The position numbers and the translations under genes were made by a program. Shown here piece after piece: positions 1 through 64,000 of a DNA stretch of 64,000 bases (the stretch's first letter is position 1; the number at the start of each line of letters is the position of its first letter). The notes beneath the pieces were generated by a model, which saw only the letters and a list, made by a program, of their open reading frames with translations, was not told where the DNA came from and searched no databases. The stretch is taken from NCBI GenBank assembly GCA_000165345.1, contig CM000431.1, positions 864,001-928,000 of the forward strand. Reading direction: 5' to 3'.

Positions 1-442
1 ATTAGTTAAAACAAAAAAATGCAATAATGTTCAATATTTACAAGTAGAGTTTTAAATAATAAGTAGATTTTAGGTTAAATCAATAATGTTTAAATTTTAA
101 AAAGGTTTAATCATCAAACTTGCTTTATTTTGAACAAAGGAATATTTTGCATGCAATAATTCAATTTAATATATTTCTACTTTTACTATTTGTATTAAAA
201 TATTTTAATAGAGTATCATAGGCTAAGATTGACCTCTTTCCATATTTTTCATACCAACATTGAAAAAGTAGAGGTTTGGACACAACAGTTTTTCGATTCT
301 AAAAAAATCCATATTAAGATATATTGATAGGAAAGTTAGTAGGGTTTATTATAAACCAACAACTAACATAAGTAAATAGGATTCTTTCACTTCATAATAA
401 ATTCTTTAAGTTTTAGGCTTTAGACGAGCAAATTTTAATAAT

Positions 443-1057
443 ATGAAAAGGTATTACAAGAATGAAAGTTCAGGTTTGAGTAGCGTGTTGTCCATTCCAA
501 GAACAAATACAGATTTTGAAGTTGAGACAGCTGCTACCAAGAGAGAAAGTAGAGAGTTTCCAAGTTTACCGAGTACTAGTATTGAGATAGATAGTGATGA
601 ATACTGCAATATTTCAAGCGCATCTTTGGATTCAGTATGTATCAAGGATTTATCTAGATTGGAATCAAATTCTTTAATAAAAAAGGGAGACAGATTAAAG
701 TACAAAACTGTTTGGATGGGTCCAGGAGGAGGTTATTCACTAATGGAGGAGTACACAGAACCAAGAAAATGTATGGAGAGGGAAGTTCCTAAAGAATCTG
801 AGATGGAACTTAAAAGATATAGACAGCCTGGATCTTGTAAGAATAGTAAAAGTATGAACAACTTAGCAAGTAACTCAAGCGTTCAGGTTATTGAAGAAGC
901 TGGTATTTTAAAGGAAGATAGCTACATATTCAAGTCTTCAAGATCTCTAGCAAATGTTGATTGGAATAAGCAGGAATTTGTTGGACCACTTCCTTTTCAA
1001 AATAAAGTAGCCATAGGAAACAGAAGTTGTTTGGGTAGAAACTTGATCCCATTATAA
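443..1057 (+). CDS. hypothetical protein (no recognisable domain)
   Basis: 204-aa ORF with an ATG start at 443 and Ser-rich composition. It shows no family-level similarity I can recognise. It lies convergent to the next gene with a ~75 bp spacer. Confidence 0.35.
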   Translation: MKRYYKNESSGLSSVLSIPRTNTDFEVETAATKRESREFPSLPSTSIEIDSDEYCNISSASLDSVCIKDLSRLESNSLIKKGDRLKYKTVWMGPGGGYSLMEEYTEPRKCMEREVPKESEMELKRYRQPGSCKNSKSMNNLASNSSVQVIEEAGILKEDSYIFKSSRSLANVDWNKQEFVGPLPFQNKVAIGNRSCLGRNLIPL

Positions 1058-1132
1058 TATTTTAATTAAATTCAAATCACAGGAAGCAGATACAGATTTT
1101 CAATCAAAATAATTATTAAAGATGACTAAAAG

Positions 1133-2887
1133 TTATACAGACCTCTTTTTAAGGCTTGGATGCTTACTATATGAGTGAGCAGAGTTACTACTGCTATTAT
1201 TACTATTATGGTGATTATTAATTGGATTTACTCCATTATTGTTAATTATGTTATTTTGAGTATTATAATTATAGTCCTTTCTTTTCTTGAATAGCTTGCT
1301 CTTCTTTTCATTTGAATTTCCAAAATCTTGTGTTTCTTGGAGAAGAGATGAGCGGATAGATTTTGGAAGCAACCCCCAAATATCTTTAACACTTTGTTGG
1401 GCCTGCTTAATAAGCTCAAAATTTTCTTTTGATAACATTGGAAACGACATTGCAAGTTGAATTTGTTGTTCTTCTGTCAAGTAAGGACCGCAAATCGGTA
1501 AAATTGGCTCAACAAATGGTTGGAAATGTGCATGAGCACCGTATATACCAGGATTTATCATATTTGGAGGCTGAATTACATATCCATATGGATGGGTAGG
1601 TCCTGTCTGTGGGAAAGGAGCTCCAGGGTATCCAGGATGGAAATGGTGTGATGCACCATCTGGAGCATATGCTGGATAGGGATGTCCTTGCATGTTCCAA
1701 GGATCCATAAAAGGGGGTGGTGCATGAATACCAGGGTGTGGCGGCAGCTGGTGAGTAGCTATAAGGGGAGGAGCATGGTGTGGGGGTAATACAGGAGCAG
1801 GCAAACCAGAGTATGAAGGAGCAGCAGCTTTTGCTTTTGGAATTATAGGAATTGAAGTTTCAATACTTTGCTCATTCAAATTAGTAATATTAGGTGGAGA
1901 GAGTTGCTTCAATTCTGCGTTTAAGTTTGTAGCTATAGCAGAAGAAGTTGCGTTTAGACTCTCGTCTGTTGTATTTTGAACATTTATTGAAGCCAAATTT
2001 CCTTCATTCCTATAAGTTGAGTCAACATTAGGAGCTTGCGGTATTGCAAGTTTGTGCTCAGAGCTCTCATTAGTATTATTTTCGACAACACATAAGTCTT
2101 TTTGCAAACTTTCTCCCACTGGAACAGAACTAGAGTCTTGATTTAAATTTTGTGCTAAAGTATTAACTTCCATACTTATCTTGACTTCATCCAATTCAGG
2201 ATCAGTTTTTGCTACGGAAACAGAATCATGTGTTAATGCTTCTCCAGAAATACTAGTGTCCTGGTTTTTGAGCAAATGATCTGAATCCTTAGAAACATCA
2301 GCTTCAGAATTTCTAACAGGGTAGTTAAACTTATCCCAGTCTATGGTCGATAACATATTAGCAAGACTCTTATTAGGTACACTACCTCTGAATCTTTGTC
2401 CACAGGAAGGACAAGGCTTAACGGCCACAGCTTTATTTTGCTCAAGATAATTCTTTACACAGTCCCTGCATGCAGATGCTCCACAGCTTCCAGCACATTT
2501 TATAAGTACTGGATTTAGTAGAGGAAATCCACATAATTTACAGATATATTCTGAAGGCAAGGTCAGTTTTGTTTCTTCTACAACTTCTGTCTCCTCACCT
2601 TCTGCAATACTCCTCTGAGCATCATGGTGTATCTCTTTAAGCTCCCTCCAAGGTATACGCTGTATTACTACTCTGGAGTAAATTGGCAATAACTTATCGT
2701 CAGGAAAAGCTTCTTTTTCATCGTTGTCAAATACCTTTAGATCAAAGAGTTTCATATATTCCTTACCCAAACCTGCATGCTCAGCAACGAGCATCTTCAA
2801 GTCTGAAGTTCTGACTGAAGTTACATTTAGCTCAATAGCACGATATGAATCCGATTTTTCATGTAAAAAGCGATAATATACCGACAT
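1133..2887 (-). CDS. DWNN-domain plus RING-type zinc-finger protein (RBBP6/Mpe1-like), with a Pro/His-rich middle and an Asn-rich tail
   Basis: The N-terminus MSVYYRFLHEKSDSYRAIELNVTSV...LLPIYSRVVIQRIP matches the ubiquitin-like DWNN fold of RBBP6/Mpe1. Downstream, CKLCGFPLLNPVLIKCAGSCGASACRDCV...CPSCG is a RING/U-box-like Cys cluster. No CCHC zinc knuckle lies between them. ATG at 2887 on the minus strand. Confidence 0.8.
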   Translation of the reverse strand: MSVYYRFLHEKSDSYRAIELNVTSVRTSDLKMLVAEHAGLGKEYMKLFDLKVFDNDEKEAFPDDKLLPIYSRVVIQRIPWRELKEIHHDAQRSIAEGEETEVVEETKLTLPSEYICKLCGFPLLNPVLIKCAGSCGASACRDCVKNYLEQNKAVAVKPCPSCGQRFRGSVPNKSLANMLSTIDWDKFNYPVRNSEADVSKDSDHLLKNQDTSISGEALTHDSVSVAKTDPELDEVKISMEVNTLAQNLNQDSSSVPVGESLQKDLCVVENNTNESSEHKLAIPQAPNVDSTYRNEGNLASINVQNTTDESLNATSSAIATNLNAELKQLSPPNITNLNEQSIETSIPIIPKAKAAAPSYSGLPAPVLPPHHAPPLIATHQLPPHPGIHAPPPFMDPWNMQGHPYPAYAPDGASHHFHPGYPGAPFPQTGPTHPYGYVIQPPNMINPGIYGAHAHFQPFVEPILPICGPYLTEEQQIQLAMSFPMLSKENFELIKQAQQSVKDIWGLLPKSIRSSLLQETQDFGNSNEKKSKLFKKRKDYNYNTQNNIINNNGVNPINNHHNSNNSSSNSAHSYSKHPSLKKRSV

Positions 2888-3442
2888 TTTATTTACACTA
2901 GTCTATTTTGCTCAACTAAAGTCAAATTTTCTCTCTCTTCGTCCTTCAATCCAAACACATTCAGTAATTCCTTTTTAATCTTTTGTCTCAATCTCTCATT
3001 TAACCTATCTTTTTTTTTTCGTATTATCTTCCGTTCCTATTAAAGCTTTTGAATTAAAAAAATAATATTTACTCTAATTTGGACTTAGCGCGTAATCAAT
3101 TATGCATAAAAGTGATGAGGCATGAAGAATTATTCTGAAGTAAATCCTTTCTTGCTTTTCTTATTTTTAGAAAATCCAACAAGTCACTTTACTGTTAAAA
3201 TGTGAACTTTAGTAAAACCAAGCCACTCTTCTTCTATCCAAATCTTATTTTTCTTATTCTTTATACTCACTATATTATTCACAAGATAACTTCATAGCTG
3301 TCTTTGCAATATAAAATAATTAAAGGCTTCAATCCTCCAATCAAAATATACAGGCAAAAATATTTATTTTTATCTCAAATACTTTTCTAATTATTAAGCT
3401 ATTTTTCCAATTCATTTCCTCCATGCATAGCCTTTTATTTTG

Positions 3443-3454
3443 TTTGGCGCCAAA
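3443..3454. promoter_or_regulatory. E2F-like palindrome TTTGGCGCCAAA about 165 bp upstream of the PCNA ATG
   Basis: A perfect 12-bp palindrome containing GGCGCC. It sits in a 732-bp divergent intergenic region between the DWNN gene (minus) and PCNA (plus). PCNA is a classical E2F target in eukaryotes. Confidence 0.5.
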
Positions 3455-3618
3455 TCAGTTAAACTTATTCTACAGGTAAAAAAAGGTAATAAGGCCCCAC
3501 AATTGGGGGAATAAAGAGCAATACAATAAAATATATAATAAAATTAAAACTAGAATTAATATAGTAATATTATAGTAATAAAGTTAACGAGGATATCTTG
3601 GCTTTAATTTGAAAAGAG

Positions 3619-4404
3619 ATGTTTGAAGCTAGATTACAGAATGCCATGCTATTTAAAAAGATAGCAGAAGCTCTTAAAGAGCTTTGCCATGATATTAACA
3701 TAGATTGTGATAGCGATGGGCTACATCTTCAAGCCATGGACTCTTCTCATGTTGCTTTAGTATCATTGAATATCCAACCAGATGCATTTGAACATTATAG
3801 ATGTGATAGACCAGTAGTTCTTGGTTTGGATATGCAACAACTCTCTAAATTTATGAAATTCTGCGATAAAGATACTAGTATGACTCTTAAAAAATATGAT
3901 GATAATGAAGATAATAGAATTACTATGTGTTTTGAAGATAATAGTGGAATTCTCTCGTCAAAAGAATGTACTTTAAGGCTAATGGATATTGAACAAGAAC
4001 ATATTTCAATCCCGGAAGAGGAATACGAATGTAATGTTACAATGCCTTCAAATTTATTTCAGTCAATTGTTAGAGATATGTCAGGTATTGGAGATGAAGT
4101 TAGTCTTGAAATTAGTGGAAAGAATATCAAATTTTGCGTGGATGGTGATGATGGAAAAATTGATCTTAATTTTCCTCTTAATGATAGCCCTGATATAACT
4201 AAAGCAGTACAAATTCATGCTGATGATACAATTTCCCAAAAATATGCCCTTAGATACCTCTCATACTTTACAAAAGCATCTCCTTTAAGCACTACTGTCA
4301 ATATTAGTATTTCAAAAGGAGTACCACTTAGATTACAATTTCCACTTAATGACAAATATGAACATGGAAACATGCAATTTTACCTTGCTCCTAAACTAAG
4401 ATGA
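3619..4404 (+). CDS. PCNA: proliferating cell nuclear antigen (DNA polymerase sliding clamp)
   Basis: 261 aa. MFEARLQNAMLFKKIAEALKELCHDINIDCDSDGLHLQAMDSSHVALVSLNI... aligns along its full length with eukaryotic PCNA (N- and C-terminal clamp domains, interdomain connector loop region). Confidence 0.95.
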   Translation: MFEARLQNAMLFKKIAEALKELCHDINIDCDSDGLHLQAMDSSHVALVSLNIQPDAFEHYRCDRPVVLGLDMQQLSKFMKFCDKDTSMTLKKYDDNEDNRITMCFEDNSGILSSKECTLRLMDIEQEHISIPEEEYECNVTMPSNLFQSIVRDMSGIGDEVSLEISGKNIKFCVDGDDGKIDLNFPLNDSPDITKAVQIHADDTISQKYALRYLSYFTKASPLSTTVNISISKGVPLRLQFPLNDKYEHGNMQFYLAPKLR

Positions 4405-7400
4405 AGAATAATCATTTATCATTGGTAAAATTTGTTCTTCTGAAGGCAAAGATAAAATTAAAGATGATGGTGATAAAGGTAATGGTGATGGCGATGGTGA
4501 TGATAAGGAAGAAGATTTAATTGTGTCTTTCTCCTTTCTTGCAAATTCAATTAGAATATCTCTAGATAATATTCGTAGATTTTGATCTTCCAATAGAGTT
4601 ATATCCAATAATACCTTATAAAAACGAGAACTTTTCATTATATATTCAGATTGTTTCATTTCTTTAAGATCACTTAATAAACTATTCAAAACTGCTTTAT
4701 ATGAATAGGTAATATCTACTTTATTCTTGAGAATACGATCATAGCTTGAATTAAAATGATGGTTAAAATGTATATTTGGACTAATTATACTACTTAATCT
4801 CTTCTTTTCATAATAATCATCAGAATGAAGACCTTTTTCTCTTCTTTCCAATGTATTATTTTTGCTTTTCTCAATCTTTACATATTTCTCCAATATATCT
4901 TCACATTGAGAAAGTAATTCATTCTTATAGTATTGTAAATTATCTTTAAATTGTAGTGAAAATTCCTTTCTAACATGTAATTGAATCCATAATACCAAAT
5001 AAATATTATATTGAAACAGATCAAACTTAACTAAATTTAATCCATTTAATAATTCAAAATATAATTTATTTAATGAATTTATTATTGTATCATAAATCAT
5101 TTTATTAATCCCCATATCCAGCTCTCTTTCTATTGATCTCAAATCTATCATATACCAATCAAATAATATGTTATATATTACTAATAAAGCAGAATATAAA
5201 TCATGAACACAATCTGGTCTATTAATTGTAATCATTGTCTTTTCTTCATCATAATTTGATTTATACTTTATATCTTTAAATATTAGCTCTTCTATACTTA
5301 ATCTTAATCTTATAAAAGAATCATACATTTCTTGATCATTAGTATTCTTAATGTTTTTATGAGAATAGCATTTCCAATTCTTTTCTAAACAATGTTTTAA
5401 TGAAATTCTTCTTCCTTTATTTTTATATTTACCAATCTTATTCGGATCTATCCCATTTTGGTCATTTTTATGATTCTTCTTATTTTCTATTAACCCAAAA
5501 TATCTCTTATTGAAAAATTTTGATCTAAAAAATATCTCAAATTGATTATGTTGTCTTCTTTTACGAGTATCAACTATCTCATCATCTTTTGATTTCTTCT
5601 TCTCATTGATCTGATTTTCAAATTCTCTTTCACCATAAGCAACACCCAAATCATCAATAGAATATCTACTTCTTACATCTTCTATTATATATTTATTAGG
5701 ATCAATTTGTATAGATTTTGTAAATTCTCCCACAAAATTTGAATAATATTGAAAAATTTGATGCCATTCTTTGTATCCAAATAAACTCTTATTATTATAT
5801 AAAAAATTTATATAAACTATCAACATCTTATATTGAATCTTTATATCATCTTTGCAAAATATACTCATTGTTTGAGATAATAAAATTTGATTTGTTAAAA
5901 TTAACCAATCTTTTAAAAGAAATCTATAATATTTAATACTTGTTCTAAATATATAAAATTCAATAATTTTATATACATTATGTATTATCTTTATAGCTTT
6001 TAAATCTCCATACTCTTTATCTATTTTAATATTATTGATATCATCATAATTTAAATTCTCTAAAATTTCATCAGAAATTAAATGATCTTTATCTTCTGTC
6101 TTATTTGTTAAAACTCTATTAATTTCTTTAAATTTTTTATTAAATATTGTCAAGTTATTTTTATAATTTGTTTTCATCTTAAGATCTTCTTTGCTACTTA
6201 AAGTTAATTGTGTATTATCCAAATGAGAATTCTTATTTGTAACTTCAAATGTACTTTTTTCATTTCTTGTTGAATTATAGCTTATATAACGTATTATATC
6301 CAAATCTGCCTCATCATTAACAAAACAATTATCTTCATCATCATCATCATCATCGTTCTCAAAATCATTTTCATCATGATATTCCTCAGTTCCTGAATCA
6401 TCTTCTAAACGATTATTCTTGATCATTGATTCTTCTTCAAGTAATAATGATGTCTCATGATTTTTTTCTTCAGTTGTTAATTTATCCAAAAATTTTACTC
6501 CTTTTGTTTTCATATAATCTGCTGTTAAACTTATATTTGTTTGATTTATAATATTCTTTTTATTATTAAAAGAAATTAAGTTTATAATATCAGGAATAAT
6601 ATTCTGAATTAAAAATACTTCATGGATTATTAACTCAATAGGACAAATTCCTAACCAATAATTAATTAATTTTGAAATATTTACTAAATAATAATAATAT
6701 AAATCCAAATACTTCTTTTCAAAAATTAGACTCTTTGTAATAAGTTGAGAGAATTCATTAAAGTAGCACAAAATTAATTTATATTGATTCTTATTATATA
6801 CATTTTTTCTTATGTTATTAGTCTTTCTAATATTTAATAATTGTAAACCATTTATATTATCTTCATCTAAATTCTGTATTTCTTCAATATCTTGATTATT
6901 AATATACTTAATTTTGATATAAAACATATATAATATGTAATCTAAGATCTTACAAATTAATTTACTTACATTTTTTTGAACAAAGACTTTAATTAGTATA
7001 AAAAAAGTATCCAGTAATTTGGAAAATATATCATCATCCAAAATAAATGATAATCTTGGTATAGTTGTCAAACATAATAAAATTCTGGCTAAAATCTCAT
7101 TCTCCTTATCTTTGTTTAACTCTTCTTTATTTGAGTGTGAGTTTGAATTCAATATATTGATTAGTTTCTTCTTCTTACTGTTATGATGATTATTAATATT
7201 TTTTTCTTCAGTTTTTTCTATTCCTTTTTGGATTCCTATAATAAAACAATAGTAAATCTCAATAATATCATTTACATCTAAAAAGTTTAAAAGCTTCAAA
7301 TTTTGATATAAATTTTGTATATTCTTTAAGATTTCAAGTAAAAGTTCAACTGTAACAATGTACTCATTATATGATTCATAGTTAATAATTTTCTCAACCA

Positions 7401-10400
7401 ACTTTTTAAAAAGAATAAATATGGATAATTGAGTCAAATTTAACTCTTTTGAATGGAAATACTTAAAATTTGTACTTAATTGATTGCTTGATTTTTCCAA
7501 AATAAAATCTAATGATGAGGAAATAATAATCATTTTAATTTCTTCAGGATAATTATTAACCTTATTTTCATCCTTAATATTATTCAAATATTTTGATCTT
7601 ATAAACATATCTTGGGATTCAATAAATTTGATAGTAAAACTCTTTATTGAATCCAAAACTTCTAAGTATGCTTTTCCACTCAAAATCTGAATTATCTCAG
7701 AGTAATATATTGGAATAAAATACTTATCCCAAAGAATTAATTCAAAAAATTCTTGAAAATTATATTCAAGAATTAAATTCATAAATTCAAAAACTTTTCG
7801 GAATAGAAATAACTCAATAGATTTTCTTCCTGATAATACAATTTGGTTTCTAGCATTAAATATTAATGCTAAAAATAAGTCTGTAATCACTCTCTTATTT
7901 TTTATCGGATCCATTGCAATTCTTGTGAATATTCTTTCCATTACTTGGTAAAATTCTAATTCGTTTGTGATTAATTTAGAGTTAAACATTTCTGTTCTTC
8001 TTAAGTTAATTAACGATACTTGATTCAGAATTAAAGAATATTTTTCGTCATTTATTATAAGCATCTCGCCATTGTTTTCAACGGTTGAATTTTGTTCGAT
8101 AATTTCTTCATCTTTAAACCATAAATTATTAAAAGAAATGGAATTTTTTAGATTGGTATATATTTGAATATTTTGACTATTTGAGCCATATATTATTTTG
8201 TTTTGGAAATATGTATTCGAACTAATGATCTCATTTTCATCTTTGGATTGAATTATTTCAGTATCCTTATTAGAATAGTCTGGAGAAGTTTCTCTAGAAC
8301 TTGAAGCTCTAGAAATACTTCTGGAATTATCTCGTGAATTATTATTAGAAAGTCCAGAATTAATAATACTTTTGGTAGAATTAAAGATATTTTTTGTAGA
8401 CTTGATTAATTTTCTATTGAAAAATTGATTAAAATGACGGCTATTCAAAGTATTTGACTTGGTTAAGTTTAAAGAAATTTTACTCAAAGTTAGAAATTTG
8501 GTCAAATCATTACCAAAAGCCTTACTTTTATTATTAATGAATTTATTATGATCAAAATAATCAGAAATATCTGTATTATTGCCTTTTAGTATGGTTTTAA
8601 CATAAAAGTATCTGTCAACTTGAGATACAATTCCAATCATGATTACCCATAAAATAAAAGGTACTTGATCTCCATAATCTTGGCTAATTTCAAAAATAGC
8701 TTTGATTGCTTCAATATTTAAATAATTAAGACTAGAATGTGTTGAAAAAGATTCATTAGAGATCAAATAACTCAAAAGTACCTCGGATTCTTGATTTGTA
8801 GAGTGAGCAAATGAATGAGATATAGACTTTTCATTTTCATCTTTTACTTTACATTCTTGTTTAGATTCAAAGCTATTGTAGAAATTCATACTAGTCTGAA
8901 AGCTTCTAATAATTAAATCTGAGTATTGTTCAAGTATACCACTTTTCTCTAATTCTGGAAATTTTAATGATTTTGAGTATTTTTCATCCTCAAAGCTGTG
9001 ATGATCATTTTTTAAAATAACCCTAATTTCCTCAGTTATATTAGAATTACAAAAGAATAAATCATTAAGATTGAGAGGTAATGTTAATGTATTAGTCAAA
9101 TAAGATAAAACTGTTAAATTGATCGTAAAAGACGATTCTAATCCAAGTATTATTCCTAGTTCTGTTGAATATTTTAGAATGGGTATCCAACTTATCATAG
9201 TTTCTTTTCCAAAACACATCCAAAAATCAACATTTGATAGCATTGTAGTAAAATAGCAACATATCATTTTTCCCAATAATATTATGTAGCTTTCTTCTAT
9301 TTCAATACGTTTTTGATTCATGGATTCAGTTCTTTTATATTTTCTGTTACTCCAATTTGGATGCATTTCTTTAATTAAATCAGAAATAGTAATTTGAAAA
9401 ATACTATTAATATCTCTAACTTTAATATCACTATTCTTATTATTTGTAATCCATTTTGATAAATTTTGGTTATTTCCAATTACACTGGAAGTTTGAAGAA
9501 TATTATTGCTATGGACTACTTTTGTATTTTTATTAAAACTTAATCCATCATATTGGAAATAAATACTTTCTTGTTGTATCTCACTTTTAATTGGTAGGTT
9601 TCTGCCTTTTAAACACTCACTCAAGCCAATAATCCATTGAATAGGAGTATTTGGAATAAATTTCCAGTAAACAATATCCTCTGAATAGATACCATTGAAG
9701 TAGATGGTTTCGAATTTCTTTTTAATTGATTGATATATAAACTTGAAAAGATCTTTTTGATTGGCAATGATTTCTGGATCAGTCTGAAAGCTGAGTAGAT
9801 TAGCGATCTTGTGAATTATTTCATTACTAATTATTTTAATTTGGAAATTGGAACTATAAGAAGAACTTGAATTGTAATAACAAGCATTTTTGCTATTATT
9901 AGTTAAACAAGTATTGGTAAATTCCAGATTTTGAATTAAATTAATAAGGTAATCAATATAAGGAAAGTAAACTTTGCATCTTTCCTTTGAATTTTCAAAA
10001 ATCCATTCATTCAAAGTAATATTATCATAAAATGCCTCAAGAGAGTCAACAAGTTTTGGAGATGATAATATTAAATCATTATGATTTTTGATAAAATCAC
10101 TTTTTGACATTCTATAATAATTTTTGATTTCTTTACTATGAGCATCAGTATGAAGCATGATTAGAGAGAAAGCAATGATGTAAATCTTGTCTTTATTTGG
10201 AAAGATTTCAGGATTATCCAAGAAATATCTGAGGGAAAATTCTTCAATAATTCTGTCTATTTTCTGGGCTTCTCCAGGAAGATGAAAGTTGGAAAGAAAC
10301 AAATATAAAGAGAAATCCAAGCTTTTATTTTTGAATGAAAACTGATTACAATAATGATTTAGTATTTCTTTGTTTCTTGGATTTGGAAGAGAAATATAGT

Positions 10401-12132
10401 CACCAATAGCTTTTTTATTTATTGCTCTATTTTGAGCAAGAAATCTTGCAATAGAAATACAGTTTTCCTTATCAATAACTTCGATTTCAGAGAGTAAATC
10501 AATACCCTTTTCATAGTTACCTTCATTAAAATTTTTAATATACTCATCAATCAAATATTTCCTTATGGGAGCGGTATTAAGATCGAATTCAATATGACTA
10601 AAACTATTTAATTTGTGAATTCTTTTCAATTCTTCTTTAATATTAATAATTAGATTAGTTATTAAGGTAAATATATCAATATTTAGGCTCTTGTTCTGAG
10701 TCTTTATGGATCCTCCCTCCATAATTTGATTAATTAGAAAGTTAATGGTATTTAAAACCAAGTTTTCACTGTTTATATCAAGGTCAAACTCAATAAATAA
10801 ATATGTAAGAAATGAAATATTTTCTGTTAAAGTACCAAAAATGGATTCTATGATAACATTTTTTTCAGAATTTTCGAATATCCCATTTTCGAATAGCCCT
10901 CTAATACACTTTGAAATGAAAATACCATGTAAACGAATAGTTTGGCTTAAATCATGAATTTGAAGAGCATTACTCCATAATTGAATGGAATTTTTCCTGG
11001 CTTGAAAATCATTCAAAACGATGTTTTTAATAATCGAAAAGAAGTGGAGCTTATATAGTCGTCTTACATAGTCTCCAAAATTAGTGTTTTGGTACTCTCT
11101 CAATTTAATCTTTGCATAGATTGCGTGTAGCATCTCTAGGCTAAGATTTCTAATCCTCAATATCCTAGGATCCAATTCCCTAACCTGGGAAAATATAAAA
11201 AAATTATTCTCAACTTCAATAAAATCCTTGGAGGAAAGCTCAAAGTCTAAAGGAGAAATCAATTTGATCTGGTTGAACCTTCCCTTTTGCGTTTCATGCT
11301 TTTTAATGTGAATCATGCTATTTGTCATGGTAAATGTGTAGAGTATTTCTATAATTAATACAAAATATTTTTCAGAATACTCGTTTCTTTTTTCAAATGA
11401 GTCATCAAAAAACAAGCTTACGAAATGTATTAATATAGAATAAGTTGTTGCTCTGATTCCATTATCAATTGTATTACTGTAAATATTAAATAACACTAGA
11501 AAGGTGGAGTAGAGCATTTGGCAGCTAAAACAATCAATATTCTTTCCAATCAAAGGTATACTTGTTTTTATAATTTGAGTTAGAATTGATTCATCATCAA
11601 TCTTTGAATCATATATATTGAACAATAGTGTGAATAAAAACTCTAAACCGTTAACTGGTTCTTTATTTTCTATAATGTCCTCGCAACCATAAAGTTTTTC
11701 TTCTTCAATCAAAGTTCTTGCAAGAGCTTCAAAAGAAAGAAGCTTATTGATTCCCTCCAAGGATATTAATGTAAGCTTCGGATTCGTATATTGTCTACAT
11801 GCTTTAAAAATCGGTCCTAATATATATGGATATAACAGATCCAAATGTTTTCCATATTCATCGAATGATAAGTCCTTAAGTTTTTTCTTATCTGCATAGT
11901 ATATAAGATTCTTTAAATCACTAGTTACTGCTCCACTTAAATAATCTTTCAAATCAAAGTTATTGTCAAATTCTAAAATCAAATCCTGAAATTCTTTTTC
12001 ATTTTGAAGTTGAGTGTACCCAATAAAGAACTTTAACTTGTCAATGCAGTGAGATGCAACAACTTCCAGGTCCTTGTATTTTCTGGATGTGCTTGAAAAT
12101 TTCTGTATTGACTTAATAGTATTTATTATCAT
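4396..12132 (-). CDS. large Sec7-domain ARF guanine-nucleotide exchange factor (BIG/GBF-type), 2578 aa, intronless
   Basis: Sec7 catalytic-domain motifs are present: ...FLAQNRAINKKAIGDYISLP...FHLPGEAQKIDRIIEEFSLRY...IIAFSLIMLHTDAHSKEIK... (protein aa ~560-720, nt ~9975..10455). The N-terminus is DCB-like, followed by a long Asn/Ile-rich low-complexity C-terminal region. The minus-strand stop at 4396..4398 overlaps the PCNA 3' end. Confidence 0.88.
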   Translation of the reverse strand: MIINTIKSIQKFSSTSRKYKDLEVVASHCIDKLKFFIGYTQLQNEKEFQDLILEFDNNFDLKDYLSGAVTSDLKNLIYYADKKKLKDLSFDEYGKHLDLLYPYILGPIFKACRQYTNPKLTLISLEGINKLLSFEALARTLIEEEKLYGCEDIIENKEPVNGLEFLFTLLFNIYDSKIDDESILTQIIKTSIPLIGKNIDCFSCQMLYSTFLVLFNIYSNTIDNGIRATTYSILIHFVSLFFDDSFEKRNEYSEKYFVLIIEILYTFTMTNSMIHIKKHETQKGRFNQIKLISPLDFELSSKDFIEVENNFFIFSQVRELDPRILRIRNLSLEMLHAIYAKIKLREYQNTNFGDYVRRLYKLHFFSIIKNIVLNDFQARKNSIQLWSNALQIHDLSQTIRLHGIFISKCIRGLFENGIFENSEKNVIIESIFGTLTENISFLTYLFIEFDLDINSENLVLNTINFLINQIMEGGSIKTQNKSLNIDIFTLITNLIINIKEELKRIHKLNSFSHIEFDLNTAPIRKYLIDEYIKNFNEGNYEKGIDLLSEIEVIDKENCISIARFLAQNRAINKKAIGDYISLPNPRNKEILNHYCNQFSFKNKSLDFSLYLFLSNFHLPGEAQKIDRIIEEFSLRYFLDNPEIFPNKDKIYIIAFSLIMLHTDAHSKEIKNYYRMSKSDFIKNHNDLILSSPKLVDSLEAFYDNITLNEWIFENSKERCKVYFPYIDYLINLIQNLEFTNTCLTNNSKNACYYNSSSSYSSNFQIKIISNEIIHKIANLLSFQTDPEIIANQKDLFKFIYQSIKKKFETIYFNGIYSEDIVYWKFIPNTPIQWIIGLSECLKGRNLPIKSEIQQESIYFQYDGLSFNKNTKVVHSNNILQTSSVIGNNQNLSKWITNNKNSDIKVRDINSIFQITISDLIKEMHPNWSNRKYKRTESMNQKRIEIEESYIILLGKMICCYFTTMLSNVDFWMCFGKETMISWIPILKYSTELGIILGLESSFTINLTVLSYLTNTLTLPLNLNDLFFCNSNITEEIRVILKNDHHSFEDEKYSKSLKFPELEKSGILEQYSDLIIRSFQTSMNFYNSFESKQECKVKDENEKSISHSFAHSTNQESEVLLSYLISNESFSTHSSLNYLNIEAIKAIFEISQDYGDQVPFILWVIMIGIVSQVDRYFYVKTILKGNNTDISDYFDHNKFINNKSKAFGNDLTKFLTLSKISLNLTKSNTLNSRHFNQFFNRKLIKSTKNIFNSTKSIINSGLSNNNSRDNSRSISRASSSRETSPDYSNKDTEIIQSKDENEIISSNTYFQNKIIYGSNSQNIQIYTNLKNSISFNNLWFKDEEIIEQNSTVENNGEMLIINDEKYSLILNQVSLINLRRTEMFNSKLITNELEFYQVMERIFTRIAMDPIKNKRVITDLFLALIFNARNQIVLSGRKSIELFLFRKVFEFMNLILEYNFQEFFELILWDKYFIPIYYSEIIQILSGKAYLEVLDSIKSFTIKFIESQDMFIRSKYLNNIKDENKVNNYPEEIKMIIISSSLDFILEKSSNQLSTNFKYFHSKELNLTQLSIFILFKKLVEKIINYESYNEYIVTVELLLEILKNIQNLYQNLKLLNFLDVNDIIEIYYCFIIGIQKGIEKTEEKNINNHHNSKKKKLINILNSNSHSNKEELNKDKENEILARILLCLTTIPRLSFILDDDIFSKLLDTFFILIKVFVQKNVSKLICKILDYILYMFYIKIKYINNQDIEEIQNLDEDNINGLQLLNIRKTNNIRKNVYNKNQYKLILCYFNEFSQLITKSLIFEKKYLDLYYYYLVNISKLINYWLGICPIELIIHEVFLIQNIIPDIINLISFNNKKNIINQTNISLTADYMKTKGVKFLDKLTTEEKNHETSLLLEEESMIKNNRLEDDSGTEEYHDENDFENDDDDDDEDNCFVNDEADLDIIRYISYNSTRNEKSTFEVTNKNSHLDNTQLTLSSKEDLKMKTNYKNNLTIFNKKFKEINRVLTNKTEDKDHLISDEILENLNYDDINNIKIDKEYGDLKAIKIIHNVYKIIEFYIFRTSIKYYRFLLKDWLILTNQILLSQTMSIFCKDDIKIQYKMLIVYINFLYNNKSLFGYKEWHQIFQYYSNFVGEFTKSIQIDPNKYIIEDVRSRYSIDDLGVAYGEREFENQINEKKKSKDDEIVDTRKRRQHNQFEIFFRSKFFNKRYFGLIENKKNHKNDQNGIDPNKIGKYKNKGRRISLKHCLEKNWKCYSHKNIKNTNDQEMYDSFIRLRLSIEELIFKDIKYKSNYDEEKTMITINRPDCVHDLYSALLVIYNILFDWYMIDLRSIERELDMGINKMIYDTIINSLNKLYFELLNGLNLVKFDLFQYNIYLVLWIQLHVRKEFSLQFKDNLQYYKNELLSQCEDILEKYVKIEKSKNNTLERREKGLHSDDYYEKKRLSSIISPNIHFNHHFNSSYDRILKNKVDITYSYKAVLNSLLSDLKEMKQSEYIMKSSRFYKVLLDITLLEDQNLRILSRDILIEFARKEKDTIKSSSLSSPSPSPLPLSPSSLILSLPSEEQILPMINDYSSS

Positions 12133-12907
12133 ATCATAATTTACAAATCTTAATTTTCATACCAAATTTCATTAAAAAAAATACGAATTTGTGTATTAAT
12201 GCCTATATATCCTTCCGGTCTATATGATTAGTTTATTCTTTCATTCCTATTATTTAAGTTTGGTGATTTCTTTCAAATTTACAGTTTTTCACACATCCGT
12301 TGAAAATTCCTCAATTTTTTACTTTAACGCATATTAATTATTTGATGATCTTGCCGCCTTTTTTTAAATATTGAATTAATTAACTGAATAAATATAATAA
12401 AATCCTCAATATAAAATTTTCTAAAATGGTGAATAATATTCAGACAAACAAATAAATTTTTACTGTTTATAAAGTTTTTATAGTCTAAACTTAGACTCTA
12501 TTGTTCTTTAACAGAAATGTTAATTCCTAATATTAACTGCTTGTAAGATTATTACTAACTTTAAGTAACAATCACTTATATTACAATTGTATTTTTCATG
12601 TATGATTTAAATTAGATGATCTTTTATTTGATTATGCCTTGCTCGTTCTTTCAGTATTTGAAAGGCATAATCTTTATTTTGCCCTTTGTTTTTTCTCACT
12701 TTATGATTCAATTTGACACGTAATACTCAATGTGGATACATGCAGGTAAAAATCGCATGCAATACTAATAACAGAATTTTAAATAGTTGAAAGTTAAATT
12801 CTGTATTTGATAAATAAATATTAATTGGTTCAATTTATGAGTAAAAAAATTTTAGTAAAAATAATAAACCAATTACTAAGACTAGTAAATTTTACAAATA
12901 AAAAAAG

Positions 12908-15043
12908 TTAATATTCCAATGAACAGTTTTTATTGGAAAATTTTGAGAGATATTTTTTAATGAAATCAATCTCAAATTTGAGATTAGGATCAAAAAATTT
13001 TCTTTCAGCGTTATAAAGGTTAATTTCATTATTAATGAAGTGATATATTTGCTTAATTTCGTCTTGAGAAAGAAAATTTAAAAAAAAATTTTCAATAAAA
13101 ATGGAGAGAGGTTTTTTTGGAGATTTAGGGTCCATAGAATAACGATCCAAGATAATATTAATAAAGTTTATAGTATAAAAAAAAGATGCGATTTTATAAT
13201 AAATAACTTTTTCAAAATTAAAGGTATTTTGAGAACTTGTGTTAATGCGATTAAATACAAGAGAAGATTTAGTCATTTTTGAATTTGGAGATTTTTGTTT
13301 GTAATTAAATTTCAAAATAATTGATTTAATATCTAGGATAATGCAATATGCAAATTTGAAGAGTGAATAATGAAGAGAATTTGATTTATTACATAGTTCA
13401 ATTTTTCCATCTGAAAACAATAAGTCTCTAATTCTTTTTTGAATAAGATCTACTGAAGTTAATTTATGGTTTAGTCCATTTGTTAATTCCTCAATAAATA
13501 ATTGTTTTGTAGAGCTTTCTCCAAATCTTGAAATTAAAAAAATTGTGCTATTATAAGTTTTAAGAATTGGGATTATAATATCCATTTCTGAAAAGCAATT
13601 TTGTATAGAAAGCTGAGCAAAATAACCAATGTTAAAAAAGAGATTTAGTATTTGTTTATTTGAAATATTACTTGCATGAAAGTGAGCCATGAAATGGTTT
13701 CTAGATAAAAAGGGAATACTAAATGTTGTATTTATTACTTCAAGTATAGATTTAACTTGTTTAACTCTTATTCTATTAAATATTTTTGGAAGAAACTCAA
13801 TTTGATTTGATTGGTTTAAGTTATGATCAATAAATTTCGAGAAGACCTTGTTAATTAGTTCAGAATGGTCATTTAAAAGTTCCAATTTTTGGTATTCTTT
13901 GTCAACTTCTTGCTTTTCTAAAGATTCATTTGAAAGTTCTTGTATCTTGCCTTCCAAAATTATTGAAATTTTGGCTTCAAATGTTTTAAACCAAAGTATT
14001 GTAGAAATATTATCAAGAGCTAAAATTGCATGATCTTCCATTCTTTTTGTCTTATCAGAAGTATTACCTTGGTAAGAATATATTATATCCTTCAAAAGAT
14101 GATCTGCAACCATTTCTACACCACTTTCAAGTAAATATCTTCCACGCGGTAATTTGAAAAGAAGAGCTGTTGTTAAAAATGATCCAGAACATCTATAAAA
14201 GCAAATCATTGAATTTAAAAAAAATATCTTATTAAAAAAAATATTTTTTTGGGTAATATCTTGGAAATTAATATTCTGAAAAGCTGTAAATAAATCATCA
14301 CTAAACTCCTTATCAAATAGTAAATTAAGACTCTCAGTATTAATTTTGGTTATCTCAAAAATAATATATTTAAATCCATCTTCATATTCACCACTAATCA
14401 TCCCATTTAGTCTTCTCCTTTTATTCATTTTAAAATCTTGATGACTTTGAAGATTAATTATATTCATATCTATTTCATCATTCATCTCAATTAACCCAAC
14501 AGTTTCCTCTTCCCCATTAATTCTTGTTCCAAAATAAGAATTTGTAGGTTCACCCCATTCTTCTATCCAGTTTTTGTCAGAAGTTACCAAATTCTCACAT
14601 TCTTTCTTACCTCTAAATTCATTAGAAATAACATTTTCGCCATTACAGCATTCAACCAATAATTTGATAATAACATTACAGATGTCTGTACTACTGAGAT
14701 CATCTAAATTATACCAATCCTGACTCTTCAATATCCAAATACTCAATATTAATGTAAAACCCAAGTATTTTCCAATAGAAAATGGCGTATTATCCATCAT
14801 TTTGGAAATACCCACAATCTTATCAGATAATAATTTGTAACTCAATCCCAACTCCATTTCTTTACCGTAACCTAAAAGAGTTATATATGTTAAGTATAAA
14901 GAATCAATAGATTCAGTTGATGTCACATTGCTTTCATTAACCTCCATTAATTTATTCCGTAGTATCAAAAGCTCATTTTCTTCATTCAAAGCTACCTCAA
15001 CTAAGCGGTTATGATTTAATTCCATTATCAAACTACCTTTCAT
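12908..15043 (-). CDS. hypothetical protein, 711 aa (no recognisable domain)
   Basis: Long uninterrupted ORF with an ATG at 15043. Its codon usage resembles that of neighbouring genes. It shares a divergent promoter region with the RRM gene. Confidence 0.5.
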   Translation of the reverse strand: MKGSLIMELNHNRLVEVALNEENELLILRNKLMEVNESNVTSTESIDSLYLTYITLLGYGKEMELGLSYKLLSDKIVGISKMMDNTPFSIGKYLGFTLILSIWILKSQDWYNLDDLSSTDICNVIIKLLVECCNGENVISNEFRGKKECENLVTSDKNWIEEWGEPTNSYFGTRINGEEETVGLIEMNDEIDMNIINLQSHQDFKMNKRRRLNGMISGEYEDGFKYIIFEITKINTESLNLLFDKEFSDDLFTAFQNINFQDITQKNIFFNKIFFLNSMICFYRCSGSFLTTALLFKLPRGRYLLESGVEMVADHLLKDIIYSYQGNTSDKTKRMEDHAILALDNISTILWFKTFEAKISIILEGKIQELSNESLEKQEVDKEYQKLELLNDHSELINKVFSKFIDHNLNQSNQIEFLPKIFNRIRVKQVKSILEVINTTFSIPFLSRNHFMAHFHASNISNKQILNLFFNIGYFAQLSIQNCFSEMDIIIPILKTYNSTIFLISRFGESSTKQLFIEELTNGLNHKLTSVDLIQKRIRDLLFSDGKIELCNKSNSLHYSLFKFAYCIILDIKSIILKFNYKQKSPNSKMTKSSLVFNRINTSSQNTFNFEKVIYYKIASFFYTINFINIILDRYSMDPKSPKKPLSIFIENFFLNFLSQDEIKQIYHFINNEINLYNAERKFFDPNLKFEIDFIKKYLSKFSNKNCSLEY

Positions 15044-15138
15044 TTGACTTAGAGACTTGATTATACTAGTCGATTCTTCTCTCTAAAACCCCAATCTTTA
15101 TATTAAAGATGAAAAATGCATGGAGATTCTTTTCACAA

Positions 15139-15160
15139 TTTGGCGGGCACATGTGCCGCC
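15139..15160. promoter_or_regulatory. GC-rich E2F-like site (TTTGGCGGG) fused to a near-palindrome GGCGGGCACATGTGCCGCC in a divergent promoter
   Basis: An isolated GC island in an AT-rich 320-bp spacer between the start of the minus-strand gene (15043) and the start of the plus-strand RRM gene (15363). The core GCACATGTGC is a perfect palindrome flanked by GGCGG/CCGCC. Confidence 0.35.
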
Positions 15161-15362
15161 ATGGGCTGGGCGGTACCATGTTCTAGTTATTTTTGACTTT
15201 TAACTTGAAATAATAAAATAATTTTTAAGTTTCAAAGGTAACTAAAATTGGAAATTCAGTTAAAAAGTAAACAGGTTTTTAACAATAAGACTTTGATTTA
15301 TTTATTTATACTTTCGAATATTATATTAGCCTAAATGAATTATAATTTTATATTTTAAGAAT

Positions 15363-16412
15363 ATGGAAAAGGCTGAAAAAGTTACTTCTATTACGGATAT
15401 AATTGCCAGAAATAGTAGATCCAAAGGAGCTACTGAGGAAATTAACCCAAATATTGAAAAACTGCTTAGTGAATGTAGTGATAATCCCCGCATTTTAGCT
15501 CCTAAAAATCAGGAAAAGAATAGATCTGAAAATGTAGCAAAAGAGGAAAAACCTAAAGAATTTACTAAGGTTAAATATGATAAAAACAATGATCCAAGGA
15601 TTGAAAACACACTATTTGTTGGAAATGTAGCTCTACATATTTCTGAGAAAGAACTACTTTCCAAATTAGAAATTAAACAAGGTGAAGTAGAATCCATGAG
15701 ATTTAGGTCCCTACCTATACATCCTAAGTTTGCTTCAAAGAAAAAAGTTGGTGCAGCTTTGGAGTGCTTTTCTGGAAACAGTAGTACTAAAAATGCTTAT
15801 ATTGTTTTGAAAGAAAAAGAAAGGATGAAACCAATTATTGACAAATTTTCTGGAATTGTTTTAGCAGGAAATATTCTTCGTTTAACTCCAGCATCTAAAG
15901 GCAATCAATTCAGCACTTTTGATCGTAAGAGAACTGTCTTTATTGGTGGATTACCAAAGTTTTGTACTGAAGATGAACTACGTAGATTTGTTACAATGTC
16001 ACTAAATGAAGACTGCGTTCATTCCGTTCGGATTATAAAATCTGCCACTACTGGTAAGCCTAAAGGTTTTGGATTTGTTTTATTTAATGACAGAAAGTTT
16101 GTCATCTCTTCCGTTAAAATGCTTAGTGGCGCTCAATTTAAAGATTCCAAAATATCAGTTACTAGGGCTTTATCTGAAGAAGAAGCAAAAAGTAAAGCTA
16201 ATTCAAACAATTCTAGAAGAAGGATGATCAATAATGGAACACAAAGTAAAAATAAAGAAGGCGATGACTCTATGAGAGAAAATAGATTTATATCCAAGAA
16301 GAATGCTAAAAATAAGGTCAATAAAATTAAGAAGAAACTTAAGAAAGTTGTCAAAAAGGCCCCAAATATTAAAAAAGCTTCCAAATCTAAAAAAAGTAAA
16401 TCAAAAGCATGA
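15363..16412 (+). CDS. RNA-binding protein with two RRM domains and a Lys-rich C-terminus (Nop12/RBM34-like nucleolar type)
   Basis: RRM signatures: LFVGNVALHISEKELLSKL...VESMRF and TVFIGGLPKFCTEDELRRFV...KGFGFVLFNDRKFV. The tail is very basic and K-rich, typical of nucleolar RRM proteins. Confidence 0.75.
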   Translation: MEKAEKVTSITDIIARNSRSKGATEEINPNIEKLLSECSDNPRILAPKNQEKNRSENVAKEEKPKEFTKVKYDKNNDPRIENTLFVGNVALHISEKELLSKLEIKQGEVESMRFRSLPIHPKFASKKKVGAALECFSGNSSTKNAYIVLKEKERMKPIIDKFSGIVLAGNILRLTPASKGNQFSTFDRKRTVFIGGLPKFCTEDELRRFVTMSLNEDCVHSVRIIKSATTGKPKGFGFVLFNDRKFVISSVKMLSGAQFKDSKISVTRALSEEEAKSKANSNNSRRRMINNGTQSKNKEGDDSMRENRFISKKNAKNKVNKIKKKLKKVVKKAPNIKKASKSKKSKSKA

Positions 16413-16546
16413 TGAGGACTTTAAATCTATATATTTAACCTAGCTGTCTACATGATAATGTATTTCAATAATATCTTTTTAAACATTTTCTTTTTCTATA
16501 AATTTATTTATTTATTTGACTTGTCGAAAATTCACGCTTTACATGT

Positions 16547-16558
16547 TTTGGCGCCAAA
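16547..16558. promoter_or_regulatory. E2F-like palindrome TTTGGCGCCAAA about 115 bp upstream of the small ORF 16672..17037
   Basis: A second perfect copy of the 12-bp palindrome seen upstream of PCNA. Confidence 0.45.
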
Positions 16559-16671
16559 TCAAATGTAGTAGTTTACATGCAAAACGAAACGTAATTAATT
16601 ACTAAGTGAAGTTCTTTTTTTTTTTAAATAAAATTAGTTGAAGATATAAATAATAATACAATAGAGTAAAT

Positions 16672-17037
16672 ATGGCAGAGTTAATACTTAATAGAATAAG
16701 TGAAGCCTTAGGGTTTGGAACAAAGTGTTGTTCAAAGTGCATTTTTGAAGGAGAAAAGGAGACATTACAATGTTATGACTTGGATCCTCCTCAGATTGTC
16801 AATGAAATTTCAAAAATTAATAACAAGAACACTGTAATAGGACTTGATTGTAATCAAAAGGAGCATGAGGAAGATTTAGCTCGAGATGCAGCAAGAAAGG
16901 TCTTTGGAACAGATTTAGAAAACTCTCCAACAGTGAAAAGGGAAGAGAGAATTATTCAAGAGGAGAGCAGTGTGCCAAAATTAGATTTATTAAAAGAGGA
17001 AAATCAGAGAACAATAAAATTTGAAGATTGTAACTAG
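16672..17037 (+). CDS. small hypothetical protein, 121 aa
   Basis: ATG-initiated ORF with an E2F-like palindrome 115 bp upstream and a long AT-rich 3' spacer. No recognisable domain. Confidence 0.35.
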   Translation: MAELILNRISEALGFGTKCCSKCIFEGEKETLQCYDLDPPQIVNEISKINNKNTVIGLDCNQKEHEEDLARDAARKVFGTDLENSPTVKREERIIQEESSVPKLDLLKEENQRTIKFEDCN

Positions 17038-17240
17038 ATAGATTGATTTAGTATTATTATTTTTTTGTACATTACAAAATCATATGAATGTGTCTTCTTT
17101 TTTTTTCTTTGGGAAATTTCCAATGTGCTAAGGAGATAGTCATCCAATAAGAAAATTAGGTAGAAAATTGAGTATTTTCGAGTATCTAAATGTATTGAAA
17201 ACTAAATATATGAAACTAAATAATAAACTTATAATAATGT

Positions 17241-20060
17241 TTAAATAACTCCTTTTAGAACGTAGGACATACAAACGATAAAGTATAAAATAAATGCTAA
17301 ACCCCAAATGCGATGAACTCTCCCTTTAGACAGTACGACAACCAGTGCTGATATTGGAAGGAAGTACAAGAGTTGGTAAGTAGCAGTAATAATTTGAGAT
17401 TCAAAGTGAAGGTGGATATCTTTTGAGAATCCTAATTGGATTGCTCTTACAAATACTGAACTTCCAAATCCAAATAGGAGAAGAAATACACATGCGCCAT
17501 AACATCCAGCGAGGCCCATATGTGCATGCCCAGCTCTTGAAACTGCTACATTAGCAAATAAGTCAGCAATTGAGTTACCCATTGCAACAATTGTGAGTCC
17601 AAGAATTGCAGGCTTAATTCCAAGGGTAAGCCCAATGACTTTAATGCATTCAACTAACTCGTTTACAAGGACTCCATTCCAATATATTGACATAATAATG
17701 CCAAAGAACATATCACAGTACATTAAAATGTCAGTTATAAACTTTCTGGTTTTAAATGATAATTGAACTTCTGGAAGCTTAATATTTGAGAAGGATCTAA
17801 CCCGATAGAGTCTATAATTCTGGGGATCATCTTTCAAGTCATCTTCACCTGTCTGATCATCTTTTCTTGTATTAAGAATACAAGTATATATGAAAAAGAG
17901 TACCAAAGATATAATAGATGAAAGAAGAAGAGCAATCAAGTAAAATAATGGGTAGCTGACGTAAATCTTCTTTTCAAATCCAACAGCCAAAACAATAAAT
18001 AAGGGTTGCATAATTTGTACTGATCTTCTAAGTGATGGAGACGGTACAGTTAAATACAATATAAACATGATTGGTGTCATTAAAAGTTGTCTAAAGAAAT
18101 CACAGAATTCAAAGAAGCCATCTAAAAGTCCCTCAAAGTCAGTATTAAAACTCATTCCTTGGAAAAATCCTTCACTTCTTTCATTTGATTGGGGTATCTT
18201 AAGTTGTAAAGTTGGGAAATTTGTACGATCATCAATAATGCATCTATCCTCTCTTAATCTTTGTCTTCCTCTCTTCTGTAACTTGAGAACATTTTCCTCA
18301 TGAGCAGGTGGAGGTAGAAGTGAATTGTGTAATGACTCAGTTTGATAAACAACTTCACTCATGGAAAGATTTCTTGAGAGTCTGACTGCATAGTCATCGC
18401 TTAGTAACACAAGTTGTGAGTGAGAACCGGATCTTTTAGTTTCATAATTAGAAATTGTGATTGATCCCAGGTTTGAAGAGTAGGAAGATGATGTAGCTGA
18501 GAAGTTGTTACTTTGGTAGGCATCAGAAATTGATATAGAATTAGAATTTCCAATTTGACTGCTTTGGTCACCTTTTAAGTGAGAAGCTGAAAGCTGTGAG
18601 CAGACTGGGGATTTAGATCTTTGGCTCTGGAAATTCCAAGGATTTGGAAGCTCAAGAGTATTTGCATAATTCCTCTCTCTATTTAAAAGATTCTTAGATG
18701 AATTTCTCTGAGGAAATGGAATCCTACAAGATTGTGCATTATTAACACCATATGCTTTTTCAAAGTCTTCATTATCTTTATCTCTTCCAAATCCATAATT
18801 TGAAGAAGGAGTCAGAACTTTACCGCTTAGATCATCATTTGTTAGACTAGGAGAGGGAGAATGAGTTGGAGTAAGCAAAAGTAAGGTCTTTTTAATACTT
18901 CTAGACTTGGAACCAATTCTATCCCAGTAGACATCACTATTAATAACTGTTCCTTTTTCTAGGAGCTGGCTTTTTTCATCATAAGAGAACTGTAAGTTAG
19001 AAAAAGATAACTTAATTGGAGGGATCTCTAAATCTGGAGTATTTCCATTGTCTGCTTTTTGAACATCTCTAATTGAATCAGGAGGAGTAAAAGGTATTGG
19101 AAGAACCGAAGGAATGGTATTGGAATAGCGATAATTAGGAATATCGCTAGTGATAGCAACATTTCTAAGGCTCAATTTACTTCCTCCCCTTACTTCATCT
19201 GAGTCAGTTACTTGCTCATATACTGGACCTACATATTCTTCCTTAATTGTTAGGTTTACTGGCATTGAAAGAGATGTATACTTCTCACTCCATTGAAGTA
19301 AAAGAACGTAAAATCCATAAGCAATTAATGGAATTACAGACATTTTTGAAGAAATGAATCCAAGGTGATGAATAATAAGTAGTTGAATTAATCCAATAGT
19401 GAGAGCAATTGTATCTCTTAGGTGATTAAATATTGGAATGTTAATATAATTTGAATTTTCACTGCTCTTTGAAAAAACCATTACACACCCAAAAACAACC
19501 AAGATAATAAATAAGCAAGCACCAATAACATCCCCAAGAAACACATCTACAGCATCTTTCTCTCCAATTGATACACTAATAATTCCGAGAATAACATCAC
19601 TGGCTGCATTACTAAATGCTAAGAGTGTAGATCCTGCAAATGTATCTGATAAGCTTAAACATTCAGCTAGCTTAATCATTAGAGATGAAATGTAAGTATC
19701 AGCAACGGTTCCACAAGCAATAAAAAGAATGCAGGACCATACAAGTAAGCATATAGCAAAAGTCACTTTGTTAAGGAGGAATCCAAAGAATGCAGAATTT
19801 CTTTCATTTGGTTGATCATTATCAAAAAGTGGTTCAAAAATATAAGTATAAAAGATTTTGGAGTAGGGAATTAGTGTAGATTGTTGTGATATTTCACTAA
19901 TCCAGTGGGATTGGTCCATAATGTTAAGTTCTGATCCATGGTCATCTGCGCTACAGCTACTATAGGATTCACATTCATCTGGAAAAGAAAATCCCCCTGT
20001 TTGATACTTCTCATTTGATAAATATATGAAAAATAGTAAAACCACAAAAATAGTCTTCAT
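17241..20060 (-). CDS. Ca2+/cation antiporter (CaCA superfamily; NCX/NCKX/CCX-like) membrane protein with signal peptide, 939 aa
   Basis: N-terminal signal peptide MKTIFVVLLFFIYLS. Two alpha-repeat-like regions are present: ...LSDTFAGSTLLAFSNAASDVILG... and ...GLTLGIKPAILGLTIVAMGNSIADLFANVAVS... They are separated by a large hydrophilic Ser-rich loop, with multiple TM helices on both sides. Confidence 0.75.
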   Translation of the reverse strand: MKTIFVVLLFFIYLSNEKYQTGGFSFPDECESYSSCSADDHGSELNIMDQSHWISEISQQSTLIPYSKIFYTYIFEPLFDNDQPNERNSAFFGFLLNKVTFAICLLVWSCILFIACGTVADTYISSLMIKLAECLSLSDTFAGSTLLAFSNAASDVILGIISVSIGEKDAVDVFLGDVIGACLFIILVVFGCVMVFSKSSENSNYINIPIFNHLRDTIALTIGLIQLLIIHHLGFISSKMSVIPLIAYGFYVLLLQWSEKYTSLSMPVNLTIKEEYVGPVYEQVTDSDEVRGGSKLSLRNVAITSDIPNYRYSNTIPSVLPIPFTPPDSIRDVQKADNGNTPDLEIPPIKLSFSNLQFSYDEKSQLLEKGTVINSDVYWDRIGSKSRSIKKTLLLLTPTHSPSPSLTNDDLSGKVLTPSSNYGFGRDKDNEDFEKAYGVNNAQSCRIPFPQRNSSKNLLNRERNYANTLELPNPWNFQSQRSKSPVCSQLSASHLKGDQSSQIGNSNSISISDAYQSNNFSATSSSYSSNLGSITISNYETKRSGSHSQLVLLSDDYAVRLSRNLSMSEVVYQTESLHNSLLPPPAHEENVLKLQKRGRQRLREDRCIIDDRTNFPTLQLKIPQSNERSEGFFQGMSFNTDFEGLLDGFFEFCDFFRQLLMTPIMFILYLTVPSPSLRRSVQIMQPLFIVLAVGFEKKIYVSYPLFYLIALLLSSIISLVLFFIYTCILNTRKDDQTGEDDLKDDPQNYRLYRVRSFSNIKLPEVQLSFKTRKFITDILMYCDMFFGIIMSIYWNGVLVNELVECIKVIGLTLGIKPAILGLTIVAMGNSIADLFANVAVSRAGHAHMGLAGCYGACVFLLLFGFGSSVFVRAIQLGFSKDIHLHFESQIITATYQLLYFLPISALVVVLSKGRVHRIWGLAFILYFIVCMSYVLKGVI

Positions 20061-20665
20061 TATAGCTGAATCTTACTGAATGCCGTAATGTATGTATAAT
20101 AATTAGATACTTATAGAGTGATTCTGACTGGTTACATATAAGAAATAGTTGAATTAATCAATAATATAAGACGGTTGATTTTTAATTAGCTTTTAGTAAA
20201 AATGAATTTAAATGAAAATATTACGTAGTTTTAAAGTTGCAATAATAAATTAGTATACAAATATAAATTCACCTCATTAGTATTGGTGGCGATGAGAATA
20301 ATGCTGCTCAATTACACATGAACAATGATTTCGAATAAGCTAATTTCTTTCTTTATTTCCAGAAATGATTAAAGACAAAAGCTTGAAGCTTTGCAGAATT
20401 CTTTGTGAGAGAAATAATACTGTTAAAGTTTCGTGGAAATTCAAGAATATTGCAAATATTAAATACTACCAGCTTCGCATATAGTCACCCTTACAAGGAA
20501 TATTCCTTATGACTGTAATTAAATCTTGCGCTTTTAAGCAAACAATGACTTTCAGTAATAATTTATTTTATTTTTGTATGGATTTGAATCCACTTTGTAC
20601 CACAACTTATGTTTAGTTTAGAGTCATTTAACGCCGTGCAATTTTGACAATTTGAAATCGATCCT

Positions 20666-20705
20666 TGGCGCCCTCTGAAATAACTTGAGGCCACCATTTG
20701 GCGCC
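20666..20705. promoter_or_regulatory. pair of GGCGCC E2F-like sites (CCTTGGCGCCCTC and CATTTGGCGCCTAAA) in a divergent promoter
   Basis: They lie in the ~980-bp spacer between the start of the exchanger gene (20060, minus) and the start of the TRIP4-like gene (21038, plus). CCGCCATTT follows immediately. Confidence 0.45.
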
Positions 20706-21037
20706 TAAAGGGTAACCGCCATTTGACCTTTGAACTTCTAAAAGTAATATGTGAATGAATAAAAAAAAAGCATAGTGGTAATGGGGGGAACGAGAGTATT
20801 GTTTGTAGAGGATTGAAATTAATAAGAAAAACTTTTAAGCGTATTATGTAAAAACGAAAGAAGTGAAATTTAATTCATTCAATTGGAAATAATTTTTGTA
20901 AATATTATTTTATTGTATTTTAGTAGCTATTTATGTTGAGGTATTTAGACCTCTACTTTGAAGAGCTGGGTTGAAACAAAAAATAAAATGCAACATTAGA
21001 GAAATTTATCGAAGATTTTATTAGTAAAATACTAGAA

Positions 21038-22023
21038 ATGAGGTCTATCAGAATTTCTGATATTCAATTCCAACAAAAAAAAGGTAATAAGAAAAATAAA
21101 AAAAATAATATTTCAGGTTATGACAATAAAATAAGTGATTCAAATATTGGCGCCGATTCATCGGTATTAGTAGAATGTGGATGCTATGCGAAATTGCATG
21201 CAATTTATATTACATGCATACAATGTGGTAAGTTGCGAATAAAAATTTCTTAGGGAGAATGATTTAATGTGAATATGAGGTGGAGAGAGGTAATAAGTCA
21301 GAAATAATATCAAATTAATTAAAATTGTAATTTTTAGGAAGGATTTCATGTGAATTAGAGAAGGATATTATTGAGTTAAATAATGAATGTATATTTTGTA
21401 AATCCAAGTTAGTTAAAGATGAGAGTGGAGATTTTATTTCAGAAGGAAACAATGAGGATGAGGAAATAGCTCATTATTTTCAAGCATTAGAGAGGAGAGA
21501 TAGATTATTAGAGTATGCAAAAAATTCTACAAGTAGAACACGGGTAATTGATGAAGAAACTGACTGGTTTTCAGAATTTGAAAACCCTTGGAATACTAAA
21601 GATGAAAGACTTTTAGCATTGAAAATGTCGAAAGAATGCGCCGAAAGTGCAGCAAAAAGTAGGTTTTCAAAATATATTTTTGTGATTAGAATTTAATACA
21701 TTATTATAGGGAAAACAATGATAAATATAGATATTGAAAACAAGCAGATTACAATGGATGAAGGTTATAATACAAGGAATGCCTTGCATTATGCAAAATT
21801 ATTAGAAGAATTTGAACATAGAAGAGAAAAAAAGACTGATATAAGTACTGGAAAAACTGAAACAAATGTCGAGAATGTATTAAGTATGTTGGGACAAAGA
21901 CTAAGATTTGAAGAAGAATCCAAAATTGAGGGTAGCTTTAAATTACCTAATAAAGATACTATAATAAATGAGTTTTTGCCTTTATCAGTGAATGATCCAG
22001 TTTGGTCAGATCAGGATGATTAA
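21038..22023 (+). CDS. ASC-1/TRIP4-type zf-C2HC5 zinc-finger protein; three exons (21038..21227, 21338..21658, 21710..22023)
   Basis: Exon 1 ends ...VECGCYAKLHAIYITCIQCG at a GTAAGT donor (21228). The acceptor is TTTTTAG at 21337. The spliced junction reads CIQCG|RISCELEKDIIELNNECIFCKSKLV, which is the C2HC5 finger of TRIP4. The downstream TSRTRVIDEETDWF matches the TRIP4 TSIRRTQVIDDESDYF. The second intron runs 21659..21709 (GTAGGT...TATAG). Phases are consistent (1/1), joining to the listed ORF 21718..22023. No ASCH domain is present. Confidence 0.75.
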
Positions 22024-22402
22024 GAATATGAGAGAAGAGTACCGAATAAATATTTGATAAATTCTGAATTATGCACTAAAAATAGGCAAAAACAAATAAT
22101 GGTGATTTAGAATTGGATTTGTAAGTTGGTGTGGCATTTTGGTGTGGAATTTTTGAAAAAAAAAATTACTAAGTTTTTTTTTTCTTTTTCTCCCAGAATT
22201 CAAGGAAAGGGAAATGGATTTTTCTTTCAAATTTAAGAAACATTACTCTTGGAAATAAAAATTGCTTGAAATAATAAGATATTCAAATTTTGAGATTTTT
22301 ATTTATATTCAACAATCTGAGTTGAATTTGACAAGTATTTATTTCATTAACTATTAAGAAGTGAATAAGATAAAGTAAAATTATAGGAATATTTGAAGAG
22401 TA

Positions 22403-25400
22403 ATGATGTGGCTTTTTCGTACATTATTATTTTTATTATCATTATTATGTTTGGGAGTTACAACGGTTTTTGGTGACTTGGAAGAAAATTCAAAAGCAAC
22501 TAATGGAAATGAAACACTTGAAGATTTGGCAAAGAAGCTTTTGGGAAAATTTGAGTCAATGGAATATCCTGGAATGCAGAATATTACGGATCCATTAACA
22601 AAAATAGTTTATGGACCATTTTTTTATGAGATTAACAATGTATCGCTACCTTTAAATATTACATCTTTGACAGGAGGAGCCTTTAATCCTCCAAGTAGTC
22701 ACGAATCAGCACAATATTACTATGAAAGTTTTGTGACTGAGCCATTTACTCCAGATCAGAGTGATGCTATTGCGTCATTTGAGGCAAGAAAAGTTATTAG
22801 GGGAGGAGTTGGAGCCCCAAATGGAACATATGTATTTTTCCAAGAAGAAATTCAATTACTTCCAAATTCAAGTTCTGGTGGAACTAATGGAGGTATTGGG
22901 GGAGGAAATAATGGAAATAATGGAAATAACAATGGAAATACAATACCAAATATTAAGCTTCCAGAAGGAAGTTTTGCTGTGAATGGAACAAGACTTCCAG
23001 TAGGAACAACAAGTTTTGGCCCAGTAACTTTCCCAAATGGAGCAATTTTGCCTTTGGGGGCTTTACTTCCAAATGGAACACTTTTACAGGCTGGAACAAA
23101 GTTGGGTCAAATGACCACTCTTCCAGGAGGAACTTTATTTCCAGGAGGTGCAACATTTCTGGAAGATTCTTCTTATAAACCAGTTTTGACTTTAAATATG
23201 AATTGTAACTTCATTGGGTCTCAGACATATGGATATAGATGTTCAAATAAAGCAGAATTAAAACCGGAAGCTTCATGTTGTATTACAAATACGCTATGTT
23301 ATTCAGTATCAGGATTTAGCAATATGACATCAGTGTCAATACCAGCAGGAGGAATCCTTCCATCAGGATCAAATCTTCCAAATAATTCCTTACTTTTGGG
23401 GCCATTAACTATTTCTACTAATACTATTTTTGGAGGAGGAGCTATATTACCGAATGGTGAAATAATTTCCCCAAATACTACAGTTCCATACGGAACAATA
23501 CTCCCGACTGGTACATTTATTGCTGATACTATTTATTTAGAGACCGGTTGTGTTTTAATGGGAGGACTAATAGCTTTTGGTTCATCTCCATTCATGATTA
23601 ATCTTCCAGCTGGGAGTAAACTAGGTCTTGGAACTTCGCTTGGAGGCGGAGCAATACTTAAGGGAATTTCATATTTAACTGGTGGAGCAATTTTCCCAAA
23701 TGGTACAATATTACAGCCAGGTACTATACTTCAGCCTCCATTGCATCCGGATAATGTAATAACAGAAACTTCCCTACTATTTAATTATCATTTGGGTATT
23801 CAGGATAATTTATCTTCTTGGGTATTACCTTCAGGAACTTTACTTCCAGGAGGGTTCTCAAATAGAGTTGCATTAGCAGTTTTGCAAGGAGGTTTTTACC
23901 AATTTAACGCACCTTTTGGTTATAAGAATGCTGTTTACAAATCTTCGATTGATAATCAGCAAGAGAAGAACGCAGGATTTTCTTCAGTTTCTAACATCTT
24001 TAATGATTTATCCACAAATCAGAACAATTTACATCCTTACTTTGATGATAATAGTGATTTATATGGTACAACTACAACATACTCATCCAATTCTAATTAT
24101 GGTTCTCAATCAGGCTCTTCAAATCTCATTGGATTTAGAGTATTAAATTATCAGATACCATCCTCAAGCAGTTATATGGAATTACCTCAACAAATGCTTT
24201 TAATAGATAATGCGTATTTCCCAAATGGTTTAAGTTCTAATGGCCCAATTCTTTTTTCTAATGGTACAATACTTCCAAGTCCTGTTATAATTAAGTCAAG
24301 TGTAACACTTCCACCTGGTACTTTTATTTTTGGAGCGTTATTAACTCCAAATGTTCAACTTGGAGGTCCATCTTTAGTTTTAGGTACTGCTGTTTTACCT
24401 CCATCTATCAGATTAAGTTCATCAACTTCTTTGCCATCAAAAGCTATTCTCCCTGGTGGAGCTTTCCTTCCTTTAGGAGGTGTTTTAACTGGTGATATTC
24501 TTTATCCATCAGGAAAAACTATTCAATCTGGAACATCTTTACCTTCTAACTCGTATATTAAACCAAATGCTTTACTTACTAATGGATTAGTTTTACCAGG
24601 AGGTGGAATTTTCCCTGGTGGAATTCTTATTCCAAACGGACAATTTGTACAACCAATGTCTGTACCACCTGGTACAATGTTCCCACCTACATCTACTTTA
24701 CTTGGTACTATACATATGACAAAAGGAGGAGCTTTATTACCAGGTGGAGCAGTCTTTTCAGGAAATAGTACTGTTCCTTCTGGTTCTCAGTTATTAATTG
24801 GAGCTGTATTATCGCAAGGGACTATTTTACCAGGAGGTATTGTATTTCAATCTGAAACAATAATTAGTGGAGGAATTCAAATTTCTCCATTAAATTCTCT
24901 CTCAGATTTGGACATTAATCAAGATGATTTTAATCCTGATAACTACCCTCCATTCTTCCCTCAAGATCCAAGTAATCCAGGTGGTAATAGCCCAAACAAC
25001 AATACTTATATAACAGCTCAAGTTAATATTACTAATTTCTACTATAAGGATCAATCTCAAGACTCTTTTTCATTCTTCAAAAACTTATTCTCTTCAAGTC
25101 TAGCTCTATCAATGGGGTTTGAGACTAATTCTATTCTAATCAATTCTTTATCTCCAGCAGAAAACCCTTATAATATTTCAGGCTATGATGGATCTTTTCT
25201 GTCTACATCTTTATCAAGTCCAAGCTCTTTCTCTTATTTAGATAACTTCTATTCATCAGATCAAAAAGGAATATCTGTTACATTTGAAATACACCCCAAA
25301 CTTGAAAACTCTTCTCTAGAAGATATTATTGAGGTTTTATTGAATAATGTCATTCAAAATCCTTCAAGTTCTTTCAATCGTATCTTCTCTTGGGTTGGAT

Positions 25401-25750
25401 TTATGATTCTTGCTGACAAGTCACCCAATTTCTGGACTAGACATCTTAGAGGTGGAAATAGAAAGATTATCAAGATTCCATATTTGGCAAATATTACTGA
25501 TTTCTCAACAATTCAAAACGCCTTTGATGGAAATGAGATCCATAACTTACTAGGAATTATTCAGAGTCGAAACCATAATGAATCATCTGTACTTATTGAT
25601 CATATAGATGCTGATAAGAATGTTGAAAATGTATCATTATGGGGGAATTCATTCAAAGAGAAAACCCAATATCAAAGTCAAGAACAGAATCAAAACCAAT
25701 ACCTATATCAGGAACAAAGTCAATATCAAAACCAATTAGGGTATATGTAA
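22403..25750 (+). CDS. secreted, heavily N-glycosylated Gly/Pro/Leu-rich degenerate-repeat protein, 1115 aa
   Basis: Signal peptide MMWLFRTLLFLLSLLCLGVTTVFG. There are dozens of degenerate ~10-12 aa units of the form (L/I)P.G..L.PG..., such as LPNGTLLQAGTKLGQMTTLPGGTLFPGGATF. NxS/T sequons are very frequent. There is no hydrophobic C-terminal tail, so it is not obviously GPI-anchored. The C-terminus is Gln-rich. Confidence 0.7.
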   Translation: MMWLFRTLLFLLSLLCLGVTTVFGDLEENSKATNGNETLEDLAKKLLGKFESMEYPGMQNITDPLTKIVYGPFFYEINNVSLPLNITSLTGGAFNPPSSHESAQYYYESFVTEPFTPDQSDAIASFEARKVIRGGVGAPNGTYVFFQEEIQLLPNSSSGGTNGGIGGGNNGNNGNNNGNTIPNIKLPEGSFAVNGTRLPVGTTSFGPVTFPNGAILPLGALLPNGTLLQAGTKLGQMTTLPGGTLFPGGATFLEDSSYKPVLTLNMNCNFIGSQTYGYRCSNKAELKPEASCCITNTLCYSVSGFSNMTSVSIPAGGILPSGSNLPNNSLLLGPLTISTNTIFGGGAILPNGEIISPNTTVPYGTILPTGTFIADTIYLETGCVLMGGLIAFGSSPFMINLPAGSKLGLGTSLGGGAILKGISYLTGGAIFPNGTILQPGTILQPPLHPDNVITETSLLFNYHLGIQDNLSSWVLPSGTLLPGGFSNRVALAVLQGGFYQFNAPFGYKNAVYKSSIDNQQEKNAGFSSVSNIFNDLSTNQNNLHPYFDDNSDLYGTTTTYSSNSNYGSQSGSSNLIGFRVLNYQIPSSSSYMELPQQMLLIDNAYFPNGLSSNGPILFSNGTILPSPVIIKSSVTLPPGTFIFGALLTPNVQLGGPSLVLGTAVLPPSIRLSSSTSLPSKAILPGGAFLPLGGVLTGDILYPSGKTIQSGTSLPSNSYIKPNALLTNGLVLPGGGIFPGGILIPNGQFVQPMSVPPGTMFPPTSTLLGTIHMTKGGALLPGGAVFSGNSTVPSGSQLLIGAVLSQGTILPGGIVFQSETIISGGIQISPLNSLSDLDINQDDFNPDNYPPFFPQDPSNPGGNSPNNNTYITAQVNITNFYYKDQSQDSFSFFKNLFSSSLALSMGFETNSILINSLSPAENPYNISGYDGSFLSTSLSSPSSFSYLDNFYSSDQKGISVTFEIHPKLENSSLEDIIEVLLNNVIQNPSSSFNRIFSWVGFMILADKSPNFWTRHLRGGNRKIIKIPYLANITDFSTIQNAFDGNEIHNLLGIIQSRNHNESSVLIDHIDADKNVENVSLWGNSFKEKTQYQSQEQNQNQYLYQEQSQYQNQLGYM

Positions 25751-26114
25751 TCTGAGAATAATTCACCAAGCCTAATCTCCAGCTTCAATGAATTAAGGCT
25801 TTAAAAAAGGGGAAATACGACTAATTCTTGTCCTAAATACAACCAAAATCCAGAAACAAATATTTCTTTTTTTTTTTGGATTCTAAAGATTAAATTCCAT
25901 CAAGAAAACAAATTCATTCAAATATAATAACTTAATGTACCAATTTCACATTATTATTATTATCACTCTAATCGCATTAATTCTACTCAAGACAACAATA
26001 GTCTCTAATTGTTTATTTCTTTTCAATATTTGTGAACTTATTAATTTCTATATTTCAATCCCTATAATAAAATATCCTTCTCCTTAATCATTAAGTTATT
26101 AAAGAGATAGATAT

Positions 26115-27932
26115 TTAAAGTTGTAGTCTCCTAAACATTAATATAACAACAATTCCTGCAAAAACGCATAATGTAATCATTGTGTAAGCCATAAACCAAA
26201 ATATATCAACATTCTTTTCCAATCCACTTTGAATATTCATTCCAAAAATTGAAGCAATAGCTGAAACAAATCCAACACATACTCCAACAATATCTAAGCT
26301 GATTTCACCTTTGAGAAAGTTGTTTCTTATTGTAGCCAAGTGAATCTGCATGACTTCAATTGCATCATCCAATTGAGCATTTAAACGATTCACTGTTCGG
26401 ATTAATCCCTCAACTTCTTGTTCATAACATTCTAAAAGTATCTCAGAATCAAAGAATGTTGATTCTAAGATAGCTTTATTATCCCAATTTTCAGGATTAT
26501 TCCAGAACTTAGAGATTTCTATCCTAATTAACAAATCATCATCGTCCAAGATCTCTTTAATAGCTTCATATACACCTTTAATTCTATCTCTAAGAGAATC
26601 AAGACGTTTTCTTAAGTCATTAATCTCATATACTTTTTGGGTTGAAGTTGGATTATTTTCAATATGAAGAAGAAAATCTTGAGCTGTATCATCTATTATA
26701 TAGTAACTATCCCAAAGTTGCTTGCATACTTCAATCAAACAAATTTCCAAAGCATTAAGTTCTAAAGATGCTTTATGTTGATATTCATTATGTTTTGTAG
26801 TTCCACTAGGAGGTATTTCTAATAGATTTAACTTTACAGGACTACAATGATTTGATTTATGTAAACTTTCAGGCTTAGTTTTGGTTTCAGGTTTTAAATA
26901 TTCTGGTGCAGATACTGTGATATTATAAAGATCTTTAATCGGAGCTTTTGCTTCAATATTACTTCTAAGTTCACTATTCAAAGTATTTTGTTTTAATTCT
27001 TCACTAATAATGGCTTCTTCTACATTAATTTTACGTGTAATAAATATTAGCTTTTCTATAATTGAGAGATCTCTAGGATTCGAATCTTTAATATATCTTT
27101 GAGTCTTCGTTTTAGATTTTAAATGAAATCCAATTAGTTTTGAATTGGACATATCAATCTTTTTATTAATTCCATGACTTAAAAGTTGTGGTTCAGTTTC
27201 TGTTTCTATTTCAAAGGTTTCACTTTCATCACGTCCTGGAGAAAATACAATAGGACTAACTGGAAGATAATAAACCTTATCATGTAGTATTAAACATCTA
27301 ACACCTGGCATATTAACTAATATACAATTTCTTCTAATCTCAATGGATGGTCTTTCAAAACTATGTAAACCAACAACTTGACGAAGATCTCTTAGTGTAA
27401 GAGCTCCTGATGCTCTTTCTTCAAGAATTTGTCTTTCATTATGCATATGTACCTTCCTAAGAAGTTCAGCTGTCTGCATATATTTTTGAGAGATTTTTCC
27501 ATCTTTAATACAAACAACAGGTATCTTTCTTTGTTTTTGTGAATATTTTTCAACCCAATGTTGTATTCTTCTATTACCAGAACCTTCAAGATAAGAGGAG
27601 CCAATAGTGTGGATTTTTGAGGATGAACCAAAGTACCTTGAACTAAGATCTTTACTATGGTTTTCTTTTTCTTTAAAATGCTGATTGCTACCTTGTAACT
27701 CTTTTTTCATTTCTAATTCCATATTAACAATTTCATACTCTTTCTTCTTTTTCCTTCTATTTGGGATTCTACTATTCAGAATCCTTCCATATTCCTCTCC
27801 TTCCATATCAATATCTACCTCATTATCTTCTGGTATATACTCATCTTCTTCATAGTTTTTTGAGGAATATCCTGGTGATATTTGGATATATTCCTGATCT
27901 CCATAGAGATATTCACTACTATTATAGCTCAT
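26115..27932 (-). CDS. CorA/Mrs2/Alr-family magnesium transporter, 605 aa
   Basis: The C-terminus has two TM helices bracketing the family-defining GMN motif (...VSAIASIFGMNIQSGLE...FWFMAYTMITLCVFAGIVVILMF). The N-terminal region is large, soluble and acidic. Confidence 0.75.
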   Translation of the reverse strand: MSYNSSEYLYGDQEYIQISPGYSSKNYEEDEYIPEDNEVDIDMEGEEYGRILNSRIPNRRKKKKEYEIVNMELEMKKELQGSNQHFKEKENHSKDLSSRYFGSSSKIHTIGSSYLEGSGNRRIQHWVEKYSQKQRKIPVVCIKDGKISQKYMQTAELLRKVHMHNERQILEERASGALTLRDLRQVVGLHSFERPSIEIRRNCILVNMPGVRCLILHDKVYYLPVSPIVFSPGRDESETFEIETETEPQLLSHGINKKIDMSNSKLIGFHLKSKTKTQRYIKDSNPRDLSIIEKLIFITRKINVEEAIISEELKQNTLNSELRSNIEAKAPIKDLYNITVSAPEYLKPETKTKPESLHKSNHCSPVKLNLLEIPPSGTTKHNEYQHKASLELNALEICLIEVCKQLWDSYYIIDDTAQDFLLHIENNPTSTQKVYEINDLRKRLDSLRDRIKGVYEAIKEILDDDDLLIRIEISKFWNNPENWDNKAILESTFFDSEILLECYEQEVEGLIRTVNRLNAQLDDAIEVMQIHLATIRNNFLKGEISLDIVGVCVGFVSAIASIFGMNIQSGLEKNVDIFWFMAYTMITLCVFAGIVVILMFRRLQL

Positions 27933-28349
27933 TTTTATTTGTGTTTGCTTTTCTTTAATAATTTCCTTTTTAGTTCTGTATTTTTCATCATCAATTAATC
28001 GAAACTATTAATAATTAAAACAGCAAATAGAAGTTGATTAATAATTAGAGATGATTAGAAATCAAAAGAAATCTTAAATTCCGAATGATAATATATCTAG
28101 ATTTTTTTCAAGTTTTCCATTTCAGTAATTATTTTCTTTTATTTTTCTACCAGATAGTTAAAATAAAGAAAAAGGAATTAACCCCTTCTCTCACATTAAG
28201 ATTCACTCTTTGTCTTATAAACTTATAATTCTATTTAACTAATTTTTCATTATTATTTTTTCATACATGCTTACGATCTTTTTTCCCTCGCTTTAACCCC
28301 ACTTTTTAGATCAATTTCAAACAATACTCTTATTATTCGGTACCGTTAA

Positions 28350-28368
28350 GGCGCCAAAAATGGGCGCC
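28350..28368. promoter_or_regulatory. tandem pair of GGCGCCAAA E2F-like sites (AAGGCGCCAAAAATGGGCGCCAAACG) in a divergent promoter
   Basis: Located between the start of the CorA-like gene (27932, minus) and the start of the SAC3/GANP gene (28814, plus). Confidence 0.45.
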
Positions 28369-28813
28369 AAACGACTTGGTACAAAATTTAAGATGGTATT
28401 TATCAAAGGAAGATGTAATACAAAGAGCGGTTGAGGGGAGGTATGGAAATGAGTGAATAAATTAGGAAAAAAAAATTAATAATAATAACAATAATAATAA
28501 AGAATAGGAAGTTTCACAGTAAAGGGAGAGGTAGATTAAAAGTAAATAGGAGGAATTCTCTCTAAAGAAGGAAAGAAGTACAAATATTTAATGTAAACAG
28601 AGTTACTCTAGATTTTTTTTTTCCTACTTATAGCACAAGCATAATTGTGCAAAAGGAGATAGTGATATAAATATTTAAATGTATTCACATTTTTATAAAT
28701 AAGAAAGTTAAAGGACCTAATAAATCAGAAAAAAAGAAAGAAAGTGAGCGAAATTGAACGTATAATGGAAGACAAAGTAATTGAGTATAGGTTTTAAGGA
28801 CAAATATAAAATT

Positions 28814-31800
28814 ATGGCAGATAGCTTTGGGGGTAAAAATAAGGCAGGAAGAGAGTTTATTTATAATGTGAGAGATGAATTAAAGCCACCAATAGAAAAT
28901 GCATATTCGAATTACCATCCACTATTAAGAAGGGAAATATTTGAAGATCAGAGAAATGATCTTGCAAGATTGTATTTCAGGATTCAAGATCCTATACAAT
29001 TGTCTTCTTCTGGTCAGAATGAAGGAGCTCAGAATGTTTTTGTGGGTGAATTATTTGGAATGTGTACAAGAGAGGAAATGATCAATAAACAACAGACTTC
29101 TACAGCTAATGATTTTGAGAGACTTTCTGGAGTCACTTTGAATGATGATTTAGAAGCTAGAATAGTGAATGAGTTTCTTACAATGAAAAGCTTTCAAAGA
29201 TCTGATGCATCCAGGGTCTTTCACAAAGAACTAGTCAGACCAGTAGTTTGGTGCAGAATGGTTGTAAGAAGATTATTAGTTTATTTCATTGAAGCTGATA
29301 GAATTTTTCTCAATTATTTATATAGAAAACCACAAGGGCAAGGATATAAGTACATTGATATATATAACTTTCTTAGAGATAGACTAAGAGCAGTTTGGCA
29401 AGATTTAACAGTACAACATGCTACACGACATAGAGCAAGTATTGATAGTTTTGAGGTATCATTTAGATTTCTATTATTTTCTGAGGAGTATTTATGTAAT
29501 TTGAAAGAATTTAACTCAGTACAGAATGGTTCTTTAATGTCAACTTGTTTGGACAAGCTTATGTCGGGATATTTGGATGTTTTATATTATAGAAAGAAGA
29601 GTAGTAGTTATTTATGTGACTCTGAACTTTCCAGAATATTGGTTTATGATTCTCCTTTTCAACCAGAATTCTGGTCTTATCGTATCTTGACCAGTATGAG
29701 CATTAAGATTAAGGATGCAAATGATAACAGAATTATGGATATAATTAATTTAATTTCTCCAGAAATGATTGAACACCCTCTAATTAAGCTTTCACTTGGA
29801 ATTCATTGCTCTTTTAGATTTGTAAACATTGTTAGATATTTTAGATACTTCAGAAAGTGTTTTGGTATCATTTCTAATTTAATTAAAGATGAAAATAATT
29901 CTATTGAATCTTTTCAAAATAAAGATGGCCAAGATCCAGAGCAATATAGACAGTTTGGTCATGCTTTGATTCTTATTTGTATATTAATTAAAAAATATTC
30001 AAATATCATTCGTCTCAAATATTTAAATATATTGTTATCATCTAACATGAGTAAACGCCAACTTATGCCTTTAAATAGCTTCATTGAGATATTTGGGTTC
30101 TACATAGAATCTATTGAATCACTGAAACTATTTACTGAGAGATTTGATATTAAGATCTTTAACAAGGATAATCCTAATGTCTTTCTTTTTCAAGGAAGCA
30201 ATATTGGACAGTTTCAATCAATTCAGCAGATTTGCAATCTCACCACAAAATTTGTGGTATCATTTAAAGACTGTATAAATTTCTCAACAATGGAATCATT
30301 AAGTATTTTAAACTCCCTAAACTGGCCTTCTGAGATTCTGACTTCTCTTTTGGAAAAGATCCCCAGAATTGACATTCTAGACCCTATTTTAGGGAAAATT
30401 TCAAAAGTTGACTTTAAAAACAAGACTCACACAGAAGATTTAAACAAAAACAAGATCGCTGATTCAAATTCAAATCAGTTTTCCTTTACTTCTCTTTCAT
30501 CAAGCAATAGGGATGTAATTAATAACAATTATAAGAATAATAATCTTTCCAACACTTTAATTCAAAACTTAAAAGAAATAGATATCAACAAAGCTACAGC
30601 ATATCGTAATTTTATCACAAACTCAACCAAACAAAACAAAAGAAAAGGATTCTTCATGGAAGAAGAGGTACCTTCCATTTTCTCAAATCCAAACATTACT
30701 TACGATGTACACACAGACTCTACTTCTAACATGAATACCAATAGTAGCAATAAACGAAGGTCTATTACTGAAAATATCACTCTTCTCTCTGAAAATACGA
30801 CAAACAAGCCATATAATCTACAAACAAAAAACAAATTAGCTAATTTTCAGATAGATTCACCCAAATTTCCCTTCCAAACTACCAATTCTCATAATTTATT
30901 AAATAACTTAATTCCAAATGAGCGCCAAACTCCAGACCCTGGGCATTGCGCGCCAATAGGTCATGAATTAACAGAAATTAAAGAAACTGAAGAAAGAAAA
31001 CAGAGTGAGAAGGATGATGTATATGATTACAAGAAAGAAGTTGTGAATGTAGTAGAATCTATTCCAAAGGATTATTTGGATTTAAGTGTTCAGAAGAATG
31101 GTCAGGTATTGAAATTTGGGAAGGAGATTTCTGTGAATTATGTGGGGGAAGGCGATCTTGGGAAAACTGAAGCTAATATTTTGGGATTAGAAAACCAAAT
31201 AATAGAGGATGGACTTGTTGGTTTGAGCGGATGGAAACGTTTTAGAGTATTCTTTAATAAATATCAAGGCTCAGAAATGGAGTTAAAGGAAGAAGTTGAG
31301 AATGATAGAATACTTGAGAATGATAAAGAAAGCCAAAAACGTATTAATATACTTTTATCCAGGATAAATCTTCCAGAAAATGAAAATGGAATTAATCAGT
31401 GGTTAAATTTATCAGTTTCTGGAATTTTGGAGCAGATTAAAACTGATATTATTTCAAGAGTGATTAAATCTTTAAAATTTAGCTTTGTATTTTTTTATAA
31501 TCAATTACTGAATATAGAAGGCGTATCGAGATCCCATATAAGCCAATTGAATACATTTTACACCAAATTGGAGCTAATACTTTCAAATTTGACAAATGGG
31601 GATTTCTTGGATAAAAAAACAGTTCAGACTACTGACCAATTGAAAACTACAGAAAATCATGATTATGTTTTTCCATGGAATTCTGTAATGGTTAAATCTG
31701 AAATATTATCAGGTAGTAAAAAAGAAAAAGATCAAATGATTATAGATATTTACGAAATTGACTTTTCTCATGAGAATTTTGAAAGATTTCAAGGAAATAA

Positions 31801-33439
31801 ACAATCTCAGATTCCTGTTCACGTTGAAATGCTTTCAATATGGCAAAACAATTCAAGAACCTGCTTAAGAAGCCAACTTTTTTCTAATGATGATATTTCA
31901 CTCTTAAAAGAGAAAGAGAGAGAAAATATTAAAGAAGCTGAAAATCTTACTTTAGAGAGACTTTTATATGAATATCTAATCAATAATGGAGATGTTATTG
32001 TTTGGACACTTCCTTTTCTTGTAAGAAGTTGTGAGAATTTTATCAATATTTCACTCAATAGTTCTTTTTACGACTCTGAAGATACTTCAAATGAATATAT
32101 GAAAAGATCTTTAGACTCTTTTGCTTTTCCAATCACATCAGAAAAGGGAAAAAAGCAACTTATTGCAGAATTTGAATCGTGTTGTAAAGTTTTGAATATT
32201 AAAAGTTATCCAATTGAAGTTAAAAGCAAAATACCTATTCTGAAAACAATTACTGTAGTTTTATCTTTTGTTACTTATATTCCAATTAATCATTTAATTT
32301 TAGCTAGTGGTAATGAAATCTTTCAACAGAAGCTTAAAGATGAAATCTTAAACTTGGAAAATACTATCGAGGAAATTATCTTGAAAGAATATCTTCAAGA
32401 ATGTCAATCATTAGTTATTTCAGATGAATCTATTTTGGAAGCTGGAGATAGACGACAGTCTTTTAATTATGGTAATAATGAATCTGCTTTAATCTCAAAT
32501 TATTCAGGAGTTTCTTGTAATTTGAAATTCAAATGTATTGGAATTGCTCCTTTAGAAGTATTAAGTGACTCTACTATTAAACAAGATAAAATTTCTATCT
32601 ACGTTCCTGGTCTAAATTCATTAATTAATACAAAGTTAAATAATAAAAGCTTCCCTAATAATCTTGTTGTATCAAATCACTATCAAGAAGATCTTGAAAT
32701 TAATTCTATTAGTTTCTTGTCTACAATGTGGCTTCAGAATTTCCATAAAGGATTGAATATTAAGGATAGGATTGGTAATAATATTAAAGGATGTAATGGC
32801 AATATAGAACTTTCGTTATTTAAGGAGGCCATCAGAATTGGTTTTATAGATTGTTTTAGACTATTTACAAATGGAAATATAGATTGGATATTGGTTTCTG
32901 GAAATTGTTCTTACACGGAAATTAAGGAAATCATTATTTGGATTTATGACTTGTATATTAATTCTATGGCATGCTTTGATAATGGTTTATTGGCTTCTTT
33001 AACACCAAGAGTAAGTTCTTTTCCAGGAAGTTTATCTTGGGATTCAAGAGATTCTTACAAGATTAGAGATTTATCAGGTGGAATTTTGAAACAATATGAG
33101 AGATATATTAAAGCTATTTCAGATTCATTAAATAATAAATATAAAATATCAGCTTCTTCTATAAATATTCCAAAGGTCATTTGGAATGTTATATTTGATC
33201 ATTTACAACCTATTAATACACTTAACTCCGTTCTTTCTGACTCTACCTTGTTTGAACAATTTTCTAATCTAATTTTAATTAGACAAAACTTACAAGAAGA
33301 TCATCAGGAGCTAGTTAAAAACTTGAAAAGAGAACAAATTTTGGATTCTATGGACTTATTGTCAAAAATGGACAAGGAGCTTTTCAATTATAGAGCTTTT
33401 AATTACTCTAATAGATTTAAGCTTGGTAGAGACGGATAA
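28814..33439 (+). CDS. SAC3/GANP-domain protein (TREX-2 mRNA-export-type), ~1541 aa
   Basis: SAC3/GANP signature ...YIDIYNFLRDRLRAVWQDLTVQHATRH... (nt ~29230..29770). The ORF-track start at 28781 is a TTG codon. The first in-frame ATG is at 28814 (MADSFGG...), so the start was moved to that position. Confidence 0.7.
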   Translation: MADSFGGKNKAGREFIYNVRDELKPPIENAYSNYHPLLRREIFEDQRNDLARLYFRIQDPIQLSSSGQNEGAQNVFVGELFGMCTREEMINKQQTSTANDFERLSGVTLNDDLEARIVNEFLTMKSFQRSDASRVFHKELVRPVVWCRMVVRRLLVYFIEADRIFLNYLYRKPQGQGYKYIDIYNFLRDRLRAVWQDLTVQHATRHRASIDSFEVSFRFLLFSEEYLCNLKEFNSVQNGSLMSTCLDKLMSGYLDVLYYRKKSSSYLCDSELSRILVYDSPFQPEFWSYRILTSMSIKIKDANDNRIMDIINLISPEMIEHPLIKLSLGIHCSFRFVNIVRYFRYFRKCFGIISNLIKDENNSIESFQNKDGQDPEQYRQFGHALILICILIKKYSNIIRLKYLNILLSSNMSKRQLMPLNSFIEIFGFYIESIESLKLFTERFDIKIFNKDNPNVFLFQGSNIGQFQSIQQICNLTTKFVVSFKDCINFSTMESLSILNSLNWPSEILTSLLEKIPRIDILDPILGKISKVDFKNKTHTEDLNKNKIADSNSNQFSFTSLSSSNRDVINNNYKNNNLSNTLIQNLKEIDINKATAYRNFITNSTKQNKRKGFFMEEEVPSIFSNPNITYDVHTDSTSNMNTNSSNKRRSITENITLLSENTTNKPYNLQTKNKLANFQIDSPKFPFQTTNSHNLLNNLIPNERQTPDPGHCAPIGHELTEIKETEERKQSEKDDVYDYKKEVVNVVESIPKDYLDLSVQKNGQVLKFGKEISVNYVGEGDLGKTEANILGLENQIIEDGLVGLSGWKRFRVFFNKYQGSEMELKEEVENDRILENDKESQKRINILLSRINLPENENGINQWLNLSVSGILEQIKTDIISRVIKSLKFSFVFFYNQLLNIEGVSRSHISQLNTFYTKLELILSNLTNGDFLDKKTVQTTDQLKTTENHDYVFPWNSVMVKSEILSGSKKEKDQMIIDIYEIDFSHENFERFQGNKQSQIPVHVEMLSIWQNNSRTCLRSQLFSNDDISLLKEKERENIKEAENLTLERLLYEYLINNGDVIVWTLPFLVRSCENFINISLNSSFYDSEDTSNEYMKRSLDSFAFPITSEKGKKQLIAEFESCCKVLNIKSYPIEVKSKIPILKTITVVLSFVTYIPINHLILASGNEIFQQKLKDEILNLENTIEEIILKEYLQECQSLVISDESILEAGDRRQSFNYGNNESALISNYSGVSCNLKFKCIGIAPLEVLSDSTIKQDKISIYVPGLNSLINTKLNNKSFPNNLVVSNHYQEDLEINSISFLSTMWLQNFHKGLNIKDRIGNNIKGCNGNIELSLFKEAIRIGFIDCFRLFTNGNIDWILVSGNCSYTEIKEIIIWIYDLYINSMACFDNGLLASLTPRVSSFPGSLSWDSRDSYKIRDLSGGILKQYERYIKAISDSLNNKYKISASSINIPKVIWNVIFDHLQPINTLNSVLSDSTLFEQFSNLILIRQNLQEDHQELVKNLKREQILDSMDLLSKMDKELFNYRAFNYSNRFKLGRDG

Positions 33440-33678
33440 ATTTAATTAGAAATAAATAAATATATAATCAAAAAGTAAATAATAATGAATTATATCGTTA
33501 GGTTAGATTTTTAACTAGGAAATGAGTATTACTAATGCAAATTACTTTAATTACCACAAATTTTATGTTTAATTATTTTTGAAGTAATGACGTGGCAAAT
33601 TAAATAAAAGAAAAAATAATTACTTAAGATATTTGATCTTATATTGTTTAGAATTTAATGATCAAGATTAAAACTTTA

Positions 33679-34785
33679 CTACTTTTTAATAATTTGAACA
33701 ACGTCTTCATCAATTAAAACATGGTCTTTTCCTACTCTTTGGGGATTATGTCTAACAGACTGACCCCAAACTAGAGCATATTTCATCTGAGGGAGTAATT
33801 GTTTATGTATTCTCCTACAAAAATCTGCTATAGTAGACTTATCACGTTTTAAAATAACTGGAGCAGCATAATCAGGAATCTGACCTTTAGGCTTAGTATA
33901 AATCCTAATAAGATCTAAATACTGCCATATTTTCTCAATAAGACCATCAAGATTCCATTCATGATGAGCAGATACTGGAACATAATGTGGACATTGTGAA
34001 AGAACATCCAATTCTTCAATAGTAATTTGATCAATCTTATTTAGAATATAAATACAAGGTAAATATATACGATTACCTTCAATAATATCAATAATATCAT
34101 CAGCAGTTGCATCACAACGGATAACAAAGTTAGCATTATTGATTCTATACTCTGAACAGATTGATTTAATAGTCTCCTCGTCAATATTTTTAAGTTGTAC
34201 AGTAGAAGTAATTGTAATTCCACCTCTGTCTTTTCTAGTAAATGATATATTTGGTGGTTGCTTATTTAACCTAATTCCAAAACCTTCCAATTCTCTCTCA
34301 ATAATTCTTTTATGTGTTAAAGGTTTTAAAGCATCTAAAACAATGAGAATTAAACTACATGTTCTACCTACACCAATAACTTGACGACCTCTACCTTTAC
34401 CATCCTTGGCTCCTTCAATAATTCCGGGTAAATCTAAGAGCTGAATTTTAGCACCTTTGTAATTAAATACACCAGGAACACATGTAAGAGTAGTAAATTC
34501 ATAAGCTGCTACTTCACTAAAAGTACCAGTTAATTTATTTAATAGGGTTGATTTACCTACAGAAGGAAAGCCAATAAGTCCTACTCTTGCTTCTCCTGTC
34601 TTGCTGACATCCCAACCTTCATTCCCTCCGCCACCTCCTCCTCTTCCATCGCCACCACTAATTACCTGTGCTCTTAGTTTTGCTAATTTTGCCTTTAATA
34701 AACCCAAATGAAAATTGGTTGCCTTATTTTTTTGAGTTCTGGCCATTTCGGCCTCTATCTCGGCAATCTTCTGAAGTAAACTCAT
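33679..34785 (-). CDS. DRG: developmentally regulated GTP-binding protein (Obg-family GTPase with C-terminal TGS domain), DRG2-like
   Basis: [40 protein letters not shown]..., the G1 motif [20 protein letters not shown] and a C-terminal TGS-like ...[18 protein letters not shown] align end-to-end with eukaryotic DRG1/2. Confidence 0.95.
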
Positions 34786-34888
34786 TTCAAATTCCTAAAG
34801 AACCACTCCAGAAATTCTTCTGATTATTTTTATCTTTTTTCCCCTTAATTTTACTCCTATTGAATTTATTTGTCTAATTGTCAATTAT

Positions 34889-34899
34889 AAACCGGAACT
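34889..34899. promoter_or_regulatory. E2F-like site TTTTGGCGCCA about 105 bp upstream of the DRG ATG
   Basis: A GC island in the AT-rich 5' flank of the minus-strand DRG gene. Confidence 0.45.
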
Positions 34900-35357
34900 T
34901 TTGGCGCCACAAATTTTTGAAATAATATTTTTGCTAAATATAATTTTTAATAGGTAATAAAAAGAGGGGCAAGGGAAAGGGTGTAATATTTTATTTATTA
35001 AGTGGGAAAATTATAGGCAAATTTAATATTAAGATTTGACAGATTAATATAAATAAAATATATTTTAGGATATATTTTGAAATATTAAGGTGTTAACTAA
35101 ACGTTGAAATGTTGAAATCTAATGCAAAATAGGAGAAAAGAACGACTATTATTTGTATAATGATTGAAATCATAAGAATCCCAGAAATTGAGTTCTATTA
35201 GATTTTTAAATAAGTTAAGATTTTTTTTTCTTAATAATACAAGATAGAAAAATTGAATATATATTGAATTGTATTTTTAACATTTTCCACCCTGTAGTAG
35301 TAATTATAACTTACGCTTAATTTAGAATGAAGATTTAATGCTTTAGCTTGGCATAAT

Positions 35358-35695
35358 TCTAAAAATAAATTTTATTTATTATGAAGAATGCCATATTAAT
35401 TTTAAGTAAAATTCCATAAATCTTTGACTTACCATAAGTTAGCTCTTTAATTATTCTTTCAGATTTCTTCTTAACATATCCATTTTGACTGTTTAAATTA
35501 AAATCAGAATTAATTTTAATTTCGTCCATTTGTAGCCATGAAACTGGTGATAATAATGAAATAATACTTTCTGGATGATTATATTCGCTTAAATCTTCGT
35601 TCATTATCTTGAAAAATAATTAATTATTCATTTATTCTCTTTATTTTTAAAATTCATTAATTCAATTCTACTTACTTTTTCCACGTTATTTTCTT
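35358..35695 (-). CDS. candidate small spliced gene (exons 35695..35666, 35607..35433, 35358..~35205), unknown function
   Basis: On the minus strand, ATGACAAGCGAAGAAAATAACGTGGAAAAA is followed by a GTAAGT donor, and 58 nt later by a ...TTTCAAG acceptor that joins in frame to the listed 81-aa ORF. That ORF contains a second GTAAGT (TATG|GTAAGT) followed 74 nt later by TTTTTAG, and the ORF-track stop is the AG of that acceptor. The phases are consistent. An 18-bp palindrome ATTTGCATGCATGCAAAT lies ~216 bp upstream. Confidence 0.25.
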
Positions 35696-36047
35696 CGCTT
35701 GTCATTGAAATATAATTTTTCAGAGTATTTATGAATATTTCAGTATTGTCCGACTATTTAAGAAAAAAATAGTACAATTTTGTACTTGAATTTCTTTATT
35801 TTTTTAATATTATTATTAATATTTAATTTTTAATTTACTTCTAAATTATTAACTACTTTGATTCTTCTTTAAATTATTGCCAGATGATTATTTCAATTAC
35901 GTGTAAAGAAATTTGCATGCATGCAAATATAATATATATATCATTACTTGCATGTAAAAAAGGAAAATAAATATTTCATTTGCAATAATCCTATTAAAAT
36001 TTAATGAAATTATTGATTTTTTATCTAAGCAAAATACTAAATAAAAA

Positions 36048-37925
36048 TTAAATTTTCTCATAAATGTACAAGTAAGACCAAAAAACTAAGCCAATGGGTG
36101 TTTCAAGAAAAAATGAATCAAAAACTCTGCGAATAAGTTTATAATTATGTTTATGGAGCCATTCTTGCAGATTTTCATTAAAGTATGAATTAATTACAAA
36201 GAATTTTGGTAATTCCCCAGAAAGTTTTCTATTAAATCTGTAATTCAAACAATTGTCAAAATTTGAAGTATTTAACTTAGTAATATTTGATGAAATATAT
36301 GGACTGGGGTAAGATGTATTCAACAAGGGATTAATAACAAAAATCTCCTCCAATAACTGTGTAGTATTTGGATGTGTCCAAAGTATTTCATTCATATTCT
36401 TATGTTTGATTGATTGATTAATATTAGGAGAACAATCAAAGAATCCAAATTTCACGTCTTGGTTTAAGAAAGAGTAGGCTGGATACATATGGCATTGAGA
36501 AACAAAGAAAATGGATCCATTCTTCTGCAAATTCAAATTGGACAAATATCTAATCGCAGATTCACCACCTCTTTGAAATATTGTTGTAAAGAAAAAAGCT
36601 GGAATAATTTGAGCTAGTAATGTTACTAGAAGGTACTTATTATTGAGATATATTCGAAAAATGCTAATACTACTAAATAATAACCCCATACAGTTATTAT
36701 TATCCATTTTGAAGAGCTTATGTATTTCTAAAATGAGTTTATATATTCCAAGGCTCGTGGTAATTAACAATATGGGAAAATAAGGGATAATAAAACGATG
36801 TTCTTTATGTGATGTAGTAGAAAGCAAGATCATAGTAATTAAAGTAGAAATTTGTGATATTTTAAATATTTGATTTTTTAAATTAAATGATTCGATGATT
36901 CCAAGAATCATAAATGGTAGATAAGAAAGTAAAGTAACAATTGGCATTTCAGTAAAGTAATAAAGTCTGGAATTTGAACCATATATTTGTCCTGGATCTC
37001 CCATCAAATTAAATTTAACAAAGTTAATCATTGGAATTGTAAATTTTTTGTAGAACAAATAATCCAAATAAAACATTACTGGTATTGTGATGAAAACAAC
37101 AACTATGCAAATTTTTAACAATTTCATGATTGTAAAAATTGAATATTTACTACCTTTATTAATAATATCTTTAATTTGAAAAATAATCAAAGTTAAGTAT
37201 AATATTAGCCAAAATTGAACAGATGAATGCCTAACTAAAACACTTAATGAAGAAAGAAATATTCCAATTATAAGAGATTGATTATCTGAGTAACTACCAT
37301 TAATCAATTCTTCTGATTTAATGATAAAATATATACTCCAGATATTAATACAATTTTCAACAGTTTGGGCATAAGTTCTACATAAAGTATAGAAATTATA
37401 CCAACTAAATAATGAAATAAATAATGCCACAAAATCTAATTTATATTTATTACATATTTTCTGGTAAAATGAAATTTTGAAGAAGATAGAATCTTTCAAA
37501 TTACTTTTGGATTTATTATCACTATCTTCAATTTTAGTTTCCATTCGAGCATAATAATTTTTGTGAAATATTGAATAAGCAACTTTACTTGTACCAATAT
37601 CTGTTAATATAGCAAATATAGACTGATAAAGCCTTGGAATAATGAAATAATAATTTGTATGATATAAACATTGGTAATTATTCTTACAGAAAAATTTTAC
37701 AATCTTTTTAAAGAAATTTATGATAATATAACATATAGTAAAAATTAGTGGATGAATAATACTTCTTAAAGATACACATGGTTCCCATTCCCATGTAAGG
37801 TACCCAAACTTATTCACAATTTTGTGTGCAACCTCTAAAGATTGCCAATACTCATCTGGATTATAAGTTGTGCGGATAAATAATGAATTTAGGATTCTAA
37901 AAACAATAATAATTATATAGACCAT
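36048..37925 (-). CDS. GT22-family dolichyl-phosphate-mannose-dependent mannosyltransferase (PIG-B/GPI10 or ALG9/12-type), polytopic membrane protein, 625 aa
   Basis: The N-terminal motif ...RTTYNPDEYWQSLEVAHKIVNKFGYLTWEWEPCVSLRSIIHPL is the conserved GT22 signature (HPDE..Q.LEVAH...G.LTWEW...RS). It is followed by more than 8 hydrophobic helices. Confidence 0.75.
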   Translation of the reverse strand: MVYIIIIVFRILNSLFIRTTYNPDEYWQSLEVAHKIVNKFGYLTWEWEPCVSLRSIIHPLIFTICYIIINFFKKIVKFFCKNNYQCLYHTNYYFIIPRLYQSIFAILTDIGTSKVAYSIFHKNYYARMETKIEDSDNKSKSNLKDSIFFKISFYQKICNKYKLDFVALFISLFSWYNFYTLCRTYAQTVENCINIWSIYFIIKSEELINGSYSDNQSLIIGIFLSSLSVLVRHSSVQFWLILYLTLIIFQIKDIINKGSKYSIFTIMKLLKICIVVVFITIPVMFYLDYLFYKKFTIPMINFVKFNLMGDPGQIYGSNSRLYYFTEMPIVTLLSYLPFMILGIIESFNLKNQIFKISQISTLITMILLSTTSHKEHRFIIPYFPILLITTSLGIYKLILEIHKLFKMDNNNCMGLLFSSISIFRIYLNNKYLLVTLLAQIIPAFFFTTIFQRGGESAIRYLSNLNLQKNGSIFFVSQCHMYPAYSFLNQDVKFGFFDCSPNINQSIKHKNMNEILWTHPNTTQLLEEIFVINPLLNTSYPSPYISSNITKLNTSNFDNCLNYRFNRKLSGELPKFFVINSYFNENLQEWLHKHNYKLIRRVFDSFFLETPIGLVFWSYLYIYEKI

Positions 37926-38327
37926 AATTAAGAATAAATTTTTTTTAACTTTGAGAAATTTTCAAAAACGAGTTTCTGGTAGTTATTTTGATTACTTACA
38001 AGATAATAAAATTCTAAAAATCAAATTAAATATTTATTAATACATAGAATCAATTACTCAAACTATTTCTTCTATTCAAAAGTTGAATTATTTTTTTTTT
38101 AAATTTCCATTACTAAAATTAATTTCTTATTTATTCACAAAAAAAAAAGTGGCGGGAAATGTCTGAACTATTAGTAATTATTTGACTTGAAGTTTTGGCA
38201 GTGGGGATATGTGGGGCGTAAATAAAATAAAAATTGACAAAAATAAAAAAAAAGACTATGTAAAATCTATTAATTGACAGAATTTAATATGGCAAAAATG
38301 ATAATTGCATTGGAAATAAATAATTAA

Positions 38328-39908
38328 TCAGATCAACTTGCTAATAACAGAATTTGAAATGCTTAGAGCAAGCTTAGGAAACTCATTTGAAAGTTGAACG
38401 AATTTAGGACTGTTAATTAGTACATCTACATGACAGGATGCAAAATCAACACAAAATTTGACAAGTTGATCAATTTTACAACGATGAGCAATAATAAGGA
38501 TTTCGCAAACATTATTAACTTCCACTAATTGTTTAACAGTTTTAATGCATAAATCAGAAAGAGCTGATAAGTTATAGGAATCTGCAATAAGTAATACATT
38601 ACACAATGTTTGGAGATCAGTTTCATCCAAGTAAGAAGTATAAAGAAATCTAATAATGACTTTGAATTCTTTTTTCGGAATATGTTCAAGACGGATTTCT
38701 TTTGAATTTGTTTCAGCCATGCCATTTTTGAACATTGATTTAAAGTATTGACTTTGAGCAACTAAAATGCATTTGTGTGCATATAAAGTTTCTTCATTTT
38801 CAAGAATGAAAATAATATCGCTAAATTCTGGATTATCAACAAGACTTTCCAAATTTGAAAGCATTGGTAATGAAATATTTTTGCTATGCATTGAACACGA
38901 GAACTTTCTTATATCTAATAAATAAGTATCCGATTTCCAACAGTTACCGTCATATCCACCAAATAAAAGACATTTACCGCCTGGAATAGTTGTTAGGGAG
39001 TTTCTTTGCCTAGGACTTGGAGAGTTCTTCTCAATTATCCTTTCCCAACGTACTATTGAAGGTAACTCAGAAATATCAAGAATAAATAAATCATTACACC
39101 TATTTTTTCCATCATATCCTCCAAACATTACAGCAGAAACATCATCTAATAAAGCTAAACTGTGACCTTTTCTTGCTGATGGACAGACACCAAAGACTTT
39201 TGGGGTTTGAAATTCTTTTTTTTCTGGATTATATAATGAAACATCACCAATATACTCTTTACCTGTGTTTCCACCAAAAAATATGATTCCTTTACTTGAA
39301 GAAATAGCACAATGACCATTTCTGTATCTTGGAATATAATTTTCAAATTCTATTTCATTCCAAGTCATTTTTGCAATATCATAAACCCATAAATCATTAA
39401 AACATTGAATTCCATCAAAACCTCCAAAAAGATAGAGCCTTCCAAAAATTCGTGTTAAGGAATGGCATGCCCTGGCTGAAGGTTTTTTTAACTTATTTGA
39501 AACCTTAACACGTTTCCAGCTTCCCAAAAGTTCTTCATTCACTTCTTCAGTGTAATTAAATGCATTCAAGTTATCGCTATTTAAATGATCTGTTCCTTTT
39601 ACTGTAAATTCATACAAATCACTAAGCCAAAATTCACCATTGTGACCTCCATGTATATATAATGAATTCCCATATACGGCAGATGCATGATTATTTCTAT
39701 TTTTTGGCCTCTTTTCAGAAGGTATCAATTTTTGCCAAAACATTACTTCTGAACTCGTATATAACACATAAAAATCATTTAGTGCTTGAAATCCATTCCA
39801 ACCACCAAATAAATATAACTTATCTTCTATTATGTTACACGTATGTGCAGCTCTTGGGGATGGGAGTTTACCCCTGAATTCCCCTGACATCCAAGGAGTT
39901 AATGACAT
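38328..39908 (-). CDS. Kelch-repeat protein with C-terminal BTB/POZ domain (LZTR1-like domain order), 526 aa
   Basis: The N-terminal ~330 aa contain repeated Kelch blades (LYLFGGWNG, LYIHGGHNG, LYLFGGFDG, IIFFGGNTG, VMFGGYDG, LLFGGYDG). The C-terminus ...FSDIIFILENEETLYAHKCILVAQSQYFKSMFKNGMAE...IRL... is a BTB fold with a BACK-like tail. Confidence 0.8.
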   Translation of the reverse strand: MSLTPWMSGEFRGKLPSPRAAHTCNIIEDKLYLFGGWNGFQALNDFYVLYTSSEVMFWQKLIPSEKRPKNRNNHASAVYGNSLYIHGGHNGEFWLSDLYEFTVKGTDHLNSDNLNAFNYTEEVNEELLGSWKRVKVSNKLKKPSARACHSLTRIFGRLYLFGGFDGIQCFNDLWVYDIAKMTWNEIEFENYIPRYRNGHCAISSSKGIIFFGGNTGKEYIGDVSLYNPEKKEFQTPKVFGVCPSARKGHSLALLDDVSAVMFGGYDGKNRCNDLFILDISELPSIVRWERIIEKNSPSPRQRNSLTTIPGGKCLLFGGYDGNCWKSDTYLLDIRKFSCSMHSKNISLPMLSNLESLVDNPEFSDIIFILENEETLYAHKCILVAQSQYFKSMFKNGMAETNSKEIRLEHIPKKEFKVIIRFLYTSYLDETDLQTLCNVLLIADSYNLSALSDLCIKTVKQLVEVNNVCEILIIAHRCKIDQLVKFCVDFASCHVDVLINSPKFVQLSNEFPKLALSISNSVISKLI

Positions 39909-39974
39909 TTTATCTTCTGACTGAATTTTACCCTTTGTGATTTACCATTAAATTTCTTAAAGTAGATAAAGTAT

Positions 39975-39998
39975 GTATATATATATATATATATATAT
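39975..39998. repeat. (TA)12 dinucleotide microsatellite
   Basis: An uninterrupted TATATA... run in the spacer upstream of the Kelch-BTB gene start. Confidence 0.9.
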
Positions 39999-40356
39999 TG
40001 ATTACTAGATTAAATATCATAAAAAAAAGTTTGTAGAATAAATGGAAATGATTTAAATAATAATGGCCAAAATTAATTAAAGTTTCTTTATAGAAATGAC
40101 CATTTTACTAATATTAATCTTTAAATAATAAATATGAAATAGTTTTTCTTAATTTTTCAAATTGATTGAAATATGAATGTTTTTCTTTTTCAAGTAAGAA
40201 GAATTATTATGTTCAAAAGTCCCAATTATTGTTATAAAATTTACAGAAAAACACAGTTATTCCAGTTTTTGTTATTTTTATTTAATATCAATTTTTACTT
40301 TTTGCTTTTATTATTTCAATTATTAGGGTTTTTACATGTAAAATATTCAAGTCAAG

Positions 40357-40366
40357 TTGGCGCCAA
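40357..40366. promoter_or_regulatory. E2F-like palindrome TTGGCGCCAA about 275 bp upstream of the M18 aminopeptidase ATG
   Basis: A GC island in a divergent AT-rich promoter region (Kelch-BTB gene on the minus strand, aminopeptidase on the plus strand). Confidence 0.45.
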
Positions 40367-40640
40367 AATGCAAAACATATTATTATATTTAAGTATTTAA
40401 TATTAAATGAAATATAATAAATAAATTATACATTAAAGTGAATATTAATAGGAATTATTAATTAATTATAATTAATATATATTTATAAATGAATTTAAAT
40501 ATATAAATTCGTGGGGAAATAATTAATATTTGAGAATAAAATAAACATTACAGATAAATAATAATTGGAAAGAAAGGGTTTTAAATCAAAGTATTAATTA
40601 TTAATAATCAAAGTTATTATCTATAAATTAAGTTTCAAAG

Positions 40641-42038
40641 ATGACAAAAGAGTTTTCTGATAAATTTCTCGAGTTTCTAAATAATACAGGTTCGCCATAT
40701 CACTCAGTGGATGAAACAATTAAGATACTTAAAGGGAGTGGGTTTGTAAAGTTGGATGATAATGAAGAAATAAAAAAAGGAGGTAAATACTATATAACTT
40801 TAAACTATAGTACTATTTTAGCATTTAAAGTAGGGGAAGAATTTGATTTAGAAGATGAAAGGAGTATGGTGGTTATAACAGGTTCACACACAGATAGTCC
40901 TTGTTTGAGAGTTAGACCGAGTTCTATAACTTGTAATGAAGGTTACACTCAATTGAGTGTTTCTACATATGGTGGAGGACTTTGGCATACATGGTTTGAT
41001 AGAGGTCTAGGAATTGCGGGAAAAGTGGTAGATAATGCATGCAATGAATATTTAATCAAAATTAAGAGACCAATATGTGCAATTCCAAATTTAGCAATAC
41101 ATTTAACAACTTCAGAGGAAAGATCTTCATTTGTATATGATAAGGAAAAGCATTTACAACCAATAATATCAAAAACGGATACAAATGATAAATATGGAGA
41201 ACAACTTTTATCTCTTCCACGTAGTTTGCTTGATGAGATTTGCAGAGAAATTAATGTTCAACCTCAGAACATTTCTTCATTTGATCTATGTTTGATGGAT
41301 TCAGTTGATTCTAGATATGTTGGTATTAATGATGAATTTATTGATTCTCCAAGACTTGACAATCTTGGAGGTGTTTTTTCATGTTTTACAGCTTTAATTG
41401 ATGCATCAGAATCAAATAGTAGTGATTTATTAATTTCTGTTGCATTTGACCATGAGGAAGTAGGAAGTGTCTCATTTTCAGGAGCTCACTCAGACTTTCT
41501 TAAACAAAGTCTAAAGTTAATTTTGGCTGGTTTGGAAAATTCTAATTTGAATAAATCAACACCTAAAGGAGTGGTAAATGCTAATCGAAATTCTGACTTG
41601 GAATTCTGTAAGATAATGAAGAGATCTATCTTTTTGAGTGTTGATATGGCTCATTCAATACACCCAAATTATCCCGAAAGGCATCAATCAAAGCATAAAC
41701 CTTCTCCAAATAATGGTATTGTAATTAAGACAAACTTTAATCAAGCTTATACAACAGACTGCACAACAAGAACATTCTTAAAGACTATTGCAAATAATTT
41801 CAATATAAAGACTCAAGATTTCCTAGTAAAAAATTCTTCTCCATGTGGTTCTACTATAGGCCCAATAGTTGCCTCCAATTTGGGAATTCGTACTGCCGAT
41901 ATTGGTGCATGCATGCTTGCAATGCATTCATGCAGAGAGTTCATGTACTACTCTGATATTTACGACTTGCAAAACTTTATTAAGGTATTTTACATGACTT
42001 GGTCAAAAGTAAAACTTGAATCAAAACTACTAGAATAA
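40641..42038 (+). CDS. M18-family aspartyl aminopeptidase, 465 aa
   Basis: ...VVITGSHTDSPCLRVRP... (the M18 catalytic region), the metal-ligand region ...VAFDHEEVGSVSFSGAHS..., and the C-terminal ...DIGACMLAMHSCREF... match aspartyl aminopeptidase (DNPEP/Ape1-type). Confidence 0.85.
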   Translation: MTKEFSDKFLEFLNNTGSPYHSVDETIKILKGSGFVKLDDNEEIKKGGKYYITLNYSTILAFKVGEEFDLEDERSMVVITGSHTDSPCLRVRPSSITCNEGYTQLSVSTYGGGLWHTWFDRGLGIAGKVVDNACNEYLIKIKRPICAIPNLAIHLTTSEERSSFVYDKEKHLQPIISKTDTNDKYGEQLLSLPRSLLDEICREINVQPQNISSFDLCLMDSVDSRYVGINDEFIDSPRLDNLGGVFSCFTALIDASESNSSDLLISVAFDHEEVGSVSFSGAHSDFLKQSLKLILAGLENSNLNKSTPKGVVNANRNSDLEFCKIMKRSIFLSVDMAHSIHPNYPERHQSKHKPSPNNGIVIKTNFNQAYTTDCTTRTFLKTIANNFNIKTQDFLVKNSSPCGSTIGPIVASNLGIRTADIGACMLAMHSCREFMYYSDIYDLQNFIKVFYMTWSKVKLESKLLE

Positions 42039-42790
42039 TGGAAGTTGGTTGAAATTGAAATAAGTCCCAATTGTTAAAAGTTATTTTTTATTTATTAATA
42101 TTTTTTTATTAGACTTTTATGTTATAAGAATTTTTCCATTTTTTTATTTAATTTTATTATTGCATTAATTATTTTCCTTATTTCTAATTTATACAAAATA
42201 TTTTGTAATTTGCACTAACATGTAATTAAATGACGTGTAGTTCCCGCCGTTTTATTCAAGTCAATAAAAATAAATTAGACAAAAATAATAATGTAAATGA
42301 AAAGAGTAAAATAATTAAATATAAATTATAATTTTTTTTTCAAAAAGAAGGAAACGAATAATTTATTAGATGAAGAAGTTTAGAAATCAGGTTATTTTTG
42401 GTTAAATTTAATATTAATTAATTTTAAAGAAAGAAAGTTAAATTTGAAAAGTATTTATTTATTAAAGCAAAAATTTGAATTAGTTTAATTAATGGAATTA
42501 AGGAAAAATATTCGTGATATATATATTTAAGTTAATGGGTTTTTTAATAAGAAGCAAGATCCTATTGTATTTGACCAATTAATTGAATTGAAAAAAAAAG
42601 TGGTTATGAATAGAAAGTGGGGAAGAAATAGTTATTAATTGGAATTTAAGAGTTTGTGAAATATATAAATATTAAAAGAAAGACGTAATTTTTAAAGAAA
42701 TTAACATTTTTAAGCTGTGAAACATATTTTTATTTTCATTTCTTCTTCACTACTAATTCTAAACCATTAACTTTTTTTTTCAACGAAAAG

Positions 42791-45700
42791 ATGAATATAA
42801 ATAAAGAATTAATTAGAGAATTAAAGTTGGAAGATATTCCAATTAACTTAATACTTGATGCAACTTGTAAATCTCCTCCTGGAATAAAAAATAAGTTGAA
42901 TTCAAGAAGAAATGATTTAAATGGCTTTGATGAGAATTCTTCTATGGACGAACCAGGATTAAGAATAATGACAGAAGGAGGGATTTCAAGAGAAAGCTAT
43001 TATTACAAAGATCAAAGTATAATAGAAAATATTTCAAAAATTGGTAATTTAAAAGAAAGTAAGAAAATCTATGAATCTAGTGTTAATAATGAATCAAATT
43101 CAGAAATATATTCGAAAATTAAAAAATCTACAACTAATTATGAATCTAAAAAGAACAGAAATATTCCAAGATTACATCTTCCAATCAAGACTTTGAATAA
43201 TGATATTAAGGAAGAACAATTATCAAGACAAGATAAATCCTCTGATAATAATGATTTTATAAATGATGATTCTTGTCATAATTCAAAGTATGATGTTTTT
43301 AATAATAATAGAAAAGTTAATTTATCAGAAAACGAATTGGAAATTGGTTATTCTCCTTTACATTCAAATAATTTGTCCATGTATTTAAATAATTACTATT
43401 CTAACCGAGATGATACCAAATTTGATAAAGAAGTTAATCATTTACAAGAAAAGTTACCAAATACTTTGAATACTTTTGAAATTTCAGATAATAGTAGCAA
43501 ATTCAAAGATCATCAATTAAAATCTATTTTTGAAAATTATAATTACTCTAAATCTGATCCATCGGAGACAAATTTTGAATTAAACCATATAAATAGAACA
43601 TTAAGTGAAACAAGTTCTAGTTTACAAACAAAACATTATCAAGAATATAAATATGATTCAATTAAGAAATTTGATTATAATGAAGAAAAATCTAATATTA
43701 CCAATTCAATATTAAACCGTGAAAAAGACAAAGACAAAGACAAAGACAAAGACAAAGATAAAGATAAAGAAAGTGATAAAAATCTAAGTAACCGTTTAGA
43801 TAGATTGATTCCTGTTTCAAAGTTATTAAAACACGAAGATAGTGAAATAAAATTGAAGGAAATAACTAATAGAGAGAAATATTCTAATATATTTAAAAAT
43901 GATGATGAGTTTACAAGCATCTTTCAGAAATGTTGGGATGATGCAGGAAACGAATTAAGAAATAGAAATGAGAATCATTTAAATGAAGGTAATACAGAAG
44001 AATCTGATAAAGATTTATATTTGAATCATGTTCCATTTCAATCTGACTTAATTATGGTTAATTCAAAAAGAAAGATTAAGACTACAATACCAATAGAAGC
44101 TATGAATAATAGTAATAATAAAGTTCTTGCTTATAATAGTAGTTATTATTCTGATTCAATTAATCCAATGGGTTTATTGAAGTATGTTAAGAAACAAAAT
44201 CAAAAAGATGAATTATATGTAAATATGAATAATAAAATAAACCAACAAACAGATAGAGGAACTTATGTATTATTGGCAGAAGATATGAGTACAAGAGCAT
44301 CAACTTTTAATAATTTGGCAAGTTTTGGAGTTAATAGTAATATTGCACTAGAAACTCATAGTAGTGGTGGTAATCATAATGATTCAAACTTAAATTATAA
44401 TATAATAGAAAAAGCTAAGAATAATAAGGAAGATTTTGATGATTTAACGGAATTAGATTATAAAGAGGATATTATATCAGTTGATAAAGTCAGTCATTCT
44501 ATTGTTAATGGCGATTATTATAGACAAGAAATTAAATCATATGAAGGTAAAAATAGGTTAATAAATGAGACAGAGTTACATCGGATTAATAATTCAGATT
44601 TGGAATCAAATCTTGATCTTGAATCTGGTAGTAATACTAATAATAACAGAATTATTACTTATAATAAAGATGATGACATTAAGAGTATTGTTGAAAATTT
44701 TTTGAAGATTGAAAAAAATAATGAAAGTAAATATAAGAATAAGAAGATGGTTAGGTTATATAAAGATGATCCAAAAGTATCTATTCAGAAATTGAGAGAT
44801 AATTTAAAGAATATTGAAAATAAAAGATTAGGGAATATTTCAAATAATTTACTATCAGAAGAAAATATCCATAAGAGTATATATGAAGAATTTAACGAGG
44901 TTAGAAATAAATTACCAAAGAATAAAGAATTTATTATAGATATGGTTGATGAAAACAAATATGATTATGGATTTAGTTTTGAAGTATTTAAAAAAGATGA
45001 TAATATGAAAATTACTGATATGGGAATGAAGATACAAGAATTTTACGCTCCAATAACATCTTCTTTAGATTCTAAAAAAAGAGAAAAAGTAGAAGGTTTA
45101 GATAAAAGTCATTTTATTAATATTCCGAATATTGAGATTGAGGAAATTAGTGTGAGTGATCAGAATGAAGTAAATGGCAGTTTGAATGTACATGAGCTAA
45201 AAATGGTGGAGAATATTCAGGAGGTTTTTAAAGATGAAAAAGTTAAAGGAAAAGGAAAAGGAAGAATGAAAGAGGAGGAGGAGGAGGAGGAGGAGGAGGA
45301 GGAAGAGGAAGGGGAAGAGGAAGAGGAAAAGGAAGAGGAGGAAGAAGAGGAAGAAGAAGGAAAAGAAAAAGAAGGAGATGATGAAGAAGATGATGGAGAA
45401 AAGGGGGAAACAGAAGAGGATATAGATTTTGTTGAAGGAAAAGAAGGATATTTTAATACAAGTACAAGATATTATAACAGCTTGGGACTAACTGAAGATT
45501 TTCTACTGGTTTTCATGAACTTTAGTTTAGTAAGGATACTATCATCAAATTCTTATGGGAATACATTTAAAGAAATGAAGGAATTGAAATTATTGGAAAG
45601 AGCAAAAGAAGATAGAAAAAATATTAATAGGAATTGGAAACAAACAATAATGAATTATGAGAAATTGGGAATGTTTGCAGAAAAGAGAAATTTAATATTA

Positions 45701-47434
45701 GTTTTTGCTATTTTAGTAAACATTATATTAATTTCAATGGCAAATATAATTATTCCAATAGTTTATAGTATTAAAAATACACTATTTCCAATATTAACAG
45801 TAAATGCAGTTATTAACTTTCTTATATTTTACTTAATTAATGGTACTTTAATTTACATATTCACTAGAAAGATGAACAGTTTTAACAAATCAATTTTGAA
45901 TGACTATTTATTACTTTTACAGAGAATTAATCAAATGAGAAAAGAAAGGAGAAAGTTGGAGTATGAAGAAGTGGAAGAGGAGGAAGAAGAAGAGGAGGAA
46001 GAAGAAGAGGAAAAAGAAAAAGAAGAGGGGGAAGAAGTCTATAACTACGATATTAATCACAAGGGAATAAAAGACAGTAGTGAGATAGAGGAATTGGAAA
46101 AGAGAGAAATAGAAGAAGATATAATGGAATATATTTATAGTGAACTATTGTATTGTTATATTCAAACTATGCAAGATTTGAATACTGAAAGTAATAAAAA
46201 ATATAAAAAGTCAATGTGGTTATTTTTTGGAATTGGAATCGTTCAAATGACTTTATCACTATTTTTGGATACATTTGTAATTAATAAATTTAACTTTAAT
46301 GGATCATTTGTGAATATTTTTAATGTTATAAATTTGCTAATATCAGCAACACTAAATTTAATATATATAAGTAAAAAGATTGGAAGATGGGATCTTTTGG
46401 ATATATTTAATAAGAATTTACTTATAATTATGGATGGAGTAATTCAAGAAAATCAATTAAAGTTTTTAACTTATTCTTCTAGTATTGTTGAACATATTTT
46501 ATATTGGAATTATATATTTAATCATAGTAATGATAATAATGTCAATTGGAGAAACTTTGTTTCAAATATATCATTATTAGAAATGGACCAACATAAATTA
46601 CAAAATATTAAAAATAATAAGAATAAAAATATTAATGTATTATGCAGAATACATTTAGATATTAATAAAATACTAAAAACTCCCAACTCTAATAATAATA
46701 TTAATGAATTATGGCCATTCTTTTATCTACATTATAATTATATTCAAAAAAAATTAATAATATCATCTCATAATTTAATTTTATACAAACAAGAGAATAA
46801 AGTTCATCAAAAAAATAATCATTTAATGTCAATTCCTGTTAATTTAATTTCCATTGAATCTATTCAATCTTCAGTTTTTCCATGGGCATTTATATATAAT
46901 AATAGTGGAAAAATGATAGAGAAAGATAATCATTTAGTTACTAATATTAATATGGAAAATAATAATTTAAATTTCAAAAATCAAATTCAGCAATATATTG
47001 AAATATTAGAGAATTTCATTTTCTCATCAGAAAATCAAAGTCTTACAATCAATTCATTACTAGAATTTACTGACACTTTTAAAAAGAAATATCAAACAAA
47101 TAATTTTCAAATGTCTAAAGAATTTCAAAATAAATTAAGTCAAATTTTTTATAATTATAATTTTATTTCATTATACGATAATAATAATTCAGGCGCCAAA
47201 ACACATTATAAGGAGGAGTCAGACAACTGGCGCCTGGATGAAAGTTTGGAAATAATTAAGTTAAAGGATGATCCATTATATATTTTAAATTGCACAATAC
47301 CAATAGAATATTTACTAAATATGGATATAAATATCAGCTTTGAAGATTTAGTTGCAAAAGATGAAGTTATGAAGTTACAAATTGCCTGTTTTTCTTTTGC
47401 TGACCTATTGAGTATATATACAGCTATTAGTTAG
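42791..47434 (+). CDS. large hypothetical protein (1547 aa) with Asn/Lys-rich low complexity, (DK)n and poly-Glu tracts, and a central cluster of predicted TM helices
   Basis: Uninterrupted ORF with an ATG at 42791. TM segments LILVFAILVNIILISMANIIIPIVYSI, LFPILTVNAVINFLIFYLINGTLIYIF, LFFGIGIVQMTLSLFLDTFVI and INLLISATLNLIYI are flanked by acidic EEEE tracts. No recognisable domain. Confidence 0.55.
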   Translation: MNINKELIRELKLEDIPINLILDATCKSPPGIKNKLNSRRNDLNGFDENSSMDEPGLRIMTEGGISRESYYYKDQSIIENISKIGNLKESKKIYESSVNNESNSEIYSKIKKSTTNYESKKNRNIPRLHLPIKTLNNDIKEEQLSRQDKSSDNNDFINDDSCHNSKYDVFNNNRKVNLSENELEIGYSPLHSNNLSMYLNNYYSNRDDTKFDKEVNHLQEKLPNTLNTFEISDNSSKFKDHQLKSIFENYNYSKSDPSETNFELNHINRTLSETSSSLQTKHYQEYKYDSIKKFDYNEEKSNITNSILNREKDKDKDKDKDKDKDKESDKNLSNRLDRLIPVSKLLKHEDSEIKLKEITNREKYSNIFKNDDEFTSIFQKCWDDAGNELRNRNENHLNEGNTEESDKDLYLNHVPFQSDLIMVNSKRKIKTTIPIEAMNNSNNKVLAYNSSYYSDSINPMGLLKYVKKQNQKDELYVNMNNKINQQTDRGTYVLLAEDMSTRASTFNNLASFGVNSNIALETHSSGGNHNDSNLNYNIIEKAKNNKEDFDDLTELDYKEDIISVDKVSHSIVNGDYYRQEIKSYEGKNRLINETELHRINNSDLESNLDLESGSNTNNNRIITYNKDDDIKSIVENFLKIEKNNESKYKNKKMVRLYKDDPKVSIQKLRDNLKNIENKRLGNISNNLLSEENIHKSIYEEFNEVRNKLPKNKEFIIDMVDENKYDYGFSFEVFKKDDNMKITDMGMKIQEFYAPITSSLDSKKREKVEGLDKSHFINIPNIEIEEISVSDQNEVNGSLNVHELKMVENIQEVFKDEKVKGKGKGRMKEEEEEEEEEEEEEGEEEEEKEEEEEEEEEGKEKEGDDEEDDGEKGETEEDIDFVEGKEGYFNTSTRYYNSLGLTEDFLLVFMNFSLVRILSSNSYGNTFKEMKELKLLERAKEDRKNINRNWKQTIMNYEKLGMFAEKRNLILVFAILVNIILISMANIIIPIVYSIKNTLFPILTVNAVINFLIFYLINGTLIYIFTRKMNSFNKSILNDYLLLLQRINQMRKERRKLEYEEVEEEEEEEEEEEEEKEKEEGEEVYNYDINHKGIKDSSEIEELEKREIEEDIMEYIYSELLYCYIQTMQDLNTESNKKYKKSMWLFFGIGIVQMTLSLFLDTFVINKFNFNGSFVNIFNVINLLISATLNLIYISKKIGRWDLLDIFNKNLLIIMDGVIQENQLKFLTYSSSIVEHILYWNYIFNHSNDNNVNWRNFVSNISLLEMDQHKLQNIKNNKNKNINVLCRIHLDINKILKTPNSNNNINELWPFFYLHYNYIQKKLIISSHNLILYKQENKVHQKNNHLMSIPVNLISIESIQSSVFPWAFIYNNSGKMIEKDNHLVTNINMENNNLNFKNQIQQYIEILENFIFSSENQSLTINSLLEFTDTFKKKYQTNNFQMSKEFQNKLSQIFYNYNFISLYDNNNSGAKTHYKEESDNWRLDESLEIIKLKDDPLYILNCTIPIEYLLNMDINISFEDLVAKDEVMKLQIACFSFADLLSIYTAIS
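43726..43779. repeat. (GACAAA)n / (GATAAA)n hexanucleotide coding microsatellite encoding (DK)n
   Basis: gacaaagacaaagacaaagacaaagacaaagataaagataaag. It also generates a spurious antisense LSLSLS ORF (43675..43920). Confidence 0.9.
45269..45376. repeat. ~108-bp homopurine (GAG/GAA)n tract encoding poly-Glu
   Basis: A run of only A/G bases (gaggaggaggagg...gaagaagaagg). A second homopurine run of ~64 bp lies at ~45980..46043. Confidence 0.85.
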
Positions 47435-48081
47435 TTTTTCTAATATAATAATAAAATGCACACAACACACGTAATTAATTGCATGCACACGTAAATGGCT
47501 AAAATGTAATTATTTTAGAGTAAAATGCCAATTTCGTTTTTTTAACGATATATATGAATATATATATATATATCTAAATTAATTGTAAATATGATTTTGA
47601 ACTTTTTTTTTTCTATTTATTTTTTTTAAAGCATGAAAATTGAAAATCTATTGTAACAAATTAGTATGTTTTTGAATTTGTTTTTTATTTTTAGTTTACT
47701 TAGTATATTCGAAAATCGAAGTTATTGTCAATATATCAATTTTTGTGTGTAAATATATATGTACTGTATCTCTGTATAAAAATTAAAAAAATCTATTAAG
47801 AAAATATAAATTAAAGTTAAAAGAAAAATAGTATGCCAAGAAATGTTGTAATTGATAAAATAAAGTATTAAAATTAGGAAGAAGAGAAAATTCTGCTAAT
47901 GAAGAAAAGTCAGTATTTATAGTTTAAAAGTAATATATTAAAGTAATAATATTTAAGATAATTTTAAATTGGGATTAAAAAATAATAATAAAACAATAAC
48001 AAAAAAACTGAAAATAAAGATATAAAGTAATTATTATTTTTTTTCTGTTTAAATAAATTATAAAAAAAAAAAGTAAAGAAA

Positions 48082-49554
48082 ATGAGCAGAAAACATTCTA
48101 TTTTAAATAATACCAAAATTATTATGAACTTATTTTCATTCTTGGAAATCTCGGATTTAGTTAAAATGAGGAATTTGAATTCCTGTTGTAAACTAATTAG
48201 TGACCACTATATTAAAATGTCTATTCATAGAGATAAGTCAAAATATAAAAATATTGAGATTGAGAATAATGATGAAAGTAATAGTAGTAATAATAATAAT
48301 ATGAACAATATTGCCAATTATTTTTGTCCAAGTAAAATTAATAATAATAATAACATTTCGCAATTAAGAATGAAATTTCTTCAACTTTGGAATATTTATT
48401 CAAACAAAAATTTAATAGAAAAAGTCAATTACTATGATTATAACTTGTGTTTTATAATAAAGATATTAATATATTTAATTTCAAATGTAAAAGATGGACT
48501 TGATTTAAGTTTGATTTTTGCAACAAATAATTTTTATTTACAACAAATTTATGGATACGGATTAGATGATTCAAATTCTTTATCTTCTAATATTAATAAT
48601 CACTCAAAAAATAGCCATATTTTTAATATAGAGCGTGATTTAGATATAGATATTGAACAAGATGAATATATAGATTTTCAAAGTAATTCTTCAACTATTG
48701 GTTTGAATCATAATCACGAAAGTATTCCAATATATATTCAAGAATTTTTTAGAAATGAGGGAATCTGGAAGGTAATTGCAAAACTTTCTGGTTATAATCT
48801 CTCAAACGCCGAATTATCAAGTGAATCCAATGGAATCTTTGAATATTATCTTTGGCCAGAAAAAATGGAAGATCCTAAATACTCTATCATTGATCAAAAT
48901 ATTATTGAAAATATATTTTCAACAATATTAAAAATGAAAACGTTGGATCCAAATATACGTAAACAAGTTACTATTCTTATGAATAAAAATTTGAAAGCTG
49001 AATTAACATTTTATAGTAATACTGGCAATATAATAAATAGATCCAATATTAATATTGTTAAAGATCAATTCAACCCAAGTTATTATAGTAGTATCGACAA
49101 TAATAATAATAATAATCATCATCATCATCATCATCATCATAACTGTAATACTGATTTTCAAAGAGATAATTCCCATAATATTAATAGTAATTACCCATCA
49201 GAAATGATTTATTCTTTATTACAGCCTTGTACATTTATTAATTCTCAATTATCTTCCATTATTCTACTTTGGATTATCAACTTTTTGAAACTACAAAAAC
49301 AACTTCCATGTTTAAAACAAATCCCAAAAAATGATAAATTTTTGTTTAATGCCAATAACAATAACAATAATAAATATCGTCTTCAGCATAGAAATCATCA
49401 ATTTCTTCATAATCATAACTATAATTACAATAAAATTCCATTGAATTCAAAATTTTCTTCCACATCTAGATTCTCTAAATTAAATAATATTAATAATCAA
49501 AATCAAAGGTCAAATCCAAAGTCAAAACCAAAGCCAAAGTCAAAACCAAAATAA
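48082..49554 (+). CDS. hypothetical Asn-rich protein with possible F-box-like N-terminus, a His8 run and a C-terminal (KPKS) repeat, 490 aa
   Basis: The N-terminus LFSFLEISDLVKMRNLNSCCKLISDHY loosely resembles an F-box. It contains NNNNNHHHHHHHH, encoded by (AAT)5(CAT)8 at 49100..49140. The tail is SNPKSKPKPKSKPK. Confidence 0.45.
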   Translation: MSRKHSILNNTKIIMNLFSFLEISDLVKMRNLNSCCKLISDHYIKMSIHRDKSKYKNIEIENNDESNSSNNNNMNNIANYFCPSKINNNNNISQLRMKFLQLWNIYSNKNLIEKVNYYDYNLCFIIKILIYLISNVKDGLDLSLIFATNNFYLQQIYGYGLDDSNSLSSNINNHSKNSHIFNIERDLDIDIEQDEYIDFQSNSSTIGLNHNHESIPIYIQEFFRNEGIWKVIAKLSGYNLSNAELSSESNGIFEYYLWPEKMEDPKYSIIDQNIIENIFSTILKMKTLDPNIRKQVTILMNKNLKAELTFYSNTGNIINRSNINIVKDQFNPSYYSSIDNNNNNNHHHHHHHHNCNTDFQRDNSHNINSNYPSEMIYSLLQPCTFINSQLSSIILLWIINFLKLQKQLPCLKQIPKNDKFLFNANNNNNNKYRLQHRNHQFLHNHNYNYNKIPLNSKFSSTSRFSKLNNINNQNQRSNPKSKPKPKSKPK

Positions 49555-49770
49555 AAACCAATTTTCAAATAGTAATCTTGGAGATATACCAGAAACCTTT
49601 GGAAAATTGTGTAATATCATTAATTCACAAGAAAATCTTTTGACTGAACTTAAACAAATATTAAATACCATCAAATAAATTAAAAGAATAAATTTAAGAA
49701 ATTAAAAATGGAATCGTTTGGAATATTTGTTGAATTTTATATAATAAAAGTGGGTATCTATTTACCAACT

Positions 49771-52077
<2,307 letters not shown>

Positions 52078-52403
52078 AATATATATTTGCTAGAATAAAA
52101 AAATCATATATATCCTGTTTTCAATTTGTTTTTCTTCAAATAATAATATATTTAGTGTATTTATATACTTATTTATCCTTCCACACAAGATCCAATAATA
52201 TTTGTTCTGTTACTTAGTATTATTATTCCTACTTAATACTTTTTTTCAGCTTCTAAATCTCAAATTCCTCTTTCAAAATACTTTAACATGAATAATTAAT
52301 ATAATAATTTACATTAAAGCCATGCAAATCTATTTGAATAACCATTCAATTCTTTGTTTTTTTTATTCTCATAGGGAAAAAACACAAAAAAAAAATGTAA
52401 TAA

Positions 52404-52413
52404 TTGGCGCCAA
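52404..52413. promoter_or_regulatory. E2F-like palindrome TTGGCGCCAA about 330 bp upstream of the pseudokinase-like gene start
   Basis: A GC island in the AT-rich spacer. It is 5' of the minus gene 49771..52077 and 3' of the minus gene 52427..53842. Confidence 0.4.
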
Positions 52414-52426
52414 ATCCCAGATCAAC

Positions 52427-53842
52427 TTATTTATTTATACCTTTAATTATATATTCTTTTTTTAATAAATTTTTTAATTCATTTTGCAATAGGATAACAT
52501 TCTCCTTCAGTTTTTGTGTTGATTCGGTATACCTCTGCTGAGATTCACTCAAATCTTGATGATATTGCTTAATCCTATTCTCCAAATTATTAATTAAATT
52601 TTGCTGATTGATTATATTATTAAAAATGGAAAAAAATACTTCAACTTTCTTCTCAATAACAACGTATTTATTTCTTTTGAATGTGATTATTTCATAATTT
52701 TCAGATTCAGTTAATTTTCCTATAATTTTTTTGACCAAATTATAAAATTCTATTATTGTTTTATATTTTGTGTCAGTATTCATATTTATTTTTGCCTTCC
52801 ATTCCATACCAAAGCTTTCAACTAAACTCCTCTTAATAAATGACTCAATTTCATAAAGTTCCATGAGTAATTTTCCAAAGAGTTGACGATCCTCAAATAA
52901 TCGAATAAGAAGCGGTGATTCTTCTAAAATTACAAAATTTTTAAAATTTTCATCAGAAACTGAATTTTCTATAGTTGAATCATCAATTAATTCAATAGAA
53001 TACTTGTTTTCTTTTTCATTATCGCTTAATTCAGATTCACTTCCAATTTTTTCTAGATTTCCAATCAACATTTTCAAAGTTGGGAAATTTATTAAATGTT
53101 CCATTATATATTTATCGCTATCAACAAGATCTACGTTAGCTTCCTTAATTAATTCAAGATATAAATTAAATAAAACATCATCCTTTAATAATTCATTAAT
53201 TTCTTCAAATAGTTCTGACGAGAAATGTTTAAGCTTTTTATCATAAAAATTCTGTAATCCATCTGAAATTTTGTCTCTTGGAAAATAATCTGTATTTAGT
53301 CCAACTTTACTATAAGTAATAATATTCTCTAATCCAAAGCTTGATAATTCACTATTAATTAATTCTATATTTTTATCTTTTGTAGTATTTAATTCTTGCA
53401 CTTTCTTCCTAGTATTTTTAATTTTCGAGACTATTTCCCTCTGTTCCTTCTCTAAATGACTTAAACCAAACTTTAAAATATAATTGGCTTCTTTTGCTGC
53501 TTCTGATAAATATAAATTCTTATCTTGATACCGTTTTTTTATATTTAATAATTCATTAATTAGCTTAGATTTATAATTCCCAAAAATTGTCTTCATCTCA
53601 CCCTCTTTTGAGGAAATCAAAAACTCTATAAGTTTATTTAGAAATTTGTAATTCTTTTCATCATCCTTAATATTATTTAAATAAATTTTCACTTCTTCTG
53701 ATAACTGATCATTACTGCCAATGTTACTTTTTACCAATTCATTCAGATCCTTTTCGATATCTTTTAAAAGAATTCCCCAATTCCTTGGAACCAGTTTTTT
53801 ACCAAGTAAAAATTCATTCAAGAAAGAAAATTGGATCTCCAT
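52427..53842 (-). CDS. hypothetical coiled-coil protein, 471 aa
   Basis: ATG at 53842. Lys/Glu/Leu-rich with heptad-like stretches (e.g. the C-terminal ...LENRIKQYHQDLSESQQRYTESTQKLKENVILLQNELKNLLKKEY). No recognisable catalytic domain. Confidence 0.5.
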   Translation of the reverse strand: MEIQFSFLNEFLLGKKLVPRNWGILLKDIEKDLNELVKSNIGSNDQLSEEVKIYLNNIKDDEKNYKFLNKLIEFLISSKEGEMKTIFGNYKSKLINELLNIKKRYQDKNLYLSEAAKEANYILKFGLSHLEKEQREIVSKIKNTRKKVQELNTTKDKNIELINSELSSFGLENIITYSKVGLNTDYFPRDKISDGLQNFYDKKLKHFSSELFEEINELLKDDVLFNLYLELIKEANVDLVDSDKYIMEHLINFPTLKMLIGNLEKIGSESELSDNEKENKYSIELIDDSTIENSVSDENFKNFVILEESPLLIRLFEDRQLFGKLLMELYEIESFIKRSLVESFGMEWKAKINMNTDTKYKTIIEFYNLVKKIIGKLTESENYEIITFKRNKYVVIEKKVEVFFSIFNNIINQQNLINNLENRIKQYHQDLSESQQRYTESTQKLKENVILLQNELKNLLKKEYIIKGINK

Positions 53843-54735
53843 TTTACCTTACTAGGTTCTTATTTTCAAATTTCTATTTTCTCCCCACAATTTATGCTTT
53901 CCAACTATTTCTTCGAGTATTTTCCAGAGGTATTTTATCAATATAAGTATTTTAAAAATTTCCTATATCTGTACTTTTTTTACTCTCCCTTTTTCCAACA
54001 AAACTTTCAAATCAAAAAATGAAAGAAAAAGAAAATAAAACCAAATATTTGTTTTTAGCAATTTGACAATGTGAATTATTATTGCGCCTTATAAATTTAG
54101 CTTCAATTATTAGTAATATTTGATTTGAATCAATATTTTTATACTATTCATTATTATTTCCATCAAAGTTTTGTTCATAAAAATAACTAATTAAATGCCC
54201 TGATTAAATATAATCCTCACTTTTTTACTTCATTTCATTTCAATAATTCATTTTTTTATGTTTATTAATTGGAATATATTTATCTCATTCTTTTCTACTT
54301 AAATAAATCAACTGCGACAAACTTACATATTTAGATAATATTTTTTTATTAATATTTATAACTTTCCCGTCTTTCAATTCAATTTAAATAATAACTTCAA
54401 CTTATACTATTGTTAATCGTTCCATCTTAATTGCATGCACTTGAAAAAATAATTGTCCACATTAAATTATTAAAAAAAAAACACGTAATTGCACAAACTC
54501 CGGTATAGAAGTATTAAAAAAAAATGCAGAAGCATAAATTTCTGCATGCATTATTTTTAAAAATAAAATTATTTATCTAAGTTTATAAATTCCCAGGATA
54601 TGAAAATATATTAATTAAAATAATAAGATATAAATATAACAAATATATTAAAATTTGACTTTCCGTGATCAAGTGTAAGAAAACATGACGAAACAAAGGT
54701 TAAAAAAAGTGAAAAAAATATAAGAAACACGAAAA

Positions 54736-54996
54736 TCATGCTGAATTCTGAGATTTAGAGTATTCCTCAGAAGTATAACACTTCATAGTGACAGAATGGA
54801 TTTCATTATAAACCTCTCCAATGGCTTCGTTAACCAATCTTTGTCTTTCCAAGATTCTTTTACCGACAAAACAGTCTGATACAACAATAACTTTAAACAT
54901 ATACCCACAATTACAATTGCTGACATCTACAACGTCAAGAAGTGTAGGATTCAAAGATTTGGAAATTCTTTCATTGATAGTTTCTTGGATACTCAT
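54736..54996 (-). CDS. BolA-like protein, 86 aa
   Basis: ...LNPTLLDVVDVSNCNCGYMFKVIVVSDCFVGKRILERQRLVNEAI...IHSVTMKCYTSEEY fits the BolA fold pattern (L..V.D.S.....F...VVS..F.G...L.RH..V...L....IHA..i...T..E). Confidence 0.65.
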   Translation of the reverse strand: MSIQETINERISKSLNPTLLDVVDVSNCNCGYMFKVIVVSDCFVGKRILERQRLVNEAIGEVYNEIHSVTMKCYTSEEYSKSQNSA

Positions 54997-55483
54997 TTGC
55001 GATAATTTGAATCAATTCTAAATTAATCAATAAGTTTAAAAATCAAAAATGGTAGTATTGGCGAAAATTTAATCGAATTTTTTGATTTAAAAAAATGGAT
55101 AAAATTTTTCCAACCGAATAATTAAAATTTCTTTTTATTATTAAAATATCAAATTAAAAAAAAATTTATTTAAAAAAAAAATCCCTGCAGAAATAATTAT
55201 TGTCAAGACAAATCATGCGCCTGAATTTTGGTTTTTAATAAAAATTTAAAAAAAAAATATTAATAAATTAAAGAAAAAAGTTATGAAACAAAGCTTATAG
55301 ATGTACTAACTCACATATATATATTAAGCATTTATATATATATTTATATATATCTGTAAATTAATATTATATATAAGCATATATTTTACCTATTTCAGTT
55401 AAGTTTTATAAAAAGAAAAAAAAAGAAATCCATTCTGGAGAGTGAAATTAATAATTACAAACAAAACACATCATTTTGGAAAA

Positions 55484-56242
55484 ATGGATAACACTTCGGA
55501 ACCAGGTGATAGTATGGAGTATTCATTTTCTGGAAATGAGCTGGATTATGAAGAAGAGGCTAGCTGGATAGAATGGTTTTGCTCACTTAAGAGAAGTGAA
55601 TTTTTTATTGAAGTAGATGATGAATATATTATGGATGACTTTAACTTGACTGGTTTAAATGAACATGTAATATACTACGATGATGCTCTTGACATGATTT
55701 TAGATCGTATTGATGATGACTTTAGTGAGGATGAAATAAGTGCAATTGAATCATCTGCCCAGCTACTTTATGGATTAATACACGCAAGATATATATTAAC
55801 ATCTAAAGGAATGCATTTGTTATTTGAAAAATACCAGACACAAAAATATGGTCTTTGTCCAAATGTTTCATGTAATAATTTCCCTTTATTACCTATTGGA
55901 CTTAGTGATCTACCAAATGTGAATAGTTGTAAAGTATACTGTGCAACATGTAATGAAGTATATAATCCAAAATCAACAAGACTAGCCTCCATAGATGGAG
56001 CATTCTTTGGTACAAGTTTTGCTCCACTATTTGCTTTGCAATATGGATTAGTTACCTCAAAAAATAAATCCCCCCAATATTATGTACCTAGAATATATGG
56101 ATTTGCCGTTTATAGAAATAAGAGAGATTTGCTTGCAGAAGAAGCTGAAGCTGAACTAGAAGCAGAAACTGAATCTAACGAATTTAAAAAAGATTTCAAA
56201 GGTGAATCAAGATTATTGATTCAGAAAAAAAATTCAAGATAA
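55484..56242 (+). CDS. CK2B: casein kinase II regulatory (beta) subunit
   Basis: ...SWIEWFCSLKRSEFFIEVDDEYIMDDFNLTGLNEHV...LLYGLIHARYILTSKGMHLLFEKY...YGLCPNVSCNNFPLLPIGLSDLPNVNSCKVYCATCNEVYNPKS...DGAFFGTSF matches CK2-beta along its length, including the zinc-ribbon Cys. The ORF-track start at 55442 is GTG. The first in-frame ATG is at 55484 (MDNTSEP...). Confidence 0.93.
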   Translation: MDNTSEPGDSMEYSFSGNELDYEEEASWIEWFCSLKRSEFFIEVDDEYIMDDFNLTGLNEHVIYYDDALDMILDRIDDDFSEDEISAIESSAQLLYGLIHARYILTSKGMHLLFEKYQTQKYGLCPNVSCNNFPLLPIGLSDLPNVNSCKVYCATCNEVYNPKSTRLASIDGAFFGTSFAPLFALQYGLVTSKNKSPQYYVPRIYGFAVYRNKRDLLAEEAEAELEAETESNEFKKDFKGESRLLIQKKNSR

Positions 56243-56698
56243 ATCAATTCTCAAACGATTTGAATACTACAAACATTTTTACATTAATTAAAATATTCAG
56301 GTTATTCATATAATTCTATTAAGAAAAAGTTACATTGCTCCATAATAACTATTAATTAAATTTTCAACAAAAGCGGGGTGATCATTAATATGAGATTTTT
56401 CTATTATTAATTTTACCCTCAGATTTGTGGTTATTTATTGTTGGAAATAATTAAATGCAAAAGATGGTCATTTAATTAGTGCTTGCAAGATATTTGAAAA
56501 TACAGTCCCATTATCAGAGATACATAACACTTTTTTGTTGAGTAATAAAGAAATTTTTTTTTTTAATTAATAAGATTTAATATAGAAAAATACACAAAAT
56601 TGGTTATTGTTCATTCTTATAAAGTCTTTAAATTAAGAGATATTGGCTTTTAATTTTCAAAGGCAAATTTGAATCTCAAGTGATTTTTAAATACAAGA

Positions 56699-58669
56699 AT
56701 GAATTCTTTTGGTGCAATAAATGGGCAAGGAGAAGATGATGATGACTTAGAACTTCAGCGTGCATTATCTGAATCCCTTCGCGAATTTAATAATACCAAT
56801 AATATATTAAAAAATAATGGCATTCAAACTCTGGATGAAAATAAAAAGCAGAGTAAGGATAACAACGATATTGAATTTATCAATAACTCTGTAACATTTG
56901 ATGATTTGATAAATTATTCAGAGTCTATGCAGAATGAATTGGTGAATATATTGAATCTTAATAATAATAATTGTAATAATTGTAAGAAAAAGAATGATAT
57001 TGATTCTTTAACTCAGATAATAACAGGAAAGAAAGTTATTATAGATAATAAATTACACGAACATTTTAATGAAACTTATGACCCCTATAAAGATAAAGAA
57101 TTAAAACCTTTACCCATTGACAATGTAAATGAAATTATTGAAATAATTTTTGGAATTAATGGAAATTTATTGGCTCAGGATGAAGACATTAAAAGATGGA
57201 TCTATCATTCAATTGAGTTTACATGTAATTCAATTCCAAAAATAGAAGATGATAATAAAACTGATTTTTTTAAGGAAAATCGATCAATTTTCACTTTTAA
57301 AGAAAACTTTAAAAGTATGAACTACTGTTTAATTCAACAAGGAGGTGGTCCTTGTGGAGTTTTAGCTTCCCTGAATGGATTTATTATAAGTCAATTAATA
57401 TTTAATCCTTTAAGGCTTAAAATGATTAAGGAAAAATATCAGGAAGATCTGGTTGAGTATTTGAATTCTATAAGTGAGGAGGATTGTTGGGAAGCTTTAA
57501 TTCAATCAATATGTATGATATTTTTCCAATCGTCTCCTGAAAGCAAGTATCGTGTTATTCAGTATAAACCATATGAAAAAATGGAAACACTTCAACAGAA
57601 TAGACATTTTGACTTGATAAGTAATTGTTTAATTGGAAATGGAAACAATTTGTATTATTATGTTGAATATGATGATATTATGGAAGTTTATAAATTCTAC
57701 TGGAGACGTTTAAAATCTGGAATCTTCTCTAATATTGGCTCATTATTTTCAATATTAGTTTCGATTGTTGGTTCAAGAACTCCAAATCAGATTCGCTTGG
57801 ATATGGATGACTTTACGAATCCTTTAGTAGGAATGTTTGGTCATTGTAGTCAAGAGCTTGTGAATCTATTTATCACAGGAAGTGCAGTATCTAATGTGTT
57901 TGATGGTGTAAAGATTTTGAACGATAATGGTGGAGGAACAGTAACAGGAGCAGGTGATACTAATGAATCGCTATCTTTAAAAGGTATTTATAAGAAGTCT
58001 ATACTAGGTTATTTAACAGAACATGAAGCATTACAGTATTGTAAAGTTGGATTAAATTATAAATATCCTCTTTATCCTATTTGGATTATTGTTAATAAAA
58101 ATCACTATAAATGCTCATTCAGTTTTAATTTCAATGAATGTATTCTAACCATTTCTCAAGAGTTTATTCAAGTTATGCAAAAAGCTTTTGAAAAGTTTGA
58201 TACTGAAAATTCTGGATTTATCTTTGATAATCAATTAGAAAAGTTTCTAAATGAAATTAATTTAAAAGACTGTATGTTTGAACTTAAAAAATTTAGTGAA
58301 AATGGAATAATTCTGTGGAATGATTTAAAGAAGTGTATATTAAATTTGGTGGGAATCGAAAATGAAGAAGATAATCAACTTAGAGGAAGTAGAACAGGAG
58401 ATAATTCTTTAATAAGCCAATATAAATTATGGACTTCTGTATATATTTTTGATGGTCAAAATCATATTGGAAAGAAATTAATCATTTCTACAATATTTCC
58501 ACTTGAAAACTATTCCAAAACTAAAAAACTTTACGATAAATTTTCTTCTAATCATAAACAAAATGACAATGATAAAAGAAAATCTATTGAAGAATTGGAT
58601 TTAATTTCAATTTTACAAACAAGATGGGGAGGAGAGACTGTAATTGAAACTAAAATCTTAAACCTATAA
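56699..58669 (+). CDS. MINDY/FAM188 (DUF4205)-type putative deubiquitinase with N-terminal UIM and EF-hand-like segment, 656 aa
   Basis: The N-terminal EDDDDLELQRALSESLRE is a ubiquitin-interacting motif. ...CLIQQGGGPCGVLASLNGFII... matches the catalytic-Cys region of FAM188/MINDY-3/4. ...FEKFDTENSGFIFDNQLEKFL... resembles an EF-hand. Confidence 0.55.
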   Translation: MNSFGAINGQGEDDDDLELQRALSESLREFNNTNNILKNNGIQTLDENKKQSKDNNDIEFINNSVTFDDLINYSESMQNELVNILNLNNNNCNNCKKKNDIDSLTQIITGKKVIIDNKLHEHFNETYDPYKDKELKPLPIDNVNEIIEIIFGINGNLLAQDEDIKRWIYHSIEFTCNSIPKIEDDNKTDFFKENRSIFTFKENFKSMNYCLIQQGGGPCGVLASLNGFIISQLIFNPLRLKMIKEKYQEDLVEYLNSISEEDCWEALIQSICMIFFQSSPESKYRVIQYKPYEKMETLQQNRHFDLISNCLIGNGNNLYYYVEYDDIMEVYKFYWRRLKSGIFSNIGSLFSILVSIVGSRTPNQIRLDMDDFTNPLVGMFGHCSQELVNLFITGSAVSNVFDGVKILNDNGGGTVTGAGDTNESLSLKGIYKKSILGYLTEHEALQYCKVGLNYKYPLYPIWIIVNKNHYKCSFSFNFNECILTISQEFIQVMQKAFEKFDTENSGFIFDNQLEKFLNEINLKDCMFELKKFSENGIILWNDLKKCILNLVGIENEEDNQLRGSRTGDNSLISQYKLWTSVYIFDGQNHIGKKLIISTIFPLENYSKTKKLYDKFSSNHKQNDNDKRKSIEELDLISILQTRWGGETVIETKILNL

Positions 58670-58670
58670 A

Positions 58671-60260
58671 TTAAAAATTTTTTAGTTCGTTTGGTATTGG
58701 ATTATTTGAAGTTAAAAGGATTTTTTTGAGCTCAGGAAATAATCCCGAATCTTCAGGTGTTATAAATGAAATAGCAATACCATTTTTCCCAGCTCTTCCT
58801 GTTCTTCCAATACGGTGAGTATAAGTATCAATCGATTTTGGGAAATCATAATTTATAACAAGGTTAATATTATTAATATCAATACCACGTCCAGCAACAT
58901 CGGTAGATACAAGAATGTCAAATACTCCGCTTTTAAACAAATTAAGACTATTTTCTCTAACTTCCTGCATTTTCCCACCATGTAGAGAAGTTGCTTTAAA
59001 ACCATGAGATACAATTTCTCTACATACAATATCTACCATCTTTTTTTGGTTAAGAAAAACAATAATTGGTGGTACTGCCAATTCTTTATTATTTAAAGTA
59101 TTAATTAACGTAGATTTCTTTTTATTTTCACTAATAAAATTGAGTATTTGTTGAATTGATTTTTTTCCTGCTCCAATATCTCCAATAGTAACATTAATTG
59201 GCGAATTAAGATACCTTTTCGCAATGTTTTCAAGCTCTTTCTGCATAGTAGCACTAAACATATGAGTAGTTCTTTGAATCTCTGGCGGTATCTGATCAAG
59301 AATAAAGTTGAGAGAGTCTTGAAATCCTAAATCAATCATTCTATCAGCTTCATCCAAAATAACATATGAACATTGTACTAATACTGTTAATGTTTTTTCA
59401 AGACAATCCTGCATTCTACCTGGAGTTGCAATAATAATCTCCACTCCTTTTCTAAGTGAAAATGCTTGTTGATCAATATTTCTTCCTCCAACAATAGATA
59501 AAGTACGTATTCTTTTTAATTCATGAGTTTTATTTAATAATTTTTGAGCTTCATCTTCAATTTGAAGTGCTAATTCTCTGGCTGGAGCAAGAATAAGTCC
59601 ATATGGTCCTTCTTGACTTGTTTTATAATCAAGTATTGGTTTATTCCCTACATAACTAATAAGTGGAATTAGAAAAGCTATAGTTTTACCACTACCAGTT
59701 TCTGCTATTCCTATCATATCCCTAAGTTTTAATCCAATAGGAATACATTGCATTTGAATTGGAGTTGGCTTTTCATAACCAATATTTCTAATTAACTCTG
59801 TTTGTATTTCTAAAACATGACAATCTTTCCAATTACGTATTGGATTTGGAACATCTTTGCCACGTACATTAATTGAGTAATCTTCTCTAAATATTTTCCA
59901 ATCTCTCTCAGTCATATCAAAATATCCCAAATCTGATTTCTCATCCAAAAATTCATCATTCTTTCCATTACTATCTTCTTTTCTTATTCCTTTCTTTTTC
60001 CTCTCGCTTAACATCTTTTCTATATTTAATCGATTCATATATAATTCATTTGACCCCAATGAAAAAGTATCCTCATTATTGCTCCATTCAAACTGTAGCA
60101 TGCCTCTATGTCTTTTTTTGCTCTTTCCATCTTCAACATTACTACTTATTAAGTCATAATTAACAACATTATCCTTCTCATCCGAATTAGCTTTATTAGC
60201 TAATATTGATTGATCGTTTTCATACCTATCTAACCTCTCTAGTCCCGGAATCTTCAACAT
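58671..60260 (-). CDS. DEAD-box ATP-dependent RNA helicase (Prp28/DDX23-like core), 529 aa
   Basis: Q motif PTPIQMQCIP, motif I AETGSGKTIAFLIP, Ia PARELA, II DEAD (ILDEADRMIDLGF), III SAT, VI HRIGRTGRAG. The N-terminal ~130 aa are charged. The stop codon lies 1 nt from the stop of the convergent upstream gene. Confidence 0.88.
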   Translation of the reverse strand: MLKIPGLERLDRYENDQSILANKANSDEKDNVVNYDLISSNVEDGKSKKRHRGMLQFEWSNNEDTFSLGSNELYMNRLNIEKMLSERKKKGIRKEDSNGKNDEFLDEKSDLGYFDMTERDWKIFREDYSINVRGKDVPNPIRNWKDCHVLEIQTELIRNIGYEKPTPIQMQCIPIGLKLRDMIGIAETGSGKTIAFLIPLISYVGNKPILDYKTSQEGPYGLILAPARELALQIEDEAQKLLNKTHELKRIRTLSIVGGRNIDQQAFSLRKGVEIIIATPGRMQDCLEKTLTVLVQCSYVILDEADRMIDLGFQDSLNFILDQIPPEIQRTTHMFSATMQKELENIAKRYLNSPINVTIGDIGAGKKSIQQILNFISENKKKSTLINTLNNKELAVPPIIVFLNQKKMVDIVCREIVSHGFKATSLHGGKMQEVRENSLNLFKSGVFDILVSTDVAGRGIDINNINLVINYDFPKSIDTYTHRIGRTGRAGKNGIAISFITPEDSGLFPELKKILLTSNNPIPNELKNF

Positions 60261-60353
60261 TATATTTGCATTTCTACTAATTTCTCCCTACTTTTTAATA
60301 ATTAAACAACTCTTATAATTACTAATTATTATAATTCATGCCAAAATACCGCC

Positions 60354-60365
60354 AGCGCCAAAAAC
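60354..60365. promoter_or_regulatory. E2F half-site-like AGCGCCAAAAA about 100 bp upstream of the helicase ATG
   Basis: A GC island in the AT-rich 5' flank. It is an imperfect match to the GGCGCCAAA copies elsewhere. Confidence 0.3.
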
Positions 60366-60934
60366 ATGCACGACCATTATTGATAAATATTAAAAGGTTA
60401 CCAATTTAAAGTAAATATGTAATGAAAAAAAAAAATGTTTTTTTTTGGCGGGAGATTTTGTTAAATATAAAATGCATGGAATAATGCAATTAATGTTAGA
60501 GGTAGAAAATGTTAAAATATTTAAAGATTACGAGAAAGTGAGAGTATGTTGGAGAAAAAAAATAAGGAAAAAAAAATAAAGAAAAGAAGTATAGGAAGAA
60601 GCAAAAGAAAAGAATAATATTTATTTGAGCTTAAGAATGAATAGATCCCGAATATTATTAGGTTTTATTAATTGAAATATAAAAATACGTAGATTTAAAA
60701 CTTTAAAAAATAATTATTATTAGTTTTATTTTTGTAAGAACTATCTTAAGTTAATTACGTTAAATTCAAACAGATTTTCTATTATTCTAACGAGGGTGAA
60801 ATGAAAAATAAAAGTTTAAGTAATTTGCATTCCGCCAATCATTGCTGGATTAAATATTAATAGATTACACAAATTTTTTTTAATTAGTTATAAGTAAATA
60901 ATATTGCTGAATTAAAATTAGCAACAAAATTTTA

Positions 60935-63900
60935 ATGGGAATTTCCCATACATTTATAAACTATATAATCACTTTCTGTTTAATTATATTACTGGAGTTT
61001 ATTTTTTCTATTGATATTTTAGACAGAGAGGATACTTATTGTAATGAGAATAATATATCAGATTTAATTTGTGTACCAGTAAGTATTATTGTTCATTTTT
61101 TTTTCTTTTCTTAAAAAAAAAACTTTATTCATACAAAATTATATACAAAATTCACTCATTATTTTAGAATGATAACATTATTGAACTTATTAATAAAATA
61201 ATTGAAGATTTATCACCAAAATTGCAATTAAAAGAAGAATACCAAGATATAAATACATATTTAGTTTTTAATGAGTTGGAATTTGTTAAAAGCCCATTAT
61301 ACTCTTGTGGTCATCCAAAATCAAAATTAATAGAACTGGATAACATTAAGAAAACATTCTTATGTATGGTAACAGAAGAATTACAAAAAGTTCTACAATG
61401 TAAAAGTGGATATGAATTAACTGAGGTATTAATAGAGAATCCTAGTAAAAAACTTGGATATGGTGAATCTGAAATTAGACCAAGAACTAATAGAGAGAAG
61501 AAATATGCAATAAAAAGTGATAAAATTTGTATTAAAACTGTAAAAGTTCCTGTTGAAATTATATGCAAAGTAAGTTTTCGCTATTTTTAAATGTTGAATT
61601 ATTAATATTTAAAAAAAAAAACAATTTTATATTTTAGGATGGCAAATTTAAAGATGGATTTTGTGTTAAGGAAGAAACAACAAATCCATTATATGAATGC
61701 CCTAAAGGATTACATGTGACTCCAAGAAGATGGTGTGGATATATTAAAAAAGAATTAAATGAAAGTTTAATGGAAAATGTAATTAAAAGAACAAATCCTG
61801 GATGTGTTATTAAAACAGTACATCCATGGTTTAAATCTACAGCTACTGTTGAATGTTATAATAGTAATAATGGTTATATTGTAGGTATTACAGAGGATGA
61901 TTGGGTTAATGTTATACCACCAACAATAAAATGTCCAAGAGATTTTGAAATAATATTCCCAACATATCCAACAGAAGATACAATTAAAGGTAATTTTACT
62001 TTTCCTCCGGTATGTCTTGCTAGAAGATATTTTCCAAGAAGTATAAGTTGTCCAGGAATATTATTAAGAAATGGACTTATAGTAACTGATAGATATATTG
62101 TTGATAACGAATTGAATCCAACTCCATTTAAGCAGAAAATAGATGTTTCACATTATTCTTGTCAGGTACAAAGTAGGGTGAAGCCAAATATAGTTTGTCC
62201 AATAATTAATATGGATTATTACTCAAGATTAAGATATGTTTTCCCAAATAATGAATATTATTTGAATTCACATTTCAATACTGAAGAAGTTATTAATTAT
62301 CAATCGGGACTTTTTGATTTTACAAGTTATTCAAATTTTTTAAATGAGAATCCAAATATTATTAATGAGTTAAAGGAAAATCAGTTAAGTCAATTGAGTA
62401 ATGTTTCTGATACTAATTCCACAATATCCAATAGTTCTATTTCCAATTCCAACTTAAATGACTCAATTGTATCAACATCCAATGATAATGATAATGATAA
62501 TGATAACTCAACTTTGAAATCTAGTCCATATTATAACTATAAGGCCTACAAAAATGAGTTTCATGAATATAAATACTATTATAATGATACTTTAAATAAA
62601 CACTTAAAGTCCATGAATGATTACAATAACCATGAATACTCATATTATCCATTCAGGTTGAATACTACTTTGGATAATCCTTGGAATACAAAAACTAGTA
62701 ATAATATTAGTAACAATTTGAGACGGGAGGATCATAGAAAAGTACATTCAATTCATTCAAAAGGTTCACAAATAGAAAAAGTGGTTGGAGCAAAACAATT
62801 CGATAAAGAATATGATAACTTTCTACAAGGATTAAAAATAGATTTATCAAAACAAAGTGAGTACTTTAATGATTATCAATGGGATTTCTTAAGCAAATTC
62901 TATAGAGTTTATATATCAGATCAATATAAATTTGTATCAAATATTCCAGTTTCTTCTATTTCACATAAAGCATTGACAATAGATGGAGGTTATCAACTGA
63001 ATATTAATTTAGATCCAACTTATCAAAGCTTTGTCAATTATACATTGGAAAATATGAAAATGATGGATTCTGAATTGAAAATTAACAATTTAATGGATAA
63101 TCTGAACGATACAATGATTAATAATAATGATAATGTTACTGATAGTAATAGTAGTAATGATAATAATACCGATAGTAATAATAATAACATTACTGAGATT
63201 AATATGAATATTAATAATCCTCAATTAATAGAAAAGTTATTAATTTTAAATGATACTAATACAACCAATAATCTTAATTTTACAAGAGATCATGAATATA
63301 ATGCTTGGGAAAAATCTGCAAGAATATATTTTATGGATTTAGATTTGATGAAAAAGAATCAAATAATTTATTCGAGTATTAGTAACTATAAACATAAGAG
63401 AAAGTTTCCATTTCTATATTATTATGGAAGACAACCAAGTATTAATAATGATTATGGACATATTAGAAGACCAGCAATTTCTGACCACAAATATAGATAT
63501 GGAAGTCCTGCAGAAGATTATCACAAATACAGTGGAAGACATGAAAATAGCGATTTACTTTATTATATTAACAAACATTTAAATCAGACAAAACCTTATA
63601 GACATTCTCCAGGGCCACAAACTTATCATAATTGTATATCTATAAATGAGACAACTCCAATAATAGAGTGTCCAAATTCAAATATTATTATTCCAAAATG
63701 TTTTATACTTGATATAATATATGGAATTTTTACAGCAAATAGTCAAAAGAATATTAATGATACATTGATTAAAGATATTGACGAAATGAATTTGAATAAT
63801 TCAATTTCTGAAACAAATGGCAATATTCAAGAAGAAGAAAAGAAAAAAAGGGAAGAGAAGAAAAAGAGAGAAGAAGAAGAGAAGATTAAGAAAGAAAAAG

Positions 63901-64000
63901 AAGAGGAAGAAAAAGCTTTTATGGATAATTATATTAATAGTAGACCAATTTCAATTCAAGAAGGATTGAATGATTTGGGAGATTTAGAAGCTATTGAAAG
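60935..64000 (+). CDS. multi-exon secreted cysteine-rich protein, 3'-partial (exons 60935..61078, 61168..61569, 61638..>64000)
   Basis: The ATG at 60935 encodes the signal peptide MGISHTFINYIITFCLIILLEFIFSIDIL. A GTAAGT donor at 61079 and a TTTTAG acceptor ending at 61167 join exon 1 in frame to the listed ORF 61222..61590. That ORF's apparent start is TTG, and its stop lies inside a second intron (donor AAA|GTAAGT at 61570, acceptor TTTTAG ending 61637). Exon 3 then reads open for ~787 codons to the window end. It contains repeated CP.G....C-like Cys motifs (YECPKGLHVTPRRWC, KCPRDF...VCLARR, SCPGILL), Asn/Asp low complexity (NDNDNDN) and a Glu/Lys-rich tail. Confidence 0.65.

Follow-up and report, generated by a model that had tools for sequence, protein, structure and literature searches.

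The GGCGCC islands of this stretch of C. parvum chromosome 3 (64 kb, called the window below, which means the whole stretch that was analyzed) are non-random, genus-conserved promoter elements of TTTGGCGCCAAA type. We characterized them as copies of a cis-regulatory E2F-type motif, (T)TTGGCGCC(AAA), accompanied by the variant TTTGGCGGG and by GGCGC half-sites; most probably the motif is bound by winged-helix heterodimers of E2F and DP, a reading that we put at about 80%. E2F/DP would then be the binding factor, and its binding would act to activate transcription. The islands are the E2F-like upstream motif of C. parvum and, as this motif has already been published for the species, the finding is correct but ordinary. 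Bankier 2003 is reportedly among the sources of the C. parvum ‘E2F’ upstream motif family.

GGCGCC was seen 12 times in the window (at 3446, 16550, 20667, 20700, 21149, 28350, 28363, 34903, 40359, 47192, 47229 and 52406), with 0.18 occurrences expected from dinucleotide-preserving shuffles and not one of 100 shuffles giving 12; it was by far the commonest all-G/C hexamer. The core GGCGC occurred 32 times (2.6 expected), GGCGGG 4 times (0.6 expected) and the E2F consensus TTTSSCGC 15 times (0.74 expected); the levels observed for GGCGCC, GGCGC and TTTSSCGC were matched in 0 of 100 shuffles. When 6-mers of non-coding DNA were ranked de novo, the top three were GCGCCA, GGCGCC and CGCCAA, all of them pieces of the E2F-type motif. 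Under a first-order Markov model 0.06 non-coding copies of GGCGCC were expected and 9 were observed. Exact copies of TTTGGCGCCAAA were only two, at the very coordinates given for this 12-bp palindrome in the earlier note; with up to two mismatches allowed there were 10 sites (1.34 expected). Half-sites were flanked by T at −3, −2 and −1 in 13, 15 and 14 cases of 18. Their sequence is that of E2F/DP sites, TTTSSCGC, with T/A-rich flanks around a symmetric SGCGCS core. Zheng et al. 1999 is said to have described the E2F4-DP2-DNA structure.

Nine of the 12 GGCGCC copies were non-coding, with non-coding DNA making up 24% of the window (p = 3e-4); for GGCGCC and GGCGGG taken together the fraction was 13 of 16 (p = 3e-6). 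Each non-coding hexamer site of the window was located in a spacer holding at least one gene 5′-end; the nearest downstream ATG was 118–431 bp away from non-coding GGCGCC sites and 95–548 bp away from variant sites and half-sites. This promoter placement, instead of a random spread, was seen in the window and in six further species. Among the 18 complete 5′ regions of the window, GGCGCC was present in 7 and GGCGCC or GGCGGG in 11; the count rose to 13 with conserved GGCGC half-sites included and to 14 with inclusion of the pair situated in the coding end of a neighboring gene. The four regions with no site of any kind were those of Sec7, ORF1115, the 116-aa gene and MINDY. The statement that nearly every 5′ intergenic region is marked was therefore too strong; the proportion is roughly 60–75%.

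Table 1. Features of the window: positions, strand and genomic setting
Feature	Positions	Strand	Setting
CATGCA (published AP2_1-type motif)	3422..3427		16 bp upstream of PCNA E2F site
Perfect palindrome TTTGGCGCCAAA	3443..3454		Divergent DWNN/PCNA promoter; GGCGCC core 173 bp upstream of PCNA ATG (3619), site 559 bp from DWNN ATG (2887)
CCCCA-CAAT-TGGGG, inverted G-box-like pair	3495..3508		~45 bp downstream of PCNA E2F site
PCNA gene (261 aa)	3619..4404	+	Pfam PCNA_N, PCNA_C; identical to C. parvum Iowa II XP_626898
TTTGGCGGG, E2F variant	15139..15147	+	Divergent ORF711/RRM promoter; 99 and 221 bp from ATGs
Second perfect TTTGGCGCCAAA	16547..16558		122 bp upstream of small-gene ATG; 138 bp past RRM gene stop
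Small protein-coding gene (121 aa), hypothetical protein	16672..17037	+	CPATCC_001374, CPHLJ_3g3510; exact protein match
GGCGCC	20667..20672		Divergent NaCaEx/C2HC5 promoter; 371 bp upstream of C2HC5 ATG (21038)
TTTGGCGCC	20697..20705		Second site of NaCaEx/C2HC5 promoter, 33 bp from first
GGCGCC	21149..21154		Exon 1 of C2HC5 zinc-finger gene, in frame GGC GCC (Gly-Ala); 111 nt after ATG
GGCGCCAAA	28350..28358		First of tandem pair, center of divergent MRS2/SAC3 promoter; gene starts 418 and 431 bp away
GGCGCCAAA	28363..28371		Second of tandem pair, 13 bp from first
TTTGGCGCC	34900..34908		118 bp upstream of DRG GTPase ATG (34785, minus strand); downstream of 116-aa gene (35093-35705)
GGCGGGAAA	38151..38159	+	226 bp upstream of ALG9-like mannosyltransferase ATG (37925, minus strand)
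TTGGCGCCAAA	40357..40367		Divergent Kelch-BTB/M18 aminopeptidase promoter; ATGs 451 and 282 bp away
CCCGCC (GGCGGG on minus)	42243..42248	-	548 bp upstream of 1547-aa gene
GGCGCCAAA	47192..47200		3′ coding end of 1547-aa gene, 242 bp before stop; 890 bp upstream of next gene's ATG (48082)
GGCGCC	47229..47234		Same 3′ coding end of 1547-aa gene, 37 bp from 47192 site
TTGGCGCCAAA	52404..52414		329 bp upstream of 768-aa gene ATG (52077, minus strand); 21 bp past CDK5RAP3-like gene stop
GCGCC half-site	54084..54088	-	242 bp upstream of CDK5RAP3-like gene
GCGCC half-site (ATGCGCCTGA)	55217..55221	-	Divergent BolA/CK2-beta promoter
GCGCCAAA half-site	60355..60362	-	95 bp upstream of DEAD-box helicase ATG (60260, minus strand)
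TTTGGCGGG	60444..60452	+	Divergent promoter of DEAD helicase and multi-exon gene; 187 bp from helicase ATG, ~490 bp from ATG near 60935

A few coordinates of the earlier note needed small corrections: 34889 was off by 14 bp (the true position is 34903), and the entries 20668, 40357 and 52404 come to within 1–2 bp of the core. The entry 15139, described as GGCGCC, is actually TTTGGCGGG (GGCGGG at 15142), i.e. the other E2F variant; the description of 60354 as a degenerate half-site was right (GCGCCAAAA at 60355). Missing from that list were the coding GGCGCC copies at 21149, 47192 and 47229 as well as the upstream GGCGGG-type sites at 38151, 42243 and 60447. Of the genes before which the element had been placed, DRG (34903), the aminopeptidase (40359) and SAC3 (28350 and 28363) have GGCGCC, RRM (15142) has GGCGGG, and the helicase has a half-site (60355) and GGCGGG (60447). 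Compared with CP044420.1, the window had a single indel across 21.4 kb.

Conservation was assessed in 205 kb of DNA from C. ubiquitum, C. canis, C. felis, C. bovis, C. xiaoi and C. muris, 18.6% of it non-coding. GGCGCC occurred there 24 times in non-coding and 5 times in coding DNA (p = 1e-13); for GGCGGG the counts were 16 and 3 (p = 1e-9). E2F-like sites recurred at orthologous promoters, often at similar distances, in flanking sequence that was largely unalignable, and at one and the same promoter GGCGCC and GGCGGG could be swapped between species. Such footprints, each extending to 2–6 further species, were seen at the promoters of PCNA, cgd3_3510, DRG, M18/Kelch, MRS2/SAC3, DEAD, BolA/CK2-beta, CDK5RAP3 and ORF711/RRM.

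PCNA promoters are classical E2F/DP targets in animals and plants. An E2F-like site upstream of PCNA was present in all six species, with the GGCGCC nearest to the C. parvum position found at −173, −175, −166, −89, −236 and −248 across species and with GGCGGGAA at −84 in C. muris (the C. muris PCNA locus was reached by a PCNA search; the search anchored on Sec7 had returned seven Cryptosporidium proteins, none from C. muris). The neighborhood of the site is conserved as well: in the alignment C. parvum, C. ubiquitum and C. canis share CATGC, and the CCCCACAC core of the G-box-like pair is kept in six species; in the C. muris promoter CCCCAC adjoins GGCGGGAA. In non-coding DNA of the window CATGCA was observed 21 times against 3 expected.

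The second perfect palindrome precedes the small gene cgd3_3510, and another CATGCA, at 16576, adjoins it. The earlier note had argued that this small ORF is real, and so it is: the annotations of C. parvum, C. hominis and C. tyzzeri include it, and it has syntenic ORFs of 121–135 aa in C. canis, C. felis, C. xiaoi and C. muris, and differs from its C. canis counterpart at 30, 23 and 72 sites in first, second and third codon positions, a third-position bias. The annotation of cgd3_3510 as a gene is thereby confirmed. C. canis and C. felis have its upstream site as (T)TTGGCGCCAA(A), at −111 and −109 respectively; the counterparts are GGCGCC at −220 in C. xiaoi and GGCGC at −152 with GGCGGG at −128 in C. 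muris.

Several other promoters followed the same pattern. At ORF711/RRM, C. canis, C. felis, C. xiaoi and C. muris had one of the two hexamers, GGCGGG or GGCGCC, in the orthologous region; at NaCaEx/C2HC5, C. canis had several sites, and the promoters of C. felis and C. xiaoi had GGCGGGAA. The tandem pair between MRS2 and SAC3 appeared in C. ubiquitum as CCCGCC and GGCGCC with the 13-bp spacing unchanged and in C. bovis as the half-site GCGCCAAC; it had been lost in C. muris, whose orthologous promoter had no site. Upstream of DRG, sites were found at −127 in C. ubiquitum and, as GGCGC, at −272 in C. bovis and −114 in C. muris, conservation here meaning presence and distance, as MAFFT alignment across distant species put the GGCGC cores in different columns. 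The Kelch-BTB/M18 promoter contained GGCGCC in C. ubiquitum and both GGCGC and CCCGCC in C. bovis; the 1547-aa gene was preceded by GGCGGGAA in C. ubiquitum (−502) and by GGCGGGAG in C. bovis (−239). The counterpart of the 52404..52414 site in C. ubiquitum, TTTTGGCGCC, was located 16 bp past the CDK5RAP3-like stop, at −297; C. felis had no counterpart at the orthologous place. Half-sites upstream of the CDK5RAP3-like gene recurred in C. ubiquitum (−225) and C. felis (−201 and −101), and the core of the BolA/CK2-beta promoter was seen as TCAGGCGCAT in C. ubiquitum and as GGGCGCAC in C. felis. At the DEAD helicase promoter we saw CCCGCCAAAA with GGCGC/GGCGGG in C. ubiquitum, and GGCGGG with GGCGCGCGCGG in C. 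felis. Two loci gave a hint that gastric species may mostly use the half-site form GGCGCTA.

Three copies of GGCGCC were situated inside coding sequence. In the C2HC5 gene, GGC GCC in the variable N-terminal segment was shared with C. felis (108 nt) and C. canis (111 nt), followed in both by AAA; the N-terminal segment of C. xiaoi C2HC5 had no GGC GCC. The pair at 47192 and 47229 falls within the final 250 bp of the 1547-aa gene. The 47192 site corresponded in C. ubiquitum to a coding GGGCGCGAAAA, 200 bp before the stop, and in C. felis to an intergenic GGCGCC whose distance to the next gene downstream is 541 bp. Some E2F-type sites embedded in coding sequence may be kept by selection on DNA itself, a reading that we hold to be somewhat less likely than not.

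These sites agree with what is known of the species. The published C. parvum E2F family is described as TGGCGCCA or [A/T][C/G]GCGC[G/C][A/T] together with GGCGGG (Mullapudi 2007; PMC3734150; 10.1101/2025.01.17.633476), and the window sites belong to it as [C/G]GCGC[G/C] or GGCGGG located upstream (Oberstaller 2013): the organism, the core, the two variants, the upstream placement, the breadth of targets and the co-occurrence with TGCATGCA (AP2_1) and G-box motifs are all alike, and we saw no essential difference. TGGCGCCA is the most over-represented upstream motif of C. parvum; of 200 co-expression clusters, 161 have it upstream (PMC3734150, PMC4117751), and in sporozoite ATAC-seq peaks the E2F motif ranks first (bioRxiv 10.1101/2025.01.17.633476). 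In the accessible part of the Oberstaller 2013 supplements, cgd3_3570 was the only one listed of the four window genes looked for. The C. parvum genome codes for two E2F and two DP proteins, absent from other apicomplexans (PMC3734150, PMC4117751, 10.1101/2025.01.17.633476, PMC12246861); the E2F genes are cgd1_1560 and cgd6_1430, the DP genes cgd7_3650 and cgd8_1850 (10.1101/2025.01.17.633476, PMC12246861).

With E2F/DP sites of animals and plants (TTTSSCGC) the window sites share the consensus, the T-rich flank, the palindromic CGCG-type core and the site upstream of PCNA. They differ in that the fully palindromic TTTGGCGCCAAA form predominates (TTTGGCGC accounts for 13 of the 15 TTTSSCGC matches) and in that the motif, in Cryptosporidium, is a mark of most promoters and not of a G1/S regulon. 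Unlike in classical E2F regulons, the downstream genes are mostly not cell-cycle genes (DRG GTPase, M18 aminopeptidase, Kelch-BTB, MRS2 transporter). Also, the phylum of Cryptosporidium has no known Rb-family pocket protein (no Rb orthologue is known from apicomplexans; PMC3734150), so regulation would be non-canonical.

Could the islands be a functionless feature of composition or chance? All that could be cited in favor is that one window of 64 kb is small, and the possibility is ruled out by the shuffles and the Markov expectations; conservation at orthologous promoters in six further species, with its non-coding bias of p about 1e-13, also makes its probability negligible. A structural element of RNA or DNA was set aside too: a palindrome of 12 bp with no loop could not fold into a stable hairpin, and the sites read equally well from either strand. 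It is very improbable that the motif marks a classical G1/S regulon whose true targets are limited to replication genes (PCNA, for instance), all other sites being incidental. The perfect PCNA site conserved in seven species would fit such a regulon, as would the assignment of SAC3/MCM3AP (cgd3_3570) to the DNA-replication genes by Mullapudi et al. 2007; however, the sites of DRG, M18/Kelch, BolA/CK2-beta, the DEAD helicase and cgd3_3510 are conserved equally well, and the motif-bearing expression clusters peak at all sampled time points (PMC3734150). The targets in the window are not mainly replication or cell-cycle genes; only PCNA and, arguably, SAC3/MCM3AP are of replication type, the others being a GTPase, a peptidase, transporters, a helicase, BolA, CK2-beta and genes of no assigned role.

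The element could also be a functional promoter element read by another factor (an ApiAP2, zinc-finger or other GC-box-binding protein), or be mainly a nucleosome-excluding or bidirectional core-promoter signal; we find this rather unlikely. The heterogeneous functions of the target genes and the occurrence of the motif under ATAC-seq peaks generally are compatible with it, and according to a 2025 review very few of the putative regulatory components of Cryptosporidium have experimental confirmation, E2F/DP binding to the motif being putative. ApiAP2 motifs (TGCATGCA, the G-box GxGGGG, CACACA) are likewise short, conserved and located in compact AT-rich promoters, and here they adjoin E2F sites (CATGCA at 3422 and 16576, CCCCACA...TGGGG at 3495–3508); they have another sequence and are read by another protein family. 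For the C. parvum AP2 domains tested, protein-binding microarrays returned TGCAT, CACACA and the G-box, not an E2F-type motif or binding to GGCGCC, and these published specificities led us to reject an ApiAP2 site. Against any other factor stand the closeness of the core and T-rich flank to TTTSSCGC, the interchange of GGCGCC and GGCGGG at orthologous promoters, as a single E2F-type recognizer would predict, and the fact that among apicomplexan genera Cryptosporidium alone has kept E2F/DP. The broad E2F-like promoter code proposed in the earlier note is supported by the fit to the consensus, the concentration at 5′-ends, the conservation in the genus and the agreement with the literature, where E2F/DP binding is regarded as putative; a true regulatory signal was picked out there from raw sequence.

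If E2F/DP reads the motif, each site would act from within a short AT-rich spacer, ~100–450 bp upstream of a start codon. The core being palindromic, a single site could act for both members of a divergent pair; where genes are arranged head to tail, the site is located just beyond the stop codon of the upstream gene. Bound E2F/DP would mark an open-chromatin promoter and drive a large, mostly housekeeping set of genes, which would reach beyond replication genes such as PCNA.

The Cryptosporidium literature of 2003–2013 already contains both the motif and its interpretation as E2F, which ATAC-seq reinforced in 2025. What is added here are the locus-level footprints in seven species and the three sites embedded in coding sequence, neither of which we found described in the literature examined. 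The promoters of PCNA and cgd3_3510, having clean, single, perfect sites, are good candidates for binding and mutagenesis work. Should the coding sites be functional, promoters of downstream genes, or internal promoters, would reach into coding sequence, which would be under a dual constraint, coding and regulatory; the few sites conserved in coding sequence bear on the packing of promoters in a 9-Mb genome.

The hexamer GGCGCC, core of the E2F-like motif, occurred 12 times in the window, with 0.18 occurrences expected from dinucleotide-preserving shuffles; its variant GGCGGG was observed 4 times (0.6 expected), the 5-mer GGCGC 32 times (2.6 expected) and the textbook E2F consensus TTTSSCGC 15 times (0.74 expected), 13 of these 15 matches being TTTGGCGC. 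Among all-G/C hexamers of the window GGCGCC was by far the commonest, with CCCGCC/GGCGGG second. The perfect 12-mer TTTGGCGCCAAA was present in exactly two copies (3443..3454 and 16547..16558), as the earlier note had stated. The GGCGCC islands listed there are real, with minor corrections to coordinates: the sequence at 15139 is actually TTTGGCGGG, and the copy placed at 34889 is at 34903. Missing from that list were GGCGCC sites at 21149, 47192 and 47229, all within coding sequence, and upstream GGCGGG-type sites at 38151, 42243 and 60447.

When 6-mers were ranked without prior assumptions over the 15.5 kb of non-coding DNA of the window, the top three enriched words were GCGCCA, GGCGCC and CGCCAA; next, below AT-rich low-complexity words, came CATGCA, CCGCCA, GCATGC, CCCCAC and CCCGCC. 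The ranking thus recovers the published E2F, AP2_1 and G-box families of C. parvum from the window alone. In non-coding DNA CATGCA (21 observed, 3 expected), GCATGC and CCCCAC (each 7 observed, 0.5 expected), members of these AP2_1 and G-box families, were strongly enriched as well; an E2F site was often no more than 30 bp from CATGCA (at 3422 and 16576, and in the 40370 and 60365 regions). The site flanks fit E2F sites, T being found at positions -3, -2 and -1 in 13, 15 and 14 of 18 half-site views.

The AT-rich window (27% G+C), densely packed with long intron-free ORFs, is assigned by sequence identity to C. parvum chromosome 3, around cgd3_3470 to about cgd3_37xx, since five of six translated ORFs had exact C. 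parvum protein matches and a 21.4-kb stretch was one inserted base apart from CP044420.1 (C. parvum chromosome 3). The ORF map was refined using the C. parvum annotation and orthologues.

Genes of the refined map and promoter sites with their counterparts in other Cryptosporidium species (negative numbers, bp upstream of ATG)
Feature	Window coordinates	Strand	Details
PCNA			exact match XP_626898
DRG GTPase			exact C. parvum protein match
M18 aspartyl aminopeptidase			exact C. parvum protein match
cgd3_3510 product, 121 aa	16672..17037		exact match EAK88990, CPATCC_001374
C2HC5 zinc-finger gene	starts 21038		two exons; exact C. parvum protein match for part of the protein
116-aa gene	35093-35705	minus	
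BolA-family gene, 86 aa	54739-54996	minus	below the 100-aa cut-off of the ORF list
CK2-beta	ATG at 55484, not GTG at 55442		
Multi-exon gene	60935..64000, start near 60935	plus	continues past window end
PCNA promoter			E2F-like sites: C. parvum -173; C. ubiquitum -175; C. canis -166; C. felis -89; C. xiaoi -236; C. bovis -248 and half-site -175; C. muris GGCGGGAA at -84
cgd3_3510 promoter			TTGGCGCCAA: C. parvum -122; C. canis -111; C. felis -109; E2F-like sites: C. xiaoi -220; C. muris -152 and -128
DRG promoter			E2F-like sites: C. parvum -118; C. ubiquitum -127; C. bovis -272; C. muris -114
MRS2/SAC3 promoter			tandem pair with the same 13-bp spacing in C. ubiquitum
DEAD helicase, BolA/CK2-beta and CDK5RAP3-like promoters			counterpart sites in C. 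ubiquitum and C. felis
768-aa gene promoter			counterpart site in C. ubiquitum

BolA and CK2-beta have a common divergent promoter of 487 bp. The large gene at the window end has at least three short introns (exons at about 60935-61090, 61153-61578, 61638-62408 and 62517-63713 onward), unusual in the intron-poor C. parvum; the listed ORF 61222..61590 is one of its exons and not a separate gene. Spacing between convergent genes is extremely tight: PCNA and Sec7 share 9 bp (4396..4404) at the 3′-ends of their ORFs, and a single base separates the MINDY and DEAD-helicase ORFs (58669..58671). At 49508, in gene 48082..49677, the window has an extra G relative to CP044420.1; with this frameshift the ORF ends at 49554 (490 aa), compared with 531 aa in the CP044420.1 annotation. 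The exact 490-aa product had no match in the protein collection, and the extra G probably reflects strain variation or an indel from sequencing or assembly.

By this map, non-coding DNA contains 9 of the 12 GGCGCC sites and each of the 4 GGCGGG sites (binomial p = 3e-4 for the first hexamer, 3e-6 with the two combined, at a non-coding fraction of 24%), and all 13 of these lay in spacers containing at least one gene 5′-end. GGCGCC was present in four divergent promoters (DWNN/PCNA, NaCaEx/C2HC5, MRS2/SAC3 and Kelch/M18) and in three head-to-tail spacers (upstream of cgd3_3510, DRG and the 768-aa gene), there shortly after the stop of the upstream gene. The downstream ATG was 118-431 bp away from GGCGCC. 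Complete upstream regions containing GGCGCC numbered 7 of 18; this rises to 11 with GGCGGG, to 13 with conserved GGCGC half-sites and to 14 if the coding-end pair before gene 48082 is also counted, the other 4 of 18 having no site. The claim that the motif marks nearly every 5′ intergenic region is therefore too strong; 'most' is right.

Orthologous loci were fetched from six species: C. bovis (L001, L004), C. ubiquitum (L002, L005, L012), C. muris (L003, L011), C. felis (L006, L013), C. xiaoi (L007) and C. canis (L008). In nine of these loci (L001 to L008 and L011; 205 kb in total, 18.6% of bases non-coding) GGCGCC was found 24 times in non-coding and 5 times in coding DNA (p = 1e-13), and GGCGGG 16 and 3 times (p = 1e-9). 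At the ORF711/RRM and NaCaEx/C2HC5 promoters GGCGCC and GGCGGG swap between species, a pattern that would be expected of one factor class recognising both. Losses were seen as well: no site was found in the MRS2/SAC3 promoter of C. muris or upstream of the 768-aa gene in C. felis. Most upstream sites of C. muris were not full palindromes but had the half-site form (A/T)GGCGCTA. Synteny upstream of DRG is broken in C. muris (L003, DS989728.1): the place of the ALG9/Kelch/M18 run is taken by thioredoxin, Rad51, CID and histone genes, and the run itself comes after MRS2 instead. Between Kelch and DRG of C. ubiquitum (L005 8702..10799, an interval with no N bases), the ALG9-like mannosyltransferase (Glyco_transf_22; window 36048..37925) was detectable only as residues 8-73; the gene appears to be largely deleted or pseudogenised, with CCCGCC persisting about 200 bp upstream of the remnant.

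Alignment of PCNA promoters showed the site as an identity island among C. parvum, C. ubiquitum and C. canis, flanked by conserved CATGC and a conserved CCCCACAC G-box; the conserved composite (window 3422..3427 and 3495..3508; orthologous promoters in L001, L002, L006, L007, L008 and L011) runs CATGC(A), E2F site and, about 45 bp on, the CCCCACAC G-box. The C. parvum G-box is an inverted pair, CCCCA-CAAT-TGGGG (3495..3508); its CCCCAC core is kept in 7 of 7 species and adjoins GGCGGGAA in C. muris. The 116-aa gene, with intron(s), is situated between DRG and the ALG9-like gene, and its exons are fused to DRG in the annotations of C. meleagridis (443 aa) and C. ubiquitum (457 aa). Between the two genes falls the E2F-type site at 34903; this argues for a promoter belonging to DRG itself and for the fusions being annotation errors. 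ORF 16672..17037 is a real gene; the earlier note soundly took the upstream motif as support for it, but stronger arguments came from synteny and codon pattern: syntenic counterparts of 121-135 aa exist in C. canis, C. felis, C. xiaoi and C. muris, among their conserved blocks are CCSKC, EKETLQC-DLDPPQIVN and IKFED, and comparison with C. canis gave 72 substitutions at third codon positions versus 30 and 23 at the others.

The three coding sites may be promoter elements located inside the coding region of an adjacent gene. The in-frame GGC GCC at 21149..21154 codes for Gly-Ala; it is part of an N-terminal linker of the C2HC5 gene that is variable and poorly conserved. Its offset from ATG differs by no more than one codon between C. 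parvum, C. felis and C. canis, with AAA following it in the latter two (L006 1432, L008 1230), and the counterpart is absent from C. xiaoi. Kept despite AT-biased codon usage, it may be a coding-embedded E2F site. Sites 47192 and 47229 form a pair in the 1547-aa gene, 205-242 bp from its stop, and no further site was present in the spacer upstream of gene 48082. In C. ubiquitum GGGCGCGAAAA occurs 200 bp before the orthologous stop; in C. felis the counterpart is a GGCGCC in annotated intergenic DNA at 541 bp upstream of the next gene (48082 counterpart).

We consider it about 95% probable that the sites are functional promoter elements. In the E2F4-DP2 structure there are winged-helix domains, one per half-site. 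On the best-supported reading, E2F/DP heterodimers would likewise bind the palindromic core with one winged-helix domain on each half-site, most genes would have such bound sites in their nucleosome-depleted promoters and, because the core is symmetric, one site could serve two divergent genes. E2F/DP is a likely reader of the motif, though we infer physical binding, as does the field.

The E2F interpretation is supported and already published, which makes the motif in the window a known finding of low interest; the broad E2F-like promoter code proposed by the earlier note matches this literature. Oberstaller et al. 2013 (PMC3734150), who credit Bankier et al. 2003 with first seeing the motif on chromosome 6, report E2F as the top over-represented upstream motif family in C. 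parvum (5′-TGGCGCCA-3′, core [C/G]GCGC[G/C], and GGCGGG); they also described two E2F/DP pairs in Cryptosporidium and none in Plasmodium, and suggested Cryptosporidium to be 'unusually reliant' on E2F. The motif is upstream of 161 of 200 co-expression clusters, and AP2 domains were shown to recognise other motifs, TGCAT, CACACA and the G-box (Oberstaller et al. 2014, PMC4117751). It dominates sporozoite ATAC-seq peaks, more than half of which are bidirectional promoters, and also occurs between genes of polycistronic transcripts (2025 preprint, bioRxiv 10.1101/2025.01.17.633476). A 2025 review catalogued the motif and four E2F/DP genes and emphasised that functional validation is lacking for most regulatory components (PMC12246861). 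Among the window genes, cgd3_3570 (SAC3/MCM3AP) was part of a replication-gene set analysed in 2007. As the targets are broad and no apicomplexan orthologue of Rb is known (PMC3734150), we argue for a general promoter-defining role of the motif rather than that of a G1/S switch.

What the first reader, a model, noticed from the sequence alone, without database searches (positions are those of the whole stretch)
21038..22023. Unannotated three-exon ASC-1/TRIP4-type C2HC5 zinc-finger gene split across two ORF-track fragments
The ORF track shows two unrelated short ORFs (21038..21253 and 21718..22023). A GTAAGT donor at 21228 and a TTTTTAG acceptor at 21337 rebuild a contiguous C2HC5 finger: CGCYAKLHAIYITCIQCG|RISCELE...CIFC. 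A hidden middle exon (21338..21658) also carries a second TRIP4-conserved block (TSRTRVIDEETDWF). A 51-nt second intron links it in phase to the last ORF. Introns are rare in this otherwise intronless window, so this gene would be missed by ORF-based annotation. It lacks the ASCH domain of metazoan TRIP4, which suggests a minimal ASC-1-like factor.
Basis: partly seen in the sequence, partly recalled or inferred. Interest (0 to 1): 0.6.

Follow-up and report, generated by a model that had tools for sequence, protein, structure and literature searches.

The report
Known Cryptosporidium TRIP4/RQT4 zinc-finger gene
The two short ORFs are exons of one real three-exon Cryptosporidium parvum gene for a small TRIP4/RQT4-type zinc-finger protein, but the gene model is already in public annotations, so the finding is correct and ordinary.

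Summary
Exons 21038-21227, 21338-21658 and 21710-22023, joined across GT..AG introns of 110 and 51 nt, give a 274-aa protein. That protein is identical to C. parvum QOY42705.1 (CPATCC_001376) and WRK31594.1. Both intron positions are conserved in six other Cryptosporidium species. Intron lengths vary and introns diverge much faster than exons.

The spliced product passes Pfam zf-C2HC5, while neither fragment does. All eight zinc ligands are invariant in 107 of 107 homologues. A family profile matches human TRIP4 (8ALZ, E=4.5e-13) and yeast Rqt4 (7ZPQ), and hhalign gives 99.85% probability over the finger plus the TRIP4 "third domain". No ASCH or TRI4_N domain is present. No ASCH is encoded anywhere in the window or the orthologous loci.

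"Unannotated" holds only for a plain ORF track and the 2004 annotation. Isaza et al. 2015 listed cgd3_3540 as an exon of a flanking gene, and the 2022 IOWA-ATCC annotation carries this exact product.

The likely function, inferred and not shown, is a reduced RQT4/TRIP4 subunit that docks through its finger on the ASCC3/Slh1 helicase. ASCH-less homologues are common: 76 of 107 sampled lacked an ASCH match.

The parts
21038..21227 (+). Exon 1 (190 nt, residues 1-63 plus the first base of Gly64). It encodes a conserved N-terminal peptide MRSIRISDIQFQ, a Lys/Asn-rich low-complexity stretch and zinc ligands C47, C49, H54, C60 and C63.
   Evidence: The splice brute force reproduces the annotated proteins only with this exon end. 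Exon 1 is 63-94% identical across species. The ligands are invariant in 107 of 107 homologues.
21228..21337 (+). Intron 1 (110 nt, GTAAGT...TTTTTAG, phase 1, 25% GC).
   Evidence: The intron sits at the same position and phase in 6 annotated species. Lengths are 110, 112, 112, 97, 112 and 86 nt. Identity is 29-89%, against 63-94% for exon 1. An in-frame stop follows at codon 72 if the intron is unspliced.
21338..21658 (+). Exon 2 (321 nt). It encodes zinc ligands C68, C81 and C84 and most of the TRIP4 third domain, including TSRTRVIDEETDWF.
   Evidence: It has no ATG-initiated ORF of its own, which is why an ORF track misses it.
21659..21709 (+). Intron 2 (51 nt, GTAGGT...TTATAG, phase 1, 18% GC).
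   Evidence: The position is conserved. Lengths are 51, 51, 53, 55, 51 and 64 nt, so three of six species have lengths that are not multiples of three. Retention gives a stop at codon 183 in this window.
21710..22023 (+). Exon 3 (314 nt including the TAA stop at 22021-22023). It encodes the end of the third domain, a helical region and a conserved C-terminal peptide.
   Evidence: The first 7 codons, (R)KTMINID, are conserved with synonymous changes and align to the TRIP4 consensus and to Chromera 'NIDIENR'.
21176..21399 (+). Coding span of the C2HC5 dual zinc finger, from the C47 codon to the C84 codon, interrupted by intron 1. By homology with TRIP4 the predicted sites are Zn1 = C47/C49/H54/C68 and Zn2 = C60/C63/C81/C84, so both sites need ligands from both exons.
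   Evidence: Pfam PF06221 covers residues 46-92. Ligand pairing in human TRIP4 comes from PMC10076317. The AF2 model has pLDDT of about 90 over residues 50-90.
21457..21771 (+). Coding span of the TRIP4 'third domain' (residues about 104-191), interrupted by intron 2.
   Evidence: hhalign columns 44-191 give probability 99.85% and E=9.2e-31. The HMMER match is to TRIP4 chain residues 265-383. Pfam PF23134 scores only 14.8 bits for the single sequence, below the cut-off of 27.7.
21970..22020 (+). C-terminal peptide NEFLPLSVNDPVWSDQDD. It is conserved across the genus but predicted disordered, so it is a candidate short binding motif.
   Evidence: E258, F259, P261, L262, D266, V268, W269, S270 and D271 are invariant in 8 sequences. 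pLDDT is below 50 over residues 243-258 and 269-272, and the 10-residue block means from residue 241 onward are 47-51. It resembles the pre-ASCH peptide of alveolate TRIP4s by eye only, and hhalign does not confirm this.
21710..21730 (+). Segment removed by an alternative in-frame distal acceptor (AG at 21729-21730, giving a 72-nt intron). Some public 267-aa models use it. It is most likely coding.
   Evidence: The distal AG is absent in C. canis and C. felis, while the peptide is conserved.
20666..20705 (.). Two TGGCGCC motifs, 371 and 338 nt upstream of the ATG, in the 977-nt divergent intergenic region. They are a candidate promoter element and this is inferred.
   Evidence: The window has 17 copies against 0.24 expected. 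A GGCGCC at about -350 is conserved in 3 other species.

Best explanation
This is the Cryptosporidium parvum chromosome-3 gene known as cgd3_3530 (merged with cgd3_3540) or CPATCC_001376. It has three exons and encodes a 274-aa orthologue of TRIP4/ASC-1 (yeast Rqt4).

The protein keeps only the conserved core of the family:
- a cross-braced C2HC5 dual zinc finger;
- the helical 'third domain';
- a short conserved C-terminal peptide.

It lacks the N-terminal TRI4_N domain, whose counterpart in yeast Rqt4 binds K63-linked ubiquitin. It also lacks the C-terminal ASCH nucleic-acid-binding domain.

Shown here are the gene structure, the homology and the domain content. The mechanism is inferred. 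As in human and yeast, the finger would dock on the RecA1 domain of the C-terminal cassette of the ASCC3/Slh1 helicase. The protein would then be a structural accessory subunit of a reduced ribosome-quality-control trigger (RQT/ASC-1) complex that pulls stalled, collided ribosomes apart. It would not supply the ubiquitin-reading or helicase-stimulating contributions of the longer orthologues.
For: **Gene model**
- The frame is open only after both splices.
- The product is identical to QOY42705.1 and WRK31594.1.
- Both intron positions and phases are conserved in C. meleagridis, chipmunk genotype I, C. ubiquitum, C. canis and C. felis, and in a seventh unnamed species (L006).
- All loci share synteny: Na/Ca exchanger on the minus strand, this gene, then a large plus-strand gene.
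- Against C. felis, exons are 61-63% identical and introns 29-45%.
- Third-codon-position changes dominate, for example 37/31/89 against C. ubiquitum.
- The published dN/dS for CHUDEA3_3530 against cgd3_3530 is 0.208.
- Isaza 2015 Table S1 lists cgd3_3540 as an exon of a flanking gene.
- Baptista 2022 states that the introns of the IOWA-ATCC annotation are 100% supported by RNA-seq.

**Family**
- Pfam zf-C2HC5 scores above the gathering score.
- The A1 profile matches human TRIP4 8alz_A at E=4.5e-13, over both the finger and the third domain.
- The A2 profile matches yeast RQT4 7zpq_CC at E=1.1e-32.
- hhalign against 35 ASCH-bearing TRIP4s gives 99.85% probability.
- There are 713 homologues at E<=1e-3. 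The eight ligands are invariant in 107 of 107.

**Mechanism**
- The TRIP4 finger alone binds the ASCC3 helicase region. The L174A/L180A/I190A mutant binds weakly. These positions align to Y50, I56 and I66 here, all hydrophobic.
- Deleting the Rqt4 finger abolishes Slh1 binding.
Against: - No experiment or partner search was done here. Whether Cryptosporidium encodes ASCC3/Slh1, ASCC2/Cue3 or Hel2/ZNF598 was not tested.
- In human TRIP4 the finger-only fragment binds ASCC3 but barely stimulates it. In yeast the Rqt4 N-terminal domain contributes ubiquitin binding. A protein lacking both may therefore do little in ribosome splitting, or may do something else.
- Foldseek found no significant structural match. 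8alz_A ranked second with only 49 aligned columns and E=3.3.
- PF23134 is below its cut-off for the single sequence.
- I did not see RNA-seq reads for this locus. The support comes from published annotations.
Confidence: 0.85

Rival explanations
1. There are two or three independent small genes, as in the 2004 annotations. A 71-aa or 182-192-aa protein would be encoded from 21038 and a 101-aa protein from 21718, with no splice joining them.
For: Public records with these models still exist: XP_666508.1 (71 aa), XP_001388124.1 (192 aa, partial), KAL5369707.1 (182 aa) and XP_626904.1 (101 aa). Intron 2 is a multiple of three.
Against: - The finger is complete only across intron 1.
- The third domain runs across intron 2, with the first codons of exon 3 aligning to the TRIP4 consensus.
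- Intron 2 is 53, 55 or 64 nt in three species, so read-through breaks the frame there.
- Isaza 2015 lists cgd3_3540 as an exon of a flanking gene.
- The 274-aa product is in the curated IOWA-ATCC annotation, whose introns are said to be all supported by RNA-seq.
Confidence: 0.02
2. The gene is the same, but intron 2 uses the distal acceptor at 21730 (a 72-nt intron). This gives a 267-aa protein lacking RKTMINID, as annotated in C. hominis 30976/TU502_2012 and C. ubiquitum. It could also be an alternative isoform.
For: Both acceptors are AG and in frame. The 267-aa models OLQ16035.1 and cubi_01162 are public.
Against: - The distal AG does not exist in C. canis or C. felis.
- RKTMIN[IV]D is conserved with synonymous third-position changes in all six species.
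- The segment aligns to the TRIP4 consensus and to Chromera 'NIDIENR'.
- It forms a predicted beta-strand at residues 175-178.
- C. ubiquitum also has the proximal acceptor, giving a 55-nt intron.
Confidence: 0.08
3. The protein is the same, but it works mainly in the nucleus as an ASC-1-type transcription co-activator or DNA-repair (ASCC) adaptor, not in ribosome quality control.
For: - TRIP4 was first described as a co-activator whose finger region binds TBP, TFIIA, SRC-1 and CBP/p300.
- TRIP4 localises to both cytosol and nucleus.
- The Lys-rich stretch KKGNKKNKKNN could act as a nuclear localisation signal, which is inference.
Against: [quoted passage not shown]
- The role shared by the yeast and human proteins in the papers read is RQT/ASCC-mediated ribosome splitting.
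- Whether the co-activator's partners exist in Cryptosporidium was not examined here.
Confidence: 0.1
4. This is a decaying pseudogene remnant of a longer TRIP4 gene that lost its N-terminal and ASCH parts.
For: Its closest named non-Cryptosporidium relative, Chromera velia (672 aa), keeps ASCH.
Against: - The spliced frame is open in seven species.
- Start, stop and length are conserved at 271-274 aa, counting the 267-aa C. ubiquitum model as about 274 aa with the proximal acceptor.
- All eight ligands are intact.
- Third-position substitutions are in excess and the published dN/dS is 0.208.
Confidence: 0.01

Closest known systems
Human TRIP4 / ASC-1 (PDB 8ALZ chain A, 581 aa)
   Same: - It has the same C2HC5 dual finger: C-x-C-x4-H-x5-C-x2-C-x4-C-...-C-x2-C.
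- The three hydrophobic ASCC3-contact positions are conserved in character.
- The 'third domain' follows the finger.
   Different: - The window protein is under half the length.
- It has no TRI4_N domain and no ASCH domain.
- No lasso peptide was recognisable in the profile comparison.
- The last finger loop is 12 residues, not 7.
Yeast Rqt4 (YKR023W; PDB 7ZPQ/7ZRS/7ZUW, 530 aa), subunit of the RQT complex with Slh1 and Cue3
   Same: The family profile A2, built with the window protein as first sequence, matches it at E=1.1e-32. In yeast the finger is the element needed for Slh1 binding.
   Different: Rqt4 has an N-terminal K63-ubiquitin-binding domain and long disordered regions. The Cryptosporidium protein has only 46 residues before the finger. 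I did not scan Rqt4 itself for ASCH.
Annotated Cryptosporidium orthologues: QOY42705.1/CPATCC_001376, CUV05295.1 (CHUDEA3_3530), TRY52382.1, cmbei_3003533, ELE39_001454, cubi_01162, OIY81_1105, C. felis 'Activating signal cointegrator 1'
   Same: They are identical (C. parvum) or 56-97% identical, with the same three-exon structure and synteny.
   Different: There is no difference for C. parvum. Some records use other splice choices or split the gene.
Chromera velia Cvel_25252 (672 aa, 'ASCH domain-containing protein')
   Same: It is the closest named relative outside the genus. It shares the finger, the third domain and the motif NIDIENR.
   Different: It keeps a long N-terminal region and the ASCH domain. 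This suggests both were lost in the lineage leading to Cryptosporidium, which is inference.

Membership tests
zf-C2HC5 (Pfam PF06221) / TRIP4-RQT4 family | Eight zinc ligands in the order C, C, H, C, C, C, C, C with the family spacing | tested here: met
   C47, C49, H54, C60, C63, C68, C81 and C84 are invariant in 107 of 107 aligned homologues. The spacing equals human TRIP4 except for a 5-residue longer last loop.
zf-C2HC5 (Pfam PF06221) / TRIP4-RQT4 family | Score at or above Pfam's gathering cut-off | tested here: met
   The score is 27.9 bits against a cut-off of 25.8, E=2.3e-6, over residues 46-92. It is met only by the spliced product.
TRIP4-RQT4 family | TRIP4 'third domain' (PF23134) following the finger | tested here: met
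   The single sequence is below the cut-off (14.8 against 27.7 bits). The genus profile aligns to TRIP4 chain residues 265-383 with domain E=7.8e-8. hhalign covers columns 44-191 at 99.85% probability.
TRIP4-RQT4 family | Significant whole-protein homology to experimentally characterised members (human TRIP4, yeast Rqt4) | tested here: met
   8alz_A matches at E=4.5e-13. 7zpq_CC matches at E=1.1e-32 with the deeper profile.
Metazoan-type TRIP4 / ASC-1 (full architecture) | C-terminal ASCH domain (PF04266) | tested here: not met
   There is no Pfam hit at E<=1. A custom ASCH HMM finds nothing at E<=10 in six-frame translations of the whole window and of loci L001-L006, while its positive control hit 50 of 167 homologues. 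The stop codon and C-terminus are conserved in the genus.
Metazoan-type TRIP4 / ASC-1 (full architecture) | N-terminal TRI4_N domain (PF23135) | tested here: not met
   There is no hit. Only 46 residues precede the finger, and they are low-complexity with pLDDT below 50. The upstream 300 nt is poorly conserved.
RQT / ASC-1 complex subunit (functional membership) | Binds the C-terminal helicase cassette of ASCC3/Slh1 through the finger | not testable with these tools
   Only indirect evidence exists. Positions equivalent to TRIP4 L174, L180 and I190 are Y50, I56 and I66. No complex prediction or partner search was possible.
RQT / ASC-1 complex subunit (functional membership) | Partner genes (ASCC3/Slh1, ASCC2/Cue3, Hel2/ZNF598) present in the same genome | not tested
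   None lies in the 64-kb window. A full-text search found no paper listed that mentions both Cryptosporidium and ASCC3.
Spliceosomal intron-containing gene of Cryptosporidium | GT..AG boundaries, short AT-rich introns and positions conserved among species | tested here: met
   The introns are 110 and 51 nt with 25% and 18% GC. Published means are 99 nt and 22% GC. Positions are conserved in 7 species.
Spliceosomal intron-containing gene of Cryptosporidium | Spliced transcripts observed | not testable with these tools
   No reads were available here. Support comes indirectly from the published reannotations.

The most novel reading that the evidence does not exclude
Cryptosporidium carries a naturally minimised RQT4. 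It has only the ASCC3/Slh1-docking finger, the third domain and a short C-terminal peptide that may correspond to the last stretch before ASCH. It has lost both the ubiquitin-reading N-terminal domain and the helicase-stimulating ASCH domain. If the partners exist, this would define the smallest functional TRIP4 core. It would also suggest that ribosome-collision rescue is wired differently in a parasite with an AT-rich genome of about 28% GC in this window.
Probability: 0.35. Interest if true: 0.3.

Novelty: already known. Interest (0 to 1): 0.1.

Why it matters
Little is new. The finding is a clean positive control for intron-aware reading of raw sequence. It reproduces a correction that took the community from 2004 to 2015-2022 to make.

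Three practical points follow:
- Public databases still hold at least four conflicting models of this gene (274, 267, 192/182 + 101 and 71 aa). The comparative evidence here favours the 274-aa model.
- Anyone surveying ribosome-quality-control factors in Apicomplexa should use the 274-aa model. The finger is detectable only in the spliced product.
- The protein is a compact natural truncation of TRIP4 that could be used to ask what the finger plus third domain do on their own.

Tried and rejected
1. Foldseek of the AF2 model against the PDB gave no match at E<=0.001. 8alz_A appeared only as a 49-column, E=3.3 hit, because the finger is too small and the rest is helical or disordered.
2. The afdb50 fold library was not available.
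3. I tried to show that the C-terminal peptide DPVWSDQDD is the homologue of the TRIP4 pre-ASCH or lasso peptide.
   - By eye it resembles the alveolate sequence 'KPMFTDSED'.
   - MAFFT scatters it and hhalign stops at column 191, so I kept it only as a lead.
4. I looked for a TRIP4-ASCC3 fusion among long homologues to obtain a helicase query. The long hits carry unrelated domains (FAD_binding_3, DEAD/KH, NAGidase, AlkB-like) and are probably merged models or other fusions.
5. A literature search for Cryptosporidium with ASCC3 or ribosome quality control listed no paper mentioning Cryptosporidium.
6. Naming the nearest non-Cryptosporidium homologues failed for most of them. They are unnamed metagenomic proteins, and only Chromera velia had a name.
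7. I considered an extra upstream or downstream exon and rejected it.
   - The flanks are poorly conserved.
   - The N- and C-termini are conserved in the genus.
   - No ASCH signal exists in any frame.

Full report
**1. What is in the sequence**

The window is AT-rich, with GC of 21-35% per 2-kb bin. It carries long uninterrupted eukaryotic genes. These include PCNA, a DWNN protein, an RRM protein, a Na/Ca exchanger, MRS2, a DRG-type GTPase and ALG9. Further genes encode a Kelch-BTB protein, an M18 aminopeptidase, CDK5RAP3, CK2-beta, MINDY and a DEAD-box helicase.

- GTAAGT begins at 21228 and TTTTTAG ends at 21337.
- GTAGGT begins at 21659 and TTATAG ends at 21709.

Joining 21038-21227, 21338-21658 and 21710-22023 gives an 825-nt frame of 274 codons plus stop. 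Intron 1 sits in phase 1 inside the Gly64 codon, so the peptide reads ...YITCIQCG|RISCELE...ECIFC. Without splicing the frame ends at codon 72. With only intron 2 retained it ends at codon 183.

**2. Is the gene model real?**

Yes, on four independent lines of evidence.

(a) Only the spliced product reaches the Pfam gathering score for zf-C2HC5 (27.9 against 25.8 bits). The 71-aa ORF and the middle-exon reading frame do not.

(b) The 274-aa conceptual product is letter-for-letter identical to C. parvum QOY42705.1 (CPATCC_001376) and WRK31594.1. Near-identical 274-aa orthologues are annotated in C. hominis UdeA01 (CUV05295.1) and C. tyzzeri. This also identifies the window as C. parvum chromosome 3.

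(c) I fetched the orthologous loci of C. felis, C. ubiquitum, C. canis, chipmunk genotype I and C. meleagridis, plus an unnamed species from a Logan assembly. All annotated loci show the same neighbours: a Na/Ca exchanger on the minus strand upstream and a roughly 1100-aa gene downstream. A brute-force search for GT..AG pairs that reproduce each annotated protein gave one solution per species.
- Exon 1 ends in phase 1 at the same Gly codon in every species.
- Intron 1 is 110, 112, 112, 97, 112 and 86 nt.
- Intron 2 is 51, 51, 53, 76 (as annotated in C. ubiquitum, 55 with the proximal acceptor), 51 and 64 nt.
- Lengths that are not multiples of three exclude read-through in those species.

(d) Exons evolve like coding sequence and introns do not.
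- Against C. ubiquitum, exons are 78-82% identical and introns 52-65%.
- Against C. felis, the figures are 61-63% and 29-45%.
- Substitutions concentrate at third codon positions, for example 37/31/89.

Published work agrees. Isaza et al. [quoted passage not shown] They report dN/dS of 0.208 for CHUDEA3_3530 against cgd3_3530. Baptista et al. 2022 state that the introns of the IOWA-ATCC annotation, which contains this exact product, are 100% supported by RNA-seq. I did not see reads for this locus myself.

**3. Conflicting public models**

The protein cluster also holds several other models:
- a 71-aa model (C. hominis TU502);
- the 101-aa cgd3_3540-type model;
- 192-aa and 182-aa models that use other intron-1 choices and read into intron 2;
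- 267-aa models that use a distal intron-2 acceptor, at 21730 in this window.

The distal acceptor is in frame and removes RKTMINID. Four observations argue against it:
- The AG is missing in C. canis and C. felis.
- The peptide is conserved with synonymous changes in all six species.
- The segment aligns to the TRIP4 consensus and to Chromera velia "NIDIENR".
- It forms a predicted beta-strand in the model.

**4. What the protein is**

A profile of the eight Cryptosporidium sequences hits human TRIP4 (8alz_A) at E=4.5e-13 in two collinear pieces. One is the finger (chain residues 174-228) and the other is the following domain (265-383).

An exhaustive HMMER search found 713 homologues at E<=1e-3. 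In an alignment of 107 of them the only invariant columns are the eight ligands C47, C49, H54, C60, C63, C68, C81 and C84, plus G64. The deeper profile also hits yeast RQT4 (7zpq_CC, E=1.1e-32). hhalign against 35 ASCH-bearing TRIP4s gives 99.85% probability and E=9.2e-31 over residues 44-191.

By homology with the human structure (C171/C173/H178/C192 and C184/C187/C200/C203), the two zinc sites are C47/C49/H54/C68 and C60/C63/C81/C84. Intron 1 separates five ligands from three, so both sites draw on both exons. This explains why neither fragment is recognisable alone.

The AF2 model has mean pLDDT 71, about 90 over the finger, and below 50 for residues 1-40 and much of the C-terminal 30 residues. 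Foldseek against the PDB gave nothing significant.

**5. What it lacks**

There is no ASCH or TRI4_N match at E<=1. An ASCH HMM built from the homologues finds nothing in any frame of the window or of the six orthologous loci. Its positive control recovered 50 of 167 homologues.

The start MRSIRISDIQFQ and the end ...VWSDQDD are conserved in the genus. The flanks are poorly conserved. Extra exons are therefore unlikely.

The architecture is not exceptional. Of 107 homologues, 106 match zf-C2HC5, 73 match TRIP4_3rd, 31 match ASCH and 19 match TRI4_N, although some of these predicted proteins may be fragments. The closest named outgroup, Chromera velia (672 aa), keeps ASCH. Loss in the lineage leading to Cryptosporidium is the simplest reading, and it is an inference.

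**6. How it most likely works (inferred)**

In human cells the TRIP4 finger alone binds the ASCC3 helicase region, on RecA1 of the C-terminal cassette. The L174A/L180A/I190A and C171A/C184A mutants lose or weaken binding. Helicase stimulation needs the lasso peptide and ASCH. In yeast, deleting the Rqt4 finger abolishes Slh1 binding, and the Rqt4 N-terminal domain binds K63-linked ubiquitin. ASCC3/ASCC2/TRIP4 and Slh1/Cue3/Rqt4 split collided, ubiquitinated ribosomes.

The Cryptosporidium protein keeps hydrophobic residues (Y50, I56, I66) at the three contact positions. I therefore expect a finger-docked accessory subunit of an ASCC3/Slh1-type helicase that lacks ubiquitin-reading and nucleic-acid-binding modules. 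The partner genes were not searched for, which is the main gap.

The conserved but disordered C-terminal peptide is a candidate second contact. Its resemblance to the pre-ASCH peptide of alveolate TRIP4s is visible by eye but has no statistical support.

**7. Verdict**

The gene, its three exons and its TRIP4/RQT4 assignment are already public: UniProt names the C. hominis orthologue "TRIP4/RQT4 C2HC5-type zinc finger domain-containing protein". Novelty is "already known" and interest is low.

Noticed in passing
window 3445, 16549, 20666, 20699, 28350, 28363, 34902, 40358, 52405 (intergenic); 21148 and 47192/47228 (inside coding sequence): TGGCGCC occurs 17 times (both strands counted) against 0.24 expected by chance. 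Most copies sit in intergenic regions just upstream of genes, for example about 170 nt before the PCNA ORF. From memory, this resembles the E2F-like upstream motif described for Cryptosporidium. A copy about 350 nt upstream of the TRIP4-like gene is conserved in three other species.
   Followed up: partly
window 21038-22023 and public records: At least four incompatible public gene models exist for this locus: 274, 267, 192/182 + 101 and 71 aa. The C. ubiquitum and C. hominis 30976 models use a distal intron-2 acceptor that deletes seven conserved residues.
   Followed up: yes
homologues P0095, P0101, P0104, P0131 (not in the window): Several TRIP4-finger proteins carry a 2OG-Fe(II) oxygenase (AlkB-like) domain where ASCH would be. 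This is notable because human ALKBH3 and TRIP4 bind ASCC3 in a mutually exclusive manner. They could be real fusions or merged gene models.
   Followed up: no
L006:1-1300 (Logan SRR31860986 contig): An unnamed, more GC-rich Cryptosporidium-like species has the same three-exon gene. Its 51-nt intron 2 has no in-frame stop, so a prokaryote-style gene caller read straight through it (P0007).
   Followed up: partly
window 54736-54996 (-): This is an 86-aa ORF in a 1.6-kb gap between larger ORFs. By eye its sequence looks BolA-like. It was not scanned.
   Followed up: no
window 60261-64000: This is a 3.7-kb stretch with no ORF of 150 aa or more, only short ORFs, some of them low-complexity. It could hold multi-exon or small genes, or a gene cut by the window end.
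   Followed up: no
window 21073-21110: Exon 1 encodes KKGNKKNKKNN from an A-rich tract (caaaaaaaaaggtaataagaaaaataaaaaaaataat), with the longest A run being 9 bases. It is mildly ironic for a putative ribosome-stalling rescue factor, and no significance was established.
   Followed up: no
window 55442-56242 (+): The CK2-beta ORF is listed from a GTG, and the Pfam domain starts only at residue 41. An ATG lies at residue 15 of the listed ORF, so the true start is probably internal. This was not examined further.
   Followed up: no

Follow-up and report, generated by a model that had tools for sequence, protein, structure and literature searches.

A spliced Cryptosporidium parvum gene, cgd3_3700, encodes a predicted secreted protein with one oocyst-wall-protein type I-like module

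Does the far end of the DNA stretch analysed here (the window, 64,000 nucleotides) carry a spliced gene that no single open reading frame (ORF) displays, and could its product belong to the oocyst wall? The initial annotation, made from the letters and an ORF list, had proposed at this place a hidden multi-exon gene that runs off the edge and encodes a secreted, cysteine-rich candidate surface or wall protein. The oocyst wall gives Cryptosporidium its chlorine resistance and its transmission through water, and wall components beyond COWP1–9 are poorly defined.

The proposed gene structure was confirmed in the sequence. All exon boundaries hold (Table 1), both introns have GTAAGT donors and TTTTAG acceptors with phases 0/0, and the third exon stays open for the ~2.36 kb to the edge. 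Joined in this phase, the exons encode 969 aa within the window, with zero stops and 21 Cys; the product begins MGISHTFINYIITFCLIILLEFIFS, and exon 1 carries, besides the signal peptide, the first two conserved cysteines (C36 and C46). Beyond position 64000, the identical public record CP044420.1 supplies the stop, a TAG at window-equivalent 64113–64115 (115 nt past the edge), which gives a product of 1007 aa. This length and the span of 3181 nt equal the annotation at the locus in three C. parvum assemblies. Reading through either intron leads to a stop (61112–61114 and 61588–61590), and the 122-aa ORF with a TTG start is therefore exon 2 plus the first part of intron 2, a middle-exon fragment as had been recognised, and was rejected as a gene in its own right. 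A run of 787 stop-free codons has a chance probability of about 2e-31 at a base composition of 27% GC, which excludes a chance ORF. Antisense ORFs (61311–61568 and elsewhere) were likewise discarded: exon 2 and AT-rich sequence give rise to them incidentally.

The gene is cgd3_3700 on C. parvum chromosome 3. It is already annotated (product "uncharacterized protein") and not new; it was hidden from the bacterial-style ORF track only. Its identity follows from the 100% identity of the flanking helicase to C. parvum, from the identity of the window to CP044420.1 (C. parvum chromosome 3) over cgd3_3700, from the order of neighbouring IDs in a proteomics table (cgd3_3690 'U5 snRNP', cgd3_3700, cgd3_3710, cgd3_3740), and from the qPCR primers for cgd3_3700 (Mauzy 2012, PMC3305300), which map to exon 3 at 61888–61911 and 62002–62022. 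The window contains the gene except its last 115 bases. Upstream, the intergenic region shared by cgd3_3690 and cgd3_3700 is presumed to be a promoter region; an E2F-like TTCCGCC is located at about 60838–60844, ~100 nt before the cgd3_3700 ATG, and C. ubiquitum and C. felis have this motif at a comparable place.

Table 1. Features of the cgd3_3700 locus in window coordinates
Feature	Position	Strand	Details
Helicase gene cgd3_3690	58671-60260	minus	ORF list; divergently transcribed relative to cgd3_3700
Intergenic region between cgd3_3690 and cgd3_3700	60261..60934	.	ORF list; putative promoter function
Exon 1	60935..61078	+	144 nt, phase 0; residues 1-48; followed by GTAAGT at 61079
Predicted signal peptide	60935..61009	+	residues 1 to about 25; KD19 maximum and orthologue alignment
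Cys-containing N-terminal domain	61010..62216 (introns included)	+	residues 26-375; 17 Cys
Intron 1	61079..61167	+	89 nt, GTAAGT...TTTTAG, phase 0
Exon 2	61168..61569	+	402 nt, phase 0; residues 49-182; followed by GTAAGT at 61570
OWP type I-like cysteine module	61522..61736 (coded 61522-61569 and 61638-61736)	+	residues about 167-215; HMM, hhalign, BLASTP
Intron 2	61570..61637	+	68 nt, GTAAGT...TTTTAG, phase 0; splits the OWP-like module
Exon 3	61638..64000	+	2363 nt to the window end without a stop; residues 183-969; runs on beyond
Variable Asn/Ser-rich low-complexity linker	62217..62531	+	contains the NDNDNDND tract; length varies between species
Conserved Tyr/His-rich C-terminal region	62532..63791	+	residues 481-900; variable Asn-rich insert
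Second OWP-like unit	63633..63701	+	residues 848-870, C-x11-CP-x9-C, CISINETTPIIECPNSNIIIPKC
Glu/Lys-rich tract and start of Gly/Leu/Glu-rich C-terminal tail	63792..64000	+	cut by the window end

Comparison between species and isolates bears the three-exon structure out, together with the match in annotated length and span. Introns occupy the same two positions in C. ubiquitum, C. felis and C. bovis, where each begins with GTAAGT and ends in AG (intron 1: 75, 153 and 86 nt; intron 2: 57, 159 and 58 nt, respectively). Exons are better conserved than introns: identity to C. ubiquitum is 80% in exon 1, 59% in intron 1 (which has a GC content of 16%) and 83% in exon 2, where the differences are distributed 17:5:47 over the codon positions, a third-position bias. 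Among C. parvum isolates, indels occur only in the two introns and involve single bases (1-nt poly-T at 61096 in intron 1, 1-nt poly-A at 61611 in intron 2). When 1.84 billion proteins were searched by profile, with C. meleagridis P0009 and the translated exon 3 as queries, relatives appeared in Cryptosporidium only, including gastric species (C. andersoni and C. muris); as far as sequence searches can tell, the protein is restricted to this genus. Orthologue annotations are too short in C. hominis TU502, chipmunk genotype I and C. ryanae, which we attribute to the spliced gene having been broken up as it is by a bacterial-style ORF track; such tracks fragment spliced apicomplexan genes.

That exon 1 encodes a signal peptide, as had been suggested, is supported by a single strong N-terminal hydrophobic segment (KD19 maximum 2.58, residues 11–29) and by six orthologues, in which this region is hydrophobic and variable in sequence and is followed by the conserved mature end SI(D/E)IL. 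Cleavage probably occurs after the conserved Ser, before IDILDRE. The KD19 scan found no second hydrophobic or transmembrane segment in the protein, the next-best window (IIIPKCFILDIIYGIFTAN) reaching 1.59 and including Lys and Asp. The name 'putative integral membrane protein', carried by the C. felis and C. meleagridis orthologues, was rejected for want of such a segment. A Pfam-A scan found no family at E ≤ 1 except a spurious PDCD7 match in the Glu/Lys-rich tract, and the annotated product of 1007 aa has no recorded Pfam hit; CPW-WPC, EB module and EGF domains were dismissed on the negative Pfam result.

The N-terminal domain is predicted to be strand-rich and disulfide-bonded. Its AF2 model is mediocre (mean pLDDT 58.6), and the best Foldseek match of this model in the PDB has E = 0.56. 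The NDND and EK-rich tracts described in the initial annotation are present, the former as NDNDNDND in the linker and the latter as the Glu/Lys-rich tract from 63792; the Gly/Leu/Glu-rich tail is missing in C. bovis. Residues 481–900 contain 8.8% Tyr and the conserved motifs YYPFRLN, FPFLYYYG and HKYRYGSP; neither Pfam nor the orthologue alignment yielded a known fold or family for them, and the AF2 model of this region is unusable (mean pLDDT 32.8).

Cysteines make up 2.1% of the protein (21 in 1007 aa) and 4.9% of the N-terminal domain, with spacings of 21, 10, 49, 19, 12, 43, 12, 10, 12, 12, 23, 17, 26, 27, 12, 37, 12, 479, 12 and 10. The hallmark of COWPs and other OWPs is a Cys at every 10th–12th residue, in tandem six-Cys type I and/or type II repeats that take up most of the protein (PMC12548878, PMC4514997), and in EnOWP6 and a gregarine OWP the 11/12 alternation is held over 40 Cys. 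The spacing in cgd3_3700 is irregular, with no tandem array, and His-rich type II repeats are absent (His 2.2% overall, no His tracts). Repeated CP.G...C motifs had been reported; true CPxG occurs only twice (CPKG at residue 203, CPGI at 320), the other C-P pairs being at 46 (C-V-P), 281, 369 and 860, but a C-x11-C(P) pair does recur, seven times (114/126, 169/181, 191/203, 203/215, 308/320, 357/369 and 848/860). The pairs 114/126, 308/320 and 357/369 are degenerate relics within the N-terminal domain.

By sequence comparison, residues about 167–215 match an OWP type I repeat, as one segment only. The module reads ICIKTVKVPVEIIC-KDGKFKDGFC-VKEETTNPLYEC-PKGLHVTPRRWC. Our OWP-unit HMM was built from three units of Eimeria and gregarine sequences and not from C. 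parvum COWP1–9, because the collection of COWPs with EnOWP6 as query gave one gregarine protein. It scored the cgd3_3700 protein at 35.9 bits (best domain 25.5 bits, residues 167–211), a value reached by none of 2000 full shuffles (maximum 8.3) and by none of 2000 shuffles with Cys positions kept (maximum 17.6). Orthologues scored 19–33 bits, and among the 62 natural ORFs of the window, scores above 2 bits fell in exons 2 and 3 of cgd3_3700 only. BLASTP against EnOWP6 placed its HSPs on the same residues (E = 2e-5), hhalign aligned 62 columns over the module (E = 1.7e-4, probability 49%), and AF2 predicts no part of the N-terminal domain better than the module (pLDDT about 90). The HMMER profile search of the 1.84 billion proteins returned zero OWPs at E ≤ 0.001; in view of this and of the hhalign probability, the module may be convergent and not homologous. 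The second OWP-like unit, a hairpin at the end of the Tyr/His-rich region, gives a weak HMM match (residues 847–862) and reads CPKGFTLISKC in C. muris. The likeness to apicomplexan wall Cys-repeat proteins, raised in the initial annotation, is real for the one module at about 167–215.

One explanation of this pattern is that cgd3_3700 is a true tenth COWP paralogue, whose N-terminal domain derives in its entirety from a tandem array of type I repeats with expanded loops. The sevenfold C-x11-C(P) pair would agree with such a descent, as would the 'degenerated type I repeats' of the accepted OWPs TgOWP2 and TgOWP4 (PMC4514997). Partial HMM matches beyond the main module fall exactly on the C-x11-C(P) pairs, but they are weak (−3 to +6 bits, against 25.5 bits for the module), and the sparse, irregular cysteines differ from the strict 11/12 alternation of canonical OWPs. 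With His-rich type II repeats lacking and >60% of the protein devoid of OWP likeness, we regard a tenth paralogue as conceivable but doubtful.

Does other evidence place the protein in the wall? In the analysis code of PMC10233709, cgd3_3700-RA stands in one list with cgd6_2090, cgd6_200, cgd4_3090, cgd4_500 and cgd4_670, and according to its methods that paper takes its oocyst-wall and crystalloid-body sets from C. parvum hyperLOPIT data. The C. muris orthologue bears the UniRef name 'Oocyst wall protein', which may have been assigned automatically. Among the co-listed genes, we take cgd6_2090, cgd4_3090, cgd4_500 and cgd4_670 to be COWP1, 6, 7 and 3, respectively. A published source identifies cgd6_200 as COWP8, and, judged by these co-listed COWPs, the list is presumably the oocyst-wall set. 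The list and the C. muris name agree with the earlier proposal of a candidate wall protein. A full-text search of 8 million papers for the ID cgd3_3700 gave no hits, and we found no report of localisation or knockout.

Transcription is late. By qPCR, the transcript is at about zero from 2 to 24 h and rises at 36–72 h (PMC3305300). RNA-seq gave log2 CPM values of about 4.6 in sporozoites, 2.4 at 24 h and 5.1 at 48 h (PMC6877471; the order of the nine columns, sporozoites, 24 h and 48 h, was deduced from the paper's code). As its mRNA is about as abundant in excysted sporozoites as at 48 h, cgd3_3700 could encode a sporozoite secretory or storage protein (of micronemes, dense granules or the crystalloid body) that arises in sporogony and is not part of the wall; disulfide-rich and insoluble, it would co-fractionate with wall material. 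The sporozoite gene-set workbook of Tandel 2019 (PMC6877471, file 8) points the same way: cgd3_3700 occurs there twice, apparently in sporozoite-only and not female-shared sheets, the first assigned from its file position and the second by a guess. So does the absence of the gene from the proteome of an oocyst-wall-enriched fraction, while 85 other cgd3 genes are listed (PMC9508764). TMT mass spectrometry of lysate from excysted oocysts quantified the protein at a low intensity, like that of a splicing helicase, which speaks against a wall component; this lysate holds sporozoites as well as walls (PMC12548878), which again suits a sporozoite protein. The transcript is undetectable at 2–24 h, however, the period in which merozoites, which have the same invasion organelles, are formed (PMC3305300), the sole recognisable module is OWP-like, and PMC10233709 lists the gene with COWPs and not with crystalloid-body genes; a sporozoite protein outside the wall therefore seems unlikely to us. 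A secreted protein of the male gamont or of another late stage, unrelated to the oocyst (acting, e.g., in fertilisation), would accord with the rise at 36–72 h (PMC3305300) and with the absence of cgd3_3700 from the complete first sheet of the sorted female versus asexual differential list, where COWPs belong (PMC6877471), but is highly improbable given that protein and mRNA are present in mature oocysts and sporozoites and that the gene sits with the oocyst-wall set in the code of PMC10233709.

We favour, with some confidence, the reading that cgd3_3700 encodes a late-made, secreted protein of low abundance that serves the oocyst wall or inner matrix as a structural or cross-linking component. 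The gene structure, secretory features, genus restriction, OWP-like module, late transcription and protein in oocysts are directly supported; the wall location and the structural role are what we infer. The protein would be synthesised late, from 36 h, as sexual stages appear, would enter the secretory pathway via the predicted cleaved signal peptide, with no membrane anchor, and would be exported into the forming oocyst to reside at low abundance in its wall or inner matrix. There the Cys module could provide disulfide-stabilised contacts as used by COWPs, and the genus-specific C-terminal half a Cryptosporidium-specific interaction. A bolder version, which we hold to be quite improbable, is that of a hybrid wall protein needed for excystation or transmission, in which a relic OWP module docks to the COWP lattice and the Tyr/His-rich half performs a genus-specific task. 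Examples of such a task would be suture formation, the joining of inner and outer layers, and sporozoite tethering.

New here is a single OWP type I-like module with statistical support, which intron 2 interrupts and which is joined to a conserved domain without known relatives. Since the gene is confined to this genus and conserved across it, and its product is predicted to be secreted and occurs in oocysts, cgd3_3700 is a reasonable candidate for tagging or knockout, and the protein is possibly also a diagnostic antigen.

Like the type I-repeat OWPs (COWP1–9, TgOWP1–7, EnOWP2/6), the protein has a predicted signal peptide and no transmembrane segment, shows a unit C-x2-G-x5-6-C-[VI]-x10-C-P-x-G at about 167–215 and a second hairpin at 848–870, is transcribed late and present in oocysts, and is co-listed with COWPs in a gene set of PMC10233709 said to come from hyperLOPIT. 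Unlike OWPs, with their Cys every 11–12 residues, it spreads its 21 Cys over 1007 aa with no tandem array or His-rich type II repeats, about two thirds of it are unrelated sequence, and neither the profile HMM search nor Pfam ties it to them; unlike COWPs, it is outside the female-enriched gene list (PMC6877471). Irregular Cys distances and two short introns are shared with TgOWP2, TgOWP4 and EnOWP2, accepted OWP relatives with 'degenerated type I repeats' (PMC4514997), whereas these are Cys-dense over their full length (467 aa in EnOWP2) and have orthologues across coccidia, and cgd3_3700 has them in Cryptosporidium only. Its Tyr-rich C-terminal half recalls the Tyr-rich wall-forming-body proteins of Eimeria (GAM56/GAM82) and Toxoplasma, to which the profile search found no sequence similarity, and the AT-rich genome accounts for part of the Tyr enrichment. 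Dityrosine cross-links are reported to be lacking from Cryptosporidium walls. Going by PMC10233709, cgd3_3700 appears to be one of the non-COWP wall candidates of the C. parvum hyperLOPIT study (Guerin et al. 2023).

The three-exon gene that had been read at 60935-64000 in the initial annotation, with GTAAGT/TTTTAG introns and phases 0/0, was found in the sequence exactly as described (see table). Inside the window, its spliced frame runs for 969 aa with 0 stops and 21 Cys, and the probability of 787 stop-free codons at the base composition of the window (27% GC) is ~2e-31. Unspliced reading meets a stop after at most 12 codons in intron 1 and at most 7 in intron 2; the 122-aa TTG 'ORF' that a bacterial-style track shows thus consists of exon 2 and the first part of intron 2 and corresponds, as had been proposed, to the middle exon of a larger gene. 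The stop sought past 64000 is a TAG located 115 nt beyond the window end in CP044420.1 (C. parvum chromosome 3); extension to this point yields a product of 1007 aa, so that span and product length of the model both agree with those now publicly annotated. The short antisense and other-frame ORFs reported within the gene are without support as genes and overlie its conserved coding sequence.

Features of the cgd3_3700 locus (window coordinates) and of its 1007-aa product (residues)
Feature	Position or length	Strand	Remarks
Exon 1	ATG at 60935, 144 nt	+	GTAAGT donor at its end
Intron 1	89 nt	+	GTAAGT...TTTTAG, phase 0
Exon 2	402 nt	+	bounded 3' by second GTAAGT
Intron 2	68 nt	+	GTAAGT...TTTTAG, phase 0
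Exon 3	2363 nt, open up to window edge	+	frame reading
Spurious minus-strand ORFs	61311-61568, 62521-62652, 63038-63224	-	mechanical ORF finder
Spurious other-frame ORFs	63424-63582, 63817-63969	+	mechanical ORF finder
Cys-bearing N-terminal part	residues 26-375		17 conserved Cys
Asn/Ser-rich linker	directly after residues 26-375		variable between species
Tyr/His-rich region	residues 481-900		strongly conserved, 8.8% Tyr
C-terminal end			Glu/Lys-rich tract, then Gly/Leu/Glu-rich tail, last residue Val

The adjoining minus-strand ORF at 58671-60260 matches the C. parvum 'U5 snRNP 100 kD' DEAD-box helicase with 100% identity, and the DNA around this protein was fetched from three chromosome-level C. 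parvum assemblies. CP044420.1 is identical to the window at all 3066 bases of 60935-64000, and 3/3 assemblies carry, exactly at this locus, an annotated gene of ~3181 nt whose product has 1007 aa. The gene is cgd3_3700 ('Uncharacterized protein'), as identified from the gene order of a proteomics table (cgd3_3690 'U5 snRNP', cgd3_3700, cgd3_3710, cgd3_3740 'p-type ATPase 2'), which is that of the locus, and from published qPCR primers, which map within exon 3 (61888-61911 and 62002-62022).

Support for splicing is comparative and comes from orthologous loci in C. ubiquitum, C. bovis and C. felis and from C. parvum assemblies. All three species share the synteny (MINDY, helicase, cgd3_3700 orthologue, then a protein of ~520-545 aa) and both intron positions at codon boundaries, with GTAAGT donors and AG acceptors throughout; intron lengths vary among them (intron 1: 75, 153 and 86 nt; intron 2: 57, 159 and 58 nt). 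Identity to C. ubiquitum is 80-84% in exons and 59-62% in introns, the introns being lower in GC, and exon 2 differences fall at codon positions 1:2:3 in the ratio 17:5:47. The protein across the junctions (...ICVP/NDN... and ...IICK/DGK...) is kept from C. parvum through C. bovis. Among five further C. parvum assemblies compared over 3 kb, indels are confined to introns and to single bases (poly-T of intron 1 at 61096 in L004 and L005; poly-A of intron 2 at 61611 in L001 and L006); no exon indels were found, and exon substitutions amount to one in L003 (62278) and two in L004/L005 (63382, 63821).

Upstream, an E2F-like TTCCGCC/CCCGCC motif lies at ~60838-60844 (context TTTGCATTCCGCCAATCATTGC), ~100 nt 5' of the ATG. 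Similar motifs occur about as far upstream in C. ubiquitum (~110 nt; L007 ~2891) and C. felis (~132 nt; L009 ~2869), and farther off in C. bovis (~211 nt; L008 ~2790). Further GGCGGG and CCGCCAGCGCC sites at 60349-60460 are closer to the divergent helicase gene.

The sole strongly hydrophobic segment of the product is N-terminal (KD19, the 19-residue hydrophobicity score, 2.58). In the orthologues its sequence varies, its hydrophobicity is kept and the conserved mature end SI(D/E)IL(D/E)R(E/D) follows; this bears out the predicted signal peptide of exon 1, the segment behaving as cleaved ones usually do. Two orthologues are named 'putative integral membrane protein'; the second-best window (residues 865-883), with a score of 1.59 and with Lys and Asp among its residues, gives this name no support. 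The linker is expanded by Ser-rich repeats in C. ubiquitum and by a Glu/Gln-rich insert in C. felis; the Tyr/His-rich region is interrupted by a second variable, Asn-rich insert and has three invariant Cys (848, 860, 870) at its end. There are 24 N-x-S/T sequons, and a Pfam scan of the product gave nothing. The C-terminal tail (...GDLEAIESMEDYGNILNELGYFGNIGELQNLEMLENLQGLGQIAV; window-equivalent 64001-64115, L007 6001-6192, L009 6232-6444) is kept in C. parvum, C. meleagridis, C. ubiquitum, C. canis and C. felis; it had no tblastn match in C. bovis and is absent from the annotated C. ryanae and C. muris proteins. Low-complexity tracts at 62480-62510 (SNDNDNDNDNS) and 63130-63200 (Asn-rich) differ in length between close species (SNDNDNDNDNST in C. 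parvum versus SNDNDNST in C. hominis), the inserts of C. ubiquitum, C. felis and C. bovis are very different, and such tracts may serve as microsatellite-like typing sites.

A word-index search with the product returned Cryptosporidium proteins only. A profile of nine orthologues, scored with HMMER against 1.84 billion representative proteins at E <= 0.001, gave six matches, 6/6 from Cryptosporidium and none from outside the genus. One divergent match is C. andersoni cand_009020, which shares a cluster with C. muris CMU_010760; the family thus covers the intestinal and gastric clades of the genus. Several public orthologue annotations are truncated or fragmentary because of the same two introns: P0002 (C. 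hominis TU502) and P0004 (chipmunk genotype I) begin at an internal Met of MENVIKRTNPGC, P0008 (C. ryanae) begins inside exon 3 (MIQQEGVMKNGFC...), and none of the three includes the signal peptide or exons 1-2; P0019 (C. meleagridis cmbei_3003700, partial) is a 182-aa fragment clustering with the exon 2 ORF.

Oocyst wall protein (OWP) references were EnOWP6 and EnOWP2 of Eimeria (supplement of PMC4514997) and one gregarine homologue. A canonical-looking stretch occupies residues 167-215 (ICIKTVKVPVEIIC KDGKFKDGFC VKEETTNPLYEC PKGLHVTPRRWC). BLASTP against EnOWP6 gave Cys-aligned HSPs (E = 2e-5 and 1e-4 for the pair), and hhalign of the family alignment against EnOWP6 and the gregarine protein covered 62 columns (E = 1.7e-4, probability 49%). 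An HMM spanning three OWP units in a row, derived from Eimeria and gregarine proteins only, has its best domain at residues 167-211; it scored 35.9 bits on the real N-terminal domain as a whole and 19-33 bits on orthologues, against maxima of 8.3 bits in 2000 full shuffles and 17.6 bits (mean 1.8, SD 3.5) in 2000 shuffles with every Cys fixed; among 62 natural window ORFs of at least 80 aa, only exons 2 and 3 of cgd3_3700 exceeded 2 bits. Other C-x11-C(P) pairs (114/126, 308/320, 357/369, 848/860) are weak partial matches, the C-terminal one reading CPKGFTLISKC in C. muris. The AF2 model of the N-terminal domain is poor overall, with pLDDT 80-90 only at the module (167-215) and residues ~304-363, and Foldseek of this model against the PDB returned nothing.

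The genes cgd6_2090, cgd4_3090, cgd4_500 and cgd4_670 are presumably COWP1, 6, 7 and 3 (COWP, Cryptosporidium OWP). COWP8 is cgd6_200 (PMC12548878). In part of the analysis code of PMC10233709, cgd3_3700-RA is listed with these five genes, and according to the methods, the gene sets for the oocyst wall and the crystalloid body derive from C. parvum hyperLOPIT data; from the COWPs co-listed and this source, we infer that the portion of code concerned holds the oocyst-wall set, and membership in it would be the most telling published item on the gene. The C. muris orthologue is named 'Oocyst wall protein' in UniRef. By RT-qPCR over 72 h, cgd3_3700 gave essentially no signal at 2-24 h and rose at 36-72 h (PMC3305300). 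TMT mass spectrometry of excysted oocyst lysate quantified the protein at low intensity, and its level was hardly altered by COWP8 knockout (PMC12548878). A full-text literature search did not find the gene ID in the main text of any paper covered.

On balance, we favour a secreted protein of low abundance, stabilised by disulfides, that would belong to the oocyst wall or its inner matrix and be made late in development; its OWP-like module, next to a genus-specific half, would make COWP-type contacts. An unlikely alternative is a sporozoite secretory or storage protein co-fractionating with walls. If the nine RNA-seq columns run in the order sporozoites, 24 h, 48 h, as inferred from the paper's code, log2 CPM is ~4.6, 2.4 and 5.1, respectively (PMC6877471). 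In the sporozoite gene-set workbook of that study the gene appears twice, apparently in sporozoite-only sheets, and it is missing from the list for an oocyst-wall-enriched fraction that includes 85 other cgd3 genes (PMC9508764). A male-stage or other late secreted protein is highly improbable; the genes listed as different between sorted females and asexual parasites do not include cgd3_3700 (PMC6877471).

The gene model, its ID, oocyst detection and the apparent grouping with oocyst-wall genes were already public; the initial annotation was a correct reading of raw sequence, yet no discovery. The statistical demonstration of the OWP-like module and the genus restriction, together with the truncated orthologue annotations observed, are added here as an incremental advance. 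Classification of cgd3_3700 as a true but degenerate paralogue of the COWPs is a separate matter, and we consider it rather doubtful; the module may have arisen by descent from a COWP-like array or by convergence. Of the likeness to Cys-repeat wall proteins initially noted, one module stands; Cys spacing in the product is irregular, so the defining feature of OWP arrays is missing. The reference OWPs keep a strict 11/12 alternation across 40 Cys, whereas for the cgd3_3700 product we conclude on a single genuine module of the OWP type I-like kind, its coding sequence divided by intron 2, together with eroded relics.
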